A stretch of 64,000 nucleotides of DNA. Source: Bdellovibrionia bacterium (lineage in GTDB: Bacteria; Bdellovibrionota; Bdellovibrionia; Bdellovibrionales; JAGQZY01). The notes under the pieces were generated by a model that was not told the origin of the DNA, did not search any database, and was given only the letters and a program-made list of their open reading frames with translations. The DNA lies in contig JAUICP010000004.1 of assembly GCA_030427805.1 (NCBI GenBank), positions 350,705 to 414,704 of the forward strand, read 5' to 3'. Position numbers and translations under genes: made by a program. Below, piece after piece: positions 1 through 64,000 of the stretch. Position 1 is the first letter of the stretch, and each line of letters starts with the position of its first letter.

Positions 1-129
1 GACCCTCATTTAGGACTTGGTTGGATCCCTGTGGCAGAACTCAAGGAACTACCTGCGAGTAAAGAATCTCAAATCGAGTTCGTTAAAGATCTCTCTCCCT
101 ATAAATGGGTCAAAGAAGTTCTTTTCTAA
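1..129 (+). CDS. 3' end of an upstream gene (last 42 codons only); product unassigned
   Basis: Frame +1 is open from the window edge (DPHLGLGWIPVAELKELPASKESQIEFVKDLSPYKWVKEVLF) and ends at TAA 127-129. It overlaps the stop of the convergent nitroreductase gene by 4 nt. It is too short to name. Confidence 0.3.
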   Translation, partial: DPHLGLGWIPVAELKELPASKESQIEFVKDLSPYKWVKEVLF

Positions 130-884
130 ACCTCTTTAATGAATTCACTACTGGGAAAGCGAAACTGGGAGCCATAAACCCCGTCCTCTGCCCGGTAGCC
201 AGCGCTAATCCCCATAACGATTTCGGCATCTTTAGGTAACTGCAAAATCTTTTTGAGTCTCTTTGAATCCATACCTTCCATGGGACAACTATCGCAGCCA
301 AAGGCCCTGAGACTCAACATTAAATTCTGGCAGGCTAATGCCGTTGATTTCACGGCCCAAATTCGAAGCTGGGCTCGATCTGTAACTTCGCGAGGAGTTG
401 GGGTTTTAAGACCTCTAAAAAAGAGTATGACTTTTTTGAGGTAACCCCAAAGACCAAGAAAGCCAAGACTGTAAACTAGAGGAACAATTTTAGTATAATA
501 AGGTAAAGCCGAATCCGCCCCGTGCTCTTTCAATACCTTAACCATTCTTTGGGCGTGACCTTTCCAAGTGTTAGTTCTCGCAACGGCAACTACGACCTCT
601 GCAGCCGTTGTCACTGCCGGTTGTGATAAAAAAGCTTCATCGATTTTCTTTCGCATCTCCGGGTTGCGAATCCAATAAAACTCCCAAGGCTGCAAATTCG
701 AAGAATTAGGAGCTAACAAAGTCAGTTCCAAACATTCTTTCATAACTTCTTCTGGTATCTTTTTGTCGAGGTATTTTCGCACTGACCGTCTCGACTTGAG
801 GACTTTAACGAACTCCTCAGTATTTATATTTAGGGCTGGTTCCCTGTGGGTATTGGCTCCGAAAACGTCATTAAAATCACTCAT
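126..884 (-). CDS. nitroreductase-family oxidoreductase
   Basis: The ORF 126..1031 was trimmed to the ATG giving MSDFNDVFG. The longer extension would run through the terminator hairpin and the end of the neighbouring gene. Nitroreductase-type motifs are present: RRSVRKY, APNSSNLQPWEF, SQPAVTTAAEVVVAV, CPMEG. Confidence 0.85.
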   Translation of the reverse strand: MSDFNDVFGANTHREPALNINTEEFVKVLKSRRSVRKYLDKKIPEEVMKECLELTLLAPNSSNLQPWEFYWIRNPEMRKKIDEAFLSQPAVTTAAEVVVAVARTNTWKGHAQRMVKVLKEHGADSALPYYTKIVPLVYSLGFLGLWGYLKKVILFFRGLKTPTPREVTDRAQLRIWAVKSTALACQNLMLSLRAFGCDSCPMEGMDSKRLKKILQLPKDAEIVMGISAGYRAEDGVYGSQFRFPSSEFIKEV

Positions 885-923
885 AGGCACTTCCTTATGC
901 CTGTCTTTTAACAAAACAAAAAA

Positions 924-947
924 AGCAGGGCAAGACCCTGCTTTTTC
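924..947 (-). terminator. rho-independent terminator of the 970..1452 gene
   Basis: An AGCAGGG / CCCTGCT stem with a 6-nt loop is flanked by an A-run and a T-run (aaaaaagcagggcaagaccctgcttttt). It lies about 25 nt downstream of the minus-strand stop. Confidence 0.6.
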
Positions 948-969
948 AATATGAAGATATAATGTCAAG

Positions 970-1452
970 TTACTCAGAAACGGAGCTAATTTCTCTCTCT
1001 GGCGATTGCTTTTGCTTGTCGATTGCAGCAATCAGATCCTGAGAAGCCTTTTGACCACAATTGGCAATGTCCGATTGCCCTTTTTCAGAAACAATGTATT
1101 CGCCAATCAGCTTTTTGACTTTTTGCTCGTAGGCACCAGCACCAGAGTACTTATTGTACTTCGTCGGAATAACTCGAGCTTGCTGAACCCTTGATTTCAT
1201 ACACTGACAATAACTATCGGCAAGAAAGGCACTGTTTTTTTCGACAATTTCTTCACTCTTTGCCCCAGCATTGCTGATGACCACTGCAAATTGTTTTTGT
1301 GCCTCCGTAGAGCATGCTTTGATATATTCTTGTGTGAATTCAGCGGGCCACTTTTCGTTTTTAGACTGCTCAATTTCAATTTCTGCAACCGCGTATGTAA
1401 ATACAAAGCGAATAGCCACAAGTGCAACGATCGTAATAATTAACTTCTTCAT
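970..1452 (-). CDS. exported hypothetical protein
   Basis: The N-terminal signal peptide is MKKLIITIVALVAIRFVFTYAVA. There are no recognisable catalytic motifs. The gene has its own terminator. Confidence 0.7.
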   Translation of the reverse strand: MKKLIITIVALVAIRFVFTYAVAEIEIEQSKNEKWPAEFTQEYIKACSTEAQKQFAVVISNAGAKSEEIVEKNSAFLADSYCQCMKSRVQQARVIPTKYNKYSGAGAYEQKVKKLIGEYIVSEKGQSDIANCGQKASQDLIAAIDKQKQSPEREISSVSE

Positions 1453-1642
1453 TTTTCCCCTCTTAAATGATGTTATGTATATTCCCTAGTACCTTGGGGA
1501 GAGGTGCTTCGAATTGAAATGACTGATTTAATAAGATGCGCCTAACCGTTCCCCTACTGTCTGTAAAGCAAGGACCATTCCGCGTAAGGCTTCATTTGTT
1601 CACATAAGGAGTCGAACTTTTAGCTTTCGGCAAAAAGATAAA

Positions 1643-1694
1643 CACTCACTTCAACTGATTCGAAATGAGATTTTCGCTCAATTGAAGTGAGTGA
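1643..1694 (-). terminator. long hairpin terminator downstream of the HPF-like operon
   Basis: A 12-bp perfect inverted repeat, CACTCACTTCAA (1643-1654) / TTGAAGTGAGTG (1683-1694), encloses an inner CGAAA/TTTCG stem. On the minus strand it is followed by a T-rich tract (tttatcttttt). It starts 20 nt after the stop at 1714. Confidence 0.5.
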
Positions 1695-1713
1695 GTATTA
1701 TAAAAGAGGCTAT

Positions 1714-2070
1714 CTAGACTGAGACAGGTCTGGGGTACTTTTTTAGAAGTCGCAATTCTTTCATTGAATAGGTAGCTCGCAGCTCCCTCTTTAATTTTCT
1801 GTAGCTACTCTTTTTGATTTTTTTGAGTACATGAAAGAGGTTTGCGCCTTTTTTTTCAATAAAAATAGGTTCTCCAAGGCCTCTAATTAAAAGGGAGATT
1901 TTAAAGTACTCCCTATTTGGTTCTTCCCTTAGGGCATTGATACTGATTTCAAAATTTCTACCGAATTTTCTTTGGAGTTCCTCGACAAATTCATCCAGAA
2001 TATTCTGAAAGTGTCCTGGAACCCCTTTAGAGTAGTAAGAGTAACTATTTATTGATGTTAATTCTTCCAT
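1714..2070 (-). CDS. small protein with an HPF/YfiA (ribosome hibernation factor)-like sequence pattern
   Basis: The ATG at 2070 is preceded by TAGGAGGTGAGA. The segment FKISLLIRGLGEPIFIEKKGANLFHVLKKIKKSSYRKLKRELR follows the beta-strand / helix / basic-tail layout of HPF-family proteins. The assignment is by eye only. Confidence 0.45.
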   Translation of the reverse strand: MEELTSINSYSYYSKGVPGHFQNILDEFVEELQRKFGRNFEISINALREEPNREYFKISLLIRGLGEPIFIEKKGANLFHVLKKIKKSSYRKLKRELRATYSMKELRLLKKYPRPVSV

Positions 2071-2079
2071 TCTCACCTC

Positions 2080-2403
2080 CTATGCGCTCACTGGTTTCAT
2101 TGGCTCGGATTGAAATCGATGATGTTTCCAATGGGAAAGTTCCATATCGATTTTGCGACCGAGAATATTTAAAGCTCGATCGAGATCCTTACTTTTTGCA
2201 GTACTCGTAAAACATCCCACATTAGAACTTATTCTGAGACTAAAATCGTAAAGGCCACCGCTTCGACAAACGGCCATTGAGAGAAACGAGTTGCTGGGAG
2301 AAGACCAATACACTTTTTCGCAAAAGGCCTCTACCTTTGCTTTTTGCTCAACTTCCTCTACAAATCCTATGTATTCAATTCGACACGATTCACTAAATTT
2401 CAC
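2080..2403 (-). CDS. second HPF/YfiA-like small protein (divergent paralog)
   Basis: The GTG start is preceded by AAGGAGGTGA. The segment FSLRISSNVGCFTSTAKSKDLDRALNILGRKIDMELSHWKHHRF matches the C-terminal half of the HPF pattern (strand, helix with A..D.L, basic K.K tail). Confidence 0.45.
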   Translation of the reverse strand: MKFSESCRIEYIGFVEEVEQKAKVEAFCEKVYWSSPSNSFLSMAVCRSGGLYDFSLRISSNVGCFTSTAKSKDLDRALNILGRKIDMELSHWKHHRFQSEPMKPVSA

Positions 2404-2587
2404 GACTCACCTCCTTGGATTGGGATATAGCCTGATGTTCGGGTGCTATGCATCGTAGCCACTTAGAGTTTTCACCGCTACTCAGTGCCGAAGACGTCGT
2501 CGAAAAAACGAGTGCCAAAGCAATGATCGAAAAATAGAGAAGTAAATTTTTAAAAATGGTATTGAGTGTATAGGATTTCTGATTCAT
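2393..2587 (-). CDS. small exported protein (64 aa)
   Basis: The ATG at 2587 lies 10 nt after a perfect AAGGAGGTGA. The hydrophobic signal-like segment is LLLYFSIIALALVFSTTSSA. The gene overlaps the next gene by 11 nt, which indicates an operon. Confidence 0.6.
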   Translation of the reverse strand: MNQKSYTLNTIFKNLLLYFSIIALALVFSTTSSALSSGENSKWLRCIAPEHQAISQSKEVSREI

Positions 2588-2869
2588 GGCTCTATCACCT
2601 CCTTTTTTTGAAACCAATTTTGAATCAAGAAAAAGATGAAGCTCACATCACCATAGTTCCATTTTGTGAATTTCCCCTTTTCTGTCAAGAGGGTCCCTGT
2701 TTTGAAAACAGATTTTTACAGAACGAACCCGACTTGGGTCTGTGGCACAAATCCTGTAAGTATATAGAATGAAAGGTAAATTCTCCCTTCAAAAAGGGAC
2801 AATTCACCTCGTTTTAAGGGCGTTTTAAAAATAGTCATGGACGTTTTGTCCACGAAGAAGGAGATCAAA

Positions 2870-3319
2870 ATGTATCGAGATATAAGAGGAGCCATGGTTA
2901 AATTCCCTTTTGTTGCGGGACCAGAGATGAGCCTCAGCGGCGCCCTCAGCTATATGAAAGAATGCAACATCCGCCATCTACCGATTATCAAGAACGATGA
3001 AATCATCGGCTTGGTCAGCGAGAGAGATCTTCAGGCAGAAAAGAACCTACCAGATTTTGAAACAAAAACGATTGGTGAAATTGTTCACCAAATTCCTTTT
3101 GTTGTAGGCGAAAATGAATCTCTGCAGTCTGTACTAACGATTATGATACAAAACAAATACGGCTCTGCTCTCGTCATGAATTCACAAGAACAGCTCGTGG
3201 GCATTTTCACCACCATCGATGCCATGCGATTACTTCGAGATTTAATCAATGGTGAAAACGAAAAAATAGAAATTGGGCCGGAGCCCATCCCACTCTTTCA
3301 AGCCCTTGCTTGGAATTAA
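2870..3319 (+). CDS. CBS-domain pair protein
   Basis: I chose the internal ATG at 2870 because it follows GAAGGAGATCAAA. Two CBS-type units are visible: HLPIIKNDEIIGLVSERDL and GSALVMNSQEQLVGIFTTIDAMR. Confidence 0.8.
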   Translation: MYRDIRGAMVKFPFVAGPEMSLSGALSYMKECNIRHLPIIKNDEIIGLVSERDLQAEKNLPDFETKTIGEIVHQIPFVVGENESLQSVLTIMIQNKYGSALVMNSQEQLVGIFTTIDAMRLLRDLINGENEKIEIGPEPIPLFQALAWN

Positions 3320-5139
3320 CGACAACTTCGCTTGTGACGACGCCGATCGAGAAGAATCCTAAACTCTAGGTTCGCTTGGGAGGTGTCGCTATCGAGATTC
3401 TTCGAGTAATAAGCACGGGTTGTTCGGTTTTGGCAGCGACGATCAAAGCCGGCATAAACCTCCCTCGAACTATCGGGCACAAAGCCTGGGGTTTCGTCAC
3501 TTAAACGGCTTCTGGCCCCCACATACACTCGATTGGCATCGTTAAAAGAATACCCAAACTCGGCGTGGCCCGTTTCTCCAAATTGTCGAATAACTATTCC
3601 CACTTCCGTATCAGCGACCCCCTCACCGAGACCAAATTCAAATTGTCCATTGAGGTAAAAGTGATCAAAGACTGGCTGAAAGCCTCCATCGGGTCCAGCA
3701 CTCACATCTTGGAAGTCTAAGTAACCGACCACTCCCGCGTCGCCAGAAACTCTCGTTCCATAGCTCAACTCTTTCTCGGCCTCTACAAAGCCAATAAAGT
3801 AACTGCCCGCTTCGAGAGTTTCGGATTCGTGTTCATTACCACTATTATAACGAAAGTGATTTTGTGCATACTGAAGCTCAACGAGGGTCATGACTCCGGC
3901 CGTGATGTGAGTGGTCTCATTTTGAAAGCGCAAAAGCTCCATTCGGTTTTCAAGGGAAAGGTAAATGGCATCTTGGCTCAGCTGGCCGCCGTTTCGAAAG
4001 GCATCCCTTTGGTATATGGCCAATGAAAACTTGAGTTCATTACTTGGAGACAAAGGGTAAACAAACTGGTGCCCGACACCTTTAATCTGATCTCCGCCCG
4101 CCGTCTCCGCACCGAAGGCAAGGGTTCTGCCGAGGGGCCCCTGAGCGGCAATTTGATAGAGGTTAAAATTGGTACGTGAAGACTTTGCCAGAGTGGAATC
4201 AAAGACGTCCCTCAAAACGCTGTTTACTTCGGTCGGAATCGTTCCTACGGGCCTTCCATCTAATCCATAGACTCTATAGTTAATTCCGGTTTCTATTAAA
4301 CGTCCTCCCTCTTGTAAAAGGGCCGACTCCTGCACGCCTATGGCTGATTGAGTAAAATAATCGTAATTCGCTTTAAGAATTTTCTGGGGATTATCGGGAT
4401 CGGCAACGGCCAAAGTCGCGTGGCTTGCTCCGGGGGTTGAGTAGGCAATAATAAAAATATTTTCTTCTGGAACTCCTAAAGCATTAAGAATCTGCCCTTG
4501 GGCTTTGGAGATATCTCGGCAAACTCCACCTGGAGCTCCATTGGCCAATGAGGCGAACAACTCTTCGATTGTCACAACCCCAACTCCGTTGGCAGCTCGA
4601 TCCACATTGTACTTTTCTAAAAACTGCCCGCCCAACTGCGAAGCAATCAAAAACTTTTCTTCCAGTGAAAGCGATGGTCCTAAGCTCCTAAACTCACGAG
4701 CCCAGTTTTCTGGGTTATCGATCGCGTACTGAACGGCATACTCAGCCTGCACAATACTGCTATCAAGGGATTCACCCGTTAAGTCCTCGGCAAAGAGACT
4801 CAATATGCGGGAGCGTTCTTCGATACCCGCATTATTCCACTCCTCAAGGTACTCTGTTGAGCTGAGGTACTTGCGCTCGAGGGCTTCAAGGTTTTGAATG
4901 CCCTGGCTGCGATAGGTTGATTTTAAAGGACTATTAGCGACGTGTTTCTCGTAACTGTAATAGGCGTGAAATCCACCTTCGTCCCTGGCATCGGCAAGAT
5001 CTCCATAGGTCACTGAAAGTCCGATGCTAAACTGGGTCAAGGGAGGAAAGCGTAAAGGCTGCCCTGCCTCTTCTTGGGAGTGGCTATCAAATGAAAAGGC
5101 AAGAAGTGTAATGAGACAAGTAACTCGCAAAAACAACAT
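3316..5139 (-). CDS. exported 607-aa protein with a possible transglutaminase-like Cys-His-Asp core and a beta-rich C-terminal half
   Basis: The signal peptide is MLFLRVTCLITLLAFSFDSHSQ. The segment GGVCRDISKAQGQILNALGVPEENIFIIAYSTPGASHATLAVADPD resembles a transglutaminase-like core. The C-terminal 250 aa alternate in the manner of beta-barrel strands. Confidence 0.7.
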   Translation of the reverse strand: MLFLRVTCLITLLAFSFDSHSQEEAGQPLRFPPLTQFSIGLSVTYGDLADARDEGGFHAYYSYEKHVANSPLKSTYRSQGIQNLEALERKYLSSTEYLEEWNNAGIEERSRILSLFAEDLTGESLDSSIVQAEYAVQYAIDNPENWAREFRSLGPSLSLEEKFLIASQLGGQFLEKYNVDRAANGVGVVTIEELFASLANGAPGGVCRDISKAQGQILNALGVPEENIFIIAYSTPGASHATLAVADPDNPQKILKANYDYFTQSAIGVQESALLQEGGRLIETGINYRVYGLDGRPVGTIPTEVNSVLRDVFDSTLAKSSRTNFNLYQIAAQGPLGRTLAFGAETAGGDQIKGVGHQFVYPLSPSNELKFSLAIYQRDAFRNGGQLSQDAIYLSLENRMELLRFQNETTHITAGVMTLVELQYAQNHFRYNSGNEHESETLEAGSYFIGFVEAEKELSYGTRVSGDAGVVGYLDFQDVSAGPDGGFQPVFDHFYLNGQFEFGLGEGVADTEVGIVIRQFGETGHAEFGYSFNDANRVYVGARSRLSDETPGFVPDSSREVYAGFDRRCQNRTTRAYYSKNLDSDTSQANLEFRILLDRRRHKRSCR

Positions 5140-5323
5140 TGGAACCCCAAATTCGCTAATCTGTTTAAACCCCAGAGACAGGTCCCCCTTGGACTAGCGG
5201 AGGAGAGAGGCATTGGCAATCTCAATTTGAAACATGACACTCTTTGGAGTCCGGAGTCGATATTCTTTAAATGAAGATAAACGGTTTAATTAGAAACCAA
5301 AAAACCCAGATACACCCTTTCCG

Positions 5324-5361
5324 AAGACTCCTCTGCCCATAGCTTAGGAGTCTTTTTTTTT
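5324..5361 (+). terminator. orphan intrinsic-terminator-like hairpin in the leader of the L,D-transpeptidase gene
   Basis: A 9-bp stem AAGACTCCT / AGGAGTCTT with a 13-nt loop is followed by 8 T residues. There is no plus-strand gene upstream. It lies 184 nt before the ATG at 5545. Confidence 0.5.
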
Positions 5362-5544
5362 GCAAAATATGAATCTTTTGTTTCGGAACTTTCCATTTTT
5401 CTAGTGATTTCGAGCACTTCTAAAGAAGAGTTTACAGAGAATCCCCAATGGCCCAGTAGACTTTTCAAGGCTCTTTTGCCCCTGAGGCCCTCTGTGGTAC
5501 CTCTGACTGGCAAAAACAATCGAGAACAATCAGTTAGGTGGATA

Positions 5545-6174
5545 ATGAAAACTCTAGTTTCAAGTCTTTTAATTACCCTGATCGGTTTGAGTTCAGGCCT
5601 CGCCCTGGCAAACCCAATGGATAAGATTAATCTCTCCAATGTGAGAAATGTTACCGTCCTTATTTACGACGCGAATCGAGACTATCAGAATGCGGATCGA
5701 TCTAAGTTTAGACTCGCAGTTTGGGTCAACGGAGTTTCGAAGGCTGACTATGTCACCCAGTTTACCGCCTCTGTCGGAAAACTCATCGACAACCCAGAGC
5801 GAGGCAAAGAACCTGAGCTCACTCCAGAAGGTGTCTTTTATCCTTCTCCAGGTCGACTTTACGAAGAGTACACATCGAATCAATTCGGTGGAAGGTTTCT
5901 AGGTATCTTCGAAACTGGCGGAATGCCATTTTCAATATTCTTTCACAACGGCTTTGCAATTCACGGATCGCGCTCGACAGTTAATGGAAAACCGGCCTCT
6001 AAGGGCTGTGTCAGATTGCGTGTTCGAAACGCTGAACGACTTTTCAAAGTCGTAAAAGCAGCGATCAGAAATACTGGCTCCCACCGATCAGTGCGCATTG
6101 AAATTAGAGATACCGAATCCAATTATGTAGCCGTCTATCGCGGACCTGAAAAAGACCCGAACAACAACGACTAG
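5545..6174 (+). CDS. L,D-transpeptidase (YkuD domain), exported
   Basis: The ATG at 5545 follows AGGTGG. The signal peptide is MKTLVSSLLITLIGLSSGLALA. The YkuD active-site motif is present: FAIHGSRSTVNGKPASKGCVRLR. Confidence 0.85.
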   Translation: MKTLVSSLLITLIGLSSGLALANPMDKINLSNVRNVTVLIYDANRDYQNADRSKFRLAVWVNGVSKADYVTQFTASVGKLIDNPERGKEPELTPEGVFYPSPGRLYEEYTSNQFGGRFLGIFETGGMPFSIFFHNGFAIHGSRSTVNGKPASKGCVRLRVRNAERLFKVVKAAIRNTGSHRSVRIEIRDTESNYVAVYRGPEKDPNNND

Positions 6175-6220
6175 TACAGTTACTGAAGATAATAATTTTG
6201 TTAGAGTGATAGCCAGATGG

Positions 6221-6979
6221 CTATTGCTCTAAAAGTCGAATCGGTGTCAGTTCTTCCACAGCTCCTTGCTCGTCAATTTGCTGGGTCAGATTTCGCCGAA
6301 AGGGTGGCCCAGTCAACACGGGGCCAAGTACTTGGTGAACTCTTGGGTGATAGGGCATCCTCGAATGTCCCGAATCGATTAAAAAGTTCTGAACGTTGGG
6401 ACCATCCCATTCTCTGCCGTCAAAACCGAGTCCACAGCGACGAAAGTTATAGACTCTGTCCACGTTATCCGGCTGCTGATAAGGCTCTTCTTCGTCCCCA
6501 CATTCCGTTTCTGGTCCGGTTCTTCCGTCCAAACTAACGATCGTATCCACTTCGATGTTTAAAGCCGCTAAATTATTGGCGGCATCAATCATGGATTGTC
6601 CTCCACCTAAACTATGCCCCATCATTGTAATTCGCAAACGGCTTCCATGAATATCACTCCAAGACTGGGCACACCGGGCGATGCGCTCAGGACCGAGCGC
6701 GTGGGAATAACCTCGAATATTAAAATCGGCATCATGAACTTCTTTGATCTTTCGAGCCAAACCGTTGCGGGTATGTCCGATAGGAAAAAGTTCAGCCAAT
6801 TCTCCTGTCAAACCTTCCATAGTAAATACGATATGATGACTTCCTCGATTAAATGCTTCCTGTGCCGCCTTTTCACATGATGACGTAAAAGCTTGCGAAC
6901 CACTTCTTGAATTTGCACTCGACTGGGCACAGAGAGGCATGGCGAGGACCACCAGAAACACACAGATAAAACTTTTCAC
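6221..6979 (-). CDS. exported alpha/beta-hydrolase (lipase/esterase-like)
   Basis: The signal peptide is MKSFICVFLVVLAMPLCAQS. The nucleophile elbow G-H-S-L-G is present within ITMMGHSLGGGQS. Confidence 0.75.
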   Translation of the reverse strand: MKSFICVFLVVLAMPLCAQSSANSRSGSQAFTSSCEKAAQEAFNRGSHHIVFTMEGLTGELAELFPIGHTRNGLARKIKEVHDADFNIRGYSHALGPERIARCAQSWSDIHGSRLRITMMGHSLGGGQSMIDAANNLAALNIEVDTIVSLDGRTGPETECGDEEEPYQQPDNVDRVYNFRRCGLGFDGREWDGPNVQNFLIDSGHSRMPYHPRVHQVLGPVLTGPPFRRNLTQQIDEQGAVEELTPIRLLEQ

Positions 6980-7237
6980 TCTTCTCTCCTAGGTTTAAAT
7001 ATAGCAATTAGAAGACCGGGTCTTGTCCAATCTATCCCCCATAGACTGATCTGAAAGTTATCGAGTGCAAAAAATCTTTTCAATTGAAATGAGCAAAACC
7101 CTCTGTTTTAGGCCCTCTCAGGATTAATATTAGGCCCTGTGCAAATCGATACCGCGGCATTATAACAGACAATTTAATTTGCTCTTAAATCCAAGGACTC
7201 GGTAGCCTTTTTAACGGGACAATTTAAGGAGGGATTT

Positions 7238-7909
7238 ATGAAACTCAAATTAATTCTAATGAGCCTAATACTCACTTTTAGTGCTCAATCGTGGGCGGGC
7301 TTTGGTAAAACCGAAACCGAAAAGTTCGATATACTTTTAATGATCGACGATTCGGGAAGTATGTATTCCTATGAAGCGAATCTTGATCAGTTTTTACCAA
7401 ACATTCTCAGGAATTTTGCAGGCAAAGATGTGCAATTAGGACTACAAACGACATCGAGTCTCTATCAAAACTCTTTAGTCGGTTCTGTCGCGCTAATGGG
7501 CCCAAGTATTTCTGGTGATTTCGATACTATTGTTAGTCACACCCAAAAAATGATTGGCGAATTTAAGTTTGATGGAAGCGCCAATGAAATGTTTTTTAAT
7601 TCACTCGTACCGATTTTGACAGGGCCAGAAAACCAAGGGTTCATGCGCCAAGGAGCTAAACTCATCATATTAATAATTAGTGATGAAGATGACCAGTCTC
7701 CAGAGTCGGCGAAGCAAGTGATCAGTGATCTACTTGAATATAAAAAGTTTGATCAAATTGAAGTTCACGCCATTCACAGTCAAAATCGCATGCATTGCTC
7801 CGGTAGTGAAGTCTCTACTTCTAAGATTCAACAACTTGTTGATATGACCGGAGGACAGAGCTTTGATATTTGCTCTAAATATTGGTCTTCCTATCAAATT
7901 CCACTTTAG
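7238..7909 (+). CDS. exported von Willebrand factor A (vWA) domain protein
   Basis: A GGAGGG Shine-Dalgarno site precedes the start. The signal peptide is MKLKLILMSLILTFSAQSWA. The MIDAS motif DxSxS is present (LMIDDSGSM), as is the vWA strand LIILIISDEDD. Confidence 0.75.
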   Translation: MKLKLILMSLILTFSAQSWAGFGKTETEKFDILLMIDDSGSMYSYEANLDQFLPNILRNFAGKDVQLGLQTTSSLYQNSLVGSVALMGPSISGDFDTIVSHTQKMIGEFKFDGSANEMFFNSLVPILTGPENQGFMRQGAKLIILIISDEDDQSPESAKQVISDLLEYKKFDQIEVHAIHSQNRMHCSGSEVSTSKIQQLVDMTGGQSFDICSKYWSSYQIPL

Positions 7910-7931
7910 GGTTTTGATTCTATGACTATGG

Positions 7932-7972
7932 GGTGCGAACGAGGGAATAAAGCTTGAGTTCGCACCTTTTTT
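7932..7972 (+). terminator. rho-independent terminator of the vWA gene
   Basis: The stem GGTGCGAAC (7932-7940) / GTTCGCACC (7958-7966) is followed by TTTTTT. Confidence 0.6.
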
Positions 7973-8152
7973 CTTGGAAGCGACGCAGATTTAATGTTTG
8001 GTTTTGGTCAAGATCCAGGGCCGGTGGCTCGGAGCCATTTTAAAGGGCTCCAGAACTCTTAAGAAGTGACTTGTAGCTGGGCAATCAGGGGCGAGCGTGC
8101 TATATCGCAGATAAATGAAGTTAAAGGACTAACTCCCCTTTAGAGTAGAACC

Positions 8153-8857
8153 ATGGGGGTTTCTATGATTCGTACATCTGCTGCCAAAATCATTTCTGAA
8201 TTTATTGGGACATTTGCTCTGGTCTTTGCTGGCTGCGGCGCCATCATGGCCAGTCACCAGGGCCAAATATCTGGTGCCATTGCCGTCCCTCTCACTTTTG
8301 GTCTCATTGTGATGGTTATGATTTATGCCTTGGGACATATTTCTGGAGCCCATTTTAATCCTGCCGTTACCATAGCCTTCAGCTTTACTCGCCACTTTCC
8401 AAAGTCTCAAATTCCTGCCTACCTGCTCGCTCAATACTTCGGAGGATTCCTAGCAATTTCACTTTTATCTTTTCTCTTCCCTGGCTCTGAAAACTTTGGA
8501 GCGACCATACCCAGCGTCGATATGCTGAGGGCTTTTATTTGGGAGATCCTTCTTAGCTTCATACTCATGTTTGTGATTATTTCGGTGGCCACTGATACCA
8601 GAGCTATCGGGGGAATTGCGGGCGTTGCGATCGGTTCTACCGTTCTTCTTTGTGCGCTCTTTGCCGGCCCTTATTCTGGCGCTTCTATGAATCCAGCTCG
8701 AAGTTTTGCTCCTAATCTCTTTCAGGGTGAATTGAACACCCTTTGGATTTACACTCTTGGCCCCATCATAGGAGCCCTAATTGCTGCTTTTACCTATGAG
8801 TGGATACGATGCGATGATAAGAAAGAAGACCATCAGGCCGCGAAAGGATGTTGCTAA
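8153..8857 (+). CDS. MIP-family channel (aquaporin/aquaglyceroporin), probably an arsenite-conducting AqpS-type partner of ArsC
   Basis: Both NPA boxes are present (HISGAHFNPAVT and GASMNPARS) and there are six hydrophobic segments. The C-terminal tail is cysteine-rich: RCDDKKEDHQAAKGCC. The stop overlaps the arsC start (TAATG). Confidence 0.9.
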   Translation: MGVSMIRTSAAKIISEFIGTFALVFAGCGAIMASHQGQISGAIAVPLTFGLIVMVMIYALGHISGAHFNPAVTIAFSFTRHFPKSQIPAYLLAQYFGGFLAISLLSFLFPGSENFGATIPSVDMLRAFIWEILLSFILMFVIISVATDTRAIGGIAGVAIGSTVLLCALFAGPYSGASMNPARSFAPNLFQGELNTLWIYTLGPIIGALIAAFTYEWIRCDDKKEDHQAAKGCC

Positions 8858-9267
8858 TGAATATTCTATTTTTATGTGTTGCCAACTCAGCCCGAAGTCA
8901 AATGGCAGAAGGACTGGCAAAAGAGATTCTTGGCCCTAGCTTCAATATCGAGAGCGCTGGATCTGTTCCCTCGGGCAAAGTTCACCCAGGCGCGATTCAC
9001 GCCATGAAAAAGCGTGGTTTTAATATCGAAGGTCACTCTTCAAAATCTGTCGATGACCTCCCCAAAGAGTTCTTGGATAATTTGAATTACGTGATCACTC
9101 TTTGTGCCGAAGAGGCCTGTCCGGTGTATATCAGCCCAGCAGAAAAGCTCAAATGGACTTTTCCTGATCCGGCGGGTGTTGAGGAGAGCTTAATTGAGAG
9201 TCGGTTTGACGAGGTCCTCGAGGGAATCGAAAGCAAACTCAAAGAATTCAAAAACACTTTTAATTAA
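8857..9267 (+). CDS. arsC: arsenate reductase, LMW-PTP (thioredoxin-coupled) type
   Basis: The start MNILFLCVANSARSQMAEG contains the CX5R(S) P-loop. A downstream cysteine pair lies in ITLCAEEACP. The ATG shares one nt with the upstream TAA. Confidence 0.85.
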   Translation: MNILFLCVANSARSQMAEGLAKEILGPSFNIESAGSVPSGKVHPGAIHAMKKRGFNIEGHSSKSVDDLPKEFLDNLNYVITLCAEEACPVYISPAEKLKWTFPDPAGVEESLIESRFDEVLEGIESKLKEFKNTFN

Positions 9268-10790
9268 AAAGCAAAACCGAGATAAAAACTCAATTGCTGG
9301 TCATAGGTGAACTCGGCCCCGATGCGAATCGATTCGATCGATCGGTTGAGGTTATAGTGATATTCAATGTAGGAGTAAAACTTCTGATCGAAACCCTCCG
9401 GGCCCGTTTCGAGAAAGACTTCGGTGTTTTTAAAAATATTACCCGTTAAATACCTAAACTGAACGGGCTCACTGAGAAAGTACTGGGCCCGAACACCAAA
9501 TACTCCTAGCACTAGATTGTGGTCACCAATACTCGTATGGGTAAAAATGGACGTATCTAAGCCGAGATTGCTCACTGAATATATTTGCTCAACATCTGAC
9601 AGATCATCAATGGTGGTACCCGCTGGGGGGTTAGGATCTGGATTATCTTTGCCCTTAATCTTGACTTCAAAGTCTTCATAACGACCACAACCCCGAACCC
9701 GCAGGCGCGTCCTCGCGATGAGTCTTCCAATTAAATCGTAATCGATACATGCTTGGCTAAACCAACCACTACCTTCTCCAATTTCAGTAACGATGGGATT
9801 TGGCTCTGGCCCGACATTACTTTCATCGGCAACAGTTGTTCGCGTGTTGCTAAAATAGGAAGAATCCACATCACTCAAGCTTCCGATTGAAAATGAAAAG
9901 TTAATCCTTCTCTTGTCCTTGATTAATTCTTTCCGCTTGAGTTCTTCCTCTGCTTTGATTTTTTCAATTTTTTTCTGATTTTCAATTTCCAGTTGGGCTT
10001 TCACTTCTTTGATTTTAGCTTTTTCTTGGTCGATGAGAGCCTTTTGTCGTTCTTCGACAACGTCATCACATGATTTTTCTAATAGATTGATTTGATTTTT
10101 CGAGACGAATCGAAAGGTCCCCGGTGTCACTTCTAGGGCGACAATGGGGTTGATACTCGGGCCTTGAGTCATGGCCTTAACCGGGTAAAGACTCTTTGCT
10201 TTAAGCTTGCCAGCAGGGCGAGGGCCTTTCTTTCGAAAAACAAAACTATCGATTTGAGAGTTCATTTCAGCACAATATTTTTTTACCGGGCACATCAATT
10301 CCTCAGGAAACTCTACATATTTCTTAAGCATATAGAGTTCTCTTCCCTCATAATCGACGGATACTGCATTTTTATACTTTTGCGAAATACGGTAATTTAA
10401 AACCTGACCGCGGCTAATTTTTGTTTTTTCTCGATCTAAGGTATAGGCGTAAGAGGTTCTTAAAGTAACCAAACAGGGAAGCTCAGTCATTAATACCTCA
10501 GGGCTCTCAGGGCCTTCAGAGGTTGCCTCATCCTCGGACTCAGTTTCTTGACTATCCTCATCGGTACTCGTGTCTTGGTCCTCTTGTTTATCTTCCTCAG
10601 CATCTTCTTCTTCGTTTTCGTTTTCATTTTCAGGGGTTTCGGAGTCTTCTTCTTTGGTGTCACCCTGTTCAGGTGAATCATCTGAGTCCTCGACACTGAT
10701 GACGACATTCATGGCTTTTCCACTGCCGTCTTCGGCGTGGATCAACCAAGGTGATAGTACAATGAAAATGAGTAAAATAAGCTTCTGCAT
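9264..10790 (-). CDS. exported acidic protein with a coiled-coil segment and a probable outer-membrane beta-barrel C-terminus
   Basis: The ATG at 10790 follows GGAGGC. The signal peptide is MQKLILLIFIVLSPWLIHA. A run of about 70 aa is rich in D and E. A K/E-rich helix follows (KAKIKEVKAQLEIENQKKIEKIKAEEELKRKE). The protein ends in ...LSFYLGFAF, an aromatic terminus typical of outer-membrane proteins. Confidence 0.7.
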   Translation of the reverse strand: MQKLILLIFIVLSPWLIHAEDGSGKAMNVVISVEDSDDSPEQGDTKEEDSETPENENENEEEDAEEDKQEDQDTSTDEDSQETESEDEATSEGPESPEVLMTELPCLVTLRTSYAYTLDREKTKISRGQVLNYRISQKYKNAVSVDYEGRELYMLKKYVEFPEELMCPVKKYCAEMNSQIDSFVFRKKGPRPAGKLKAKSLYPVKAMTQGPSINPIVALEVTPGTFRFVSKNQINLLEKSCDDVVEERQKALIDQEKAKIKEVKAQLEIENQKKIEKIKAEEELKRKELIKDKRRINFSFSIGSLSDVDSSYFSNTRTTVADESNVGPEPNPIVTEIGEGSGWFSQACIDYDLIGRLIARTRLRVRGCGRYEDFEVKIKGKDNPDPNPPAGTTIDDLSDVEQIYSVSNLGLDTSIFTHTSIGDHNLVLGVFGVRAQYFLSEPVQFRYLTGNIFKNTEVFLETGPEGFDQKFYSYIEYHYNLNRSIESIRIGAEFTYDQQLSFYLGFAF

Positions 10791-10860
10791 AAAAAAAGAG
10801 CCTCCAAAAGAGAGACTCTTATTTTTTATCATAAAAATGCCGTTCAGACTTCTAATTTAT

Positions 10861-13800
10861 CTAGTCCAAGACATCTGATTCTTTGTTCACAGCCTTGTTA
10901 CAAGGACCAAGAATACTGAGGTTGCCTTCGCAATGCTCACATTCGTTGACGATAATAGGATTGTGAACCTCTAATTCACGTATAAAGTCTAGACCCGAAA
11001 GCCCTTTGTCGCGATTGTCAGGAGACCTCACAAAAGGCGACTCAGAGTTAAATTGAACTCTCTGCCCTGTGTACTTAATACTCTGATCTTTCCACATCCA
11101 GTAGTTCTCAGTAAGCTGAGTCGATGCAAGGCTGACTCTACTCTGAGCCACTTGAGTTGCACCATTGTCTTTACTAAAAGACTTTCTAAGTCCTGGATTA
11201 AAGTCTGCAATATTTCGTGTATTCATTGTTCCGACATCAAAGAGAATCGGACGACCTTGGTTGTCTTCTACGGCGACTTTAATCACACTTTCAGTTTCAT
11301 AGCCAACTATGACCGGACGATTTTCAGCAATTCCACAAGTCTTCTTACAGGAAATTTGCTGGCCTCTGCGATTAAAACATCGATTTTCATAGATTGGCTT
11401 TTCTTGAACTTTAACATATCTTTCTTTGAGGTATGTCTGCATCGAACAGGTATTTTCGATCATCTCGCTCGAAAAGCCTGTCAAATATCTCCAAAGATTG
11501 TTTCTCTGAACGTCTTCGGTCTGCTGCTCGCCATTTTCGTAGTGCCACTCACCTTCGCGGAGCATTCCTACAAGGGTGAACTTCACACAGCTCGGGCGGT
11601 TATAAGCCTTACCATAAGGGCGAGTAGCTCTTAATACCGTTCTACGTGGAATCTTGGCCAAGGTTAAACCAGCTCTTTGCGCCACAATATTATTGTGACG
11701 ACGAATGAAGTTATCATCGGTTGCAGCATCATCTTTACCGATGATCATATGGTTACCGCGGCTCAAGCGAGGTACAAAGCGCTCATGAACATGGCGGTAA
11801 GAAATGTGGTACGCATACCAATCAGAACCGTGCTTAACGAGAACGTCATCATTAATTGGACACATGCCTGAGCGTGCGTCAGTTGGATACGTGTAACGAC
11901 CACTCGTACCCGGCTTAGTACGGTTGCGGGCAACGACCTTAAAATCGAGACCTGGAGACGATAATTCTAGCTCCTTAAGTCTTTGTCCAAATGAAGTCCC
12001 GTAACTAGGATCAATATAGCTTCCACTGGCGATCGAATTGTGACTAAAAGCAAGCCCTAAATTCTTAGGCTGATCAATTTGCCCTGGAGCCTCTGGAAAA
12101 TCTCCATTAGCACGGTGATTCATTCTAAATGTCGATTCGATATAGCGATTCGGAAACAATCTTTCGATAATACCGTAAGGAGTTCCCGCCAGTTTTTCTG
12201 ATGTTGGATCTAAGTTTTCAAACTGAGCAATTCTATCAGAGGTCATATCAGCATAAGGTGCTCCTAAAATAATCGCAGAAGCAGCCGAAGCCATTTGCCC
12301 CATGTACTCATAAGTTCTGTAGTCAGGACCAATCATACGGAGAAACTTCATGATGTTTACCATTAAGGCAATGGCAGCAGGTCGTCCATTGTGACCACAT
12401 TCTGACTGAACTTCAGCCAATACCTCTGGATCCAAGTAGTCTTTGATCTCTAAAAGATCGGCATTCACATCTTGTCCACTGGAATTTTTAATCACAGCAG
12501 AACAGCTATTATCGATATTAATGCTACCCAGAGATTTGATATAGGCTAGTGATATTTTATTGAGTTCTCTAGCGCGATTGAGTACTGCTAACTTCTGTCG
12601 ACAGAAAACCCAAGAGTGTTTCGCCGATTGATAATCAAAGGCATGAAGAGACGAACGGGTTTTCTTATGGCAAAACTGACGCTTGACATCGGCAAATCTG
12701 CGGGTAATCCAAGCCGAGTTAAATGCCACTCTGGCCTCAAGAGCATCCATGATTTCGCCACGAGACTTGTTAAACTGAAGTACAGCAATGTCGATCGCCA
12801 TCTCTTCTAATTTCGCATTTATCTTTTCAAGCTGCTCATTAATTGGAGCTAACTTTCCATCCAATTCTTCACGAATTTCCTGCTGACTCTTTTCAATAAG
12901 AGCAAGAATTTCTTCTTTAAGTCCAGCCGGCACTTCACCCATTTCGCTAACTGCGCGTTTAAGGGCTGCAACATCTCCTTCGACCTGTGATAGTCGAGGA
13001 AGAATATCTGCAATCTGCTCAGAGTGGCTCGCCAATAGAGCGTCGATTGCAGCAAATTTTGACTCGAAGCTTTCTTCAAGCTGCATTAATTTGCTATCAA
13101 GGCTACTCACCTTATTAGATAGGTCACCAACCGCTGACTCAAGACCAGTGACTCGATTATTCATATCTTCAAACGACTGCGCCAGGTCAGCTAACATTTT
13201 TCCATGGGCTGCTTCTAAAGCGTCAAGCTTAGACATAGCCTCATCGTGATTCTTTACAACAGTAATAATAGTATGACATTGAGTGTTCTCAGCCGATTGA
13301 GGATAGAACATAACGTCACACTGTACTTCAGAAACTGGGATACAATCAGGAGCATCGTCATCTGATCCCTGGCAAATCTTCTCTTGTAGCTCCGCCAAGC
13401 GCTTTTGTTGTTCCTGAGAGGCTGTCATTTCATTTCTCATCTCAATCACGAGAAGTTGCGTCACCTCAACATCTGTTTCAAGATCCTTTAAGGCCATATC
13501 GAGTTTTGCGATCTGATCCGTATTCTCTTGAATCATCGCCATGAGTTCTGTTTTCTGCTTTTCTAACTCAGCCTTCAAATTTGCATTCATACCTTCTTGA
13601 TCTGAAAGACGCTTATCAAGAGCGGCTAACTCATCTTGCATCTTTGCAATGGCATCTGAATTGGCCTCGATCTTAGCCATAAGCTCCTTTTTAAGGGCCG
13701 CTAACTTTTGATCCATTTCGAGTTGAAGTGCTTTCTTAGTTTTATCAATTTCATCGGCTAGAGCGGCATCACCATCGGCAATCGCTTTAGCGAGCCGAGC

Positions 13801-14691
13801 TTCCGTCTCTTCTAATTGTTTTTTAACAAGGTCGGTTGCCATTAAGGCTTGCTGATATTTGACATTAATTTCATCGCGCAATTCCTTCGCAAGATCTGCT
13901 AGGGCTTTACTCATATCATTTGAGAGCTTAATCCCCATTTCTTTGCGCTTCATAATCTCTTCTTGAAGCTGCTCTTCGAGGGCCTTTTTAGCCATCTGAA
14001 TCGCATTGTAGAGATCCATGTTTTTCTTTTCTTGCTCTTGCATGAATTTTTCAAAGGCATCACTGAGCTTCTTATGGCGGTCATTGATCGCGTCAATTTC
14101 CTTTTCGATACTTAAAAATCGGGCGTCAGCAAGCTTCACGTAAGCTTCCAGGTCTTCTCTGACATCTCCAATTTCATCTTTTAATTCATCGTAATTATCA
14201 GAAACCTGCTGACTGAGGTCATCGATCTGAGTCTGCAGGAGAAAATCTCTTCTTAAAGACTGAAAAGAAACGACTCTATCTCGTCCTTTAGAAACCGTAT
14301 TTAATAAGACATCGACTTGGGCCAAGGTATCGTTAGCATTTGCTGGTCGATTATCTACTAAAATCATATTTTCGAGAGCATCGGCTTCTTTATTAAGGCG
14401 ATCGCTGACCGTTTGATTTTCAGTATTTTCAGCATCTGAGTCAAATTCAGTATCACCTGTTAGAACCATATTAGATACATCGTAACTTTGAAGTTCGATG
14501 GCTAGGGCTCTGGCCTCTTGAATCAACTCAAAAATAAAGTCTTCTTTAGTCGCGAAAAAGTCAGAATTGGACTGAGGTGCTTCAGAAAAGTTTTTCTGCA
14601 TCCCACAGTTTTGAAATGACAATAATAGACTCAGCAACATTAGAGGAAGCAATAAAGCTTGCAACTTCCGCGTGAAGGATTCGCCACACAT
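10861..14691 (-). CDS. giant exported coiled-coil protein (1276 aa) with a Cys-containing globular C-terminal half
   Basis: The ATG at 14691 follows GGGAGAG. The signal sequence is KLQALLLPLMLLSLLLSFQNC. About 600 aa have heptad-like K/E/L/A/D-rich sequence. About 600 aa of non-repetitive sequence then end in ...NECEHCEGNLSILGPCNKAV. No catalytic motif was recognised. Confidence 0.75.
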   Translation of the reverse strand: MCGESFTRKLQALLLPLMLLSLLLSFQNCGMQKNFSEAPQSNSDFFATKEDFIFELIQEARALAIELQSYDVSNMVLTGDTEFDSDAENTENQTVSDRLNKEADALENMILVDNRPANANDTLAQVDVLLNTVSKGRDRVVSFQSLRRDFLLQTQIDDLSQQVSDNYDELKDEIGDVREDLEAYVKLADARFLSIEKEIDAINDRHKKLSDAFEKFMQEQEKKNMDLYNAIQMAKKALEEQLQEEIMKRKEMGIKLSNDMSKALADLAKELRDEINVKYQQALMATDLVKKQLEETEARLAKAIADGDAALADEIDKTKKALQLEMDQKLAALKKELMAKIEANSDAIAKMQDELAALDKRLSDQEGMNANLKAELEKQKTELMAMIQENTDQIAKLDMALKDLETDVEVTQLLVIEMRNEMTASQEQQKRLAELQEKICQGSDDDAPDCIPVSEVQCDVMFYPQSAENTQCHTIITVVKNHDEAMSKLDALEAAHGKMLADLAQSFEDMNNRVTGLESAVGDLSNKVSSLDSKLMQLEESFESKFAAIDALLASHSEQIADILPRLSQVEGDVAALKRAVSEMGEVPAGLKEEILALIEKSQQEIREELDGKLAPINEQLEKINAKLEEMAIDIAVLQFNKSRGEIMDALEARVAFNSAWITRRFADVKRQFCHKKTRSSLHAFDYQSAKHSWVFCRQKLAVLNRARELNKISLAYIKSLGSINIDNSCSAVIKNSSGQDVNADLLEIKDYLDPEVLAEVQSECGHNGRPAAIALMVNIMKFLRMIGPDYRTYEYMGQMASAASAIILGAPYADMTSDRIAQFENLDPTSEKLAGTPYGIIERLFPNRYIESTFRMNHRANGDFPEAPGQIDQPKNLGLAFSHNSIASGSYIDPSYGTSFGQRLKELELSSPGLDFKVVARNRTKPGTSGRYTYPTDARSGMCPINDDVLVKHGSDWYAYHISYRHVHERFVPRLSRGNHMIIGKDDAATDDNFIRRHNNIVAQRAGLTLAKIPRRTVLRATRPYGKAYNRPSCVKFTLVGMLREGEWHYENGEQQTEDVQRNNLWRYLTGFSSEMIENTCSMQTYLKERYVKVQEKPIYENRCFNRRGQQISCKKTCGIAENRPVIVGYETESVIKVAVEDNQGRPILFDVGTMNTRNIADFNPGLRKSFSKDNGATQVAQSRVSLASTQLTENYWMWKDQSIKYTGQRVQFNSESPFVRSPDNRDKGLSGLDFIRELEVHNPIIVNECEHCEGNLSILGPCNKAVNKESDVLD

Positions 14692-14728
14692 AGATCTCTC
14701 CCATTTTACATTCAACCTAAAATTTCAG

Positions 14729-14759
14729 TCGAAATCTCTTCTACCCATAAAGATTTCGA
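14729..14759. promoter_or_regulatory. operator-like palindrome upstream of the coiled-coil gene
   Basis: A perfect 9-bp inverted repeat, TCGAAATCT (14729-14737) / AGATTTCGA (14751-14759), has a 13-nt spacer. It lies about 40 nt upstream of the start at 14691. Confidence 0.35.
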
Positions 14760-15157
14760 ACTCTTTTCCCAAATACCACGCATAACATGACGAAGAAACG
14801 TGCAGCTGATTAAAGTTTCACAAATCTGCCCAACTTTTGACAGGAGTAAATTATATTCTCAGCATTTTTTTTCTGGAGACTCTCTATTTTAACTTTCAGT
14901 TAAAGCAGAATATCATAATGAGAAATCGTAAATTAGTTCTACAGAGTTCCATTATGATATTAAGAACTTATTCTGAAATTGTTCGATCTTGGAACGGCTC
15001 TTTTGCGACTGTTAAATCTCTAAGAGGTACTAATTTGAGACGCTTTATCGGTCAAATTTGTCACTCTAATTTTGTCTAGAGTTGCATAGACTAAGTGTAT
15101 AGGAAGCAATAAAGCTTCTGAAAATTAATAACAATGTTTACCCTCCAAACCCACTCA

Positions 15158-15189
15158 AGCCAATCACACCCATGATTGGCTTTTCTTTT
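15158..15189 (+). terminator. orphan rho-independent terminator in a long intergenic region
   Basis: The stem AGCCAATCA / TGATTGGCT with a 6-nt loop is followed by TTTTCTTTT. No convincing plus-strand CDS lies upstream. Confidence 0.5.
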
Positions 15190-15362
15190 GCCCAAAAGCG
15201 ATTAGTCTAATTGACTCACCAATTACTATCTAAGATTGAGACGGTTTATCCGCTAAGCACCTAAAATCTCATAAAAATAATTCGGACAAATCTATTAATC
15301 ATTTTTTCGGCCAACTTTAATATTATGATATTGAGGAGAGCTTACGGAAATACGGGGTAGGT

Positions 15363-16847
15363 ATGTCCAAGCACGAAACATTAGTAGAAATTAAAGAGAA
15401 GTTGACCGCTGGCCAAACAGATGAGGCTAACGAACTGTTAAGTAGTATCAAGGTTGATCGACTCACTCGCAATCAAAAATGCGAACTCGCTTCGATCGCC
15501 CGAAGACTGGGTAATCCCGTCTTGGCTTTGAAGTTGCTCAAACCATTTGTCAGAAGTGACAATCAACTCGTTCAACCCAAATCTGACGAAATCCTTGAAT
15601 ACGCCAACGCACTCAGTGCCATTGGCGGAGCTTCGGAGTCAATTAAACTTCTTAATGACAAAAAAGTTCAAGAGGAACTCCCCTTGAGTTACCTCTATTT
15701 AGCCTTTGCACAGATTACGTGCTGGCATTACGAGAGTGCTTTGGATTCACTCAATCAATTTTTGAAGACGGAACCTGCTGACTCCTACCGTTCACAAATA
15801 GCTCGAGTGAATATCATAGCCTGCAAAGTCTCTACAAACCGCTTTGAAGAGGCAAGAGATGACCTGCTCAAACTTCTCCCCGAACTTAAAGGACAAGAGA
15901 AACTGATTCTCTACGGGAACTGCCTAGAACTACTAGGACAGGTCTACTTTCAACTTAAAGACTACTCAGAGTCAGAAAAGGTACTTCTCGAGGCGGCTTC
16001 GATCCTAGAGGGCAAAATGCCCGATTGGATTTACGTGCAAAAATGGCTTTGTCTTATTAAACTCGTTCGCAATCCAGGACAGAAGGAATCAATCGAGGCA
16101 ATAAACGGAGTTAGGGACCTCGCTCGTGAATACCGCGACTGGGAAACTCTTAGGGATATAGATCTATGGCTCGGAGTGCTCGCCGGAAAGAAAGATCTCA
16201 CGGATAAGGTCTTCTTCGGTACTCCGAGGGAAACCTATAAAGATCGTATTGAATTTTTCTCGCCTAATGACACCTCTGAAGTCTTTTGTCGGTGGATGGG
16301 TCCTCGTAATGAGAATCGAAAACAAATTAGTCTTTCTATTTTTTCTGAAGACTGGCGCGAGATGTTCCCTGACTACTGTCTTGAACAAGAGCTTTTTAAA
16401 GTTCTCCTTTCGGACTTCTATCGCCCAGTTGGTGTTACTGAAATATTTTTTAAAATTTATCCGAATGAATACTATCACCCTGTATTTTCAATCAATAAGG
16501 TTAGAGTTCTAGTTTCTCGGTTAAGAAAAGTCCTTACCAAATTAAACTTAAAGATCACAGAAATACCGAGCCAGGGTTACATCCTTGAGTCTGAGGAGCC
16601 TATTGAACTTATTTACTCTAGAGCGGAGCTCCCTCAGGCAATGACCAAAGAGGAATTTTATTCTTTTAAGATTAAAAACGTTTTTCTGACGAACTGGTTT
16701 TCAGCCAAAGAGTTTGCACAAATTCTTGGCTCATCAGACCGGACTTCAAGACGTATCCTCGCCCGTCTCATCGAATCCGGCAGTATTCTTAAAGAGGGTA
16801 AAAACAAAAACGCCATGTATCGAATCAATGAGGCCTTCGCATCTTAG
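15363..16847 (+). CDS. TPR-like helical-repeat protein fused to an OmpR/PhoB-type winged helix and a second C-terminal wHTH; no receiver domain
   Basis: The N-terminal roughly 280 aa consist of helical repeats. The segment LFKVLLSDFYRPVGVTEIFFKIYPNEYYHPVFSINKVRVLVSRLRKVL resembles the OmpR-type effector domain. The C-terminal segment FSAKEFAQILGSSDRTSRRILARLIESGSILKEG is HTH-like. Confidence 0.6.
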   Translation: MSKHETLVEIKEKLTAGQTDEANELLSSIKVDRLTRNQKCELASIARRLGNPVLALKLLKPFVRSDNQLVQPKSDEILEYANALSAIGGASESIKLLNDKKVQEELPLSYLYLAFAQITCWHYESALDSLNQFLKTEPADSYRSQIARVNIIACKVSTNRFEEARDDLLKLLPELKGQEKLILYGNCLELLGQVYFQLKDYSESEKVLLEAASILEGKMPDWIYVQKWLCLIKLVRNPGQKESIEAINGVRDLAREYRDWETLRDIDLWLGVLAGKKDLTDKVFFGTPRETYKDRIEFFSPNDTSEVFCRWMGPRNENRKQISLSIFSEDWREMFPDYCLEQELFKVLLSDFYRPVGVTEIFFKIYPNEYYHPVFSINKVRVLVSRLRKVLTKLNLKITEIPSQGYILESEEPIELIYSRAELPQAMTKEEFYSFKIKNVFLTNWFSAKEFAQILGSSDRTSRRILARLIESGSILKEGKNKNAMYRINEAFAS

Positions 16848-16859
16848 AAGGCCCACCTT

Positions 16860-17750
16860 TTAAAGACTTGGAATTGCGTTAATTTCAGCGAGGTTTTTGT
16901 GATATCTAATTCCTCGATCTTGAAGTTTGGTGATCAGAATCTCTCGCGTCTTAGCTTTCAAAGCCCAAGCCTCAGCAGCATTTTTTGCCCAACCAGCAAC
17001 CCAACATTTGATAGAGTCCTTTTCTAGCTCCATCACCCAAAACGACGGGGCTTCTATTCGATCTAGATAGGGATTTTCCATGGACTCTTTTGCTAATTTT
17101 TTTACGAGCTCAATATCTGAGTCAGGAGCAACAAAGAACTCAATATAAGCCCATTCTTGCTCGTCGGTTTTTGAGAGATTTTCGTACTCTTTGTTGATCA
17201 GTTTGCTATTGGGAATAATCCAACGATTCCAATTCCATATTTTTACGGTCGTATATAAAAAATTGATTCGTTCGACCGTTCCGTACTTTCCATCGACACG
17301 TATGGTGTCATTAACTCGAATGGGTTGAGAAATGGTGAGAACGAGTCCTGAGACTACGTTTTCAATAAAGGGTTTTGCTGCAATACCGATAATTACAGCA
17401 AATGAACCCGCAACTATAGAAATGTAGGCCGCCGGAAGCGTCGGGATAAAAGGAAGTACCAAAAGAAACAGGCCCAATATTAAAATCATTGGAATATAAA
17501 CTTTTCTTATGACATCAAAACGAGATTCTATACTTTGCAGAGCCGCTGATTTTGTAATTGATTCAATGTCTTCGTCGACGGGCGCATCTGTCTTAACCGC
17601 TTCAAAAGCTGCTGTTTCTTTAGCTCGATTGAGACGCGTCGATTCCGCACGTCTTATCACCTTTAAGCCAAAGTTGATAAGGAAGAGTGCGCCTAGAATA
17701 ATTGCGATGACATAAATATAAATGGGTTCGATCTGTAAATACTGGCTCAA
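16860..17750 (-). CDS. small-conductance mechanosensitive channel (MscS family)
   Basis: The MscS core is present: ENVVSGLVLTISQPIRVNDTIRVDGKYGTVERINFLYTTVKIWNWNRWIIPNSKL. The start was set at the in-frame TTG at 17750, which follows AAAGAGGT. The TTG at 17771 has no Shine-Dalgarno site. The start remains uncertain. Confidence 0.8.
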   Translation of the reverse strand: MSQYLQIEPIYIYVIAIILGALFLINFGLKVIRRAESTRLNRAKETAAFEAVKTDAPVDEDIESITKSAALQSIESRFDVIRKVYIPMILILGLFLLVLPFIPTLPAAYISIVAGSFAVIIGIAAKPFIENVVSGLVLTISQPIRVNDTIRVDGKYGTVERINFLYTTVKIWNWNRWIIPNSKLINKEYENLSKTDEQEWAYIEFFVAPDSDIELVKKLAKESMENPYLDRIEAPSFWVMELEKDSIKCWVAGWAKNAAEAWALKAKTREILITKLQDRGIRYHKNLAEINAIPSL

Positions 17751-17901
17751 TTTAACCTCTTTATAAAACAATTGAGAAATCTAATTGAATCCCATATTTC
17801 ATTCTCTCAGATCGAATTTAGCAACCATATTCAGATACCTTTTTTTATGATGATCATTGTCATAGCCTGCATTGCCCGCTTTTTTATGTTTTGCTCTTTT
17901 C

Positions 17902-19674
17902 ATGTGCGGAATTGCAGGATTGTTTTTGAAAGAGGGCGAAAATACCCAGTCATATGAACCACTTATAAAGGGTGTCCAAGAGCGCCTTAGGAACCGTGGC
18001 CCAGATCGTCAAGACTATTGGATCAAAGATAACATTGGCTTCATCCATACTCGACTTAGTATTCAAGATTTATCTGAAGCTGGTAACCAGCCTATGCATC
18101 TTGAAAAAGACGGGCTATCCATTTGTTACAATGGCGAGGTTTACAACTTTAAGGAGATTCGAACAGAACTCGAAAAGTTAGGCCACCACTTCAATTCCCA
18201 TTCAGACACTGAAGTTATTCTCAAATCCTATTTGCAATGGGGTAAGGATTGTATTCAGCGTTTTAACGGAATGTTTGCTTTCGCGATTTTTAATCACGAT
18301 GAACGAGAACTCTTTATTGCCCGAGATCGGCTGGGAATTAAACCACTCTATTTCATCGAAAATGAAAGTGGTTTCTTCTTCGCCTCTAATATTAAAGCGC
18401 TCCTAGGGTTCAAACAGAGTCAAAAAGAAATCGACCCAGAATCTCTCCATTTTTACATGAGTCTACACTCCATCGTTCCGGGAGCTTCCACGATCTTCAA
18501 GGATATTAAAAAACTTCCTCCTGGCTGCACTCTAACCAAAAGAGCCGGTGAAACTTCCCAGCAAATAAACTACTGGCAAGCCGATTATCGCCATCAAGAT
18601 CAGTTATCTGAGGATGAATGGTTTGAGAGAACCGAGGCAGCCCTTCTCAAGGCTGTTGAAAGAAGAATGATTGCCGATGTTCCAGTTGGTCTTTTTTTGA
18701 GTGGTGGGGTCGATTCAAGTTTGATTCTCGCCCTTATGAACAAAGCCCTTGGCAGTTCAGAAAAAATTCAGACATTTTCTGTCGGCTTTGCTAATGCTAA
18801 AGATGAAGACGGTGATGAATTTAAATACTCAGACATAGTCTCTAGTCACTACAAGACGAAACATCACAGATTTTTTGTGGAAACCTCTGAAATCTTAGAG
18901 AATCTCGACCAATGCCTCAGCAATATGAATGAGCCCATGGTGAGCTACGACAATATTGGCTTCTATCTTTTGTCCCAGAAAGCCTCAAAAGAGGTTAAAG
19001 TTGTGCAAAGTGGCCAAGGGGCCGATGAAATCTTTGCCGGTTATCACTGGTATCAAGATATTGAGTCATCTAAAACACCCGTCGATGATTATTCAAAGCT
19101 TTTCTTTGACCGATCCGAATCTGAAATGAAAAAAGCTCTTAGCCCGGAATTTTACCACCCGAACACCAGTTACTCATTTGTGGAAACGTATTTTTCTGAG
19201 CAAAAAATCTCAAGTGTGGATCAAGCCCTTCGAATTGATACCAATGTTATGCTTGTTGAAGACCCCGTAAAAAGGGTCGACTCAAATACCATGGCGTTTG
19301 GTCTCGAGGCTCGGGTACCATTTTTAGATCACGAACTTGTCGAACTCTGCGCCCGCATGCCTTACAGCATGAAGTTGCCAGACGGTGGAAAATATCTTCT
19401 TAAAAAAATTGCGCGTAAATACATTCCAAGTGAAGTCATCGACAGACCGAAGGGGTATTTTCCAGTTCCCCAATTAAAGTATATACAAGGACCTTTTCTC
19501 GAGTACGTTAAGAATTATATTTCGAAAGAGAGTGTTGAGTCGCGCGGGCTGTTTAACTGGAATTATGTAAAGCCGCTCCTAGAAAACCCAACGGAGCATA
19601 TTACACCACTACGAGGGAGTAAACTTTGGCAGATAGCAACACTGGAAATTTGGCTCAATCAGGTCGATCAGTAA
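17902..19674 (+). CDS. asnO: asparagine-synthase-family glutamine amidotransferase (AsnO-like, NAGGN pathway)
   Basis: The start at MCGIAGLF provides the N-terminal nucleophile Cys. The PP-loop LSGGVDSS is present. The gene sits in the conserved asnO-ngg-M42 trio. Confidence 0.85.
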   Translation: MCGIAGLFLKEGENTQSYEPLIKGVQERLRNRGPDRQDYWIKDNIGFIHTRLSIQDLSEAGNQPMHLEKDGLSICYNGEVYNFKEIRTELEKLGHHFNSHSDTEVILKSYLQWGKDCIQRFNGMFAFAIFNHDERELFIARDRLGIKPLYFIENESGFFFASNIKALLGFKQSQKEIDPESLHFYMSLHSIVPGASTIFKDIKKLPPGCTLTKRAGETSQQINYWQADYRHQDQLSEDEWFERTEAALLKAVERRMIADVPVGLFLSGGVDSSLILALMNKALGSSEKIQTFSVGFANAKDEDGDEFKYSDIVSSHYKTKHHRFFVETSEILENLDQCLSNMNEPMVSYDNIGFYLLSQKASKEVKVVQSGQGADEIFAGYHWYQDIESSKTPVDDYSKLFFDRSESEMKKALSPEFYHPNTSYSFVETYFSEQKISSVDQALRIDTNVMLVEDPVKRVDSNTMAFGLEARVPFLDHELVELCARMPYSMKLPDGGKYLLKKIARKYIPSEVIDRPKGYFPVPQLKYIQGPFLEYVKNYISKESVESRGLFNWNYVKPLLENPTEHITPLRGSKLWQIATLEIWLNQVDQ

Positions 19675-21440
19675 AAAAGAAGTACTCCTCAAAGGGGCGT
19701 CACAGACATGCAGATACTCCTTCTATCAGCCATTGGAAGGAGTCGCACTCAAAATTTGAGAGTGTTCAGGGTGAAAATAGCGCGATAAACGTCGGCTGGG
19801 GAAACCTCATTTTTGCAAATACTTTTGAAGGTAATGAAAAGTTGGTCGAAAGGATTAAATCTGAGAAGTCAGGCCAACGAAACATTGCCTTTTATGCGCA
19901 AGATCCACAAATTACCGTTTCTGAGTATCCAAACGATGTTTTTATGGATCCTTCTTATACCTATCGAATTTGGTTTGAAAAGTATAAACAATCGAAACGA
20001 CTGAATTCTCGAATCTTTGTGCGCAGACTGAATTCTGTAGAGGACTTAGACCAGGTCAATCATATCCTTATGGCGCGAAGAATGGTCACTTTGAACAAAG
20101 AGGCAGTCCTTAAAGAAAAAAAATCTAAGAAAGCGATTCATCTCGTTGCGGAATCGCAAAAGACTGGTGAGATCGTCGGATATGTGACTGGTGTGGATCA
20201 CAAAGAAGTTTTCGACGACCCAGAAAAAGGTTCAAGCCTCTGGTCCCTTGCGGTTCACCCCAATTCAATGATCCCCGGAATCGGCGAAGCCCTCACAAGA
20301 TACCTCATTGAATATTTCATAGCCCGTGGAAATAGTTACCTGGATTTATCTGTCATTCACGGTAATAAGCAGGCGATTACTCTTTATAAGAAACTCAAGT
20401 TCGAAAAGGTTCCCGTCTATTGCTTAAAGAAGAAAAACTCGATCAATGAGAGCCTCTACACATCAATGAAGAAGACGAAACACCTTAATCCCTATGCTCA
20501 AATTATCGTAGATGAAGCGGCTCGTAGAGGAATTGAAATTAGTTTTATCGATAAAAAAATGGGATATTTTCGTTTGAGCTTAGGAGCGAGATCTGTCGTA
20601 TGCAGAGAGTCCCTAACTGATCAAACAAGTGCTATTGCCATGAGCCAATGTGCGGACAAACGCATGACCTCCAAAGTTCTTAAGTCCCACAAAATTTCAG
20701 TCCCCGATCAAATGACTTTTAACCACGACCTGAGTGAAGCTTACCGGTTTTTAGAAAAACATAAGCAGATTGTGGTTAAACCCGCCGATGGAGAACAAGG
20801 CCAGGGTGTTAAAGTTGGAATTCGAAGTAAACAAGACCTAAAAAAATCTCTTGAATCTTTGAAAGGAGATGTCGGGCCGATCATTATCGAAGAGATGGTC
20901 AGTGGATATGATGTCAGAGTCATAGTCATAGACTATCAATTTGTGGCAGCAGCCCTGAGGAGACCACCCGAAATACTGGGTAACGGAGTTAAAACCGTAA
21001 AACAGCTCATACTCGCTCTCAATCGCAGGAGGATGGCTGCCACGGGCGGTGAATCCCAGGTTCCTTTTGACGACGAAACCCTGAGAACACTCAAGGAACA
21101 AAAACTCACTCTGGACTCTGTTCTAAAAGATGGTCGCATCGTTCAGGTTCGAAAAACAGCTAATGTTCATACCGGCGGAACCATTGAAGACATTACGCCC
21201 CAGTTCAGTGACTTCTTTAAAAAGGTCTCTGTCGAAGCTGCCATAAGCCTCGGCATTCCTGTGGTAGGATTAGACTTAATGATACCGAGTTTTCTTAAAA
21301 ACAAGTACTGGATTATCGAAGCCAATGAACGTCCCGGCCTAGCTAATCATGAGCCACAACCCACCGCTCAGGCTTTTATAGACTTTTTATTTCCCCAGAC
21401 TCGAAAAGAGGTAAGCAACTATGAAAATCCCTACAATTGA
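19626..21440 (+). CDS. ngg: N-acetylglutaminylglutamine synthetase-like bifunctional GNAT acetyltransferase / ATP-grasp ligase
   Basis: A central GNAT module is present (IVGYVTGV...LWSLAVHP...GIGEALTRYLIEYF...AITLYKKLKF). A C-terminal ATP-grasp follows (KVLKSHKISVP, IVVKPADGEQGQGV, VRVIVIDYQF, IIEANERPGL). The only in-frame start is the TTG at 19626, which overlaps asnO by 49 nt, so the exact start is uncertain. Confidence 0.8.
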   Translation: MADSNTGNLAQSGRSVKKKYSSKGRHRHADTPSISHWKESHSKFESVQGENSAINVGWGNLIFANTFEGNEKLVERIKSEKSGQRNIAFYAQDPQITVSEYPNDVFMDPSYTYRIWFEKYKQSKRLNSRIFVRRLNSVEDLDQVNHILMARRMVTLNKEAVLKEKKSKKAIHLVAESQKTGEIVGYVTGVDHKEVFDDPEKGSSLWSLAVHPNSMIPGIGEALTRYLIEYFIARGNSYLDLSVIHGNKQAITLYKKLKFEKVPVYCLKKKNSINESLYTSMKKTKHLNPYAQIIVDEAARRGIEISFIDKKMGYFRLSLGARSVVCRESLTDQTSAIAMSQCADKRMTSKVLKSHKISVPDQMTFNHDLSEAYRFLEKHKQIVVKPADGEQGQGVKVGIRSKQDLKKSLESLKGDVGPIIIEEMVSGYDVRVIVIDYQFVAAALRRPPEILGNGVKTVKQLILALNRRRMAATGGESQVPFDDETLRTLKEQKLTLDSVLKDGRIVQVRKTANVHTGGTIEDITPQFSDFFKKVSVEAAISLGIPVVGLDLMIPSFLKNKYWIIEANERPGLANHEPQPTAQAFIDFLFPQTRKEVSNYENPYN

Positions 21441-22590
21441 TCAAGACTATCTCATTCACACTTTGGGAGAATTGATCGCTATTCCGAGTCCATCGGGGTA
21501 CACAGATCAAGTGGTTCGCTATGTTTCTACGGAATTAGAAAAACTGGGCGTTGGTTTTGAACTCACACGAAGAGGTGCGATCCGAGCCCACTTAAAGGGT
21601 AAAAACCAACAACCGAGCCGAGCGGTTGTTAGTCACGTTGATACTCTTGGCGCTATGACCCGTGGTTTAAAAGAAAATGGGAGATTGGCAATTACACCTA
21701 TTGGTTTCTGGTCATCCCGTTTTGCAGAAGGAGCACGAGTTACGATCTTTACCGATCAAGGGCCCCAAAGGGGATCTATTCTTCCGTTGAAGGCCAGTGG
21801 TCACACCTATAACGAAGAAATCGACACCCAACCAGTCAATTGGGACCAGGTTGAAGTTCGAGTCGATGAAAAATGCGAGTCCAAAGAAGACTTACTCAAA
21901 CACAATTTTAACATTGGGGATTGGATTTCCATCGACCCTAACTTTGAAATTACAAAGAATGGATTCATTTCATCCCGGCATTTAGACAACAAAGCCGGAG
22001 TTGCATCGCTTTTGGCCGCCGTAAAAGCGATCAAAGATAACAACATCGAATTACCCATTGACTGTAATTTACTCTTTACGATTTCAGAAGAAGTCGGCTC
22101 GGGAGCTTCGGCTGTTCTTCACGACGGTGTTTCTGAAATGCTGAGCATCGATAATTCAACTTTAGCACCCGATCAAAATTCCAATAAGTATGGAGTTACT
22201 GTCGCAATAAAAGACTCTTCAGGTCCATTTGATTATCACTTCACTCGCATGATTCTTGATATTTGTAAGGAGCACAACTTAGTGCACTCTCGAGATACCT
22301 TTAGATATTATCGTTGTGATGCCGCTTCGGCCATTGAAGCTGGGAACGATATTCGTACAGCACTCGTCTGCTTTGCCTGTGATGCCTCACACGGTTATGA
22401 AAGAACCCACGTAGAGTCCCTTCTCGAACTCGGTAAGTTATTGAGTATTTACATGCAAAAAACACCGACCTTTATGCGGGATAAGAACGAACTCACTGGA
22501 CTAAAGGAGTTTTCAATTCAACCGACGGTGATTGATCCTTCGGTCGACCCGGAAGGTTCCGTGCGCTCGGATACCTACGATGACGAATAG
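21421..22590 (+). CDS. M42-family metallopeptidase of the NAGGN trio
   Basis: M42 metal-ligand blocks are present: VVSHVDTLGAM, HLDNKAGVASLL, ISEEVGSGAS. The gene overlaps ngg by 20 nt. Confidence 0.8.
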   Translation: MKIPTIDQDYLIHTLGELIAIPSPSGYTDQVVRYVSTELEKLGVGFELTRRGAIRAHLKGKNQQPSRAVVSHVDTLGAMTRGLKENGRLAITPIGFWSSRFAEGARVTIFTDQGPQRGSILPLKASGHTYNEEIDTQPVNWDQVEVRVDEKCESKEDLLKHNFNIGDWISIDPNFEITKNGFISSRHLDNKAGVASLLAAVKAIKDNNIELPIDCNLLFTISEEVGSGASAVLHDGVSEMLSIDNSTLAPDQNSNKYGVTVAIKDSSGPFDYHFTRMILDICKEHNLVHSRDTFRYYRCDAASAIEAGNDIRTALVCFACDASHGYERTHVESLLELGKLLSIYMQKTPTFMRDKNELTGLKEFSIQPTVIDPSVDPEGSVRSDTYDDE

Positions 22591-22641
22591 TTATAACTAT
22601 AGTCTAATAGCCATTTGGCCACACCTTCGATAAAATAATGT

Positions 22642-23670
22642 ATGGCTCAGAAAATCAAAAAGTACGATTGGGAAAAGCTTCGGGATCGCGACCTTCTGGA
22701 GCTTCGATTTTGTGACCTTAAATTGGATATCAAACAGTCGCGAGTCGCTCCGCTCATCAGCAAGCTCTACAAAGAACTTCAACAAAAGAAAATTCCTTTT
22801 AAACCTCATTTTTGGGTTTCTAAAGACTGGTTTTCTCCAGATGGTATTCCCGGAGTCGCCGTCCCCTTCTATGTAATTAACGATCGCCTCGCCCGCCTCG
22901 AAAAAAAAATGGTAATGGAAGTCGAAGGTTATAGCTTGAAAGAATGCATGAAACTTCTTCGACACGAAACCGGACATGCCATCGACAACGGATACAAACT
23001 CCGAATGATCAGGGCCAGACAAAATCTTTTTGGCCTTTCATCGACTCCTTATCCTGAGTCCTATTCCCCTCGGGCCTATTCAAAGAAGTTTGTCGTCCAT
23101 CTTAACTCTTGGTATGCACAGGCTCACCCCGATGAGGACTGGGCTGAAACCTTTGCCGTTTGGCTAAACCCTAACTCCAATTGGCGTTTAAAGTACAAAC
23201 ATTGGTATGCCCTCAAAAAACTGCGTCTCGTCGACGAAATCATGAAAGAAATTCGCGGCAAGAGACCTAAAATTACTAAGAAGGATAAACCTGAAAGTAT
23301 TAAATTCAGCCGAATGAAATTAAAGACCTATTATAATAGAAAAATAGAGAACCTGGGTCTTGACCAACCCTACTATCTCGATCCATTAATCACCCGATTA
23401 TTTACAGCAGACCCTAATTTAGCCCGAAAAAAACGGGCTGCCAGTTTTATTCGGGCCGAAAAAAGAACTATTGCCAAATTAGTCGCTAGGTGGACCGGTC
23501 AATATCAGTATACAATCAATCTGATTCTTCAGGAAATCATTCAGAGTTGCCAAGAAAAGAAACTCTATTTAATGAATTCTGAAAAAGAAACGCGAATGGA
23601 TTTAGTTGGAATGTTAACAGCCCATACTCTGAATTACATTACTAAAGGCAACCATAGGATTCCTCTCTAA
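22642..23670 (+). CDS. putative zinc metallopeptidase (HExxH)
   Basis: The HExxH motif lies in LLRHETGHAIDN. The downstream segment AHPDEDWAETFAVW could supply a third ligand or helix. The stop overlaps the next ATG (TAATG). Confidence 0.65.
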   Translation: MAQKIKKYDWEKLRDRDLLELRFCDLKLDIKQSRVAPLISKLYKELQQKKIPFKPHFWVSKDWFSPDGIPGVAVPFYVINDRLARLEKKMVMEVEGYSLKECMKLLRHETGHAIDNGYKLRMIRARQNLFGLSSTPYPESYSPRAYSKKFVVHLNSWYAQAHPDEDWAETFAVWLNPNSNWRLKYKHWYALKKLRLVDEIMKEIRGKRPKITKKDKPESIKFSRMKLKTYYNRKIENLGLDQPYYLDPLITRLFTADPNLARKKRAASFIRAEKRTIAKLVARWTGQYQYTINLILQEIIQSCQEKKLYLMNSEKETRMDLVGMLTAHTLNYITKGNHRIPL

Positions 23671-24701
23671 TGAAAGTTCTAGTGATTGTCCACCCCGATT
23701 TAATCCCACCAGAAGTTGTCGATGAGGATAAGGTGGAGTGGGATGTTATTGATTGGACAACCGAGTACGATGTTATCTCGACTCTTAAGAAATCAAAAAA
23801 CAATGTCGAGGTCATCGGCATACAAGACTCTCTTATAGAACTTCGCGACCGAGTTACAGAATTCAAACCGCACATCATTTTTAATCTGCTTGAAGAATTT
23901 AAAGGTGAGGCCATTTTTGATCAAAATGTGGTCAGTTACTTGGAACTCCTTGGAGTCCCCTACACTGGCTGCAATCCAAAAGGTTTAATCTTAGCTCGTG
24001 ACAAAGCTCTTTCAAAAAAACTACTTTCCTTTCACAGGATAAAAACTCCAAGTTTTCAGGTCTTCCCTAAAAACCAACCAAATAGAAAAGTTAATTTAAA
24101 GACTTTTCCTCTCATCGTGAAGTGTTTGAACGAAGAAGCTTCCCGAGGGTTATCTTCGTCGTCGATTGTAAACAATGAAAAAGAGCTGCGCGCTCGGTGC
24201 GAATTTATTCATGAAAAATTTAATGTCGATGCCATTGCTGAAGAATTTATTAAAGGAACTGAGTATTTTATCAGTGTCATTGGAAATTACCGTCTACAGA
24301 CTTACCCTCCGCGGGTCCTTCAATTTAAAAAGTCAAAAGATCCGGCTAAAGAGTTTTATTCTGAAAAAGCCAAGTTTTCGACCAAGTACCGCGAAAATAA
24401 GGGTGTGCAGACGGCTCCCGCTGACATCGACAAAGACCTTTTGAATAAACTCAGCAAAATAGCAAAGAAGACCTACAAAGTTCTTGGCCTCAATGGTTAC
24501 GCTCGAATCGACGTTCGAGTCGACGAAAACCAAAACTGTTACGTATTAGAAGCAAATCCAAATCCCGACATTGCCGAACTAGATGATTTTTCAGAAAGTG
24601 CCGCTACCGCAAAAGTGAAGTATAAAGACTTGCTCGAGACCATCTTGAAATTGGGAAGGCAATGGAGCCCCATCAAAGGACCGCAAACCCCTATCCTTTG
24701 A
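23670..24701 (+). CDS. D-Ala-D-Ala-ligase-like ATP-grasp enzyme
   Basis: The N-terminal pre-ATP-grasp segment is IIFNLLEEFKGEAIFDQNVVSYLELLGVPYTGCNP. The ATP-grasp core includes ARDKALSKKLL, PLIVKCLNEEASRG, YARIDVRVDENQNCYVLEANPNPD. Confidence 0.75.
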   Translation: MKVLVIVHPDLIPPEVVDEDKVEWDVIDWTTEYDVISTLKKSKNNVEVIGIQDSLIELRDRVTEFKPHIIFNLLEEFKGEAIFDQNVVSYLELLGVPYTGCNPKGLILARDKALSKKLLSFHRIKTPSFQVFPKNQPNRKVNLKTFPLIVKCLNEEASRGLSSSSIVNNEKELRARCEFIHEKFNVDAIAEEFIKGTEYFISVIGNYRLQTYPPRVLQFKKSKDPAKEFYSEKAKFSTKYRENKGVQTAPADIDKDLLNKLSKIAKKTYKVLGLNGYARIDVRVDENQNCYVLEANPNPDIAELDDFSESAATAKVKYKDLLETILKLGRQWSPIKGPQTPIL

Positions 24702-24703
24702 CG

Positions 24704-26533
24704 CTAGGGAATATTATACGAAACAAGCTCCATGGTGCGAAGCATTTCACCATCAAGGGCTCTCCACTCTGTAGATCTCTTCACGTAACGAAAGACTTTC
24801 GGTGAATAATAGAAAGTTTCTTTAAAAAAGGTTTCGCCCTTGTTATCTGTATCTTCACAGCCAACAACAAAGGTATCGAATTCACCCGCTGGGACTTTTG
24901 TCATTTGACGACCCTTAACCTGGCAACGTCTCTGCCCTTCAACTTTTGGTCGCCCATCGGTTCGAACAATTACAAATTTGTAGGACATAGCCTTACCCAC
25001 TTCTAATGGGTAAATTTTATTGTAATCACCATTAATAATGGTTACTTCTAACTCTTCACCTGATGGGCCAAAGGTTTTTAAGCCATGAACAAAATCATTG
25101 TAGGACTTTTCTAAAAGGCCTTGATCGTCGGTTCCTTCTTGACTCCACTTCAAGAGAACTTTGTCTTTCATAACTTCAGGAAATTCTACTAGGTTAATAC
25201 TATCTTCTAAAACGGCCCCTGTCGTTAAATTCACTCTTCTTGAAGTTTCCTTATAAGAGGATAAGGCCGGAGGAGCGGCCAGAACCGCATCTACAGTGGA
25301 GAAGCGGCTAAAACCATAAAATCCCGCAAAAAGAAGTAAAGCAATCCCGAGCCCATAGATGAGGTAGTTTTTATTGAGAGATATTTTAGACTCAGTTTTT
25401 TGCTTTCCTCCCGTTTGATAGGTGAGGTCTTTCTTCGACTTTTGAAAGCGATTCACTGCATAGTCGAGAGCACCACTCGAAATTGAAAGCTTTTCATCGG
25501 CAGTTAGTTCTCTGGTTTTGTCATCATTTTCATCATTAATATTTTGTTCTTGAAACTGGGCTGCTAAACTGATGATGATGCCAATTTCCCTGGTTTTAAA
25601 TCCCTGACTCAGAAGCTTCATCCTCACGGAATGCTCGTTGAGAATCTTTAATTCGGGCCTCCGAGAAATGAGTAACTCTTGCGGAATATCCCCTAAACGA
25701 CATTCATCAGTTCTTCTGAGCAATTCGTCACTAGATTTAACTCGCGTTTCTGGGTTTTTACTAACCAGATCTCTAAATAACTGAACAAATGGAGCTGGTA
25801 GAATTTCTCGAATATCCTCGGGGAGCTCCACCTGCACTGTCTTTATATTTTCCATGGTCTTAAAACGATTCTCGGATACAAAGGGATTTTTCTTGGTCAA
25901 CATTTCGAAGAAGACGATTCCAAGTGCAAAGAGATCTGACTGTACTGATTGTCTAGCACCGATTATGACTTCTGGAGAAAGATAGTTTACCGTTCCTACA
26001 ATTCGATCGGGTCTCGTCAAATCATCTTCAGCACTACTGAAACTTTTGGCGATTCCGAAATCAACGAGCTTTGCGATCCCCTTTTCGTTAATCACGATAT
26101 TCGAAGGTTTAATATCCCTGTGCAAAATACCATTTTCATGGGCCTCTCGAAGTGCACTCGCCATACTTCTTAAGACTGATAGAGCCTCGGAGACGCCAAA
26201 GCCACGGGAGTGAATTAGGTCTGAAAGATCACGACCTTTGACATACTCCATAACAATGTAACTGATTGAATCCTCAACTCCATAGTTGTGAATGCTTACG
26301 ATATTTGGGTGATTAAGTGCAGCGAGGGCTTTTGCCTCATTATGAAACCTTTTTTTAAGATTCACATTTTCATCGGCTTCGGGCAAAAGGGTTTTTATGG
26401 CCACTTCTCGTTCTAAATTGATATCTTTTGCCAAAAAAACAGAGCCCATTCCACCTTTTCCGAGAGGTTTGAGGATCTGATAGTTGAGGAACTTTTCTCC
26501 CTCGACGAGTTCTCGTTTTAATTCAGCGCTCAT
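24704..26533 (-). CDS. Hanks-type Ser/Thr protein kinase with one TM segment and an extracytoplasmic C-terminal domain
   Basis: Kinase motifs are present: LGKGGMGSVFLAKD, VAIK, HRDIKPSNIV, DFGIAK, SPE. The TM segment is YLIYGLGIALLLFAGFYGF, followed by about 190 aa of unassigned domain. The start was set at ATG 26533 (MSAELK). Confidence 0.85.
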   Translation of the reverse strand: MSAELKRELVEGEKFLNYQILKPLGKGGMGSVFLAKDINLEREVAIKTLLPEADENVNLKKRFHNEAKALAALNHPNIVSIHNYGVEDSISYIVMEYVKGRDLSDLIHSRGFGVSEALSVLRSMASALREAHENGILHRDIKPSNIVINEKGIAKLVDFGIAKSFSSAEDDLTRPDRIVGTVNYLSPEVIIGARQSVQSDLFALGIVFFEMLTKKNPFVSENRFKTMENIKTVQVELPEDIREILPAPFVQLFRDLVSKNPETRVKSSDELLRRTDECRLGDIPQELLISRRPELKILNEHSVRMKLLSQGFKTREIGIIISLAAQFQEQNINDENDDKTRELTADEKLSISSGALDYAVNRFQKSKKDLTYQTGGKQKTESKISLNKNYLIYGLGIALLLFAGFYGFSRFSTVDAVLAAPPALSSYKETSRRVNLTTGAVLEDSINLVEFPEVMKDKVLLKWSQEGTDDQGLLEKSYNDFVHGLKTFGPSGEELEVTIINGDYNKIYPLEVGKAMSYKFVIVRTDGRPKVEGQRRCQVKGRQMTKVPAGEFDTFVVGCEDTDNKGETFFKETFYYSPKVFRYVKRSTEWRALDGEMLRTMELVSYNIP

Positions 26534-26716
26534 AACGATTACCTTTTTATAAAAGCCCAATAATACAACGGCTTAACACCACTTAATTATAAGCATGGTG
26601 GAATTGTTAAGACACCTTAATATGGGCGAAACAAGCGTTTTAACTTGAGAATTCCACTCAATATTTACTCCATTCACGACGATAGTCTATCTATATAGTG
26701 CATTGAGGAACGTTGG

Positions 26717-29700
26717 TTGAAAAAAATAACTCAGATTCGACACAATTTATTTCACTTCGCCTTTGATTTGGTAAATCACAAATCAATTGGCTCCCTATTA
26801 CCTCAAGCCTGCAAATTAGTTTTCACTCTTACACTTCCGATCTTACTCACCTCTTGTCTAGAAAAGTCAGGAAACGATCAGGTCTCATCGGGCACCCTTG
26901 GTCTCGAGCTAAAAATTATGTCGGGTAACAACCAAGATGGTGATCCCAATCGTCTTTACTCAGAGTCTTTAACGGTCATGGTCCAAGATGCTTCGGGAGA
27001 TGCCGTCAAAGATATCGAGGTTGAGTTCTTTGAAATTTCGTCCAAAGGGGCCTACGTAACAAATGCGTCGGGTAAAACCAATTCCAGTGGTCAAGTCTCA
27101 ACTGACGTGCGAGCACCAACCTCCCACGGAGCTAGCATTATTATCGGTGCGAGAATTAGAAATTCATCAACTGGTGTCGAGTTCAACTTATCAACTTCTG
27201 ATACTCCTGAAGGGGGACGATTTAAAGTAACGTCTACCAATTCTGGAACTGAAATGGCAGGTGATGCCTTTGGTTTTAAAGTTGAGCTTGTTGGTGAAAC
27301 CGGTGGCCTACTCGACTACAACGGCACCGTTACAACTCAGTGGCTCATCGACACTCAAGAAAGTTGGGGAAAGGTCGCTCCCAGTGTTTTACCAGCCACC
27401 TACGATTGTGTATTCATTGGCGGTGTTTGTGATATTCCAGCCATTGTTACTTTGACCGACGCTGAAAACATCACTTATATCTACATGGGGGATGGAGTCG
27501 AAGGTTTTCAGGACGTTTTTGCTCAACCTATCATCGTGCAAAAAAATGTGGCTGAAAAAGTCGTAGTCGTGAAAAACGCACCTGGAGGCCCCGCTGCCGG
27601 CGCTGAGGTTCTTGCCGATGAAATCCTCAACACCGATATGGCCATGTTTAAAATTTACGGAGCTATTACGGATAAGGCCGGGAACTACATTACCGATGCC
27701 GGCTCAGTCACATGGACTTCCGACCGAACAGAAATTACCAATAACCTGGTTGATAATGGCGATGGTTCAGCGGATTTCACTCCAGCTAAAACGATTCCAT
27801 TCCCAACCCGAGGAAAAATCTTTGCCGATGTCGCTCCCTATCCTCAAGGGTCCTCAGGAAATTTGGCAATTGACCCCGGAGCGCCTGCAGAAATTTTAAT
27901 GATTCCATCGGATAGTAACTACATTCGTACGGCTGGTGAATACATGAAGTTTCGCCTCGAGGTTCGAGATGCCAATAACAATCTGGTTGGACAAAACAAT
28001 ACCAACCAAGGTTATACTGGCGCAATCAATGTCAAACTCGAATTTGCTGACTATCTCAGTGATGACGAGGTGGCTGGAGGAGTTGTTCCGGAGGTCATGC
28101 TTCCTTCTGCGGATGGGGCCCCTGAATATTCGAGATTTGATTTCGAGTCTTTTCAGGCCACTGAGTACAATTTTGTGACTCAATTTTCCGCGGGCCTTTC
28201 TTCGGTCGGAGAGATTTCTAGAGGAATCGTTTTCTGGGATGGAACATCGGTCAGTCCAAAAATAACTGTGACAGCGACTAGCGCCTCCCTTGGTGATGTA
28301 TCGACCACGACAACTTTTAATGTCGTACCCGGCCCAGAATATCGAATTCAATTAAGAGACGGACCGGGCGCTAGTGGTAAATCGGTATGCGAAGCAAGGT
28401 ATGGTACTACTGCGGGTGATTCCACGTCGCTGGATGAATACTTTAGCGTCTACACCGGTGATCAGAATCAAGCAGGGAGACCGCAAGCTTCGAGCCCGTG
28501 TACAGGCATGAACTTTCAAGCTGGTGATGCTCCCGTTACGTTTTATTACGCCCTTGAGGATCGCGCTGGAAATTATCTTGGACCGGCTACGGCTTCCCTC
28601 GACTTAATGGTCAATTCATCTGCAACCAGTGATTTTGATGGTCAGTTTTCACCCGTTGGCACTTCAGCTTCGACGACTCTGACTCCTTTGGGAGTAACGA
28701 GCTCCAACGATAATTGGATCGATGTTATCGGGACCGTCAACGGAAGTACTATGTATTCCAGGTTCGAAGGCGATATTGATCCGGCAAATCTTGATAAATT
28801 CGTAATCGGTATGTACGATGGTGACGCTAGAAGGTTTAAAACTGACGGAGTCATTTTTGCTGGTAAAGTCAGAGAATTGCAAATTCGTGCTCTTGATCAG
28901 TATGGAAATACGATTAATAATTTCGGAACTACTTCATTCCCTTACAATCGTGATTTCAATATAGCACTCAGCGCCCCATTTAATCTATCGCCTAATGGCA
29001 CGCCTCCCTCATTTATTGGCCTCGGAAATCAAACACTGAGCTTCCAGGGCGGGGTCGCAAAATATTTCATTACCCTAACCAATACGAGCGATACACCGAC
29101 TTTAAGCATGACTGACCTTCATATGACAAATCCTAAGCCAGTCGATCCGCTCACCTTTGATATTCGGGCCGGCGATCCTAGTTATATAGAACTTCGAACG
29201 GCTCTCGATGGAGGTGGGGTTGATTACACTAATCAAGTGATGAACCTAACTACAGATGATGCCGTCGTTATTTTTGCAAATATCTTTGACGGCCTTGGAA
29301 ATTACAAAACTTGTAGTAATGTCGATTGGATCTATCCAGGTCTTACTTACTTTAACCCTGCCGACTCTATGGTATTTACTGATGTGGGTTGTTCAACTTT
29401 TCTTCAGCCGCAAAAACCCACCATCGCTGCATCTCGTTTGGGAGCATACTATACGTGGACCGATTCAGATGGAAATGACTTTATTATCACGGCTCAAACC
29501 GATGATATTACTGTCGATACAGGTAATCTCGCAACTATGCAAGTCGCTCCCGATAGTCTCAACCTTGAGGCCGGTGAAACTACAAATGTTACCGTTACCC
29601 TGAAGGATGCAAAGGGAAATACTCTCAGCGATACTGGAACCAAGGGTGTTGCAATAACTTCAGTTGATAATGGGATTACTAGACTGGGCCATGCACAATC

Positions 29701-32700
29701 TCTTTCGAATACCAGCAGCCTCGACTTCATTGCTGGAGAAGCAACTTTTACAGCGACTTTCTACAATTCAACAAAGACTCCTTCACTCAATTTATCGACG
29801 ACCTCTGCACCCTTTGTATCTGGGCAAACTTCGGCATTTACAATCACGTCGGCTCCTCTTGACCACCTTTGGTTACGAACCGGCGGCGGTCTGACAGAAG
29901 TTGACGCCGGTGTTAGTAATACTTATGCCATTTTCGCAGAAGATGCTTGGGGGAATCGACTCACAAGTGGTCTTGGCTCTGCGATCGACGTGACATTTGA
30001 ACTCACAAACCCGGCTCTTACGACTCAAGATATTCTATCGACAACACTGACTGGCGCAACGAGCGTGGCTGGACCAAACGACACTTCTGTCACTGGAAAT
30101 CTCACCGCCGGTGCAGCCCAGGTACAAGTGGTTTCGACAACAGCTGGAGAAATGCAAGTCAACGGAACGAGTACGGCTGGGATCATTGAAGGTAATAATA
30201 CAGAAGAGTATCTGCAAATTATGCCTCTTTCTACCATCGATCATATCTCCTTTAACCCGGCTCCAAAGCTGACCCATACGGCCAGTCCAAGTCTTCCGAT
30301 TTTTCCATTCAGTGTTGAATTGAGAGATATTTATGACAATGTGATTACAACCGAGAATAGCGAAACCATTGACATCACTCTCGACACTGGAACTGGTTCA
30401 ATTTCTGGAACGACAAACAAGTCTGTTTCGGCCGGTAAAGTTCAATTTGATGACCTTATTTATACAAAAGCTGAAGCAATCACGCTCAGGGCTTCTCTCG
30501 ATTCAGATGGCGGAAAAACAATCACCGCACCTATAACTGTCAATGTCGGTGGTGCAACACAATCTATCGTCGCTCTACCCGATCAAATCTTTACAGAGGG
30601 TGTTAGTAGCCTCGGAGCTGCCATTTCAGGCGGATCATTTAGTGGCACCAACGCCGTTGATGTGGGAACTCCATTTGTCGTCAAAGTCTATGTTGTCGAC
30701 GACGCCTTTAATAAATCCAGTGGCTATGGGTTTCCTGTGACCCTGACTTCGACGGATCCCAATGCCGTTATTTCAGCTCCAGTGGTGCCAATCGGTGGAG
30801 AAGCGACTTTCAACGTCACCATGAAAAGTCAGGGCAATCATACGTTTACTGCGAGTGCCTCTGGAGTCACTAATGAGGATAGCACCAGTTTTGCCGCTAA
30901 CCCGTTAGCGGCAAGCCAACTTCTCGTCTTACTTCCAGGGCAAGTCTTAGAAGAGGGAGCCGATAATCTCGATGATGCCATCGATAACCCCGCCACTACA
31001 ACACAAACAGCTGGCACTGCCTTCAATGTCACTGTTGTCGCCGTTGACAATTACTACAACAAAGTGACTGACAAGGATGGCTCGTCTGTGTCAATAACAA
31101 CTTCAGATCCAAATGATGCTCATCCATCCTCCGAAAACTTGGCTAGTGGTGAAGCCACATTCTCTGTAACAAACTTGACGGCACTGAGTAACCAAAAGGT
31201 TGTTCCGTCGGGCGCTGCGATTACTCCTAGAGATTCTGAACTCTATGATATCGCCCCAGGAACAGCCATAAAAACAATTGTTCGCATGCCGGGTCAGAGC
31301 CACAACCCGGGAACAATCTCCTACGGGACCGCTTTACAGAATGCAGCCTCAGACCAGGCTGCAGGAGTTTCTTTTACCGTTGATGTCTACGCCGTTGATG
31401 CCTACTTTAACATCGATACCAACTACAATGGCGCTCTATCAATTGTAACTCCAGGCGATCCCAACGATACGGAACCCGTCGCTCCTACCAATTTCTCAAG
31501 TGGACAGGCCTCATTCACAATCAACCCTGTAAAAGCAAATTCAGGTCAGCAGATTAGTGTCTCTTCAGGTCTCAACGATGTCGCCCACGCACCAGCCTCC
31601 TATGATGTGAACCCCGGAGCGAAAAGATTTTTACTTTCACTTTTTGACAATCAAAGCCTTACCCAAGGTGTAACGTCCTTAGCAGCCGCAGTGACTCCAA
31701 CTGCTATTCCGGCAAAGAATGCCGGAGATTCAATTAACATCACAGTTTATGGAACTGATATCCATTATAATGTTATCAATGATGGGAGTCTCGTCAGTGT
31801 ATCCACAACGGCTCCAAATGATGACCACCCTGCTGCTAAAAACTTGGTAAGCGGAAGCACTACATTTACCATTCAAAATTATAAATCCGGGACAGGCTAT
31901 ACAGTTAGTGCATCCGGAGGTGGATACCCAGTTAGCCAAGCCTCTAATACATACAATATAAATGCGGGCTCAGTAACCAATGTGATCGCTCTGCTCCCTG
32001 GTGAAAGCTTGAGTGAAGGACACGATACATTTGCCGAAGCGTCTTCAGGAAATCCTTCGGATCAAACCAATGGTGTTTATTTTCCCGTCACTCTTTACTC
32101 GACTGATAACTATTATAATAGAGTGAATAGTTCCGTGACCGTCGATATCTCTGCACCCCTCGGAACGGCGGCCAGCTCTGGCTCGACCAGTTTTGCTGGC
32201 GGGAGCATGGTACAAATCAATCTACAACATAGTGCTTCCGGCTCTAATCAGGTTGTACGTCCAAGTAGTACTCTTAACGATATTGATTCTGACCAGTATG
32301 ATGTTGTCGCATCTCTTTCAGCACCAACTCTCGCCCTTTCTGACCCTAATACGAGTTCGACTAGCTATGCTCGACAACAAAATATCGATGTGAATATTAC
32401 CAACGGAGCCACCATTGCTTTTTGGTGTCTCAGTGAATCACAAAGTTCAAATCCAAGTCTTGGTGTTAACAACCGCGGAACCTGTACCGGAGGTACGGGC
32501 GGAGCTGGTGCCGGATGGCATTCGTCTAAGCCAGGTGGTTTTAATCTCAGTGCTGGAGACGGAAATAAGACAGTTTACCTCTGGGTTGCGGATAGCGCTA
32601 ACAACGTCTATGGAACTGCTGAATCCGACACCATCTACTTAAAAACGAGCAAGCCTGCCGTTCCATCGGTCGCTCTCGAAGACCCAGATTCTTCATCGAC

Positions 32701-35700
32701 AACACATACAAACAACCTCACGACCGACCTCACAATTACTGGAGATACCGATGCGGTTGCTTGGTGGGTCGACGAAAGAGCTGATGCCGCTTCTGCCCCG
32801 AGCGCACCTCTTTATAATGATGGAGCTTGGCTTGGTACAAGACCTACCACAATTGATATGGGTGGAAACGGCCTAAGAAAAGTCTATGTTTATACAAAAG
32901 ATATTGCGGATAATGTCTCTGTTTCTGCAGCGACACAAACAATCTACTATGATCCAGTTGCTCCAGGTGGTGCACTTAGTATTGTCGGAGTCGCCGGTGG
33001 TGCCGTTGATAGTACCTATGATACAACATTGAGTGCAAGCCTGACTCCTACCATTGCTTTCTTACCAGCCACCGACGCGACATCAATTACCTATACTATG
33101 AATGTCCAAACTCTTGCCAGTGCTGATGCCTGCACTCCTGAAGTGGTTACATCGTCAGACCCCCTTGAGTTTACGGGGTGTACCCTCACTGACGGTGTTA
33201 CTTATAAAGTACTATTAACAGCAACCGATCAAGCCGGTAACATTTCTGCCGCCAGTAACAGTGGTACTTTTCAATTTACCGTGGTCGACGGGCTCGCACA
33301 GTTTGTCGTGACGAAAGTGCTTCCTGGTAATGCGGTTTCTGATACCTCTTTCGATATTCAAATCGAGGCACAAAATGCTGGTGGTAGTACTGTCACAGCC
33401 TATGACGGATTTAAAACAATAGACTTTTCAACGGACGGAAGTAACGGTGGCACGAGATGTGGGGCCAGTGGCGGCGCACTTATTCCAAGTACTCCTGGTC
33501 AAGATGCCTCGATCAATTTCAGCAATGGTTTTGCCACAGTTTCTGTGACCCTCAAAAAAGCGGAATCGGGAGTGAGTATTTCCGTGCAAGAAGATGGTTC
33601 CGCTGTTGCCGGGACTCTCAGCGGCCTTACCGTCGATGCGGGAGCACAAAATTGTATTCGCATTGAAACCGCTAACGATGGAAGTGGCGCTTTACTAGGC
33701 GCCCAAGCATTGAGTATCGATGGAATTTTCTCAGCACACGCTGTGGCTTATGACTCACAAGGAAACTTCCTTAGTTCTCCGAGTGTCAACTGGTCGGGTT
33801 CAGCTGATCTAGCCCAACTTCCTATTCCTACAACAGGCAGCAGTACTACTATTGTTGCCTCTAAATTAGGTTCAGGGAATCTTACTGCAAGTGGCTCTTC
33901 GGACAGTGTTTCCGTTACAGTTTCTGGGGGTACCGTCGACCGTAGCTTTACTTCTAGTAGCTTCGATAACGAGAGTGTTAATCATCTTGAAGACGATAGT
34001 ATTGAACTCATTAAGCAATGGGATGTGAGTAGCGATAATGTTGTCGCCTGGAGAACTGACTCTGGTCTCAGTTGGCACACCGAAACTAAAGGAACAACAA
34101 CCCGTGGTACTCGGGCCAATTTCCCCCTTCAAGCGCGACTTGCCTTGACTTCAGACAGTCTAGAGATTCTTGATGCCGCTTCAAACGATCTCTTTATGCG
34201 TTTTGATCGCGGCCCAGGGTTAGCTCTAGATACGGGCCTTGGTAGCATCACTTCTCTCGATGCAAGAGATGGAATGATCTTTCTTGGCTATGACGATAGT
34301 ACAAATGGAGCTCTAGTCATAATTGATTTGGCCAATGATAATTTTCATAGACTGACGGCAAGTGATAATCTTATTTTCAACAGGGACATTTCCCAAAGAA
34401 ATTCTGCCGGCACGTGGAGCGGCGGCACATCGGGCTATCCACAACTCACAACATCCGGCGATAGGGTCTACTCTTTGGCTGCCCATAATGACGGAACTGA
34501 CTCCTTTGTCGCGGTAGGTACACAAAATGGTATCAATGTACTTAGACTTACGGGCACACCAGGTACCTTTAAAAATACGACGGCGAACCCTGTACAACAG
34601 ATCCAAATTGCCTCTGACGATAAACTCTACTTTTTTGAAGAGACTGTCGGTCTCAATCGATCCGATATATCCTTGCCCCTGGGCAGTGACTTCCCTGTGG
34701 ATCACACCTATACTCTGACTTCAGCAGGCGAGCTACTTACCCTTGATGCCAATGGCATGAGCCTGCAAGAATCAAGGTCCGCTGCTGATCCGGGACAGAA
34801 CCTTATATTTATCGCAAGTGATAAGGGCCTTTCCGCCATCCACGAACACTCAACCGATACCAGTGCCGAGTCAAAGAACTTTGTACTCAGCGGAAGTGGA
34901 TCTTATCCTTTTTCGGGGGCACTCGCTCTAGACGGTACATCAGGAACTCTCTCTATTGCCAACTCCGCGAGTATGACAAATAGTTTAACTATCGAATTCT
35001 GGTTTAAGCCTGATGCGACATTAAATAGTGGAAGTGCTGCTTCTGGAATATTTTCAGTTGGAAGTCCAACCGTAGATGGTTTCATGGGCCTCACCCACAA
35101 CGCAAGTGCTGACGGTAAACTTGAGTTTTCAGTTCGTCACTCTGGCTCTACCTATAAAGTCGCTAGTACTGAAACCTCATTCTCTGCCAATACATGGTAC
35201 CACGTAGCGGTTACTATCGATGGGGCCAGCGGAATTGATATGTGGATTAATGGAAACAACAATCAATTCAACCCTATCGATCTCTCCGGATTTACTCCAG
35301 AGGGGGCCAGTAATTTGATTTTCGGTAGTGATGGTACTAATTATTTTGCGGGACTTATCGACGAAATTCGAATTTCATCTTCTGCGGTTTATTCGACAGC
35401 CAGTTTTGCGGTTCCAGGAACGGAACTGTCTAATGTAGGCGCTATTCACCTCTTCCATCTCAACGAAAACAGTGGTGGTACTGCTGCTTATTCTGATACC
35501 GATGCCATGGTCAATGGGACTCTCGGTGGAAATTCTCTTTTTGTTTATCCACTGATTCCGGGAAGTTCTCAAAGCATTAAGGATCTTAGCTCGATCACCC
35601 ATTCAGGATCGACTTCCACACAAATTATCACATCAAACTACTGGTATGAAATATCTAACTCTGATGATGTTGAAGGTACCACTTCGAGTATGAGTGACAG

Positions 35701-35815
35701 TCTCAGCCTCGGGAGTGGAGTCAACCAAGCCGAAGTGTACAATATTGATTCTTCAACTGACTACGACCTACTCCTCGGGACACCAGCCAATGGTTTACGC
35801 ACTCTTAGAGAGTAG
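26717..35815 (+). CDS. giant surface lipoprotein (3032 aa) with many Ig-like beta-sandwich repeats and a C-terminal LamG/concanavalin-like domain
   Basis: The TTG start lies 7 nt after GAGGAA. The lipobox is ...LPILLTSC. Long T/S/G/N/D/V-rich repeats have the recurring pattern A..F.VTV.A.D..GN. The C-terminal LamG-type signature at about 34900-35400 reads LTIEFWFKPD...WYHVAVTIDG...NYFAGLIDEIRISS. Confidence 0.85.
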   Translation: MKKITQIRHNLFHFAFDLVNHKSIGSLLPQACKLVFTLTLPILLTSCLEKSGNDQVSSGTLGLELKIMSGNNQDGDPNRLYSESLTVMVQDASGDAVKDIEVEFFEISSKGAYVTNASGKTNSSGQVSTDVRAPTSHGASIIIGARIRNSSTGVEFNLSTSDTPEGGRFKVTSTNSGTEMAGDAFGFKVELVGETGGLLDYNGTVTTQWLIDTQESWGKVAPSVLPATYDCVFIGGVCDIPAIVTLTDAENITYIYMGDGVEGFQDVFAQPIIVQKNVAEKVVVVKNAPGGPAAGAEVLADEILNTDMAMFKIYGAITDKAGNYITDAGSVTWTSDRTEITNNLVDNGDGSADFTPAKTIPFPTRGKIFADVAPYPQGSSGNLAIDPGAPAEILMIPSDSNYIRTAGEYMKFRLEVRDANNNLVGQNNTNQGYTGAINVKLEFADYLSDDEVAGGVVPEVMLPSADGAPEYSRFDFESFQATEYNFVTQFSAGLSSVGEISRGIVFWDGTSVSPKITVTATSASLGDVSTTTTFNVVPGPEYRIQLRDGPGASGKSVCEARYGTTAGDSTSLDEYFSVYTGDQNQAGRPQASSPCTGMNFQAGDAPVTFYYALEDRAGNYLGPATASLDLMVNSSATSDFDGQFSPVGTSASTTLTPLGVTSSNDNWIDVIGTVNGSTMYSRFEGDIDPANLDKFVIGMYDGDARRFKTDGVIFAGKVRELQIRALDQYGNTINNFGTTSFPYNRDFNIALSAPFNLSPNGTPPSFIGLGNQTLSFQGGVAKYFITLTNTSDTPTLSMTDLHMTNPKPVDPLTFDIRAGDPSYIELRTALDGGGVDYTNQVMNLTTDDAVVIFANIFDGLGNYKTCSNVDWIYPGLTYFNPADSMVFTDVGCSTFLQPQKPTIAASRLGAYYTWTDSDGNDFIITAQTDDITVDTGNLATMQVAPDSLNLEAGETTNVTVTLKDAKGNTLSDTGTKGVAITSVDNGITRLGHAQSLSNTSSLDFIAGEATFTATFYNSTKTPSLNLSTTSAPFVSGQTSAFTITSAPLDHLWLRTGGGLTEVDAGVSNTYAIFAEDAWGNRLTSGLGSAIDVTFELTNPALTTQDILSTTLTGATSVAGPNDTSVTGNLTAGAAQVQVVSTTAGEMQVNGTSTAGIIEGNNTEEYLQIMPLSTIDHISFNPAPKLTHTASPSLPIFPFSVELRDIYDNVITTENSETIDITLDTGTGSISGTTNKSVSAGKVQFDDLIYTKAEAITLRASLDSDGGKTITAPITVNVGGATQSIVALPDQIFTEGVSSLGAAISGGSFSGTNAVDVGTPFVVKVYVVDDAFNKSSGYGFPVTLTSTDPNAVISAPVVPIGGEATFNVTMKSQGNHTFTASASGVTNEDSTSFAANPLAASQLLVLLPGQVLEEGADNLDDAIDNPATTTQTAGTAFNVTVVAVDNYYNKVTDKDGSSVSITTSDPNDAHPSSENLASGEATFSVTNLTALSNQKVVPSGAAITPRDSELYDIAPGTAIKTIVRMPGQSHNPGTISYGTALQNAASDQAAGVSFTVDVYAVDAYFNIDTNYNGALSIVTPGDPNDTEPVAPTNFSSGQASFTINPVKANSGQQISVSSGLNDVAHAPASYDVNPGAKRFLLSLFDNQSLTQGVTSLAAAVTPTAIPAKNAGDSINITVYGTDIHYNVINDGSLVSVSTTAPNDDHPAAKNLVSGSTTFTIQNYKSGTGYTVSASGGGYPVSQASNTYNINAGSVTNVIALLPGESLSEGHDTFAEASSGNPSDQTNGVYFPVTLYSTDNYYNRVNSSVTVDISAPLGTAASSGSTSFAGGSMVQINLQHSASGSNQVVRPSSTLNDIDSDQYDVVASLSAPTLALSDPNTSSTSYARQQNIDVNITNGATIAFWCLSESQSSNPSLGVNNRGTCTGGTGGAGAGWHSSKPGGFNLSAGDGNKTVYLWVADSANNVYGTAESDTIYLKTSKPAVPSVALEDPDSSSTTHTNNLTTDLTITGDTDAVAWWVDERADAASAPSAPLYNDGAWLGTRPTTIDMGGNGLRKVYVYTKDIADNVSVSAATQTIYYDPVAPGGALSIVGVAGGAVDSTYDTTLSASLTPTIAFLPATDATSITYTMNVQTLASADACTPEVVTSSDPLEFTGCTLTDGVTYKVLLTATDQAGNISAASNSGTFQFTVVDGLAQFVVTKVLPGNAVSDTSFDIQIEAQNAGGSTVTAYDGFKTIDFSTDGSNGGTRCGASGGALIPSTPGQDASINFSNGFATVSVTLKKAESGVSISVQEDGSAVAGTLSGLTVDAGAQNCIRIETANDGSGALLGAQALSIDGIFSAHAVAYDSQGNFLSSPSVNWSGSADLAQLPIPTTGSSTTIVASKLGSGNLTASGSSDSVSVTVSGGTVDRSFTSSSFDNESVNHLEDDSIELIKQWDVSSDNVVAWRTDSGLSWHTETKGTTTRGTRANFPLQARLALTSDSLEILDAASNDLFMRFDRGPGLALDTGLGSITSLDARDGMIFLGYDDSTNGALVIIDLANDNFHRLTASDNLIFNRDISQRNSAGTWSGGTSGYPQLTTSGDRVYSLAAHNDGTDSFVAVGTQNGINVLRLTGTPGTFKNTTANPVQQIQIASDDKLYFFEETVGLNRSDISLPLGSDFPVDHTYTLTSAGELLTLDANGMSLQESRSAADPGQNLIFIASDKGLSAIHEHSTDTSAESKNFVLSGSGSYPFSGALALDGTSGTLSIANSASMTNSLTIEFWFKPDATLNSGSAASGIFSVGSPTVDGFMGLTHNASADGKLEFSVRHSGSTYKVASTETSFSANTWYHVAVTIDGASGIDMWINGNNNQFNPIDLSGFTPEGASNLIFGSDGTNYFAGLIDEIRISSSAVYSTASFAVPGTELSNVGAIHLFHLNENSGGTAAYSDTDAMVNGTLGGNSLFVYPLIPGSSQSIKDLSSITHSGSTSTQIITSNYWYEISNSDDVEGTTSSMSDSLSLGSGVNQAEVYNIDSSTDYDLLLGTPANGLRTLRE
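30562..32330 (+). repeat. five tandem ~118-aa (about 354-nt) divergent coding repeats inside the giant lipoprotein
   Basis: Repeat units begin at about 30562 (ALPDQIFTEG), 30918 (LLPGQVLEEG), 31272 (RMPGQSHNPG), 31627 (SLFDNQSLTQG) and 31981 (LLPGESLSEG). Each unit contains F.V.VYAVD.YYN...S..DPND...P..L.SG.A.F. Confidence 0.8.
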
Positions 35816-35885
35816 AAACTGACCCAGTTTAATGTTGGGCACTAAATCAATGCGCCTGGCTCCCCTAATGCAGTATCTCTAATCC

Positions 35886-36770
35886 ATGAAGAGATACTGC
35901 CCGAAATGCACTCACCAACACGGCAAAATTCGAAAACACGGATTTTTCAAACGAAAGTCAGACTACAAATCTATCCAACGATTTAAATGCATACGTTGTA
36001 ATACCACTTTTTCCAAAGCCTCAACACAAAAGTGCATCCATCAAAATAAAAGGCACCTAAATTCAATCATCCTCAAACTCATTGCCAGCAAGAACTCCCA
36101 AAGACGAATCGCACTTCTTCTAGGCATTAGTAAAAATACAGTCGCCACGAAAATTAAATTTCTAGCCAAGTCCGCCCGAGAAAAAAATCGACAAATGCTG
36201 AAGCAAAGCTCGTCAGCTCAAGAAATTATTTTCGATGACATGGAAACCTTTGAACACAGCAAGATGAAACCCTTAAGTATTACAGTTGTCGTTGAAAAGT
36301 ACACTCAAAGAATTTTGGCAGCGAGAGCCTCTATCATGCCAGCCAAGGGCCTACTTGCAAAAAAATCTCGAAAAAAATACGGAAGTAGAAAAGATCAAAG
36401 ACGCAAAACGAGAGAGCGACTTTTCCAGGACCTTAAAAACACTATTGGATCTCCGGTTACGATCGAATCCGACCAAAATCCCCATTACATTAAAAGTGTT
36501 ACTCGGCATTTCCCGAAAGCCGACTACATTCAATATCGAGGAAGAAGAGGTTGTGTCGTTGGTCAAGGTGAACTCAAAGAAGGAGGATTCGATCCTCTTT
36601 TTTATCTCAATCACACGTGTGCCATGATTCGAGATAACTTGGGTTGTTTGGTCAGAAGATCTTGGTGCACATCCAAAACAATTCACCACCTTCAAGATCG
36701 TCTTGATATCTACATCTATTTTCACAACAATTTCCTACTGAAAAACCGAAAGAAATCAGCCCTCTCTTAG
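35886..36770 (+). CDS. IS1-like transposase (zinc ribbon + HTH + DDE-type core)
   Basis: The N-terminal zinc ribbon is CPKCTH...CIRCNT. The HTH is RRIALLLGISKNTVATKI. Blocks that parallel E. coli IS1 InsB are FDDMETFEHSK, IESDQNPHY, and NHTCAMIRDNLGCLVRRSWCTSKTIHHLQDRLDIYIYFHN (compare [37 protein letters not shown]). Confidence 0.6.
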   Translation: MKRYCPKCTHQHGKIRKHGFFKRKSDYKSIQRFKCIRCNTTFSKASTQKCIHQNKRHLNSIILKLIASKNSQRRIALLLGISKNTVATKIKFLAKSAREKNRQMLKQSSSAQEIIFDDMETFEHSKMKPLSITVVVEKYTQRILAARASIMPAKGLLAKKSRKKYGSRKDQRRKTRERLFQDLKNTIGSPVTIESDQNPHYIKSVTRHFPKADYIQYRGRRGCVVGQGELKEGGFDPLFYLNHTCAMIRDNLGCLVRRSWCTSKTIHHLQDRLDIYIYFHNNFLLKNRKKSALS

Positions 36771-36811
36771 TTCACTTTATAAATTGAATCCAAATTCTTT
36801 GATTGAGGGAT

Positions 36812-36959
36812 GAGGAGAATCATTCTTTGTGGAAAGTATTATGGGGGTTCATTTTTAGGGCTCTTGCCAGCCGGATGCGACCCGGGCAAGAAGGGCAGGA
36901 GCCCGGCCCTAAAAATGGACTCCCAGGATACTTGGAACAAGTAGAATTTGATTCTCCTC
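36812..36959. repeat. 148-nt imperfect palindrome with a GC-rich branched apex (structured RNA or MITE-like element)
   Basis: Nested complementary arms are present. These are GAGGAGAATCA (36812-22) / TGATTCTCCTC (36949-59), AAGTAT/ATACTT, TGGGGGT/ACTCCCA, and TTTTTAGGGC (36852-61) / GCCCTAAAAA (36906-15). The apex contains two local hairpins, TCTTGCC...GGCAAGA and GGGC-AGGA-GCCC. The apex is much more GC-rich than its flanks. Confidence 0.6.
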
Positions 36960-36989
36960 GTTCCAAAAACACAGGAATTTGGGTCAGTT

Positions 36990-37592
36990 TTATTGCTGAT
37001 CCCATTTTTCGATGGTCTCAATAAGAACTTTTCGCCTCCGAGCGAATTCATCAGCATTCGATGTAGCAAGGGCCTCTGTCAGCGAAACACTGGCCATAAA
37101 TCGTTCCCCATTACTAAGACTCTGATCCTTTTCGAGGAGTCTCATCCAGCGAATCAATTGGTCGTTTGGCGACTTTCCGAGTGAACGAAAAAGAGTTAAA
37201 CGAACCTGCGAAGATCTGTCATTGTACAATCGATTCATTGCTTGAAAGCTCGCTTCACTGGGAAAGTAAGGTAAGGTCCTTGCAGCAATGGTTCTAAATT
37301 CTGGAGACGAAGATTTTTCCATTTCCATCGCCTTTTTAAAGGCATAGAATTGTCCTTCTGAAGCCAGGTATTCCATGGCGTCGGCCACCTTTGCAAGATC
37401 CCCGTTCTTCCAATCTTCTAGGACCGATAAACTATCGCGCTCGCGCTTAGAAGCCGCTCGATCTGATTGAACCTTTTTAAAGGCCCCGTAGAGACCAATA
37501 CTAACGATTGTAAGACCGATTAAGAAAAATGAATTTTTAAGAAACCACTGTTTCGCCTTAGAAACTTCTGTCGTGTTTTCATTAAGGTCCAT
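36990..37592 (-). CDS. single-TM helical-repeat (HEAT-like) protein, last gene of the stator operon
   Basis: The ATG at 37592 lies 9 nt after GGAG and overlaps the motB end by 11 nt. The TM segment is FFLIGLTIVSIGLYGAF. The rest is alpha-helical repeat-like (RTIAARTLPYF...QVRLTLFRSLGKS). Confidence 0.6.
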   Translation of the reverse strand: MDLNENTTEVSKAKQWFLKNSFFLIGLTIVSIGLYGAFKKVQSDRAASKRERDSLSVLEDWKNGDLAKVADAMEYLASEGQFYAFKKAMEMEKSSSPEFRTIAARTLPYFPSEASFQAMNRLYNDRSSQVRLTLFRSLGKSPNDQLIRWMRLLEKDQSLSNGERFMASVSLTEALATSNADEFARRRKVLIETIEKWDQQ

Positions 37593-38328
37593 TTGACTCA
37601 TCTCCGAATTGCGGCGGAGCCACAGCAGGACTCGGCTGCTTAACAATTCCAGGAGCGACAACCTTTAAAACCACTCGGCGATTCAGCTCCCTATTTTCGG
37701 GAATAACATCGCCGTCCCTATTGCGATTGGGAAAGGCCGGACGCCCCTCTCCATACCCCATGGCGACCAGTAAATGCTTTGGATACCCCGCCTTCTCGAA
37801 AACCTTAACGACAGTCGCAGCGCGGGCCGCGCTCAACTCCCAGTTTGACGGAAACTTTTCAGTTGAAATAGGTATATCATCAGTATGGCCCGCCACTAGA
37901 ATTTCTGCTGAATTCACTGTTTCAAAGATAACCTGGGTTAAAGTTTCAAGACTGGCTTGGGCCTCGGGTAGCATATCGGCTGAGCCTAACTTAAAGAGTA
38001 AAACTGACCGAAAGGTAATTTCTAATCCATCTTTGACTGGATTGAGCTGAAGTTCCGATATAATACCGGTATCTTCCATTTCTTCTTTCAGTTCCTCTAA
38101 CTGCTTTGCTAACTCTTCATAAGGAACCGAATAGGTTCCTCCAAATTGTTTAGCAACGCTCTTTTTCATTTCTTCCTGACTGGTTTCTTTGGAGGCAGAA
38201 AAGACGTACATCAAAACAAAAAAACCAAAGAGCAAAGTCATCATATCAGAATAGGAGATGAGCCAAATTTCATCGTTTTCTCCACCGCCTGAGTGATCAT
38301 TTAAAGGAGAGGACTTGTGATCTAACAT
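37582..38328 (-). CDS. motB: MotB-type stator protein with an OmpA-like peptidoglycan-binding domain
   Basis: The N-terminal plug/TM region with the conserved Asp is IWLISYSDMMTLLFGFFVLMY. The C-terminal OmpA-like block is VAGHTDDIPISTEKFPSNWELSAARAATVV...NRRVVL. The ATG shares one nt with the motA stop. Confidence 0.85.
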   Translation of the reverse strand: MLDHKSSPLNDHSGGGENDEIWLISYSDMMTLLFGFFVLMYVFSASKETSQEEMKKSVAKQFGGTYSVPYEELAKQLEELKEEMEDTGIISELQLNPVKDGLEITFRSVLLFKLGSADMLPEAQASLETLTQVIFETVNSAEILVAGHTDDIPISTEKFPSNWELSAARAATVVKVFEKAGYPKHLLVAMGYGEGRPAFPNRNRDGDVIPENRELNRRVVLKVVAPGIVKQPSPAVAPPQFGDESNGP

Positions 38329-39131
38329 CAGGCCGCCTTTTGCGAACTCGAATTAATAGATTTCCAATCCACCCGTTCCGCGGGAAGGAGGTAGGAATTG
38401 AGTTCTTCGACCATGATGACGCGATTCTTATTTTCGGCGATGAGCTTCAGACCTTCGGCAACCAAGCGGTTTTTGATCCAAAGTTCTTTGGCACCATCTT
38501 CGAGGTGATCGGCGATGGGTAAAATAATTAAATTGGCAAAGGCGATTCCATAAAGAGTTGCAACGAGTGCAACCGCCATAGCTGGACCAATGGTTTTTTC
38601 TGCACCTGGCTTACCAATTTCTTTAAGTAGCGCAATCATACCCAATACCGCTCCCATGAGACCCATTGCTGGAGGGAACTTGCCAAGGGCTTTAAAACGT
38701 CTGGCGTCCTCAGAATACCGGTTGTATATGGTCATCGCACGAACGGAGAGAACCTCGTGAAGTTTCTCAGGGTCCATATAACCTTCAGCGAGCAGCATCA
38801 CTCCTTCTTTTACAAAGTGATCCTTAATACTCGGGTAAATATTTTCGTAGGATTCACCCTTGCGCCTTTTCTCGGCAACAAGAAGGAGTTCCTTCATCAC
38901 ATCGACGTATTCGACTTTGTAGGTTCGAATGACTCGCAAATAGAAAATCTTCATCATTAAAATAATTCGATCCATTTGCAGTGAGATAGCCGCCACTGCC
39001 ATAGTCCCACCGAAAACGATGAGTGCGGCGTGCCAGTCGACAAAAGCCATAAAGTCATCGGTGGCCGAATAAACGCCAAAGACGAAGACAAAGACTGCGA
39101 GGAGTAAAGAGGCAATCGACGAAATGTTCAT
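38328..39131 (-). CDS. motA: MotA/PomA-type stator channel protein
   Basis: At 267 aa with four TM segments it has normal MotA size. The conserved prolines are in context: GKFPPAMGLMGAVLGMI and LYGIAFANLIILPIADHL. A charged cytoplasmic loop is present (VAEKRRKGESYE). Confidence 0.85.
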   Translation of the reverse strand: MNISSIASLLLAVFVFVFGVYSATDDFMAFVDWHAALIVFGGTMAVAAISLQMDRIILMMKIFYLRVIRTYKVEYVDVMKELLLVAEKRRKGESYENIYPSIKDHFVKEGVMLLAEGYMDPEKLHEVLSVRAMTIYNRYSEDARRFKALGKFPPAMGLMGAVLGMIALLKEIGKPGAEKTIGPAMAVALVATLYGIAFANLIILPIADHLEDGAKELWIKNRLVAEGLKLIAENKNRVIMVEELNSYLLPAERVDWKSINSSSQKAA

Positions 39132-39152
39132 AAGTACTTCCCCTTTCTCGTC

Positions 39153-39737
39153 CTAAAAACTAAGTCCTGCAAAAAATCGAAAAACTGTGGCATCGACAGT
39201 CACTGAGGAAATCCCCGTCCCACGGGTCGCAGTAAACTGAAACTCCACATTTGTTTTTTCGAGAACTCTGTAGAGAGCTCCAATATTAAATCCGTACTCG
39301 AATAAGGTCGACTGTACAGTCAATGCGGGAGTCGGCGTATCGAGGATGAGTTGTGATATCCCGAGTTGCCATCCGGCAAAAAATCGTCTCTTTGGAGACA
39401 TGGACAAACTACCGACATCGGAATCAATATCCGTGGTTCTACCTTTTGAGAGAAAATACAATTTCTGCCCACCACCCGCAAAAAGGTAGCGATATTGAGC
39501 TTCGGCAGGGTCCAAGGCGATGATCGCGTTGGCGTATATTGACGTGCTCTCAGATATGAAAATCTCAAATTCCCCGTCAACGCTGGTAATTAAACTAAAA
39601 TCTCCAGACTGCGCTCCGGTAAACGAAGTCGAAATCAAGCCAGAACGCAAGTGTAACTGCAGGTCAAGAGCACTGACTTCTAGTGCAAAGAGAGCAAAGC
39701 CCATAAATACAAGACAGAATCTAAGCCACCTGGTCAT
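39153..39737 (-). CDS. small outer-membrane beta-barrel protein
   Basis: The signal peptide is MTRWLRFCLVFMGFALFALEVSA. The sequence alternates between hydrophobic and polar residues in beta-strand fashion. The C-terminus is ...VFRFFAGLSF, with a terminal Phe. The gene overlaps the upstream gene by 17 nt. Confidence 0.65.
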   Translation of the reverse strand: MTRWLRFCLVFMGFALFALEVSALDLQLHLRSGLISTSFTGAQSGDFSLITSVDGEFEIFISESTSIYANAIIALDPAEAQYRYLFAGGGQKLYFLSKGRTTDIDSDVGSLSMSPKRRFFAGWQLGISQLILDTPTPALTVQSTLFEYGFNIGALYRVLEKTNVEFQFTATRGTGISSVTVDATVFRFFAGLSF

Positions 39738-41700
39738 TTTGACTCCGCCCCCTGTAAAATTGCTCTAACCAATTATCGGCCAATCTCTCAGCCTCTGTTC
39801 TAAAGCTCGTATTATTCTTTACCACCTCGCGAGTCATATTAAGGAATGATCTCAGGTTTAGATCTTTCTCTGCCAAAACCGTGCGCTTTCGACTATCTGA
39901 TAATTCAATTTGCTCGATCTCGGCATCAATAATGTCTCTAATTTTCGAACCACTAAACCCACTTAAAATCTTATCTTTTTGTAGGTCTTCGAGACCGTAA
40001 ATCAGTTCCGCCCGCTTTGACAGTGGCCACTTCTCAAGGGAGAAGTTTAATATCTCATTTGGCAATTCAAATAGAAGATTCATCGGGTAGATATCCATAA
40101 CAATTTCAAAAGCCTTAGCCTTTGGCACTGACTCAATAAGTCTCTGGTATAGAAAGTTTTCTTTCTCTGGACCAGCTTCGCGCAAGAGCTGAGGAATTCT
40201 CTCAACAAAAGGAGATGACTCTTGGCGATGGCTTCCGACAACCTGATCAATGGTTTGTTTGATTTCTTTTTGCCTCGACGCAAGAGCCTCTTTATCAAAT
40301 TCAACACTAATACTCGTTACTCGCTCGACCTCTTTTGGCGTCAGGAGATTCAAAATTTGCGCGACCTGAAGAGTCGGCAAAACGTTTAGAATCAAGGCTC
40401 CCACAATTTCGTTCTGGCGAATAGCATCACAACATTCTTGGGGAGAAAGACCTGAGATCAATTCAACGAGGTCATCACTGAGCCCCTCTTCTGGCTTGAT
40501 TCTCAGCTGCACAATCTGTTTTGAAATATAGAGTGAAGCCACTTGGCGCTCGCGGGCACCAGTATTGATCTCTGTCGCTTCAGCCCAACGCCTTCTCTCA
40601 TCTCGATCAAGACGACTCACAATGGGCTCCATAAATTCAGAGCCAAGAAATTCCGGTAATACCGCCACCGCATACTGTGGTTCTTTATGACTCGAAGCAA
40701 GCCATCCTTTAATAAGGATCGCAGCGTCTCCTGGACGCGATTGAATCAACTTTTTAAATTCATTAAATCCTCGAGCTAACTCATCATCACTAAGTGCCGT
40801 AAAATCTTCTTCTTTAGTTGCTCGATCTTCATTCTCTATGTATCGAGCCCGTGCATCGGCCTCTTCTCTTTCACTTTTGGCCTGCATAATTGCAATTCTT
40901 TGACTCTCGAACTTTTGATACCGAGAAGAAACGACAAGTCCTAAAAGGAAAAGAACAAAGGTCGAAAGTATGATACCAATCGGAATCTTGAACTCAACGA
41001 GCCAATCCATAACCGTTTTCTCAGGAATTTTCGCTGTAGCCTTCTCTTCCGAAGCAAGGTCCTTTTGCCCTTCGTTTTTTTCCTCTTCTTTTTTAGCGAG
41101 TTCTTCTTTTGTTGGCTCAGGAGGTCTCTTTAATGCAATTGTTTGGGACTGTAGACTGGGCTCCGGAAGACTACTACTGGTAACTATTTGCTGAATGAGT
41201 GTTTGCGCCTTTTGATTAACATCTTCGCTCACTTCTTCATCGACAATAAAGAGAATTTGCACAGAAGATACGTAATCCTCAAAGGGACGAACATTTAATC
41301 GAGTCACGCGCTGAACACTCTGGGGCCTCTTGTAAAGACCCAGTTTTGTGAGTGGCAAGAGTGGCTCACTCGCTTGATTTCCCTGTGGCTCGTAGACAAT
41401 CGTCTCTTCGATTTGTCTTGGAAGGTCTTGTCTCATCAGAGCTGTGTTTAAATTAATTTTTACTGATAGGGAAATCTCATCTTTTTTCAAAAAGTTGAGA
41501 AGAGTCGACGTAATTTTCTGCTCCAGGCGGTACTCCGCCTCTGATCGTCTTTCTGCCATGTATTTTAAAAATGAGGTGGTATCTGCTTCGGCACCATAGA
41601 CGGATAAAGTCCCCATCAATGCAGTGAGACACGAAGCCATTCCCAAGAGTTGGCGCTTATTAAATTCTAACTTGAAAACACGAAGTAGAAATAGAAGCAC
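39721..41700 (-). CDS. membrane-anchored FliG-like protein with a periplasmic FliF/YscJ-like ring-building motif (659 aa)
   Basis: The N-terminal signal is followed by about 200 aa that include ISLSVKINL...SSVQILFIVDEEVSEDVNQKAQTLIQQIV, which has the RBM-like alpha-beta-beta-alpha pattern. The TM segment is IPIGIILSTFVLFLLGLVVSS. The cytoplasmic part shows the three FliG-type helical modules: YAVAVLPEFLGSEFMEPIVSRL; NEIVGALILNVLPTLQVAQILNLLTPKEVERVTSIS; PLSKRAELIYGLEDLQKDKILSGFSGSKIRDIIDAEIEQIE. The GTG start shares one nt with the upstream stop. Confidence 0.55.
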   Translation of the reverse strand: MLLFLLRVFKLEFNKRQLLGMASCLTALMGTLSVYGAEADTTSFLKYMAERRSEAEYRLEQKITSTLLNFLKKDEISLSVKINLNTALMRQDLPRQIEETIVYEPQGNQASEPLLPLTKLGLYKRPQSVQRVTRLNVRPFEDYVSSVQILFIVDEEVSEDVNQKAQTLIQQIVTSSSLPEPSLQSQTIALKRPPEPTKEELAKKEEEKNEGQKDLASEEKATAKIPEKTVMDWLVEFKIPIGIILSTFVLFLLGLVVSSRYQKFESQRIAIMQAKSEREEADARARYIENEDRATKEEDFTALSDDELARGFNEFKKLIQSRPGDAAILIKGWLASSHKEPQYAVAVLPEFLGSEFMEPIVSRLDRDERRRWAEATEINTGARERQVASLYISKQIVQLRIKPEEGLSDDLVELISGLSPQECCDAIRQNEIVGALILNVLPTLQVAQILNLLTPKEVERVTSISVEFDKEALASRQKEIKQTIDQVVGSHRQESSPFVERIPQLLREAGPEKENFLYQRLIESVPKAKAFEIVMDIYPMNLLFELPNEILNFSLEKWPLSKRAELIYGLEDLQKDKILSGFSGSKIRDIIDAEIEQIELSDSRKRTVLAEKDLNLRSFLNMTREVVKNNTSFRTEAERLADNWLEQFYRGRSQNDQVA

Positions 41701-42377
41701 TAGTTTCCACCTCCACCAGTATTTGCTGGCAATCGACCCCGACCCAATCGCTTTTCAATGTATTGAATAATATTTCTTGTTTCTGGATTATTGGGTTCGT
41801 ATCGTACCGCTTCTCTGAATGAGCTTAGGGCCCGAACAAAGTCGTTCTTCAACAGATAAATCCCACCCTTCAGTTCGTGTATGACTGAAAGCCTTGGCTC
41901 CTTCTCTCTGAGTTTTTCAAGTCGTTCTAATGCCACATCGTAATTACCTTCGCGGGCCAAGTTTTGACTATCAAAGAGTTCCGAAATAAGTTCATTTTTT
42001 AATTTGGCTTCGCTAGCCTCTTTTAAAAGGGCCTCTTGTTCGGCTTCTTCACTATCGGACTCTGGTAAATCTGTTCTTTTACTCAGGCGGATATTTAACT
42101 TCAAATCAAAACTAGAATCGACCTCAGTTAACAAAACATTTTGCGGTATATATCCGTCCTTTTCGAAGAAAATTAAAATCGGTCCACTTCCCTCAACGAG
42201 GCTTTCAAGCTGAGAACTGGAAAGAGCCAGTGGAGTTTCCCCCGCCGGAACTCGTTTCGAGCCATCCATACGACGCACTTCAACTTTTGCGCCCGTTGGA
42301 AGTGAATCAACCGACACATTATTCGTTGCACATGAAACCGTAAAAACCAGTAAAGGCCATAAATAACAGACTCTCAT
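41700..42377 (-). CDS. lipoprotein with a PEGA domain and a TPR C-terminus
   Basis: The signal/lipobox-like sequence is MRVCYLWPLLVFTVSC. The PEGA pattern is SLPTGAKVEV...GETPL...ILIFFEKDGY. The TPR-like segment is GNYDVALERLEKLREKEPRLSVIHELKGGIYLLKNDFVRALSSFREAVRYEPNN. Confidence 0.65.
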   Translation of the reverse strand: MRVCYLWPLLVFTVSCATNNVSVDSLPTGAKVEVRRMDGSKRVPAGETPLALSSSQLESLVEGSGPILIFFEKDGYIPQNVLLTEVDSSFDLKLNIRLSKRTDLPESDSEEAEQEALLKEASEAKLKNELISELFDSQNLAREGNYDVALERLEKLREKEPRLSVIHELKGGIYLLKNDFVRALSSFREAVRYEPNNPETRNIIQYIEKRLGRGRLPANTGGGGN

Positions 42378-42432
42378 AGTACTTTAATCGGTATTGTGAG
42401 TTTTTGAATGAAGGCGACTGAGGTCTAAGTAT

Positions 42433-43506
42433 TTGAAATTTGTTTCTCGGTCTAGGTTTTCTTCTTTAAAATGGGGAGTGATCTTAAAAAGAATTGTTCC
42501 CATCAGTCTAATCATTTTCTCCGTGGTGTTTTTCTACTTAGCACTTCAGGACCAATTCTCGATCGTAAAGAAGTATTTGTTCAAACCACCCCAGGGCCAA
42601 GAACTGGGCTGGATCTCAGAGAAGTCGAACAACGTCCTTAGACGATCTTTCGGAACTCCCTCTTATTTCGGAATAAATCAAGATGATGGGGTTTTCAATC
42701 TCGATTACATTTTTTCTGGTGAAGCTTCGTTTGTAACGGTTAATTTATCAGAACGATCATCAGTGAAGATTTTAGATAAAAGCCTAGTCATTTTCAGAAG
42801 CGAAAATGGAAAGACAGTAATCGATCTCAGAGATGGAAAGATGGAGTTAGACGTTGATCCTAAGGATCAAATAAAAATCAAAACCCAGAAAGAACGTCTC
42901 GACGTTTTAGGAGAAGAGCAAACCCAGATTAAGGTGTCCACAAAAGATGGTTTGTCGTTTTTAGAGGGCGGCGCAAGTGGTGGAAAAATCAGTCATAATG
43001 GTCTAACTCATGACCTCAGTGAGGCGGCTTACGGCATCGACGAAGAAGGTAAAGGAACTTCGACCGCTGATCTAGCGAGTTCAGAAAAGTCAGGAGAACT
43101 GGAACCCGATCAAAGTCAGGCGCGGCTTCCCGGTGGTGTTTCTGAAATGAAGGACATCCCCAAGGACCTTAAACGAAGAAATATTCCTGTTCCATATCCT
43201 CCAAATCAAATCGTTCTCTTTCATAAAAAGGGAATTGAACTTTTGGTTTATCCTCGAAAAACCTGTAAGGGTGAGTGTAAGATAAAGCTCTTTTATAATG
43301 AGAAACTCATAAAAACCGCTGGATTTAAGAATGGGGAAGAACCTTTTATTAGTCTCAAGGCTAATAAGGAACTCAACGGAGTTTTTACCTGGACCTATAT
43401 CGACTTTTCAGGACAGAAATCCGGAAGCTTTGAAGTCCGCAAATTTAATTCTGATGAATTAAAAAAGGCCATGAAAAATTCTAAACAAATCGAGATAGTT
43501 AACTAA
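42433..43506 (+). CDS. membrane-anchored protein with a FecR-like beta domain (hypothetical)
   Basis: The TM segment is IVPISLIIFSVVFFYLAL. The segment ASFVTVNLSERSSVKILDKSLVIFRSENGKTVIDLRDGKMELDV is FecR-like by eye. The start is uncertain (TTG 42433 or GTG 42478). Confidence 0.5.
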   Translation: MKFVSRSRFSSLKWGVILKRIVPISLIIFSVVFFYLALQDQFSIVKKYLFKPPQGQELGWISEKSNNVLRRSFGTPSYFGINQDDGVFNLDYIFSGEASFVTVNLSERSSVKILDKSLVIFRSENGKTVIDLRDGKMELDVDPKDQIKIKTQKERLDVLGEEQTQIKVSTKDGLSFLEGGASGGKISHNGLTHDLSEAAYGIDEEGKGTSTADLASSEKSGELEPDQSQARLPGGVSEMKDIPKDLKRRNIPVPYPPNQIVLFHKKGIELLVYPRKTCKGECKIKLFYNEKLIKTAGFKNGEEPFISLKANKELNGVFTWTYIDFSGQKSGSFEVRKFNSDELKKAMKNSKQIEIVN

Positions 43507-43550
43507 ATTACTAGACTCCATTCGTTTCAAAAAAGAACCGAAAAAAACTT

Positions 43551-44327
43551 ATGAAGAATTTTTTGCTAGGCATTGCCGCCATCAGCATTTTTCTTAGTTT
43601 TGCGAGCATCCAAGTCAGCTTGGTTCTGAGCTTTGTCTGCCTTGTCATAACTGCACTTACTTTTAGAGAGCTACTTATCGAGCTTGAAAGTACGAATCAA
43701 ACCAACAGTACGGCCTTGACGATCAGCTCTCCAGAAGAGCCCCTCGAAATTTCAAGCGAAGAAATCAACTGGAATTCGATGGCAAAGACTCTCATCGCCG
43801 ATAAGTCCCATAAAATCAGCAGCGAAGAAGACTTACTAGAGTATATTGAAGATATTGAGTTTAGCCCAACCGATGAAATCGAAATTGAAAATTCTTGGGC
43901 ACAAATTGTGAGTCTTAAAAAACCTGAAAATGGTGTATCACTTTCAAGCCTTCAAAGCCTGGAGGCTTCGCTCACGGACCTGGATTTAAACAGAGAGGAT
44001 ACCCTTCTGGTCACTGATCTCGATTTCGGCCAAGAAAGTCACCTTTCATTAGCAAGTCTCATTAAAAAGAGAGTTCCCCTATCCAGAGTGATTTGCACGA
44101 AAATATTTGGTCGGGCCGATTTGATTCCCCTCATCGGAAACTTGCAAAATATCGGACTTCAGGAAATTACCAAGTTCTTTCAAGAACTCGAATCGAAATA
44201 CACCAACGTCTATTTTATTCTTTCAGACTCTCAATACATTCAGTGGGAAGCGGTGGTCCGAAGACTCAACTCTACTCGTCTTGTTGAGGAAGTTAAAATT
44301 CAAGAAGAACCTAGGCCGTACGCTTAA
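43551..44327 (+). CDS. hypothetical membrane protein (two N-terminal TM segments, acidic middle)
   Basis: The hydrophobic N-terminus is MKNFLLGIAAISIFLSFASIQVSLVLSFVCLVITALTF. No motif was recognised. Confidence 0.5.
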   Translation: MKNFLLGIAAISIFLSFASIQVSLVLSFVCLVITALTFRELLIELESTNQTNSTALTISSPEEPLEISSEEINWNSMAKTLIADKSHKISSEEDLLEYIEDIEFSPTDEIEIENSWAQIVSLKKPENGVSLSSLQSLEASLTDLDLNREDTLLVTDLDFGQESHLSLASLIKKRVPLSRVICTKIFGRADLIPLIGNLQNIGLQEITKFFQELESKYTNVYFILSDSQYIQWEAVVRRLNSTRLVEEVKIQEEPRPYA

Positions 44328-46119
44328 TAAATACTAAAGTAAAATCATCCTCGTACTCACAGCCCTGTCGGTATTGATCGACATCCAGTTGCACTTGCTT
44401 CATTGCCTGATTGAGATCTGCTTGTTTTGCCAAAGCCCCGAGGACCGACCTGATAAATTTACGCTCTCCCCAGTCTTTATTCTCTGGATTCTTCAACTCT
44501 GTCAATCCATCTGAATATACAACTAGATGCTGATGAGGCTCTAGTACCATGTCTGTTTGTTCGTATTCCACATCAACTCTTTCACCGAGTCTTGGGTGAT
44601 TGTTTTCGGCAAGCGTCTTTAAACTTCGAGGCCGAGTCTTTTCGTCGAATTCACGAGGCACGATAAAAGGTCTATTGTGACTGGCAATCGAATAACTCAA
44701 CCCACCACCTTCTTTATCAATTTTTACAACAAACGCCGTCATATTGACTTTTCCACGGGCTGTATCGTGAAGGGCTTCATTCATAGTTTTCAATACTTCT
44801 TTGGGTTCTTTTAACCCTTGTCTTTGCACCACCGAAAAGGCCGAGCGAGCGGCTGCTGTTAAAAGTGCGGCCGGAGCTCCATGCCCAGTAGCATCTCCTA
44901 CAAAAATCAGAACACAATCATCGTATTCATGATGGTACCACCAATCACCTCCACACTCAGAGGCTGGTTGGCAGTAGCCTTCTACTGAAAGCTCCTTGCT
45001 CCAGTAACTAGGGTTCGGAAACAAGGTGTCTTGAACCGTTCGAGCCGTTTCAAGTTCAGACTCGAGGCGACCCTTCTTGAGGCTTTCTAACATTAATCGA
45101 GATATTTCCTGACTCATTTTATTAAAGCTCTTTGCTAGCAAGCCCATTTCGTCTTGAGTCTTAACCTTTAAATCAACTTCGAAGTCACCTTCAGAAATTT
45201 GGTCTGTCGCCTTTTTAAAACTATTGAGTGGCGCTGTAATTTGATTCGAGAAAAAGAGGCCAAAGGCGAATAAACCAGCTAAAAGAGCAAAAAAGAGATA
45301 TACAATTTTCTCTACGGCGATGTAGATGGGCAACATAGCGAGTCCATAAGGAGATGCTATTACAGACTGAATACCAAAGTGATTGAGTTGATTAAAGGAT
45401 GCTAGATACTCTCTACCATCATCAGCCGATAGGAGTTTAGATCCATTAAAACTTTCAACACTTGCAAGTGATTTAAGAAACTCTGGTGACTGGGCATATT
45501 GATTGTTATTTGAAAGCAAGAGCTTTCCTCGATGATTGAGCAGTAGTGATATGTCACCACGATCATTACTAATTAACTTAAGGAGCTTTCTCATATCTAG
45601 GCTAACGAGAGCAATGTAGGATTCCGTTCCTTGGAATTTGTAAATTCCACGGGCAAATCCATGGTCATCGATCGGAAACAGACTCGCCGAGCGATCCCCG
45701 GTTTCTAGAAAGGCTTCAGCTCGGTCCCCCGAATTCCAATGTTCCAATCGATCCTGTTGAGGCTTACTCAGTTCCGCAATAAATTCAATTTCCCCACCCG
45801 GTGTTTTCTTATAAACCCCCATGTAGACAACATCTGATTGCCACTGCCACCGTGAAATCGCCTCGGCATTAAAACTCTGAGTCCTTGTATCGAGTTGTCC
45901 TAAGATAATTGATAAATCTCGATAGCTTTGTTTGATGTAGGTATTAAAGGTTTCAGATAAGCTTCGCGAATTTTGCAGCCCACTGTCGTAGAGGTAAGCC
46001 AATTTGTCTTTTTTAAAAAAGCCCAGCATTAGAACTAAGAAAGTCCCCAATCCCAAGATGAGAATGGCTGAAATCATCATTAGTATTTTTGTTCTCAGAG
46101 GCCATTTCAAAGAAGTCAT
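44311..46119 (-). CDS. membrane sensor phosphatase: periplasmic sensor + HAMP + PP2C/SpoIIE (RsbU-like)
   Basis: Two TM segments flank a domain of about 250 aa. The HAMP segment is TAPLNSFKKATDQISEGDFEVDLKVKTQDEMGLLAKSFNKM. SpoIIE motifs are GGDWWY, FVGDATGHGAPAAL and VVYSDGLTE. The start is ATG 46119 or GTG 46125. Confidence 0.8.
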   Translation of the reverse strand: MTSLKWPLRTKILMMISAILILGLGTFLVLMLGFFKKDKLAYLYDSGLQNSRSLSETFNTYIKQSYRDLSIILGQLDTRTQSFNAEAISRWQWQSDVVYMGVYKKTPGGEIEFIAELSKPQQDRLEHWNSGDRAEAFLETGDRSASLFPIDDHGFARGIYKFQGTESYIALVSLDMRKLLKLISNDRGDISLLLNHRGKLLLSNNNQYAQSPEFLKSLASVESFNGSKLLSADDGREYLASFNQLNHFGIQSVIASPYGLAMLPIYIAVEKIVYLFFALLAGLFAFGLFFSNQITAPLNSFKKATDQISEGDFEVDLKVKTQDEMGLLAKSFNKMSQEISRLMLESLKKGRLESELETARTVQDTLFPNPSYWSKELSVEGYCQPASECGGDWWYHHEYDDCVLIFVGDATGHGAPAALLTAAARSAFSVVQRQGLKEPKEVLKTMNEALHDTARGKVNMTAFVVKIDKEGGGLSYSIASHNRPFIVPREFDEKTRPRSLKTLAENNHPRLGERVDVEYEQTDMVLEPHQHLVVYSDGLTELKNPENKDWGERKFIRSVLGALAKQADLNQAMKQVQLDVDQYRQGCEYEDDFTLVFIKRTA

Positions 46120-46162
46120 GGCCACTTATCGGAATTCTTAACCGAAGGACTGAGCCTAAAGT

Positions 46163-46924
46163 CTATTTAAGTTGACTCGGTTTAAGGCCCCAACTTTTGA
46201 TAATCTCAAGTTCGTCCTCTTTTGAGACTGATTTTTTAAACTTTACGCCCGACCGACCCTTTACTACGGCCTCACACTCGGGCCAAGTAGCGTGTCGCCT
46301 CAAAACACCATTTACATAGCTTAAATAGGAGTAAGCCTTCTTTGAGCTGGATTTCTTTTTTTTGTTGGGATTACTTCGTAAACTCAAGTCACTGGGTAAA
46401 TCGAAAATATCTACTGAGTAATCAACAAAGGGACCCGAAAATAAGAAAGGACGACTACCTTTTGAGAAATCAACTGCGATTGCATCACATCGCTCATTAC
46501 CAGGAATTCCTGAGTGGCCCGGAAGGTATTTGAACTCGACCGAGTAGGTCTTAGAAATATTTTGATAGGCTCGATCTAAGCTCTCCCACAAATCGCGGTT
46601 TTGCACGTCACCGCCTTGTGAGGTTTGCCAGTTTTTTCTCTTCCAGCCGTGAATCCACTGGGTCATACCCTGTATGACATAGCTAGAATCCGTCAAGATC
46701 CAAAGGTTTTTCGCCCTTCCATCGAGCTTTTTGAGCCCCTCAAGGATGGCCTTCATTTCCATTCGGTTATTAGTTGTACTCGCTTCACTCCCGCCAAGTT
46801 CAAGAACATCACTATCACTCAAGTAGAGAACTGAACCGTAACCACCAGGTCCCGGGTTTCCCGAACAAGCACCATCGGTAAACAAGTAACTCGTGTCTTT
46901 CTGTGGAGGAGATTTTAAAGCCAT
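46163..46924 (-). CDS. rnhA: ribonuclease HI with a C-terminal hybrid-binding (RNase H1 N-terminal / Cauli_VI-type) domain
   Basis: The RNase H core is FTDGACSGNPGPGGYG, MEMKAILEGL, ILTDSSYVIQGMTQWIHGWKRKNW, NERCDAIA. A basic linker NPNKKKKSSSKK follows. The C-terminal segment YSYLSYVNGVLRRHATWPECEAVVKGRSGVKFKKSVSKEDE matches the W..C...V.G..GA.FKKF...EEA pattern. Confidence 0.85.
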   Translation of the reverse strand: MALKSPPQKDTSYLFTDGACSGNPGPGGYGSVLYLSDSDVLELGGSEASTTNNRMEMKAILEGLKKLDGRAKNLWILTDSSYVIQGMTQWIHGWKRKNWQTSQGGDVQNRDLWESLDRAYQNISKTYSVEFKYLPGHSGIPGNERCDAIAVDFSKGSRPFLFSGPFVDYSVDIFDLPSDLSLRSNPNKKKKSSSKKAYSYLSYVNGVLRRHATWPECEAVVKGRSGVKFKKSVSKEDELEIIKSWGLKPSQLK

Positions 46925-47067
46925 AAATAAGGCCTATCTCACGAATGATCATTTTTCAATAATTATGTTTCCTTTAACTCATCTATTTGAAACAGATTCC
47001 GGCTTTTCTTTAACTCTCTATATTAAACAACCGATTGACACTATAACTGCAAATAATGGGGGGCAGA

Positions 47068-47406
47068 ATGGTAAAACACAGAAATATTGCATTAGTATAC
47101 GTTTTTTCGATTTTTAGCTTTGGTCTTTACGCCATTTATTGGACGGTAAAAACTAAAAGAGAAATGAATCATTTGGGCGCGAAAATTCCCACGAGCTGGT
47201 TACTTTTAGTTCCATTTGTAAACATCTATTGGGCTTACAAATACTGCGAAGGCTTCGCTCACGTAAAAAAGGACAATAACGCCATCATGTGGTTTGTAGT
47301 TTACATGTTCGTTGGATTTGTCATGCCTGCACTTGTTCAGTCCGAACTCAACAAACATGCAACCGAAGGCGATTCAGCAAAGCAAGCCGCTCCTTCTGCA
47401 GCTTAA
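47068..47406 (+). CDS. small DUF4234-like membrane protein
   Basis: The segment IALVYVFSIFSFGLYAIYWTVKTKREMN has the characteristic GLY.IYW pattern. The ATG at 47068 follows a G-rich Shine-Dalgarno site; ATG 47056 is the alternative. Confidence 0.65.
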   Translation: MVKHRNIALVYVFSIFSFGLYAIYWTVKTKREMNHLGAKIPTSWLLLVPFVNIYWAYKYCEGFAHVKKDNNAIMWFVVYMFVGFVMPALVQSELNKHATEGDSAKQAAPSAA

Positions 47407-47434
47407 TAACTCATCGTGTTCTCGCATCTTTGAT

Positions 47435-48214
47435 CTAAGGTTTTTTTTCAAGCAATTTTTCTATTGCGATTTGAGCCAAACCGAATCCGAAGCTGCCAGT
47501 TAAAAAACTGGCGGCTCCCAATCCAGAAGCACAATCAAGACGACTCGACTGCTCACCAGTGGGTGTAGCACACATTTCGCCGTCTTCACCCGGATACATA
47601 GGAAGCTCTTCAGAGTAAACACAAGTCACATCAAATATTTGATCTCCCCTCGGGAAGCCATATTTTTGCCGCAGAGTTTTGCGCAGAGTAGACAGCAAAC
47701 GATCGTCACGAGTCTTTGCGAGATCTCCCCTTTTGATGGCAAAAAGGTCTCTCTTTCCTCCACTCGCTCCCGAAACAATGATTGGAATTCTTCGTTCTTT
47801 GGCAGTAGCTACTAAATGGGCTTTGATATCTGCACGGTCGATGGCATCGACAATAAGGTCCGGATTGGCACTAAGAATCTCATCTGATGTTTTCGCACTA
47901 TAAAACTCAGGGATAATTTCGACTTCAATCCCAGGCGAAATAGATTTCATTCGACTTGCGAGAGCTTCTGCCTTTAAGTGACCAATGCTTTCGCTAAGAG
48001 TATGTAATTGACGGTTACTATTGGACATACAAATGTCATCGAGGTCCACTAGAATAAGGGAGCCAACTCCAGACCGGGTTAGTGATTCCACAACCCAAGA
48101 GCCGACTCCACCAAGCCCAAGCACCATGACCCTCTTATCGATGAGCTTTTGCAGGGCTCCTTTACCGTAGAGACGATCGATACCCGAAAATCGAAAAATA
48201 TGATTCTTATCCAT
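47435..48214 (-). CDS. tcdA: tRNA threonylcarbamoyladenosine dehydratase (ThiF/MoeB-fold, TcdA/CsdL-like)
   Basis: The segment RFSGIDRLYGKGALQKLIDKRVMVLGLGGVGSWVVESLTRSGVGSLILVDLDDICMSNSNRQLH is closely similar to the TcdA N-terminus as I recall it. Confidence 0.8.
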   Translation of the reverse strand: MDKNHIFRFSGIDRLYGKGALQKLIDKRVMVLGLGGVGSWVVESLTRSGVGSLILVDLDDICMSNSNRQLHTLSESIGHLKAEALASRMKSISPGIEVEIIPEFYSAKTSDEILSANPDLIVDAIDRADIKAHLVATAKERRIPIIVSGASGGKRDLFAIKRGDLAKTRDDRLLSTLRKTLRQKYGFPRGDQIFDVTCVYSEELPMYPGEDGEMCATPTGEQSSRLDCASGLGAASFLTGSFGFGLAQIAIEKLLEKKP

Positions 48215-48239
48215 AAAAAACCATTATCACATATCGAAC

Positions 48240-48989
48240 TTACAGGAGTAGTCTCTCTAGATTTTTGTTTGAATTTTGTAAAACTTCCTCTGAAGAAATC
48301 CCTTTAATCTCGGCTATTTTCCCGGAAACTTGATCCAACATCCCCGATAAATAGGGGCTCCCCGGCTCGGTGGGTTGATCGCTCTCAATGACTATGTTCT
48401 CAACTTCGATGTCTTGGAGGCTTTTTACTAGATTTTTGTAGTTTGGCTTTAAGACTCCCGGCCCCACAGAAATAAAAAAGCCCATCTTAATATAGCCTTT
48501 AGCCAATTCGAGGCTTCCACTAAACCCGTGAATAATTCCTCGCCAGGGGCCAGCTAAATCCTTTAAGGCTTTCAGTGCTAGGTCGTGGTGGCCATTAATG
48601 TGACATACAAGGGGCCGATCTAGATTTTTTGCAAGTTCAAGGTGTTCACAAAAATAACTGTATTGCACGTCTTTAGAGGCTGGAACGGATTTATCAAATC
48701 CCGTCTCACCGATAAAACACCTATTTTGAGAAATTAGACTCTTTAGCTCAACCCACTCATGCTCAATTTGCTCGGCCGACTTTTCTTTAAAAATCCAGGG
48801 ATGTAAACCTCCAGAAATTTGAATCTGATCGGGGTATTGATTTTTTATTGTTAACTGAGCTTTAAAGTCTTCAAGGTCATAACCGCCTTGAATAAACAAA
48901 GTCTCCGAATTATCGAGAAGCTTATCTATTTGTTCGCTTTGTAGAAACGAAAGATGGCTATGGGCATCGATTTTATTTGGCCACAACAT
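48240..48989 (-). CDS. TatD-family metal-dependent hydrolase
   Basis: The motif series is IDAHSHL, GETGFD, VCHINGH, IIHGFSG, IESDQP. Confidence 0.8.
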   Translation of the reverse strand: MLWPNKIDAHSHLSFLQSEQIDKLLDNSETLFIQGGYDLEDFKAQLTIKNQYPDQIQISGGLHPWIFKEKSAEQIEHEWVELKSLISQNRCFIGETGFDKSVPASKDVQYSYFCEHLELAKNLDRPLVCHINGHHDLALKALKDLAGPWRGIIHGFSGSLELAKGYIKMGFFISVGPGVLKPNYKNLVKSLQDIEVENIVIESDQPTEPGSPYLSGMLDQVSGKIAEIKGISSEEVLQNSNKNLERLLL

Positions 48990-49365
48990 CGATCAGATAT
49001 TCCATAAACTCCGGTAATTGGATCGGTTTAAAAAACACTTTCGTCGCACCAATCTCGTATAACTCTTTGGCCGTCAGGTTTATACTTCCAGTCATTACGA
49101 TAACTGGAATTCCCACATTTCTCTCGTTTTCCTTGAGGACTTCGAGAAACTCCAGCCCACTAATGCCCGGCATTCGAATATCCGTGATCACCGCATCGAA
49201 AGTGGTTTTTCCGATTAACTCGATTCCCTCTTTAGCATAGGAACAGGGGTAAACCGTGGCACCATAATCCTCGAGTTCATCGAGGAATAAATTGCGAATC
49301 ATCTCTTCATCTTCGATAAGGAGTATGGACTTTCCCTTTAAAGAACCCAGCACATTCTTTTTCAA
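48973..49365 (-). CDS. stand-alone response-regulator receiver protein (CheY-like)
   Basis: The receiver motifs are ILLIEDEE...FDAVITDIRMPGISGLEF...PVIVMTG...KPI. The gene overlaps tatD by 17 nt. Confidence 0.85.
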   Translation of the reverse strand: MKKNVLGSLKGKSILLIEDEEMIRNLFLDELEDYGATVYPCSYAKEGIELIGKTTFDAVITDIRMPGISGLEFLEVLKENERNVGIPVIVMTGSINLTAKELYEIGATKVFFKPIQLPEFMEYLIDVVAK

Positions 49366-49512
49366 ATCTTACTCACCCTTAATAATTTATTAACATAATA
49401 AGTACATAATACCTTAATTGGCAAAGCCCAATTATTTTCTGGAACGGATGATATTGCATCCTCCCAAAACGAGTCCCTTAACAATTATTAAGAAATGAAG
49501 ATTATTTGTTCT

Positions 49513-50178
49513 TTAAAATTCAAAGCGAAAAGACATAGCGCCACCACCCACTTCAGGAACAAAACCGAGTCGGTAGGTGCTCTCAGGTTTGTACTGGGAA
49601 ACGTCTTCTTTTTTCGACTGGGCAACTGCGTCTTTATTGTTAGCGTAGTAGATCCAGACGTCAAAAATCTCTGCGAGTTTAGAACCGAGATATAATACCG
49701 CTCCGGCGGTAACAAGCCCTTCTTTTGAGTCCTCACAACCACCATCACCTATTCGGCAACTCCCAGAACCAGCAGTAATTAGGACGTAGCCTATTCCTTG
49801 TGAGATTGTGTAGGCATAACCATAACCATCATAAAATCGTTTTTGAATGGCGTGTCCCACACCGTAGCCGAGAAAACTTCCAGCGATCGCTCCTATCAAA
49901 AGATCTCTGTTGGTCACTAAATCACGAGGCTGCAATTCTAACTGATTGGGATCAACTTCAGGCACATCAGAAGAGGCTTCCTTTTCGACCTCAGGGTCAT
50001 CCAAGTCAGATTCTTCAAACCCTTCAGAGACAGGAACAGGCATGGTCTCCTTTTTAACTTTGATTGCCCCAGAGGCAGGTGAAGGAAGAGGATTTTTACC
50101 CTCGGTGGGTTCTGTTTGCGCAAATAGGCTTCCGCAAAATGCCAAAAGAGTAAATAGAGTCACAAAAAATGATTTCAT
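49513..50178 (-). CDS. exported hypothetical protein (Gly-rich, possibly outer-membrane associated)
   Basis: The signal peptide is MKSFFVTLFTLLAFCGSLFAQ. A glycine-zipper-like segment is present (GAIAGSFLGYGVGHA). The terminus is ...GGGAMSFRFEF. Confidence 0.6.
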   Translation of the reverse strand: MKSFFVTLFTLLAFCGSLFAQTEPTEGKNPLPSPASGAIKVKKETMPVPVSEGFEESDLDDPEVEKEASSDVPEVDPNQLELQPRDLVTNRDLLIGAIAGSFLGYGVGHAIQKRFYDGYGYAYTISQGIGYVLITAGSGSCRIGDGGCEDSKEGLVTAGAVLYLGSKLAEIFDVWIYYANNKDAVAQSKKEDVSQYKPESTYRLGFVPEVGGGAMSFRFEF

Positions 50179-50192
50179 AGCTGTCCCCGTTT

Positions 50193-50732
50193 TTAGAATT
50201 CCATTTTTGCAAGATCCGCCGTAGTTGCAATGACTTTCAGTTCAACACATATCGGCGTAGGCAAAGATGAGACCTCGATGGTCGTTCTCGTCGCCCCGAC
50301 ACTCTCGAAATACTCTTTGTAGACACCATTGAAAGCTTTAAAATCGCGCTTCATATTGGTGAGAAAGACCTGAACATCAAGAACTTGTTCAAGGCTTGAC
50401 CCAGAGTCTTCAAGTATTGCTTTAATGTTTTCAACGACCGAGTGAGTTTGAGCGACCACATCTTCAGCGACCAATTCCCCCTGCTCATCAAATTCGACCC
50501 CAGGGATCTCTTTGCTTCCAGCTTTGCGAGGTCCCACTCCCGAAAGAAATAGTAAATCTCCAAACTTTCTTGCGTGGGGATAGGGACCAACTGGCGGTGG
50601 AGCCTTTGAACTAGCGACATGCCCCTTTTTATCTCCCGTTTTTACCTGGAAGGTCTCGAAGTCTTTAGAGGTCACTGATCCTCGTGGCTTATCATTACTC
50701 ACTGGGGACCCCTTTGACTCATGTCTGACCAA
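50193..50732 (-). CDS. RidA/YjgF-family deaminase-like protein (AmnD-like position)
   Basis: The RidA core is PPVGPYPHARKFGDLLFLSGV...VVAQTHSVVENIKAILEDSG...VQVFL...RTTIEVSSLP. The 5' end overlaps the upstream gene by 34 nt. An alternative GTG at 50675 follows GAGGA. Confidence 0.75.
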   Translation of the reverse strand: MVRHESKGSPVSNDKPRGSVTSKDFETFQVKTGDKKGHVASSKAPPPVGPYPHARKFGDLLFLSGVGPRKAGSKEIPGVEFDEQGELVAEDVVAQTHSVVENIKAILEDSGSSLEQVLDVQVFLTNMKRDFKAFNGVYKEYFESVGATRTTIEVSSLPTPICVELKVIATTADLAKMEF

Positions 50733-51811
50733 AATTCATGTTCTGAAGGCTCCCAATACCATCGATCATTATCGGGATCCCAATCATCCCAAGTAGGTAT
50801 CGCCTCAAGCCTTGAATGAAAAGACTCTGGCACAATTCCAGGAACCAAAAAGGCCTTTTGCCGCTTAAGAGGATAGGGGTTGCGTAGCTCAATACCGAGA
50901 CAGCCCAATATTCCTCGAGCCACATACCAAGTGGCTTGAGGGTTCCAACCATGGGCAATTTTAACGACTACGCCGAGACCCTTCGGAAACTCAGGGTGTT
51001 CAATAGCCATCCCTAAAAGTCCATCGGCCCCTTCTTTGGCAATCACTTTTCCATTTGAGGACTTGATAATCGTAGTATCGAGACGATTGAAACCACCCAC
51101 TAAATCGGGTTCTCTCACCATGCTCTCCCAGATCCAGTCTTCGTTCTTGGATTGAACAAGGCCAGCATAAACTTTAGCGAGTTCGTTAACCGTCATAGCG
51201 AGAGTTGGGAACCCATCGCCATCGCGAGCAATTCTCTTTGGTTCCCAAGACTCACCTAAGTACCGACGAACAATTTTTAAGTATTCGGTAAACACAGGGT
51301 GAGAGGGAAGAGTATAACCGACTCGCGACCAGTTTTTAAGACGACAGCCCAAAAGAACCGCCGCGTGCTGGCCCGACGAATTATTATACCAGCGCCTGGC
51401 CCGACGCACTTGCCGGCCAAATTGTACTAAGGGAACATCCAAGGGCGTTTGCATCAGCCCCCACTCTTCTTCATTGAGTAAACTTTGGGCCGCAGCCACA
51501 TGTTCCGCTGTGCCGTTATGTGAAGCGATACTAATGGCCCTTTGCTTCCAGTCGGTAACGGGTTCTAAAACATCAGTGAATACTTTTAAAACAAATGGCT
51601 TCATCATTGAGCGACCGTAACAAAGAACATTCCCACCAAACGAGTGAAAGTGCTCATCGCCGTGGTACCAAGCCACCGCCCCGTGAATGGTATTTTCACT
51701 GACTCCATTTCTGCGGTAATCGACTAAGGGTTGCCACTCTACATCTCGGCCTGTGGGGATGCCGTCAATCTTTTCACCGAAGGGACTGCTGGGATAACAC
51801 TGGCTCTTCAT
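50699..51811 (-). CDS. asparaginase-II-family-like amidohydrolase (tentative)
   Basis: The blocks CYGRSMMKPFVL, SIASHNGTAEHV and NNSSGQHAAVLLGC parallel the RS..KP.Q / SH.GE..H / CSGKHAGML blocks of that family as I recall them. An ATGA overlap joins it to the upstream gene. Confidence 0.5.
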   Translation of the reverse strand: MKSQCYPSSPFGEKIDGIPTGRDVEWQPLVDYRRNGVSENTIHGAVAWYHGDEHFHSFGGNVLCYGRSMMKPFVLKVFTDVLEPVTDWKQRAISIASHNGTAEHVAAAQSLLNEEEWGLMQTPLDVPLVQFGRQVRRARRWYNNSSGQHAAVLLGCRLKNWSRVGYTLPSHPVFTEYLKIVRRYLGESWEPKRIARDGDGFPTLAMTVNELAKVYAGLVQSKNEDWIWESMVREPDLVGGFNRLDTTIIKSSNGKVIAKEGADGLLGMAIEHPEFPKGLGVVVKIAHGWNPQATWYVARGILGCLGIELRNPYPLKRQKAFLVPGIVPESFHSRLEAIPTWDDWDPDNDRWYWEPSEHEFWSDMSQRGPQ

Positions 51812-52761
51812 TCTTTACCCCCAGTGTCTTCACTCTCGTTATCAGTTCCCTCGCTTTTTAGGACGTTTCGGTCCCCTTGGAAATTTTCGGGATCGGCTTC
51901 ATCATATTCCAAATCACCAAAAGATCGATCCGAAGGAGTCAAACTCACCAGAGCTCCCCCCATACCGTAGAGCGGCTGATACTCAAAAATCTTTCCTTCA
52001 AGGTAATTCGTTTGTCCCATCATTGTCGACAGCCACCAAAAAGGTTTAAAGTTGGTGACTTTGTGGACTCTCGCCTCCTGTTGGATTTGCCTAGAAAGTT
52101 GCGACACATCCTCGAGTCGACCTTGCTCGAAAAACTCGAGCATTTTTAAATTCCATTCATGATCTTTAAGGGAGTGAATGCGATCTTCTTTAGGGTCAAT
52201 CATTTGATCATGATAGCGATTACTCAAAGCCGTCGATGCAATCGCTACTGCTTTTTTACCCGATTTTTTTAGAGCATCGATAATCGATTTCGCTAAGACC
52301 ACAGTTTCAGTTCGATCCGCATACATATTACTCGAAAGAATAATTGCTGGAATTTTGTTGTCGGGATTGAGAAGTTTCAAGGCGACAATCGAACCGGTAT
52401 CAATCGGAAAACCGTGGTAATCTACAGTTCGCGTATGAAGGCCTCTGTCGTGGCACGCATCGTTCACTTGGTGCGCCAGTTCACTATCGATATTAAAACT
52501 GTATTCAATTTCACCGTACTCATGCCATTCGTCATCCACATGGGTCCACACGGGGTTTTTTCGCGCTTGGATTTGATGGCCGATGACACTCAACCACTTC
52601 GTTGAATAAATAATTAGAACATCGGGGTTCGCTTCTTTGATTTCTTTTGCCATCTCCTCGTAGGCTCGACGCAATTTCATCCAACCTTCATTTTGCTCCG
52701 GGACCATTAAGGGTTGAGGCTGTCCGGGAACGACACAGGCTTTTATTACTTCTGGACTCAT
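51808..52761 (-). CDS. LigB-superfamily extradiol dioxygenase, non-catalytic (AmnA-like) subunit
   Basis: It is a paralog of the next gene (CVVPGQPQPL in place of the His-rich CLAPHPPHL; IIYSTKW in place of IVHSPHW). It has an acidic C-terminal tail. An ATGA overlap joins it to the neighbouring gene. Confidence 0.65.
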   Translation of the reverse strand: MSPEVIKACVVPGQPQPLMVPEQNEGWMKLRRAYEEMAKEIKEANPDVLIIYSTKWLSVIGHQIQARKNPVWTHVDDEWHEYGEIEYSFNIDSELAHQVNDACHDRGLHTRTVDYHGFPIDTGSIVALKLLNPDNKIPAIILSSNMYADRTETVVLAKSIIDALKKSGKKAVAIASTALSNRYHDQMIDPKEDRIHSLKDHEWNLKMLEFFEQGRLEDVSQLSRQIQQEARVHKVTNFKPFWWLSTMMGQTNYLEGKIFEYQPLYGMGGALVSLTPSDRSFGDLEYDEADPENFQGDRNVLKSEGTDNESEDTGGKE

Positions 52762-53654
52762 GCGGGACCTCCAACTTCAGGTTTCCAACTGGCTACGGTG
52801 TTACCTGTTCCAATCACTGTTCCATAGGCGTGAATTTTTGCTGGATATTTTGGGTACTGCAGGGCACTCATCAACCAAGTAAGACTTCCTCCGTCAGTTT
52901 CGGCTGTGGCCTGTTGGGTAAAGTCTGGCAGTAAATCAATCATCTCTCGAGTTTGTCCCTTTTTCATCATTTCGATCATTCGCATATCCCAAAGGTACTG
53001 CCCGTGGTGATAAATATGTTCCTTACTCATATCTTCTGGAATCGGTGGCTCTACAGTGAAGTGTCGATGTGATAGCGAGTTGCTCGCGAGTAACAACGCC
53101 CTTTTTCCACTTTTTTCGACGGCCACTCGAGTGGCATCGCCCAATTGAGTTTGCAATTCTTGCATGTACTCCACATTGAAATATTTGGCCGCCGCATTAC
53201 TCGATATAGAAACGATGGGCTTATCCCAATCGGGGTTGGCAAGGTGGCACGAAACGATGGTGCCATAGTCCACACGAAACTTAGGATTCTCCATGAGTTT
53301 CATTTCAAGCTTCTTACCGACTGCCTCTGAATAGATCGATTTTGCGAGATCCACATCGACTTTTAAATCGTAGTGAAAGCGAAAGAGATTAGGAAAGATC
53401 GGGTCCACCGAAATGGACTTTGCTTCTGGAATCGCCAGTATATGGGTTCCAATATAGGTGCGCCAGTGGGGTGAGTGAACAATGATAACATCGTACTCAT
53501 CCTTAGGGATGCGCTCTCTTAAGTCTTCATAACCCCATCTCAAGGTTTCCCAGCCACATTCCGATTTGGGTTCATTCTGTGGTGGATTCTCCCCGTACAC
53601 AAGATGGGGGGGATGAGGTGCTAGACAACCAGCAATTATTTGACCATTCCCCAT
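52758..53654 (-). CDS. LigB-superfamily extradiol ring-cleavage dioxygenase, catalytic (AmnB-like) subunit
   Basis: The segments IIAGCLAPHPPHLVYGENPPQNEP and IIVHSPHW supply the metal-binding His residues. The segments NSLSHRH and GTVIGTGN also match my recollection of 2-aminophenol 1,6-dioxygenase beta subunits. Confidence 0.7.
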   Translation of the reverse strand: MGNGQIIAGCLAPHPPHLVYGENPPQNEPKSECGWETLRWGYEDLRERIPKDEYDVIIVHSPHWRTYIGTHILAIPEAKSISVDPIFPNLFRFHYDLKVDVDLAKSIYSEAVGKKLEMKLMENPKFRVDYGTIVSCHLANPDWDKPIVSISSNAAAKYFNVEYMQELQTQLGDATRVAVEKSGKRALLLASNSLSHRHFTVEPPIPEDMSKEHIYHHGQYLWDMRMIEMMKKGQTREMIDLLPDFTQQATAETDGGSLTWLMSALQYPKYPAKIHAYGTVIGTGNTVASWKPEVGGPA

Positions 53655-53658
53655 ATCC

Positions 53659-55101
53659 TTACTCCTTCAAACAAACTGTTTTTACTTCAGTAAAAAAATC
53701 AATGGAGTGATCCGCTCCCTCGCGGCCAAGGCCCGAAGCTTTTACTCCACCAAAAGGCATTTTTAAATCTCTAAGCATCCAAGTATTCACCCAGACAGTT
53801 CCCACATCGAGTGCCCGACTGACGCGAAGAGCCCGCGACTGACTTTCAGTCCAGATCGAAGCCGAAAGACCGTAAATGGTCTCATTAGCACACTTAAGAA
53901 CTTCCTCTTCTTCTTTAAAACTTTGAAGGGTGGCCACCGGGCCAAAGACTTCTTCTTTTTGAATGGCAGAGGATTCTTTTACGCCCGCCACAATGGTGGG
54001 ACTATAAAAATAACCACCGAGAAGTTCTTGTGAAACCTGGGGACGAGTCCCTCCTGCTAGAATTTCAGCGCCGTCGGCTCGCGCCCCCTCGACATAGCTT
54101 TCCACCTTATCCATATGGGATTTAGAAACCAAGGGGCCCATGAAGGTCGTAGCTTGCTTAGGGTCTCCCACTCGCAAATTCTTAACGGCTTCGACGAATT
54201 CTTTTTTAAACTCTTCAAAAATTCCTTCTTGAACATAGATCCGAGAGCCACAGAGACAAATTTCTCCCTGATTTAAGAAGGCCGAGCGAACGATCATCGG
54301 AACTATTTTTTTAACATTCACATCATCAAATATAATGGTTGGATTTTTTCCGCCCAATTCGAGACTGAGCTTCTTAAATTGCGGAGCGGCCGTTGTCGAA
54401 ATTTTCTTTCCAGTCTCAGTCCCCCCCGTAAATGAAATCAAAGGCACATCGGGGTGTGAGGTCAAAGCCTGCCCGGCCGTCGCTCCCCGTCCGAGAACGA
54501 TATTACAAACGCCTTTTGGAAGTCCGGCCTCATTCATAATAGAGCCGAGCATGACCGCTGTTCTCGATGTAAATTCAGAGGGCTTACAAACGGCCACATT
54601 ACCCGCCGCCAATGCTGGAGCAATTTTCCACGTCAATAAGTAGAGTGGAAGGTTCCAAGGAGATATCAGCCCTGTGACACCCACAGGTTTTCGCGAGGTA
54701 AAACTAATGGCCCCAGCCGAGTGATGGGAGGCCTCTTCTTTTCGATGGAGCATATGTCCGGCAAAATAACGGAAATTAAGTGAAGACCGCGGAATATCAA
54801 CCGAAGCTGCCAAGTGAACCGGCTTCCCCTGGTCACGACTTTCAGCTTCGGCCAATTCAGTTTTATTCTTACCGATCAGTTCAGAAATCTTAAATAAAAT
54901 TTTGGCCCGATCTTCAACCGATGTTTGCGACCACGTAGTGAAGGCTTCTTTAGCCGAACTCACGGCCCGAGCCACATCTTTAATATCGGAATCCGGTATC
55001 ATTGAGTCCACTTTGCCAGTCGAGGGATTGTAGTTCTCAAAATACCGACCACTTACAGGGGCCACAAATTCGCCGTTTATATAGTTCGAAAAACGCTCCA
55101 T
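53659..55101 (-). CDS. NAD-dependent aldehyde dehydrogenase (muconic-semialdehyde dehydrogenase-like)
   Basis: ALDH motifs are present: FTGGTETGKKI, ELGGKNP, NQGEICLCGSRIYV (catalytic Cys), EEVFGPV. Confidence 0.85.
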   Translation of the reverse strand: MERFSNYINGEFVAPVSGRYFENYNPSTGKVDSMIPDSDIKDVARAVSSAKEAFTTWSQTSVEDRAKILFKISELIGKNKTELAEAESRDQGKPVHLAASVDIPRSSLNFRYFAGHMLHRKEEASHHSAGAISFTSRKPVGVTGLISPWNLPLYLLTWKIAPALAAGNVAVCKPSEFTSRTAVMLGSIMNEAGLPKGVCNIVLGRGATAGQALTSHPDVPLISFTGGTETGKKISTTAAPQFKKLSLELGGKNPTIIFDDVNVKKIVPMIVRSAFLNQGEICLCGSRIYVQEGIFEEFKKEFVEAVKNLRVGDPKQATTFMGPLVSKSHMDKVESYVEGARADGAEILAGGTRPQVSQELLGGYFYSPTIVAGVKESSAIQKEEVFGPVATLQSFKEEEEVLKCANETIYGLSASIWTESQSRALRVSRALDVGTVWVNTWMLRDLKMPFGGVKASGLGREGADHSIDFFTEVKTVCLKE

Positions 55102-55118
55102 AAACTTTCGTCCACCCT

Positions 55119-56351
55119 CTAAGAAAACTCAGGAGCAACAAACTCCATAAAGTCTTTCATCATTTGCTTCACGTTTTCGTTATTGTGGTTATTAAAATCA
55201 AACCATAACATCAATCGATCACCCGGATTAAAGCGCTCTTTCATTTGTTCCACGATATCTTCGGGACTTCCCACCAAAGCATTATCCACGGCATTTGTGA
55301 TTTTCGCTGGATCCAATGTTCCTTGAATCGCCTTCCAGTAATTTTCTGTGGCCGATACCGCAGCTTTTCGTGCTTTTTCACGTTTTTCTTCGCGCGAGAG
55401 TTGTGCTTCGTTATTGATGAAGACCAATACCGTGCGTGGCATACGGTCTCTGCTCCACTCACCACCGTCGGCGTGGAAGTGCTTTTTCATACGCTCATGG
55501 GTCTGTTCAATTTGATCGTTGGGAGTGATCGATAGATTGAATACTCCAACGGGCAAAATTGTATTCGCAAAGTGCTGAACACCTGCCCAGTGGGCTCCGA
55601 TGGTGAGTCGCAAGTGCTCAAGAGAAGTTTCAAATGGTATAACTCCGACTTTAGGAAAATTCCAAAAAGGAGCAAAGCCAATTTCTTTAATGCTATTAAT
55701 GTTCTCACCCGACTCAGCAGCGTAGGCTCTTCTCACGTTATCCCAGTCTTCATCCGAACGGAAATCTTCTCGCGTAAGAACTTTCTTTGTTACTTGTTCT
55801 GAACTAAAAATTTCTCCCTTTAAAAAGCGAAGAAAGATTTCAGTGGCCTCCATAAAGACTTTACCTTTAAGAGCGGGCCAAGCCTCTTTTTCTGTGGCAG
55901 TTCTCGGGTGAACTCCGTAGGGAATGTTCGAAAAAGGAAATCTCCCCGATGCAAAACCAATATCAAGGATTCGATTTTCTCCAGGAGTCATATCGTGCAA
56001 AGAGAGAAATGTTTTAATTCTCTCAGCGTGGGCGATAGGCCCTCCATTGCACTGAATATTCATAATCGCTGAACCAACGTTAAGGTTTTTTGTCTGCGCA
56101 AATATTTTGTGGGCGAGCTGCAAAATGTCGGTATTGAGACCAATCTCACCTTTAAAATGAGGAATCACAGCTGCAGGGTTTTGTTTTTGGACCTGACAAG
56201 AGAGGTGAGTTTCGGCCACCCAAGCCGTTCCGAATTTTAATTGATCGGCCAAATGGACCTGATCAAAAAAGTTTTCCCACATGACCCTTTCCGAGGGAAG
56301 GTAGCCATCAACTTCTGTCTGACATATTGAAAAGAAAATATCAAATTTCAT
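55119..56351 (-). CDS. luciferase-like (LLM-class) flavin-dependent monooxygenase
   Basis: The ATG at 56351 forms an ATGA overlap with the SDR stop. The TIM-barrel LLM-like N-terminus is MKFDIFFSICQ...LKFGTAWVAETHLS. The assignment is by eye. Confidence 0.6.
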   Translation of the reverse strand: MKFDIFFSICQTEVDGYLPSERVMWENFFDQVHLADQLKFGTAWVAETHLSCQVQKQNPAAVIPHFKGEIGLNTDILQLAHKIFAQTKNLNVGSAIMNIQCNGGPIAHAERIKTFLSLHDMTPGENRILDIGFASGRFPFSNIPYGVHPRTATEKEAWPALKGKVFMEATEIFLRFLKGEIFSSEQVTKKVLTREDFRSDEDWDNVRRAYAAESGENINSIKEIGFAPFWNFPKVGVIPFETSLEHLRLTIGAHWAGVQHFANTILPVGVFNLSITPNDQIEQTHERMKKHFHADGGEWSRDRMPRTVLVFINNEAQLSREEKREKARKAAVSATENYWKAIQGTLDPAKITNAVDNALVGSPEDIVEQMKERFNPGDRLMLWFDFNNHNNENVKQMMKDFMEFVAPEFS

Positions 56352-57115
56352 AAACAACCCAACCTTCCACCATCAACGGCGATATTTTGTCCAGTTATGT
56401 AAGCCCCCATGGGAGAGGCAATAAATGCCGCGAGTCCTGCAATTTCACCCGGCTCACCAAATCGTCCCGCGGGAACAGTCGATAGCCACTTTTTCTCAAT
56501 TTCTTCTTTAGAAGTATTGGCTTTTTGAGCGGCCCCTTCCATCAGAGAAGAGAGTCTCGGTGTGTTGGTAAAGCCCGGCATCAGGTTGTTTACCGTAATC
56601 CCGAACGGCGCGAGTTCTAAAGAAAGAGTTTTCAAGTAGCTCGCCATCGCCGCACGAACTGTATTGGAAACTCCCAAGTGAGGAATCGGAACTTTTACGG
56701 ACGTTGACGTTATTGAAATAAAGCGTCCATAGGATTTTTCTTTCATAGGCCCCATGGTAGCGCGCACGATTTCACTGGTGAGCCCGAGGTGCTGATTAAT
56801 TGCACTGGTAAATTCTTCGGGCTGGGCTTGAGATATTGGGCCCGCATTAGGTCCCCCCGAATTGAACACAACGATATCAAACTCTTTACCATCAATGTGA
56901 CTCATCAGACTTTGGTGGTCATTGTGATCAGCGGCAAAAAACGAATGGGATTCTCCTTCGAGATTCTCCACGATCTTTTTGAGTTTATCTTCACTTCTAG
57001 AAGTGAGAGTGCATTGGGCACCGGCCTGAGCCAGGCTCGCGGAGATGGCCTCACCAATTCCTTGGGAGGCCCCTAGGATCAAGGCTTTCTTGGATTGCAA
57101 ATCAATAGCTAACAA
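56348..57115 (-). CDS. short-chain dehydrogenase/reductase
   Basis: The TTG start lies 6 nt after AAAGGAG. The Rossmann motif is KKALILGASQGIGEAI, followed by NSGG and a C-terminal ITGQNIAVDGG. Confidence 0.75.
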   Translation of the reverse strand: MLAIDLQSKKALILGASQGIGEAISASLAQAGAQCTLTSRSEDKLKKIVENLEGESHSFFAADHNDHQSLMSHIDGKEFDIVVFNSGGPNAGPISQAQPEEFTSAINQHLGLTSEIVRATMGPMKEKSYGRFISITSTSVKVPIPHLGVSNTVRAAMASYLKTLSLELAPFGITVNNLMPGFTNTPRLSSLMEGAAQKANTSKEEIEKKWLSTVPAGRFGEPGEIAGLAAFIASPMGAYITGQNIAVDGGRLGCL

Positions 57116-57242
57116 GACGAAGCTCCTTTATTTAAAGCCATAAAAATAAACATGAATTAACGACTTTTTACACTACTTGATGCGCTAAGCTATTGAAAGC
57201 ATTGGCGCATTTTGCACTCAAATCGTGTATATTGATGATGGT

Positions 57243-57488
57243 ATGAAGAAAGAGCCCACTTTAGATCTCCATGGTTATAAATTTATAGACGTCGTCGATG
57301 CTGTTGATCGCTTTATCATGAAGCACCACACAAAACGTCGTGTACGCATCATGCCCGGAAAAGGAACCGGCAAGGTAAAATCGGAGGTCATTAACTACCT
57401 TAAATTGGGTGGCTACCCTTGGGAGTACGAACAGCTTGCCAATGGTTCACGCAATCAAGGAGTCTTAGTGGTCTTTTTGGGAGATTGA
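57243..57488 (+). CDS. Smr-domain protein
   Basis: The Smr pattern is LDLHGYKFIDVVDAVDRFI...VRIMPGKGTGKVKSEVINYL. Confidence 0.7.
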   Translation: MKKEPTLDLHGYKFIDVVDAVDRFIMKHHTKRRVRIMPGKGTGKVKSEVINYLKLGGYPWEYEQLANGSRNQGVLVVFLGD

Positions 57489-57493
57489 AAGGA

Positions 57494-58015
57494 ATGGCCT
57501 TGGAACGTCTATTATGGATTGATTTAGAAATGTCGGGACTCGATGTGCAAAAAGAACGCATCATAGAGGCCGCCGCAATTGCCACAGATATGGAATTCAA
57601 TGAACTGGATACCTACCACGCCATTGTTAAACAGGACCAATCTTTTATCGACAATATGGATGAGTGGAATGTCGAACACCACGGCAAAAGCGGCCTTCTT
57701 GCGGAAATCCCCAATGGCAAAGATCCAGCAGTTGTCGAAAAAGAGCTCTGCGCCTTTGTCGATAAGAATTTTACTGAAGCACCTGTCTTGGCCGGAAATT
57801 CTATTGCTCACGACAGACTTTTTATTCGCACCTATTTTAAAGAGCTCGCATCCAAACTCCACTATCGTCTTCTCGATGTGACCAGTTGGAAAATTCTTAT
57901 GCATGGCAAGTATGGTTATGATTACCCGAAAAAAGAAGCCCATCGCGCCCTGGACGATATCCGTGAATCCATTGCCGAGTTGAAATTCTACCAAGAAAAA
58001 ATTCTTAAACCCTAA
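57494..58015 (+). CDS. orn: oligoribonuclease
   Basis: The ATG at 57494 follows AAAGGA. The DEDDh exonuclease motifs are LLWIDLEMSGLD, NSIAHDRLFI and HRALDDIRESI. Confidence 0.9.
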   Translation: MALERLLWIDLEMSGLDVQKERIIEAAAIATDMEFNELDTYHAIVKQDQSFIDNMDEWNVEHHGKSGLLAEIPNGKDPAVVEKELCAFVDKNFTEAPVLAGNSIAHDRLFIRTYFKELASKLHYRLLDVTSWKILMHGKYGYDYPKKEAHRALDDIRESIAELKFYQEKILKP

Positions 58016-58051
58016 CTCCTATTAACAGAACGTAGTGAGGCCTTTGGAATC

Positions 58052-59149
58052 GTGAAAAAAACATCTCTGCTAAACCTAGGCCTGTTTATTTTCAGTCTTT
58101 GGATCTCTGCTGAAATAGCGGGTTACTTTCTAACAGTTCGCTTTCCAGATAACTTCCATAGCAAAAAGCACTATTTGCGTCCCGTTAATAGATCGAGCAA
58201 AGCTTACCACCAAAAATATGGCTTTATGGGATCTGAAGTCGATAAAAGTAAAGGACGTCACATTTTTAAAGGTCCTATTAAAATGGCTGCCTTCGGAGAT
58301 TCGTTTACTTATGGCGACGAAGTAGAAGCCCACGAGACTTGGACCTACCTATTGTCTGAGAGAACTTCTTCTTGGGTTCAAAACTTTGGCGTAAACTCCT
58401 GGGGGTTTGATCAAGCTCTTCTCTACTACGAAGAAAAAGCCAGTGACCTGCCCTCCCACTCCTTTATCGTTCTTGGCATTATCAGTGACCACCTTAAAAG
58501 AATTCTAAATAATTATCGAAGGGCTTGTTCCTTTAGCTCCGGCATGTTTATGACCAAACCTCGGTTCCTACCTCACGAAGACGGCGTAAAATTAATTCCC
58601 AATCCAATTCGATCCCGTGAAGATCTCGATCAATTAAGCCACTGGAAGAGCCTTGCCCCTATCCTCAATCAAGACGGATGTTATAATGAAAGGACTCGAA
58701 AGTGGGGCTCGCTCAACCAATTTCCCTACGCAAAAACTTTTTTTCGAGCCGTTTTTCATTTACTCAATGGAACTCCCTTAGGAAACAACTTAACATTGGA
58801 ACCCGAAAATGAAGTCGGATTAAAAGTAACTATGGGGATATTGAATCGATTTAGAAAAGTGACTGAAAGTCACCGGCAAATCCCAGTCGTTCTTTATTAT
58901 CCAGAAGAACACACCTTACGCTCCTATTGCCGAAAGAAATCTAGAGGAAGTGAACTCGACCCCTATGGCTTAAAGATAAGAGAATTTTCTAAATCGCTGA
59001 ATATTCAATTCATCGGCCCATCGAGAGAGTGGCTTCAACACCTCTGCTCCTCAAAGGACAATCTCTTCGAAAAGAGGTACCACCCGAGTCCGAAACTTCA
59101 CAGCTTCATTGCCGAATTAGTTTACGAAAAGGTGTTTGAAGAGAACTAA
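58052..59149 (+). CDS. membrane-anchored SGNH/GDSL-type hydrolase
   Basis: The start is GTG. The TM segment is LLNLGLFIFSLWISAEIAGYF. Block I is MAAFGDSFTYGDE. Confidence 0.6.
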   Translation: MKKTSLLNLGLFIFSLWISAEIAGYFLTVRFPDNFHSKKHYLRPVNRSSKAYHQKYGFMGSEVDKSKGRHIFKGPIKMAAFGDSFTYGDEVEAHETWTYLLSERTSSWVQNFGVNSWGFDQALLYYEEKASDLPSHSFIVLGIISDHLKRILNNYRRACSFSSGMFMTKPRFLPHEDGVKLIPNPIRSREDLDQLSHWKSLAPILNQDGCYNERTRKWGSLNQFPYAKTFFRAVFHLLNGTPLGNNLTLEPENEVGLKVTMGILNRFRKVTESHRQIPVVLYYPEEHTLRSYCRKKSRGSELDPYGLKIREFSKSLNIQFIGPSREWLQHLCSSKDNLFEKRYHPSPKLHSFIAELVYEKVFEEN

Positions 59150-59203
59150 AAGCGAAGTCTAGCATGGGGCACTCAAGTGGCTCTCTGAGTGAAAGAACGG
59201 CAT

Positions 59204-59234
59204 AAAAAAAGCCAAGCATTTCTGCTTGGCTTTT
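59204..59234. terminator. bidirectional rho-independent terminator between convergent genes
   Basis: The stem GCCAAGCA (59211-18) / TGCTTGGC (59223-30) with loop TTTC is flanked by A7 on one side and T4 on the other. Confidence 0.7.
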
Positions 59235-59258
59235 CGTATTGAATCTTTTGAATCAATA

Positions 59259-60650
59259 TTAGTAACGATAATGCTCAGGCTTAAATGGTCCCTCAGCTGG
59301 AAGACCAAGGTAATCTGATTGCTTCTTAGAAAGCTCAGTCAGGTTAACACCGAGTTTACCAAGGTGAAGCTTAGCCACTTTCTCGTCGAGTTCTTTAGGA
59401 AGAACGTAAACGCCAACATCTTGGTACTTTTTACCGTTAGTGAAAAGGTCGATTTGCGCAAGAACTTGGTTTGTGAACGAAGTACTCATTACAAACGAAG
59501 AGTGTCCCGTAGCGCAACCAAGGTTTACCAGACGACCTTTAGCAAGAACGATAATCTCACGACCATCTTTAAAGCGGTGAATATCAACCTGAGGCTTCAC
59601 TTCACGCATTTCTGTGTTTTTGTTCAACCAAGCCATGTCGATTTCGATATCGAAGTGACCAATGTTACAAACGATCGCACCGTGCTTCATGGCATTGAAG
59701 TGTTTATCGGTAAGGATATCGAGACACCCGGTCGCTGTTACAAAAATATCGGCAACAGGAGCAGCCTGTTCCATAGTTACAACTTCGAAACCTTCCATTG
59801 CGGCTTGAAGCGCACAAATTGGATCGATTTCTGTAACGAGAACTCGAGCACCAAAACCGCGCATTGAGTGGGCAGAACCCTTACCAACATCACCGTAACC
59901 AGCGACAACAACGACTTTACCAGCCATCATCACATCAGTGGCACGCTTAATTCCATCGGCGAGAGATTCACGACAGCCGTAGAGGTTATCGAATTTAGAC
60001 TTCGTTACTGAATCATTGACGTTGATTGCAGGAACCTTAAGTTCATTCTTTTCGAGCATTTTAATGAGGTTGTGAACACCAGTCGTCGTCTCTTCAGAGA
60101 TACCGATGACCTTCTCCATTTGCTTTGCGTACTTAGGCAAATGCATCATATTGGTAAGATCACCACCGTCATCAAGAATCAAATTGAAGCCTTCATCGCC
60201 CCAACCCTCAATTGTTTGCTCAACGCACCAGTTATACTCTTCTTCCGTCTCACCTTTCCAAGCGAAAACGGGGAAGCCAGCAGCGGCGATCGCTACGGCA
60301 GCATGGTCTTGAGTCGAAAAGATGTTACAAGATGACCATCTGACTTCAGCACCAAGGTCTCTAAGAGTTTCAATAAGAACAGCCGTCTGAATTGTCATGT
60401 GAAGACAACCAGTGATTTTAGCGCCCTTGAGGGGCTCACGACCCTTGTATTCTTCGCGAAGAGACATAAGGCCCGGCATTTCAGTTTCAGCGATAGTGAT
60501 TTCTTCTCGTCCCCAACGAGCCAGTCTTTCAAACTCAGCAGGATCTTCCATTGCTGCTTTACAGACGCGATAGTCGGGAGCTCCAGCAGTCGTTTTAGGA
60601 GCTGTTTTTACAGTAATCATTTCATTCATAGTCGTTCCTGACATTTCCAT
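59259..60650 (-). CDS. ahcY: adenosylhomocysteinase
   Basis: The motifs are [39 protein letters not shown] and the C-terminal ...KPEHYRY. The ATG at 60650 lies 8 nt after GGAG. Confidence 0.9.
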
Positions 60651-60741
60651 TAATATACTCCAACATGGGATTGTTTAAATTATTCTGAACTATTTAAACC
60701 GAGATCTACAGGGGAATCAAGCCCCGAAGTCGATACCGGAA

Positions 60742-61497
60742 TTAAGGCAGCGTGAGAATTTCATACCCTGTATCAGTAATCAAGACGGTGTGCTCAAACT
60801 GAGCAGAGAGGCTTTGATCACCGGTCAGATAGTACTTAATTTCAGACTTGGGGATATCAAATTCGCGAATGGGAACACTAGTTTCATTTAACATGGGTTC
60901 TACGGTTATTGTGCCCCATGTTAGCAAGCGATCACCACGCCCCTTTTTGCCAAACGAAGGAACAAATGGGTCTTCGTGAAAATTGCGCCCAATACCGTGG
61001 CCACCAATCTCTTCGACCACGTAAAAGCCTTTTCGGGTGACAAATTTGTTGATGGCAAAGCCAATGTCTCCGGTCGTTCCGCCGGGCTCGATTGCTTCAA
61101 TTCCTCGCTCCATGGCCTTTTTAGCAGAGTCTACTAAATGCGCCGTCGAGCTCGGGACATCTCCAATGATAAAGGTACGGGAGGTATCACCGTGAAAGCC
61201 GTGCTTAATAGTGGTCACATCCACATTAATAATGTCTCCATCTTTAAGTGGAGTATCGTCCGGTAAGCCGTGACAGATACAATCGTTGACCGACGTACAA
61301 ATCGACTTTGGATATCCCTTGTAGTTAAGAGGAGCTGGAGTGGCCTCGTGGCTCATTGTGTAGTCGTACACGATCTGATCCAGTTCATTGGTGGTCACAC
61401 CCGCTTTTACGTATTTGGCCACATGATCTAGCGTACGAGCCGCTAGCTGGCAGGCTTCAGTCATGAGACGAATGTCATTGGCAGTTTTTACTGTCAT
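60742..61497 (-). CDS. map: type I methionine aminopeptidase
   Basis: The ATG at 61497 follows AGAGGTAA (MTVKTANDI...). The metal-ligand blocks are DGDIINVDVT, FHGDTS, GHGIG and FEHTV. Confidence 0.9.
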   Translation of the reverse strand: MTVKTANDIRLMTEACQLAARTLDHVAKYVKAGVTTNELDQIVYDYTMSHEATPAPLNYKGYPKSICTSVNDCICHGLPDDTPLKDGDIINVDVTTIKHGFHGDTSRTFIIGDVPSSTAHLVDSAKKAMERGIEAIEPGGTTGDIGFAINKFVTRKGFYVVEEIGGHGIGRNFHEDPFVPSFGKKGRGDRLLTWGTITVEPMLNETSVPIREFDIPKSEIKYYLTGDQSLSAQFEHTVLITDTGYEILTLP

Positions 61498-61607
61498 CGA
61501 ATTACCTCTATATAAATGATGCCTTAGGTCTAGCCGAAAAAGAACTGGAGGGCAACTGGAAGGAGCCTGAAATTCCCTGTCCGAGGCCATTTCAAGTCTT
61601 AAGATAT

Positions 61608-61636
61608 AAAAAAACCCCGCTCTGGGAGCAGGGTTT
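61608..61636 (-). terminator. rho-independent terminator of the H1/SWIB gene
   Basis: On the minus strand the sequence is AAACCCTGCTCCCAGAGCGGGGTTTTTTT. It forms a hairpin with one mismatch, followed by T7. Confidence 0.6.
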
Positions 61637-61666
61637 CGATCAATTCATAGAATATTTTTCAATGAA

Positions 61667-62188
61667 TTAAGTCAAATATGGAGACTTTAAGACCTTACCG
61701 ATCTCAGTCATGTGGATTTGACCCTTTTTGAAAAGCTTCTTCAACTTAGCGTCCGTATTGATTTTACGTCCGTCTTTCTTGTCTTGAAGACCGTTTTTCT
61801 TGATGTACTCCCACATTTTCTTCATAACCTGACCGCGAGGAAGAGCTTTTCCTCCAACGATATCTGCGAGGTCAGAATTGGGCTGAAGCTTCACGAGGAG
61901 AGCTGGATTCGCTTTTCTCTTCTTCTTCTTTACCGCTTTTTTCTTAGTGGTCTTTTTCTTAGCAGCTTTTTTCGTAGTCTTTTTCTTAGCTGCCTTCTTT
62001 TTGGTAGTCTTTTTCTTACTTACCTTTTTCTTAGCCGCCTTCTTAGTTGTTTTCTTTTTAGCAGCTTTTTTTGTTGTTTTCTTCTTCGCAGCCTTTTTTG
62101 TTGTCTTTTTCTTGGCTACTTTTCTTTTTGCTGCCTTTTTAGTTGTTTTTTTCTTTGCAGCTTTTTTCTTAGCTTTTCTCTTTGCCAT
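61667..62188 (-). CDS. histone-H1-like lysine-rich repeat protein fused to a SWIB/MDM2 domain
   Basis: The N-terminal roughly 95 aa are (A/T)KKKTTKKAAKK repeats. The C-terminal segment PNSDLADIVGGKALPRGQVMKKMWEYIKKNGLQDKKDGRKINTDAKLKKLF fits the SWIB/MDM2 pattern. Confidence 0.8.
   Translation of the reverse strand: MAKRKAKKKAAKKKTTKKAAKRKVAKKKTTKKAAKKKTTKKAAKKKTTKKAAKKKVSKKKTTKKKAAKKKTTKKAAKKKTTKKKAVKKKKRKANPALLVKLQPNSDLADIVGGKALPRGQVMKKMWEYIKKNGLQDKKDGRKINTDAKLKKLFKKGQIHMTEIGKVLKSPYLT
61930..62170 (-). repeat. imperfect 27-nt tandem repeats encoding KKKTTKKAA units
   Basis: The plus strand reads as successive agt(g/t)gt(c/t)ttt(t)tcttagc(a/t)gc(c/t)ttttt units. Copies differ mostly at synonymous positions. 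Confidence 0.8.
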
Positions 62189-62393
62189 CGAATGATTCCT
62201 CCTAAAAAGGCAAAAACTTATATCAATGCCTTACATAGATCATAGCCACACATCTTTTTCTAAACCAAAAAAAAAATGCACTAAATTCATTTTTTTTTAA
62301 AAAAAATTGAATCCGCCCCTTTTGAAAGTCAGAATTTCTACCGAAATTCCCCTGGGAAAATTCTCGCAAACGCCCTGCTACAGTAACTTTGAG

Positions 62394-63551
62394 CTATTTC
62401 TTCAGTTTCTTCTCAAGGAAAATATAGCTTAAGATACTCAGCAGTAAAAGTGCAGGACCTAGCGACATAGCCTGTTTCAAACCGAACCGATCTGCTATGA
62501 ATCCGAAGCCAAAATGGATAATTGAAAGAGAAATCCCCACACCGAGTATCGCTTTTGCAATAAAATTAGCCCCTACACTACTCGATTTATGACTGAGATA
62601 CTCCATTGAAACGGGAAAAACGCCAGACATTGTTAGTCCGCACAGGCATAAAAACAAAGGATCAAGACTGAGACCGGCTAAGGTAGAGAGGAAACTGGCA
62701 CTCAGTAACAGCATCAAGATTCTAAAATCACTCCAACGAAAATGGACGAGAGTAAATAAGAGTCGCCCCAAAAGCAGGCCAGCAAAGAAAAACGACAGAT
62801 AGTTGTAACTAGCAGCCTCAGTAAATCCGAGGATTTTTTGCAGATAAAGGACCAATCTTGTAGAGATCAATAGCTCTGATCCGACATAGGCTCCAACGGC
62901 CATCCCCACGAGTACCGATAAAAGAGTCCTCCCCTGCTTTGCCCCCTCTTCAGAGGGGTGAAACTCCCTTTCTTCAAGTTTGAGGTAGAAGTGGCTCATG
63001 ATTATCAAGGCAATGGGGACCACACTCATCAACAAAAAGAGGCTCGGCCAGGAAAATCCTAAATCAAGAGTCCAGAATTTCAAGATGATGGGAGCTAGAA
63101 AGGAAGCTAAGCCATACATCGAATGGAGGCCCGAAAAGACTTTGCGTCGATGAACCTCGGTAAAGCCTTGGGCAACCAGGAGATTTTGCGTGAGGGCGAG
63201 CCCTCCAAAACCAAGGCCTGTGAAAATAACTGAGGCCCAAAATGCTAAGGGGTAGGAATTTAAACCTAACAGCAAACTCCCCAGTGCCATGAACCCGAGG
63301 GCTATTTTATGGAGTCCCTTGATTTTAAAACGAGCAATGAGAGCTTCACCAAAGAGCGAGATCAAAAGCACCATGAGAGAAGGCAGGCTAAAAAAGAGCG
63401 CCCCCGTGCTCTGATTCAATCCCAGTTCTTGCAGAATTCGTGGATAGACCGGTCCTCGCATATTATCGAAAAAACCCAAAGCGAAGAGGCTCGAGTAGAC
63501 GAGCAGAAGAAGTGTCCAATTAAAAAGATTGAGGCCCCGGGACTGATTCAT
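62394..63551 (-). CDS. MFS transporter (12-TM type)
   Basis: The ORF was trimmed to ATG 63551 (MNQSRGLNLFNWTLLLL...). The MFS loop motif is FFDNMRGPVYPRI. The sequence is hydrophobic throughout. Confidence 0.75.
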   Translation of the reverse strand: MNQSRGLNLFNWTLLLLVYSSLFALGFFDNMRGPVYPRILQELGLNQSTGALFFSLPSLMVLLISLFGEALIARFKIKGLHKIALGFMALGSLLLGLNSYPLAFWASVIFTGLGFGGLALTQNLLVAQGFTEVHRRKVFSGLHSMYGLASFLAPIILKFWTLDLGFSWPSLFLLMSVVPIALIIMSHFYLKLEEREFHPSEEGAKQGRTLLSVLVGMAVGAYVGSELLISTRLVLYLQKILGFTEAASYNYLSFFFAGLLLGRLLFTLVHFRWSDFRILMLLLSASFLSTLAGLSLDPLFLCLCGLTMSGVFPVSMEYLSHKSSSVGANFIAKAILGVGISLSIIHFGFGFIADRFGLKQAMSLGPALLLLSILSYIFLEKKLKK

Positions 63552-64000
63552 GGGCGCCACAGTATACGAGCCCGAGCTCAGGAGCAATAGATCCTTTCTC
63601 CCCAGCAAAAGTCTTAAGAAATTCTTAATTTGAGCCGATTGAAATAGAAGCGGGAGATTGTATTGCATTTCAAGTCCTATTTGTTTTTCCTTATCAACTT
63701 TGTAGTTTGGATCGGACTCACCCAAGAGGCGCTGGCTTGTGACATTTCCGATTTGGGGTTTCGTGAAAGAAATCTCATACAGATGTGTACTGGACAGGAA
63801 GTTGAAGGTCGAACCATGCCCGGCCTCAATTTCGATGAGGTTCGCACCAGAGGACGTGAGCTACTCTCCATTCACCACGGCTTTTTCAGTCAAAACAGTT
63901 CTGATTTTCCCGCCCAATCAAGAATCAGAGAAGCAATGGGCCAATGCTTGAGTGATTCCGCAAGACAAGAACTTGCCCTTGATTGGTTCCAACAGGCATG

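Follow-up and report, generated by a model that had tools for sequence, protein, structure and literature searches.

Flagellar-type stator proteins are encoded here side by side with a protein that resembles both FliF and FliG, with no other flagellar gene nearby, and the question that this locus raises is whether such a gene set makes up a machine other than the flagellum. An earlier note on this DNA had proposed a self-contained six-gene operon for a nonflagellar rotary or force-transducing device. We investigated the genes, their relatives in other genomes, and their neighbors; the whole 64-kb stretch of DNA analyzed is referred to as the window.

The gene cluster and its conservation

All six ORFs are present on the minus strand and are packed as closely as had been described (table 1). 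Down the operon, the first two gene pairs overlap by 1 and 17 nt, the third is separated by 21 nt, and the fourth again overlaps by 1 nt, followed by an overlap between motB and the HEAT gene of 11–80 nt, the size being set by the choice of start codon for the latter; the true start is likely an internal ATG near 37592–37601. Comparison with a 94%-identical relative (L002) gave dN/dS values of 0.00–0.07 at a dS of ~0.5 for each of the six genes, which are thus real and under strong purifying selection; the MotA protein is 100% identical between the two although dS is 0.45.

Table 1. Genes of the cluster and of its flanks in the window.
Product	Position	Strand	Length	Remarks
TPR lipoprotein ("TPRlipo")	41700..42377	minus	225 aa	
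FliF/FliG-like fusion	39721..41700	minus	659 aa	putative rotor-ring protein
Small secreted beta-rich protein ("barrel")	39153..39737	minus	194 aa	
MotA/PomA-type stator A	38328..39131	minus	267 aa	
MotB-type stator B	37582..38328	minus	248 aa	
HEAT-repeat protein	36990..37661	minus	223 aa	longest ORF
Giant putative surface lipoprotein	26717..35815	plus	3032 aa	lipobox LLTSC, Ig-like repeats
FecR-domain membrane protein	42433..43506	plus		divergently transcribed; FecR 1.6e-5
Membrane protein	43551..44327	plus	258 aa	function not assigned
HAMP-SpoIIE (PP2C) membrane phosphatase	44311..46125	minus		SpoIIE 5e-32, HAMP 8e-15

A neighborhood comparison across related loci reduced the proposed six-gene set to a conserved core of five: the TPR lipoprotein, the FliF/FliG-like fusion, the small putative outer-membrane protein, MotA, and MotB. 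These families occur together in all loci anchored on the fusion gene except one (L011), which has no motAB within 10 kb. In the reverse test, with long metagenome loci anchored on MotA alone, a fusion-like gene was found in 27 of 34 loci and all five families in 21; in three loci (L046, L064, and L090), the MotA subfamily is present with no fusion gene within 7 kb. Gene order is kept across proteins of only 20–30% identity. The sixth gene was correctly read as HEAT-like (HEAT_2 at 8e-5, under the gathering score, in the window protein and at 2e-10 in its positional orthologue in L001), but it does not belong to the core: apart from the window, L001–L004, and a few metagenome loci, no locus was found to carry the family, it is missing from L012, and the protein is 223 aa long in the window and L002 versus 364 aa in L003. 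This membrane-anchored HEAT-repeat protein is a lineage-specific accessory. Only 20 of the 120 closest listed MotA relatives are named, and all 20 are uncultured Bdellovibrionales MAGs; cultured carriers are not formally excluded. We found no published description of the cluster.

The absence of flagellar genes around the operon was upheld throughout. A Pfam scan of ~36 ORFs of the window found no other flagellar gene, and phmmer searches with 24 Escherichia coli flagellar structural and export proteins and with chemotaxis proteins gave no match in the 64 kb. Nor does the operon sit inside a flagellar cluster in its relatives, as FlgA-L, FlhA/B, and FliE-R had zero phmmer matches in ~900 kb, comprising the window and 90 related loci (loci only, not whole genomes). 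Unlike in a flagellar system, genes for FliM/N, export apparatus, rod, hook, and filament are thus missing near the cluster.

A FliF/FliG-like fusion, a flagellar-type stator, and putative outer-membrane partners

The 659-aa protein, searched as a single sequence, matched no Pfam and no NCBIfam model. Its family comprises about 294 representatives at 50% identity clustering, and the family profile bore out the FliG/FliF homology suspected from the sequence: among PDB structures it matched FliG (3ajc, E=1.6e-9), a Vibrio FliF–FliG fusion (8z4d, E=6e-7, with an alignment collinear along the chain), Salmonella FliG (8umx, E=1e-5), and FliF (E=4e-4 to 5e-4). In a Foldseek search with an AlphaFold2 model built with the alignment (pLDDT 85.9), ranks 1–12 were all full-length FliG (probability 0.99–1.00, ~214–335 columns), and hhalign aligned the protein to residues 107–305 of E. 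coli FliG.

The predicted architecture starts with an N-terminal signal peptide and a periplasmic alpha-beta-insert-beta-alpha-beta domain with a 55-aa insert (residues ~41–190), followed by a charged linker, which is variable in the family, a transmembrane helix (~236–260), FliG N/M/C-like cytoplasmic domains (~305–600), and a two-helix C-terminal extension in which R624 is invariant and W644 nearly so. In the AlphaFold2 model, the order of elements in the periplasmic fold is that of FliF RBM3 with its collar insertion. Sequence and structure support for a FliF RBM is modest (E ~1e-4; hhalign probability 42%, to the start of RBM3 in E. coli FliF; Foldseek E>1), and the periplasmic part is interpreted, with moderate support, as one FliF-RBM3-like ring-building motif.

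Few of the stretches inspected in the family are as well conserved as the torque helix, whose motif GSKxR[DE]xx[DE]xE is kept in 77–98% of 126 members. The position of K586, which aligns with FliG R281, is K or R in 97/126 and that of R588 in 101/126; D589 is conserved in 121 and E594, which aligns with FliG D289, in 124. In contrast to FliG, the fusion does not conserve the FliM-binding motif (EHPQR), in whose place stands QNEIVG. It further differs from the flagellar motor in that FliF-like and FliG-like parts form one polypeptide, in its C-terminal extension, in possessing a single RBM, with RBM1 and RBM2 (the export-gate housing) missing, in beginning with a cleavable signal peptide instead of a first transmembrane helix, and in having a TPR lipoprotein and a small outer-membrane-type protein as operon partners. 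Engineered or mutant FliF–FliG fusions are compatible with motor rotation. Salmonella deletion-fusion mutants and the Vibrio fusion (PDB 8z4d/8z4g) likewise join the modules covalently at 1:1, but these laboratory constructs contain full-length FliF, whereas the proteins described here are natural, much shorter (~600–800 aa), and a family of their own.

It should be noted that MgtE_N matched 11 of 19 fusion-family members and that the MgtE structure 2oux was matched at E=0.008. FliG-like ARM domains are found also in the N domain of MgtE, which counts against the rotor-stator explanation; the fusion lacks the CBS and transmembrane domains of MgtE, and the FliG C-domain, torque helix included, is missing from MgtE.

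The stator had been described as flagellar-type, with a normal-sized MotA and a peptidoglycan-anchored MotB, and all of this holds. MotA (PF01618 at 4.8e-21) crosses the membrane in four helices and has a short loop in the cytoplasm, and its best NCBIfam models are the flagellar stators PRK09109, PomA, MotP, and MotA (1e-33 to 1e-38, all below cut-off), compared with 7e-4 for TolQ; the stator does not belong to the TolQR/ExbBD type. MotB carries MotB_plug (3.3e-15) and OmpA-like (2.8e-13) domains and best matches MotD (8.5e-47). With its plug, OmpA domain, and short loop, the stator falls into the flagellar class (classification in PMC12505986). The equivalents of E. coli MotA P173 and P222 are invariant in all loci compared and that of the MotB channel aspartate D32 is kept in 5/5; within the MotA subfamily, R90 is R or K in 48/52 sequences, D104 is conserved in 50/52, E109 is E or D in 52/52, and F106 is also conserved. 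Both proteins nevertheless score under every NCBIfam flagellar equivalog cut-off.

For the 225-aa protein, read earlier as a PEGA and TPR lipoprotein, the TPR part was confirmed (TPR_2 at 3.3e-6; TPR structures matched by the family profile at E down to 2.8e-34) and the Cys lipobox is kept in most orthologues, but PEGA remains unproven, with one marginal match in six orthologues (E=0.099). It is probably a lipoprotein whose N-terminal domain is beta-rich and PEGA-like and whose TPR repeats lie at the C-terminus, and its family was found in each fusion-anchored locus of sufficient length. The 194-aa protein had been taken for an eight-stranded barrel ending in Phe. Its alignment displays a signal peptide and eight alternating amphipathic segments; the C-terminal residue is aromatic in most, not all, orthologues, and the family, which is kept in both cluster arrangements, has no Pfam or PDB match. 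An outer-membrane beta-barrel is therefore putative only.

Recurrent neighbors of the cluster

The description of the operon as self-contained holds only in part, given several recurrent partners on both flanks. The giant lipoprotein ends in a Laminin_G_3 domain (1.7e-19), and its homologues adjoin the cluster in L002–L004 and also in L012, where the gene lies on the other flank. Other giant proteins flank it in L001, L010, L011, and L097 (8811 aa in the last). Giant surface proteins are close by in most loci, with different families in different loci, and the giant lipoprotein is a candidate cargo or output element on neighborhood evidence only. The FecR-like family is kept in L002, L003, L004, L012/13, and L097, a conserved accessory or regulator, and the family of the 258-aa membrane protein, which has no Pfam match, in L002, L003, L004, L007, and L012/13, a conserved accessory. 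HAMP-SpoIIE homologues adjoin the cluster in L002, L012, L020/22, L028, L061, L097, and L098; this phosphatase is a likely regulator, its control of the machine being speculative. Response regulators and CheA-like kinases also recur as neighbors in related loci.

A proposed rotor-stator machine and its alternatives

Because MotAB and a FliF/FliG-like fusion occur without any other flagellar gene nearby, we favor, at a probability of roughly 0.55, a stand-alone proton-driven rotor-stator machine that derives from the flagellar motor core and is not a flagellum. The nonflagellar device proposed earlier is in this respect supported, with rotation and a nonflagellar role inferred and not demonstrated. 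Plug-gated MotA5B2-type stators, fixed to peptidoglycan by the OmpA-like domain of MotB and presumed to conduct protons as the channel residues are intact, would push on the FliG-like C-domain at its conserved, charged torque helix; this contact is inferred from homology and residue conservation, without a model of the complex. One transmembrane helix would join the FliG-like domains covalently to the RBM3-like motif, which may oligomerize into an inner-membrane/periplasmic ring (no oligomer was modeled). The lack of a FliM-binding motif, FliM/FliN, export gate, and rod suggests a one-directional rotor whose output is confined to the envelope. Strict co-conservation points to a coupling of the ring with the TPR lipoprotein of the outer membrane and with the small putative barrel, and the most likely output would be the movement, or the outer-membrane translocation or display, of the adjacent giant repeat-rich surface proteins, possibly, though speculatively, controlled by the HAMP-PP2C phosphatase and the FecR-like membrane proteins. 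Our best reading is a nonswitching machine possibly working on giant surface proteins, a function that is untested. There is no experimental evidence for the machine, which limits this explanation.

Such an output would be analogous to GldLM of the type 9 secretion system driving SprB. GldLM (PorLM) is an inner-membrane proton-driven 5:2 motor acting on giant repeat-rich adhesins (PMC13104615, PMC9389320), and the path from motor through periplasm and outer-membrane lipoprotein or ring (GldKN in Bacteroidota) to adhesin is shared as a concept. No Gld or Por sequence similarity was detected in the cluster, however, and whereas periplasmic GldM itself rotates, the peptidoglycan-anchored stator described here would turn a separate FliG-like ring. 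The Agl–Glt system of Myxococcus and Bdellovibrio, from the same broad predatory group, likewise spans the envelope, is driven by protons, and includes TPR and outer-membrane components, but AglRQS is TolQR-type without an OmpA-like anchor, Glt homologues are absent near the cluster, and we know of no FliG-like partner of Agl.

Unlikely, but still to be reckoned with, is a force-transducing or signaling device with neither continuous rotation nor a rotor ring. The fusion would then be a TonB/TolA-like adaptor or mechanosensor linking MotAB to the periplasm or outer membrane, with possible roles in powering the exposure of the giant lipoprotein at the surface or in signaling through the PP2C phosphatase. 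Elongated adaptors are indeed how the 5:2 motors ExbBD and TolQR work (PMC9389320). The variable charged linker between RBM-like domain and membrane, the phosphatase, FecR-like, response-regulator, and CheA-like neighbors, and a weak resemblance of one of six TPR lipoproteins to the Slam TPR domain (E=0.11) would also fit. The conserved torque-helix charges are, however, what a rotor-stator contact predicts, and MotB keeps a peptidoglycan anchor, as fixed stators typically do. Furthermore, RBM-type and FliG folds are, to our knowledge, ring-forming modules in all characterized cases.

More doubtful is the possibility that the cluster encodes accessory parts of an ordinary, possibly sheathed, flagellar motor: an alternative MotAB set with a scaffold, in which lipoprotein and barrel would play the part that the FlgP/FlgO or PflA/PflB disks have in Vibrio and Campylobacter motors and the FliG-like protein would serve to dock stators, or to store them, close to the motor. 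Flagellar accessories in other phyla do include TPR proteins, lipoproteins, and small outer-membrane proteins, and all three motAB pairs of Bdellovibrio reportedly contribute to swimming. The stator is of the flagellar class (PMC12505986), and Bdellovibrio bacteriovorus has several flagellar motAB pairs apart from its other flagellar genes (PMC11323537), so that missing flagellar neighbors are weak evidence; the host may additionally own a normal flagellum served by these stators. Nevertheless, a full FliG N/M/C module with torque helix duplicates a rotor and not a scaffold, and it lacks the FliM-binding motif. A flagellar gene is never adjacent in the ~900 kb, both stator proteins fall under the equivalog cut-offs, the profiles revealed no resemblance to FlgP, FlgO, or Pfl proteins, and the named MotA relatives are all uncultured MAGs.

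A Zorya-like antiphage defense system, or another nonmotor use of MotAB, is very improbable: MotB matches the PADLOC ZorB models (2.7e-20) because of generic MotB homology, but MotA has neither a ZorA match nor, at its size, the long ZorA tail, the other cluster proteins match no PADLOC model, ZorC/D-like genes are absent, and the neighbors are envelope and surface proteins. That the cluster is a decaying, functionless remnant of a lost flagellar system, of which only motor-core homologues remain, is effectively refuted by the selection on all six genes, by the size of the fusion family, and by a gene order that has outlasted the divergence of the proteins.

The 659-aa fusion protein

Taken as a single sequence, the 659-aa protein had no Pfam or NCBIfam match (no YscJ_FliF, and none to FliG_N, FliG_M, or FliG_C above the gathering score) and gave only noise in a search of the PDB. 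A word-indexed homologue search recovered the query alone, both for the protein and for its family profile, and a scan with the single protein found two close relatives only. An exhaustive HMMER search revealed a family that, clustered at 50%, has 294 representatives (236 with E<=1e-10), mostly of 600–800 aa and with a common architecture. The profile of 126 members of this family matched, within the PDB, Thermotoga maritima FliG (3ajc, E=1.6e-9), a Vibrio FliF–FliG fusion chain in collinear pieces (8z4d, 6e-7), Salmonella FliG (8umx, 1e-5), FliF (4e-4 and 4.9e-4), and MgtE (8e-3); aligning the family to the single E. coli FliG sequence with hhalign covered residues 107–305 (E=3.5e-4). Per-sequence Pfam searches of 19 members gave MgtE_N in 11 and isolated weak matches to FliG_M and FliG_N (one member each, E ~0.02–0.03), so the FliG homology of the family is seen at profile level only.

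The AlphaFold2 model reached a pLDDT of 85.9 with the family alignment, versus 46.7 without it, and its Foldseek matches 1–12 in the PDB were all FliG (probability 0.99–1.0, 214–335 aligned columns), including the full-length structures 3hjl and 8umx. The three-domain (N, M, C) armadillo-like fold of FliG is thus present in the model, and the FliG homology that the earlier note had suggested was borne out by both profile and structure. We regard the FliG fold and a remote homology to FliG as established, though the protein falls outside both canonical families, FliG and FliF.

In FliG, a charged torque helix faces MotA (E. coli R281, D288, and D289). The family motif G-S-K-x-R-[DE]-x-x-[DE]-x-E falls on this helix in two independent alignments, both of which place K586 on R281 and E594 on D289, with a hydrophobic residue at the D288 position. 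The K586 position is K/R in 97 of the 126 members, the E594 position is E/D in 124, and the motif positions are conserved in 77–98%; by both alignments the torque helix is present across the family. The FliM-binding EHPQR segment is not conserved, the aligned stretch being QNEIVG, and neither the window nor 90 related loci contained a FliM/FliN homologue.

From N- to C-terminus, the model and alignment indicate a signal peptide, a periplasmic alpha–beta–insert–beta–alpha–beta domain, a variable charged linker, a single transmembrane helix, a long helix, the FliG N/M/C-like domains, and a two-helix extension, in which R624 is invariant and W644 nearly so. This shows that a module of FliG fold, its torque-helix charges conserved, is fused to one that comprises the membrane and RBM-like part. 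The periplasmic domain (helices 41–67 and 159–175; strands 76–84, 144–154, and 182–188) takes on the topology of an RBM in the model, and an insert of ~55 aa, modeled with low confidence and carrying a nearly invariant Lys, is placed where FliF RBM3 bears its collar. The profile matched the start of FliF RBM3 (E=4.9e-4), as did hhalign against the single E. coli FliF (residues 237–270, E=2.6e-4, probability only 42%); FliF MS-ring chains ranked after FliG in Foldseek, with probabilities of 0.72–0.89 but E>1. A relationship of this domain to FliF RBM3 is therefore moderately supported. The full FliF architecture (TM1, RBM1, RBM2, RBM3, TM2) is absent: a lone RBM-like domain of ~150 aa lies between the signal peptide and the single transmembrane helix.

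It should be noted that many of the FliF/G-like members and several linked MotA proteins end in Ala–Ala (...SQKAA, ...TSAAA), recalling ssrA-like C-terminal degrons; regulated proteolysis may be involved.

The gene set, its stator, and its neighbors

The six minus-strand ORFs that the earlier note had described, encoding a TPR lipoprotein (225 aa), the fusion protein, a putative outer-membrane barrel (194 aa), MotA (267 aa), MotB (248 aa), and a HEAT-repeat protein (223 aa), were present exactly where it had placed them. The junctions it gave hold at three places as overlaps (1, 17, and 1 nt) and at one as a gap of 21 nt, but the motB/HEAT overlap is 11–80 nt depending on the start codon. Consensus scans of the cluster for promoters and terminators scored at or below chance and give no information on transcript structure.

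Positions of features in the window and in related loci (L handles denote loci anchored on the fusion family or the MotA subfamily)
Sequence	Position	Strand	Feature
Window	3316-5139	-	ORF, 607 aa
Window	9264-10832	-	ORF, 522 aa
Window	10861-14715	-	ORF, 1284 aa
Window	17872-24701	+	Ligation/modification-like gene run
Window	24704-26560	-	Ser/Thr protein kinase, 618 aa
Window	26717-35815	+	Giant lipoprotein, 3032 aa
Window	35816-36990		IS-like element
Window	35816-35835, 36971-36990		Its 20-nt terminal inverted repeats
Window	35886-36770		Its ORF, 294 aa
Window	36990-42377	-	Six-gene cluster
Window	38328-38336	-	Ala–Ala terminus
Window	39721-39729	-	Ala–Ala terminus
Window	39721-41700	-	Fusion protein, 659 aa
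Window	42433-43506	+	FecR-domain protein
Window	43551-44327	+	Membrane protein, 258 aa
Window	44311-46125	-	HAMP-SpoIIE phosphatase
Window	49513-57115	-	Dioxygenase/dehydrogenase gene run
L003	6128-7222		HEAT-repeat protein
L010	1281-5293		Two-component regulators
L011	12719-15482		Two-component regulators
L067	793-1797		Separate FliG-like protein beside motAB
L074	3840-6941		Separate FliG-like protein beside motAB
L079	4262-6885		Separate FliG-like protein beside motAB
L098	16954-19424		Pkinase gene, then PEGA-domain gene

MotA matches PF01618 (4.8e-21) and the flagellar stator models of NCBIfam (1e-33 to 1e-38), and MotB matches the plug (PF13677) and OmpA-like (PF00691) domains, its best NCBIfam model being MotD (8.5e-47). 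The equivalents of E. coli MotA P173 and P222 and MotB D32 are invariant in all loci compared, and among 52 members of the MotA subfamily the R90 equivalent is R/K in 48, with D104, F106, and E109 essentially invariant. Four transmembrane helices, charged cytoplasmic loop, key residues, plug, and peptidoglycan-binding domain are all in place as in flagellar-type MotAB/PomAB stators, which shows an intact flagellar-type proton channel with its peptidoglycan anchor. In a published classification of stators, where “FIT” stands for the flagellar type with a short loop (PMC12505986), the MotAB of the cluster is such a stator. Equivalog-level identity to MotA, PomA, MotP, or MotC/D is not reached (best scores of 131 bits for MotA, where the cut-off is 237, and 160 for MotB, where it is 283). 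Since neither protein comes close to any of the flagellar equivalog cut-offs, the two constitute a subfamily of their own.

When genes in the loci anchored on the fusion protein were assigned to families with local iterative HMMs, two arrangements emerged. The first (TPR lipoprotein, fusion, “barrel,” MotA, MotB, with or without HEAT) is that of the window, L001–L004, L007, and L012/13; the second has two or three unknown genes, “barrel,” TPR lipoprotein, and fusion, with motAB convergent nearby in L005 and L010 and not found within 10 kb in L011. For the reverse test, metagenomes were scanned with the MotA subfamily alone, counting loci that extended 4 kb or more to either side (n=34): a fusion-family gene was present in 27/34 and all five core families in 21/34, and the fusion gene accompanied the best-scoring MotA in 26 of 29 loci. 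The stator subfamily and the FliF/G-like family are therefore mutually linked, with a core of five genes, and a strict genetic linkage of stator and fusion with two envelope proteins is shown. The six-gene operon claimed previously to be self-contained is not fully so: the HEAT gene is lineage-specific, and conserved partners lie beyond the cluster. Variants among the MotA-anchored loci include more divergent fusions of 700–812 aa and, in a few, a stand-alone FliG-like gene of 324–370 aa beside motAB. All named relatives are MAGs (Bdellovibrionia, Pseudobdellovibrionaceae, Bdellovibrionales, Bdellovibrionaceae, or simply Proteobacteria), and no cultured organism occurs among the named members, a minority, of the 120 closest MotA relatives listed.

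Where the FliG-like protein is separate (L079, L074, and L067), an ORF of 517–657 aa before its gene may be the split-off membrane/periplasmic partner; if so, these loci represent a natural unfused form of the rotor protein.

The 225-aa protein has clear TPR repeats behind a beta-rich N-domain and a lipobox-type Cys in most orthologues, which supports the TPR lipoprotein part of its earlier annotation; the PEGA part is only marginal. In the 194-aa protein a signal peptide is followed by eight amphipathic segments that alternate, its family has no Pfam or PDB match, and 3/9 aligned orthologues lack an aromatic residue in the last three positions; an outer-membrane barrel remains a reasonable guess, made without a structure prediction. 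The membrane-anchored HEAT-repeat protein has 223 aa in the window and in L002, a 94%-identical relative, versus 349–364 aa in L001, L003, and L004; ~140 C-terminal residues are missing in the window lineage. An IS-like element fills precisely the space from the stop codon of the giant gene to that of the HEAT gene; its ORF has no Pfam match and encodes an N-terminal Cys-rich zinc-finger-like motif. The element is absent from L002, where the two genes are ~19 nt apart; as the same 223-aa gene occurs there, the element was rejected as cause of the truncation.

The 3032-aa protein bears an LLTSC lipobox and Ig-like repeats, with a Laminin_G_3 domain at its C-terminus. Homologues adjoin the cluster in L002, L003, and L004, and lie on its other side in L012; other very large fn3/Ig-type proteins flank it in L001, L005, L010, L011, and L097 (8811 aa in the last), and 19 of 34 long metagenome loci contain an ORF >1000 aa. 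Recurrent near the cluster are also the FecR-domain protein, the 258-aa membrane protein, and the HAMP-SpoIIE phosphatase.

Just upstream of the giant gene, and divergent from it, lies a Ser/Thr protein kinase gene, and in L098 the Pkinase and PEGA-domain genes lie <10 kb from the cluster; together with the recurrent HAMP-PP2C phosphatase, such kinase genes suggest Ser/Thr phospho-control. Runs of three or four single-domain response regulators, an Hpt protein, a hybrid histidine kinase, or CheA-like kinases adjoin the clusters of L010, L011, L050, and L077; these regulators, found with the second arrangement and in some metagenome loci, stand in place of the SpoIIE phosphatase.

Alternative readings and a proposed rotary machine

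The main rival explanation is that the gene products serve an ordinary flagellar motor, as accessories or as alternative components. B. bacteriovorus has three motAB pairs, reportedly the subject of work by Morehouse in 2011. Flagellar motAB pairs of Bdellovibrio likewise stand apart from flagellar clusters (PMC11323537). Of 24 E. coli proteins of flagellar structure and export used as phmmer queries, none had a match in the ~900 kb of the window and 90 related loci, where only generic CheY-like and CheA-like regulators matched. The absence of flagellar genes near the cluster, as noted earlier, is thus confirmed: no switch, export, or axial genes are nearby, and the export gate, rod, hook, and switch genes that a whole flagellum would need are absent from this stretch and these loci. 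These are loci and not whole genomes, and a flagellum encoded elsewhere is not excluded.

A motor of the TolQR/ExbBD/AglRQS type could be rejected, in agreement with the earlier note, given the plug and OmpA-like domain in the B subunit and the flagellar-model scores (TolQ only 7e-4 vs. 1e-38, ExbD 0.21). A Zorya-like defence system, which would have a ZorA with a long C-terminal tail and ZorC/D, was likewise rejected; the sole PADLOC match was generic ZorB to MotB, with no match to ZorA or for any other gene. A pseudogenised flagellar remnant was rejected on the strength of dN/dS of 0.00–0.07 at dS ~0.5 for each of the six genes against L002, a Bdellovibrionia MAG, by which the ORFs are real genes; the MotA protein is identical despite a dS of 0.45.

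In our view the cluster encodes a machine of a new kind, assembled from modules already known, its function unproven. We infer, without a multimer model, that the fusion protein would form a ring turned by MotAB; this ring would not switch, because it would be unable to bind FliM, and its periplasmic part may communicate with the TPR lipoprotein and the small outer-membrane protein. More speculatively, the output could be movement or outer-membrane translocation of the neighboring giant surface proteins, under phospho-regulation. With a probability of about 0.4, the cluster represents an undescribed envelope-spanning rotary nanomachine of uncultured Bdellovibrionales: a flagellar-core-derived FliF–FliG fusion ring with dedicated MotAB and no axial or export structures, driving or exporting giant surface adhesins, a candidate for the unidentified surface-motility or prey-contact motor, and the first nonflagellar use of FliG–MotA torque.

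To our knowledge, FliG–MotA torque generation occurs in the flagellum only, and we know of no other 5:2 motor (ExbBD, TolQR, AglRQS, GldLM, ZorAB) that does not work with different partners. A full-text literature search found no published account of a cluster like this one, nor of a FliF–FliG fusion that occurs naturally and has its own stator. No such system is named in reviews of 5:2 motors or in one of gliding, and the latter states that the gliding motor of Bdellovibrio is unidentified, for which the cluster with its giant surface proteins would be a testable candidate in related lineages. If the rotary machine is real, it would be a new class, and the published view that only flagella use flagellar-type stators (PMC12505986) would need qualification. 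It would also offer a natural minimal rotor of one polypeptide without a switch, attractive for structural and single-molecule torque studies, and bear on flagellar-motor evolution, either as an offshoot that became simpler or as what remains of a rotor older than the flagellum.

Other genes of the window

A plus-strand run encoding asparagine synthase, a GNAT/ATP-grasp fusion, an M42 aminopeptidase, a putative zinc metallopeptidase, and a D-Ala-D-Ala-ligase-like ATP-grasp enzyme looks like a small peptide/amino-acid ligation and modification cluster. Pfam gave no match at all for three large ORFs (1284, 522, and 607 aa). A further run, operon-like, codes for two LigB-type extradiol dioxygenase subunits, aldehyde dehydrogenase, asparaginase II, RidA/L-PSP, a luciferase-like monooxygenase, and a short-chain dehydrogenase, suggesting an aromatic ring-cleavage pathway that would be unexpected for a Bdellovibrio-like genome.

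Follow-up and report, generated by a model that had tools for sequence, protein, structure and literature searches.

A FliF–FliG-like fusion protein encoded beside a flagellar-type MotAB stator in Bdellovibrionota, a candidate rotor outside the flagellum

In the window (the whole 64-kb stretch of DNA analysed here), a single gene encodes a 659-aa protein which, judged from its sequence profile and predicted structure, descends from the flagellar rotor and unites FliF and FliG in a single chain. The combination of the fusion and stator genes without other flagellar genes points to an undescribed rotary machine, and our literature searches on the fusion-protein system and related topics found no description of it.

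Results

The preliminary description of this DNA had proposed that FliF-like and FliG-like parts are combined in one polypeptide, and this is supported by profile searches, hhalign and Foldseek (Table 1). The open reading frame is real, and all the peptides quoted from it are present. The gene has a GTG start, which overlaps the stop of the upstream gene and is preceded by GGAGGTG a few bases upstream. The frame is not a chance one, since it is conserved in a Pseudobdellovibrionaceae ortholog (59% identity over the full length) and in 294 relatives: the exhaustive HMMER scan of 1.84 billion representatives gave 294 clusters at E ≤ 1e-3, in which the named members are all “hypothetical proteins” and all belong to Bdellovibrionota.

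Table 1. Genes of the cluster and parts of the fusion protein, with their positions in the window
Feature	Position	Strand	Evidence or characteristics
Giant 3032-aa protein, convergent	26717..35815	+	Lipobox LLTSC, Big_1 Ig-like, C-terminal LamG-like domain
HEAT-repeat protein, 223 aa, single TM, last operon gene	36990..37661	-	
MotB with plug, TM Asp and OmpA-like peptidoglycan-binding domain	37582..38328	-	MotB_plug 3.3e-15, OmpA 2.8e-13
MotA, flagellar-stator type	38328..39131	-	PF01618, E = 4.8e-21
194-aa protein	39153..39737	-	Signal peptide, alternating-hydrophobic pattern, C-terminal F
FliF/FliG-like fusion protein, 659 aa	39721..41700	-	ORF, profile, AF2 model, Foldseek
Residues 497–658, FliG_C-like domain	39727..40212	-	Profile, conservation, hhalign
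Residues 584–600, candidate torque helix GSKIRDIIDAEIEQIEL	39901..39951	-	Profile, conservation, hhalign, alignment
Residues 409–492, FliG_M-like (ARM) domain	40225..40476	-	Profile, hhalign
Residues 339–401, FliG_N-like helical domain	40498..40686	-	Foldseek, model helices
Residues 305–335, two helices aligned with the C-terminal, FliG-binding part of FliF	40696..40788	-	Profile, model, conservation
Residues 239–259, transmembrane helix	40924..40986	-	Hydropathy, AF2 model
Residues 39–187, periplasmic ring-building motif (RBM)	41140..41586	-	AF2 models, Foldseek, profile
Residues 92–139, insert between strands 1 and 2	41284..41427	-	Low pLDDT; conservation
Residues 1–36, N-terminal signal peptide or membrane anchor	41593..41700	-	Hydropathy peak at 18–36
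PEGA/TPR lipoprotein, 225 aa	41700..42377	-	TPR repeats; PEGA-like N-terminal domain read from sequence
FecR-like protein (357 aa) and 258-aa protein, divergently transcribed	42433..44327	+	

For the window protein itself, Pfam and NCBIfam gave zero matches at E ≤ 1, and a scan of PDB sequences with this single protein gave nothing. A word-indexed protein search started from the single sequence returned nothing but the query, and one started from the family alignment returned the query and one true FliG; one can guess that the E/K-rich linker fills the candidate list of this search.

The hydropathy profile has a strong internal TM segment and a weaker N-terminal hydrophobic stretch. Residues 431–454 also rise weakly above the threshold (peak 1.87), and we read them as a buried soluble helix rather than a TM one because they lie within the confidently modelled, all-helical FliG_M-like domain. 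The single TM helix with SSRYQKFESQR on its C-terminal side was found as had been proposed, and in the AF2 model of the full-length protein (pLDDT 85.9) it is prolonged as a single long helix up to residue 297. Of the 129 full-length relatives, 89 have more K+R after the TM helix than before it, 26 have as many on both sides and 14 have fewer, and the N-terminal hydrophobic peak occurs in 115. Given this bias across the membrane and the N-terminal peak, the C-terminal 400 aa lie on the cytoplasmic side, in line with the topology suggested before, and the periplasmic arrangement named as its opposite was not seen.

For the periplasmic domain, residues 37–195 were modelled alone (pLDDT 84.5). 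In the AF2 models, the RBM is laid out as alpha–beta–insert–beta–alpha–beta, and the elements guessed earlier from the letters coincide with it: strands 76–84 (ISLSVKINL) and 144–153 (VSSVQILFIV) and helix 159–175 (EDVNQKAQTLIQQIVTS). The 10 best Foldseek matches of the separate model are all FliF MS/S-ring chains (probability 0.98–0.99, E-values from 3e-3 to 2e-2), so that the N-terminal part does have an RBM fold. EscJ and PrgK stand below FliF in this ranking; the FliF/YscJ-like motif of the preliminary description survives as a likeness to the FliF RBM3 (S-ring) and is dropped on the YscJ side. The family profile matched FliF 8z5s and 6scn at E of about 4e-4, and its positions 35–76 were aligned weakly (domain E about 1) to Vibrio FliF 268–309. 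According to models and hydropathy, RBM1 and RBM2 are missing, and the N-terminal hydrophobic segment and the TM helix enclose a single RBM. Its insert of 48 residues, modelled at low confidence, sits where the FliF RBM3 carries the beta-collar, and it holds the most conserved periplasmic motif, SKLGLxxP (K119 98%, G121, P126).

The FliG-binding C-terminal segment of FliF is kept as well, profile positions 224–323 being aligned to FliF 466–559, including PExAAxxVKxW. Within this stretch, residues 305–335 have the consensus PExAAxLxKxWI, as against NEPELAAQVVKNWMND in Vibrio FliF, with W333 conserved at 99%, and by alignment they would correspond to the FliG-binding C-terminal helices of FliF. 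The YscJ_FliF models (PF01514, PF08345) were unmatched in the window protein and 70 relatives, and the curated FliF thresholds were not reached.

For the cytoplasmic part, the family profile was built from 127 relatives and searched against the PDB. It matched FliG_MC 3ajc at E = 1.3e-9 along some 200 residues of the M and C domains, FliG 8umx at E = 8e-6, and the engineered Vibrio FliF–FliG fusion 8z4d at E = 4.5e-7 in four stretches, three of which are in the same order on both chains and which include FliF TM2 with its C-terminal stretch, and FliG_MC. Genuine FliG was retrieved (E = 5e-6) when 5.8 billion proteins were searched with the family alignment, and hhalign against a FliG alignment gave 87% probability (E = 3.8e-6). 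With the full model, the 12 best Foldseek matches are all FliG (214–329 aligned columns, probability 1.0); the first seven are full-length FliG chains of 310–331 residues covered by 314–329 columns, including 326 columns aligned to a 328-residue Salmonella FliG chain. The model thus has the three-domain, all-helical N–M–C architecture of FliG, and what these searches returned for the C-terminal part is FliG, not an unrelated fold.

The FliG_N-like domain is a predicted one, assigned from the model by reading its helices, and FliG_N Pfam matches are weak (4 of the 70 relatives). Each of the FliG models (FliG_N PF14842, FliG_M PF14841, FliG_C PF01706) was matched weakly in 2–4 of these relatives, and MgtE_N far more commonly (47 of the 70, best 2.1e-7), which counts against the rotor reading, as does the lack of any Pfam or NCBIfam match in the window protein. 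The window protein did not reach the curated FliG thresholds, its homology being visible at the profile level only. The FliM-binding motif EHPQR is absent: in its place the window protein has RQNEI, and the family shows no consensus at these positions.

Conservation in the FliG_C-like domain is concentrated at E514 (96%), W644 (94%), P539 (100%), which takes the MFXF hinge position, and R624 (100%), which is aligned to the invariant Arg in the last FliG helix. The candidate torque helix has conserved positive residues at 586 and 588 and conserved negative ones at 589 (96%) and 594 (98%). Its charges correspond only in part to the FliG ridge (R281, D288 and D289 in E. coli, facing MotA R90/E98): E594 (98% acidic) is aligned with the D288 position, but K586 and R588 (79% basic) stand on either side of the R281 position without taking it, and D289 is aligned with a hydrophobic residue.

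The MotAB genes reported next to the fusion gene are both real according to Pfam (for MotB, PF13677 and PF00691), and the TM Asp of MotB lies, as read from the sequence, within YSDMMTLL. The best NCBIfam matches of MotA are the flagellar motor, PomA, MotP and MotA families, with TolQ at just 7e-4, and its full length is aligned to the solved structures of MotA (3.7e-27) and PomA (2e-25) in the PDB; the stator is thus of the flagellar and not of the Tol/Exb type. The NCBIfam equivalog cut-offs are unmet by both proteins (131 bits versus 237 for MotA, 160 versus 283 for MotB), which by sequence represent a diverged subfamily. The MotA loop VAEKRRKGESYE is present. In a charge comparison of seven paired MotA/fusion loci, for which conservation alone is reported, a positive residue occupies the PomA R88 (R88/R90) position of MotA in all seven, and the acidic residue equivalent to E96/E98 is not in register.

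As for the other neighbours, the PEGA/TPR ortholog lies directly upstream of the fusion gene in all nine loci; the PEGA-like domain of this lipoprotein has no Pfam match, and a PDB profile search with the protein gave generic TPR matches only. The 194-aa protein may be a small outer-membrane beta-barrel, as its sequence suggests, and sequence and profile searches of Pfam and PDB returned nothing for it. Orthologs of the HEAT-repeat protein are recognisable in the related loci L002 and L003. The idea that this gene had been cut by an IS element was rejected, since the 94%-identical locus L001 has the same 223-aa gene without the IS. Of the two divergently transcribed genes, the FecR-like one can be recognised in L002 and L003 and the 258-aa one in L003, and L001 has ORFs of both lengths (357 and 258 aa) at the same positions. 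PADLOC found no ZorA, ZorC, ZorD or ZorE and only a generic ZorB/MotB similarity, so Zorya was rejected, as was any other defence system. The promoter/terminator scan gave no more sites than chance.

Gene linkage persists down to 18–28% identity. MotAB lies at most three genes from the fusion gene in 8 of 10 places (nine DNA loci and the DNA-less place of P0046), no MotAB being in view at L009 and on the P0046 contig. A giant Ig/fn3 protein adjoins it in 8 of the nine DNA loci and is unseen only at the short L006. No flagellar genes were found in the fusion cluster, in the eight related loci or among the 36 largest ORFs scanned of the window.

Discussion

We suggest that the cluster probably encodes a minimal, switchless rotor ring derived from FliF and FliG and turned by a dedicated stator within a non-flagellar envelope machine. 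The fusion protein would use its RBM domain to build a ring in the membrane, and as a consequence of this assembly its FliG_C-like domains should form a cytoplasmic ring just beneath the membrane, a charged spacer helix linking the TM helix to the FliF C-terminal helices. Stator units of the flagellar type (MotA5B2), encoded in the same operon and fixed to peptidoglycan by MotB, would use ion flow to push on the conserved charged helix and so make the ring turn. Since the fusion has no FliM/FliN-binding motif, the rotor should lack a chemotactic switch, and since RBM1/RBM2 are missing and no export gate, rod or hook gene was found in the cluster or among the largest ORFs scanned of the window, the machine would not be a flagellum. 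On its periplasmic side, the ring with its conserved insert would pass movement or force to the envelope partners conserved with it: the PEGA/TPR protein, the small protein resembling an outer-membrane barrel, and the giant surface lipoprotein with Ig and LamG-like domains.

These partners could also be served by a ring that does not turn. The fusion would then be a force transducer, a static ring docking MotAB and energising an outer-membrane process in the manner of Ton/Tol or GldLM, for example one in which the giant surface protein is exported, anchored or cycled between conformations, with the FliG-like domain merely recruiting and activating the stators. The conserved linkage to the barrel-like, PEGA/TPR and giant surface proteins speaks for this, as does the lack of a rod or hook to carry rotation outward, but the stator is of the flagellar type with a large cytoplasmic torque interface, and a complete FliG_C-like domain with its conserved charged helix is kept. 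In every case known to us the pairing of a flagellar-type stator with FliG_C turns the FliG ring, and therefore we think a static transducer unlikely. Still less is to be said for a regulatory or sensor protein, whose helical repeats would be an MgtE N-domain acting as a ligand/Mg2+-sensing or protein-binding module and would resemble FliG only through the fold shared in the FliG/MgtE_N superfamily. MgtE_N is indeed the commonest Pfam match in the relatives, and the MgtE N-domain 2oux was matched by the profile; however, this match has E = 7e-3 over 85 residues, as against the far better FliG_MC one, and Foldseek gives 0.65 for MgtE versus 6.9e-5 for FliG. MgtE has nothing that corresponds to the FliG_C region, the C-terminal segment of FliF or the FliF-like RBM, and the tight operon with MotAB would be left unexplained, which makes a sensor very unlikely.

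The least probable reading, which we hold to be extremely unlikely, is that the fusion is the real, highly diverged flagellar MS-ring/C-ring protein of this organism and its MotAB an ordinary flagellar stator. It would fit the flagellar type of MotA, and in Salmonella and Vibrio engineered or spontaneous FliF–FliG fusions assemble rings and sustain the function of the flagellum (PMC6079021, PMC11481574). It is disfavoured by the missing RBM1 and RBM2, which are the seat of the export gate, by the lost EHPQR motif, by the absence of flagellar genes from the cluster, the largest ORFs scanned of the window and the eight other loci, by the non-flagellar nature of the conserved partners, and by the conventional polar flagellum which swimming Bdellovibrio uses (PMC13104615).

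With the flagellar rotor, the family shares a periplasmic ring domain that resembles RBM3 and has an insert where the beta-collar would be, the TM helix, the FliG-binding segment of FliF, the N–M–C domains of FliG with a charged helix near the C-terminus, and a flagellar-type MotA/MotB encoded alongside. That rotor consists of two polypeptides, FliF (the MS-ring) and FliG (the top of the C-ring), driven by MotA5B2, whereas the Bdellovibrionota fusion is one; it is accompanied by neither RBM1, RBM2, EHPQR and FliM/FliN nor nearby genes of the export apparatus, rod, hook or filament, and has PEGA/TPR, outer-membrane-barrel-like and giant Ig/LamG proteins as partners instead. The 8z4d-type fusions from Salmonella and Vibrio have the same order of parts and show that a covalent 1:1 FliF–FliG rotor can assemble rings (PMC11481574, PMC6079021). 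They are lab constructs or mutants of full-length proteins inside a complete flagellum, while the Bdellovibrionota fusion occurs naturally, has a much shorter FliF part and stands in a non-flagellar context.

The natural FliF–FliG fusion proposed in the preliminary description is supported, but such a protein is not wholly unprecedented, as a shorter one with only a FliG_M-like part is known in Chlamydiaceae (Bergeron 2016, PMC4768692). Both are natural fusions in which a FliG-like cytoplasmic part is joined to a FliF of reduced length, and both occur in a lineage context without a flagellum. The chlamydial protein of about 330 aa has an RBM2-like domain and one further RBM, has no SpoIIIAG-like (RBM3) domain, resembles FliG_M alone in its cytoplasmic region without the torque-generating C-domain, and was proposed to act with the injectisome, not with MotAB (PMC4768692); the Bdellovibrionota family, in contrast, retains RBM3, the FliF C-terminus and the three domains of FliG, and its linkage is to MotAB. 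The likeness to the GldLM/T9SS gliding motor with SprB is by analogy only: GldLM is an ion-driven 5:2 inner-membrane motor linked genetically or functionally to outer-membrane components and a giant repeat adhesin, and it is described as not homologous to MotAB (PMC13104615). Unlike the fusion cluster, where no T9SS genes were seen, the Bacteroidota gliding system has no FliG-like rotor. The MgtE N-terminal domain has the helical repeats typical of the FliG superfamily fold, but its match extends over just a part of the region and is much poorer than that of FliG, and the fusion has no CBS or MgtE channel domains.

To our knowledge, the rotor–stator pair of FliF/FliG with MotAB has been found so far only within the flagellum. 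Here it appears as a free-standing module, being fused, devoid of switch, export gate and axial parts, and tied to other envelope proteins. If this is true, the torque-generating core would be able to work and to evolve alone, which bears on the origin of the flagellum, namely on whether a rotor–stator pair could have preceded the type III export apparatus or been independent of it. With a single rotor protein and two stator proteins, the system would also be an unusually simple one in which to study torque generation in vitro. At present the named family members are all annotated as hypothetical proteins.

The gliding motor of Bdellovibrio-like predators is still unidentified according to a 2026 review (PMC13104615). 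Tentatively, and with considerable doubt, one can imagine that a switchless ring of the fusion protein, spun by its own MotAB, drives the giant adhesin via the PEGA/TPR protein and the barrel, and that this flagellum-independent rotary machine of Bdellovibrionota is that motor, derived by exaptation of the flagellar core or representing a pre-flagellar relic without type III export. For the gliding or surface machinery of these predators (PMC13104615), the cluster is a concrete candidate that can be put to the test.

The Fusion Gene and Its Family

The 659-aa FliF/FliG-like protein (the fusion protein) is the product of gene 2 in a compact operon on the minus strand, and all peptides quoted for it in the preliminary description are found in this reading frame. 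Translation starts at a GTG that shares bases with the stop codon of the preceding gene, and GGAGGTG stands just 5' of this start. By ordinary annotation the protein is an orphan: no Pfam or NCBIfam match was obtained even at E ≤ 1, and a PDB sequence search with the single protein returned noise only. Sequence comparison nevertheless makes it a member of a real family. The window belongs to a Bdellovibrionia genome, and a species-level scan revealed further carriers: L001, a Bdellovibrionia MAG whose copy is 94% identical, and L002, a Pseudobdellovibrionaceae MAG with an ortholog of 58% identity. The L002 ortholog is conserved over the whole length of the protein and located in a gene order identical to that of the window. 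An exhaustive HMMER search of 1.84 billion representatives yielded 294 relatives at a threshold of E ≤ 1e-3, of which 75 also reach E ≤ 1e-30; most of the relatives are 600–750 aa long with a common layout: an N-terminal hydrophobic signal, ~160–330 periplasmic residues, one TM helix and ~400 cytoplasmic residues. All members with a source name are “hypothetical proteins” from Bdellovibrionia, Bdellovibrionales, Bacteriovoracaceae or Oligoflexia; one family-bearing MAG is listed as Methylotenera in one source and as Oligoflexia in another.

Hydropathy analysis detected a strong internal TM segment (~239–259) and a weaker N-terminal hydrophobic stretch (18–36). The stretch 431–454 rises weakly above the threshold (peak 1.87), and we read it as a buried soluble helix because it falls in the helical FliG_M-like domain, a confidently modelled part of the protein. 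The basic run SSRYQKFESQR follows the TM segment on its C-terminal side, and K+R counts are higher C-terminal than N-terminal to the TM helix in 89 of 129 family members (lower in 14). By the positive-inside rule, these counts support the topology given above and put the FliG-like part in the cytoplasm.

Features of the gene cluster (nucleotide positions in the window) and of the fusion protein (residues); the domain map was drawn from profile matches, the AlphaFold2 model, Foldseek and the FliG profile–profile alignment
Feature	Position	Strand	Remarks
TPR lipoprotein	41700–42377	−	operon gene 1
Fusion gene	39721–41700	−	operon gene 2
194-aa gene	39153–39737	−	operon gene 3
MotA	38328–39131	−	operon gene 4; PF01618 4.8e-21
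MotB	37582–38328	−	operon gene 5; MotB_plug 3.3e-15, OmpA 2.8e-13
HEAT-repeat protein	36990–37661	−	operon gene 6
Giant predicted lipoprotein, 3032 aa	26717–35815	+	lipobox; just two Pfam matches: Big_1 near N-terminus, Laminin_G_3 (C-terminal LamG-like) at 2739–2890
Signal peptide or anchor	residues 1–36		domain map
RBM3-like domain	residues 39–187		domain map
Insert within RBM	residues 92–139		domain map; low confidence in AlphaFold2 (~92–139)
TM helix	residues 239–259		domain map
Spacer helix	residues 260–297		domain map
FliF_C-like helices	residues 305–335		domain map
FliG_N-like	residues 339–401		domain map
FliG_M-like	residues 409–492		domain map
FliG_C-like	residues 497–658		domain map
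Helix	residues 39–67		periplasmic part, AlphaFold2
Strand	residues 76–84		periplasmic part, AlphaFold2
Strand	residues 144–153		periplasmic part, AlphaFold2
Helix	residues 159–175		periplasmic part, AlphaFold2
Strand	residues 182–187		periplasmic part, AlphaFold2

Homology to FliF and FliG

Sequence and predicted fold together show homology of the fusion protein to two flagellar proteins: FliF, in its RBM3, TM2 and C-terminus, and FliG, in its N, M and C domains. A profile of 127 family members, searched against all PDB sequences, matched the middle and C-terminal domains of Thermotoga FliG (3ajc, E = 1.3e-9, profile 404–601 against chain 12–205), an engineered Vibrio FliF–FliG fusion (8z4d, E = 4.5e-7, three of four matched stretches co-linear), Salmonella FliG (8umx, E = 8e-6, profile 397–596 against chain 107–301) and, in two places, FliF (8z5s and 6scn, E ~4e-4). 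The first of these places (profile 35–76) aligns with Vibrio FliF 268–309, which we take to be the start of RBM3, and the second (224–323) with FliF 466–559, comprising TM2 and the C-terminal FliG-binding helices; here the family consensus PExAAxLxKxWI, with its 99% conserved W333, stands opposite FliF NEPELAAQVVKNWMND. Against 5.8 billion proteins, the family profile picked out, at E = 5e-6, a bona fide FliG in which Pfam recognises FliG_N, FliG_M and FliG_C, and profile–profile comparison to a FliG alignment reached a probability of 87% (E = 3.8e-6) spanning FliG M and C. In keeping with this, among 70 relatives scanned singly, 47 matched MgtE_N, whose helical repeats have the FliG-type fold, a few showed weak matches to FliG_N, FliG_M or FliG_C, and one matched SpoIIIAH.

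The AlphaFold2 model (136-sequence alignment) has a mean pLDDT of 85.9, with 464 residues at 90 or above. In this model the periplasmic part is an alpha-beta-beta-alpha-beta ring-building motif (RBM) whose first and second strands are separated by an insert, at the place where the beta-collar of FliF RBM3 sits. The TM helix extends unbroken as a long, charged helix up to residue 297, and residues 305–658 are all helical. With the full model, the top 12 Foldseek matches in PDB are FliG, including full-length Aquifex FliG (3hjl); the best is 8umx_B (E = 6.9e-5, probability 1.0, 326 alignment columns against a 328-residue chain). For the periplasmic domain modelled alone (residues 37–195, pLDDT 84.5), the top 10 are FliF MS-ring or S-ring chains (probability 0.98–0.99, E 3e-3 to 2e-2, TM-scores ~0.46–0.54), while EscJ ranks 11th and PrgK 23rd. 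Both halves of the preliminary description, a ring-building N-terminal part and a FliG-like C-terminal part, passed this structural comparison.

The departures from the flagellar proteins are informative as well. The fusion protein lacks RBM1 and RBM2, which in flagella are found around the export gate, on the side of the MS-ring that faces the membrane. The FliM-binding EHPQR motif of FliG_M is not conserved, being RQNEI in the window protein with no family consensus there, and an invariant proline (P539) occupies the MFXF hinge position. The most conserved periplasmic residues of the family are located in the RBM insert.

The Stator and the Candidate Torque Helix

The MotA protein of the cluster is nearest to solved flagellar stators (MotA 9lu9, 3.7e-27; PomA 8bri, 2e-25), and its best NCBIfam matches are the flagellar MotA, PomA and MotP families, with TolQ at just 7e-4. 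The candidate torque helix of the fusion protein (584–600, GSKIRDIIDAEIEQIEL) shows family-wide conservation of G584, of positive charge at 586 and 588 (79% each) and of negative charge at 589 (96%) and 594 (98%); the invariant R624 aligns with an invariant Arg in the last FliG helix. The charge complementarity with MotA raised in the preliminary description has a partial match: E594 falls on the FliG position that in E. coli is D288, and all seven cluster MotAs have a basic residue where PomA has R88 (E. coli R90), whereas the basic residues of the helix flank rather than occupy the R281 position, and the E96/E98 position of MotA is not acidic in register, with acidic residues 2 and 5 positions earlier. 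Because of this partial match, the aligned sequences make complementarity plausible but not established. The cluster MotAs (window, L002–L008) also have in common a C-terminal motif, EELNS[YF]LxPxxRxDW, lacking in PomA, which may mark a stator subfamily or a partner contact site.

Genomic Neighbourhood

The comparison covered ten places: the window itself, eight other loci with DNA and the P0046 contig, listed without DNA; the family members there are down to 18–28% identical to the window protein. A stator of flagellar type and a fixed set of envelope proteins are inherited together with the fusion gene. The TPR lipoprotein, a PEGA/TPR protein, has an ortholog directly upstream of the fusion gene in all nine loci with DNA. 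In eight places, the window, L001 (judged by ORF sizes), L002–L005, L007 and L008, MotA and MotB are no more than three genes away; neither L009 nor the P0046 contig shows them within view. A giant Ig- or fn3-repeat protein adjoins the fusion gene in the same eight loci and in L009, in L001 as a convergent 2401-aa ORF. Homologs of the window giant (2200–3960+ aa) are beside the fusion gene in L002, L004 and L009; in the giant itself, ~2500 residues between the two Pfam matches have no family assignment. The 194-aa protein, with orthologs in seven loci, has no database match; its signal peptide, alternating hydrophobic residues and terminal Phe lead us to infer a small outer-membrane barrel. 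In the most distant loci (L007 7388–14027; L008 1983–6350), further unannotated genes surround the fusion gene (451/492, 552 and 476 aa) and motAB is on the opposite strand, so the accessory parts vary between lineages.

Several other features of the region were recorded. An IS1-family-like element (35816–36990) with 20-nt imperfect terminal inverted repeats and a 294-aa transposase ORF (35886–36770; NF033558 1.3e-15, below the cut-off) occupies exactly the interval that separates the stop codon of the HEAT gene from that of the convergent giant gene; its insertion is recent, since the 94%-identical L001 lacks it and has ~18 bp between these genes. The listed HEAT gene overlaps motB by 80 nt, and its true start is therefore probably an internal Met (MSQMDLNE...); its product has 223 aa in the window and L001 and 349–364 aa in L002 and L003. 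Two genes run divergently from the operon, one for a FecR-domain protein and one for a protein of 258 aa that matches no family (window 42433–44327, +; L002 299–1336; L003 1661–3540). The FecR-like homolog occurs in L002 and L003 and the 258-aa homolog in L003, with ORFs of both lengths at the same places in L001, which suggests a dedicated regulatory or envelope-signalling pair. The cluster is flanked by a membrane HAMP-SpoIIE (PP2C) phosphatase (44311–46125, −; L001 has an ORF of its length, 604 aa, at the equivalent place) and by a Ser/Thr protein kinase of 618 aa (24704–26560, −), which may regulate it by phosphorylation. PADLOC found no Zorya components beyond generic MotB similarity, and a Zorya system was rejected. 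Large minus-strand ORFs at 3316–5139, 9264–10832 and 10861–14715 (607, 522 and 1284 aa) have no Pfam match at E ≤ 1e-3.

Discussion

The observation is real, and profile searches and models support the claim of a natural, much shortened FliF–FliG fusion; the identity of the neighbouring MotA and MotB is solid. Laboratory or mutant FliF–FliG fusions of Salmonella and Vibrio are known to assemble rings (PMC11481574; PMC6079021). A natural fusion of ~330 aa occurs in Chlamydiaceae; it contains an RBM2-like domain and one other RBM without the SpoIIIAG-like third domain, its cytoplasmic part resembles FliG_M alone, and it is proposed to work with the injectisome, with no link to MotAB (PMC4768692). 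The Bdellovibrionota family is its complement, keeping RBM3, the FliF C-terminus and three FliG domains and travelling with MotAB. Neither FliF nor a fusion is mentioned in a 2025 survey that covers MotAB and its relatives outside the flagellum; it names FliG only as the flagellar partner of the stator and Bdellovibrio only for AglRS (PMC12505986). A FliF–FliG fusion beside MotAB was not found in the literature library searched, related topics included, and to this extent the system is undescribed.

We suppose that the fusion protein probably forms a ring turned by MotAB with an output in the envelope. The RBM domain would assemble a ring, as those of FliF, SctJ and SpoIIIAG do, the covalently attached FliG-like domains would form a cytoplasmic ring, and MotA5B2 units would turn it by pushing on the charged helix. 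Since the FliM site is lost, there would be no CheY-controlled switch. Because export gate, rod and hook are absent, the output would pass from the periplasmic face of the ring, at the conserved insert, to the PEGA/TPR protein, the putative barrel and the giant surface protein.

The linkage with envelope proteins would also suit a ring that stays static and docks MotAB, so that the stator energises a process at the outer membrane; given a flagellar-type stator and a complete FliG_C-like domain with a conserved charged helix, we consider such a ring unlikely. An MgtE_N-like regulatory role would draw on the MgtE_N matches of 47 of the 70 singly scanned relatives (best 2.1e-7), this domain having the FliG-type helical repeat fold; in the PDB profile search the MgtE N-domain (2oux) was matched over 85 residues only (E = 7e-3), MgtE is far behind FliG in Foldseek (E = 0.65), and the role seems to us improbable. 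The flagellar kinship of MotA would also suit a genuine but diverged flagellar rotor, which is very improbable: no flagellar genes were detected when the 36 largest ORFs in the 64-kb window were scanned against Pfam, or in the other loci.

The system described here is the flagellar rotor–stator core in a fused, reduced, non-flagellar form, for which a MotAB-driven ring is the reading we favour. According to a 2026 review, the gliding motor of Bdellovibrio-like predators is unidentified (PMC13104615). A rotor–stator pair beside a giant adhesin-like protein would be an obvious, if still tentative, candidate for this motor.
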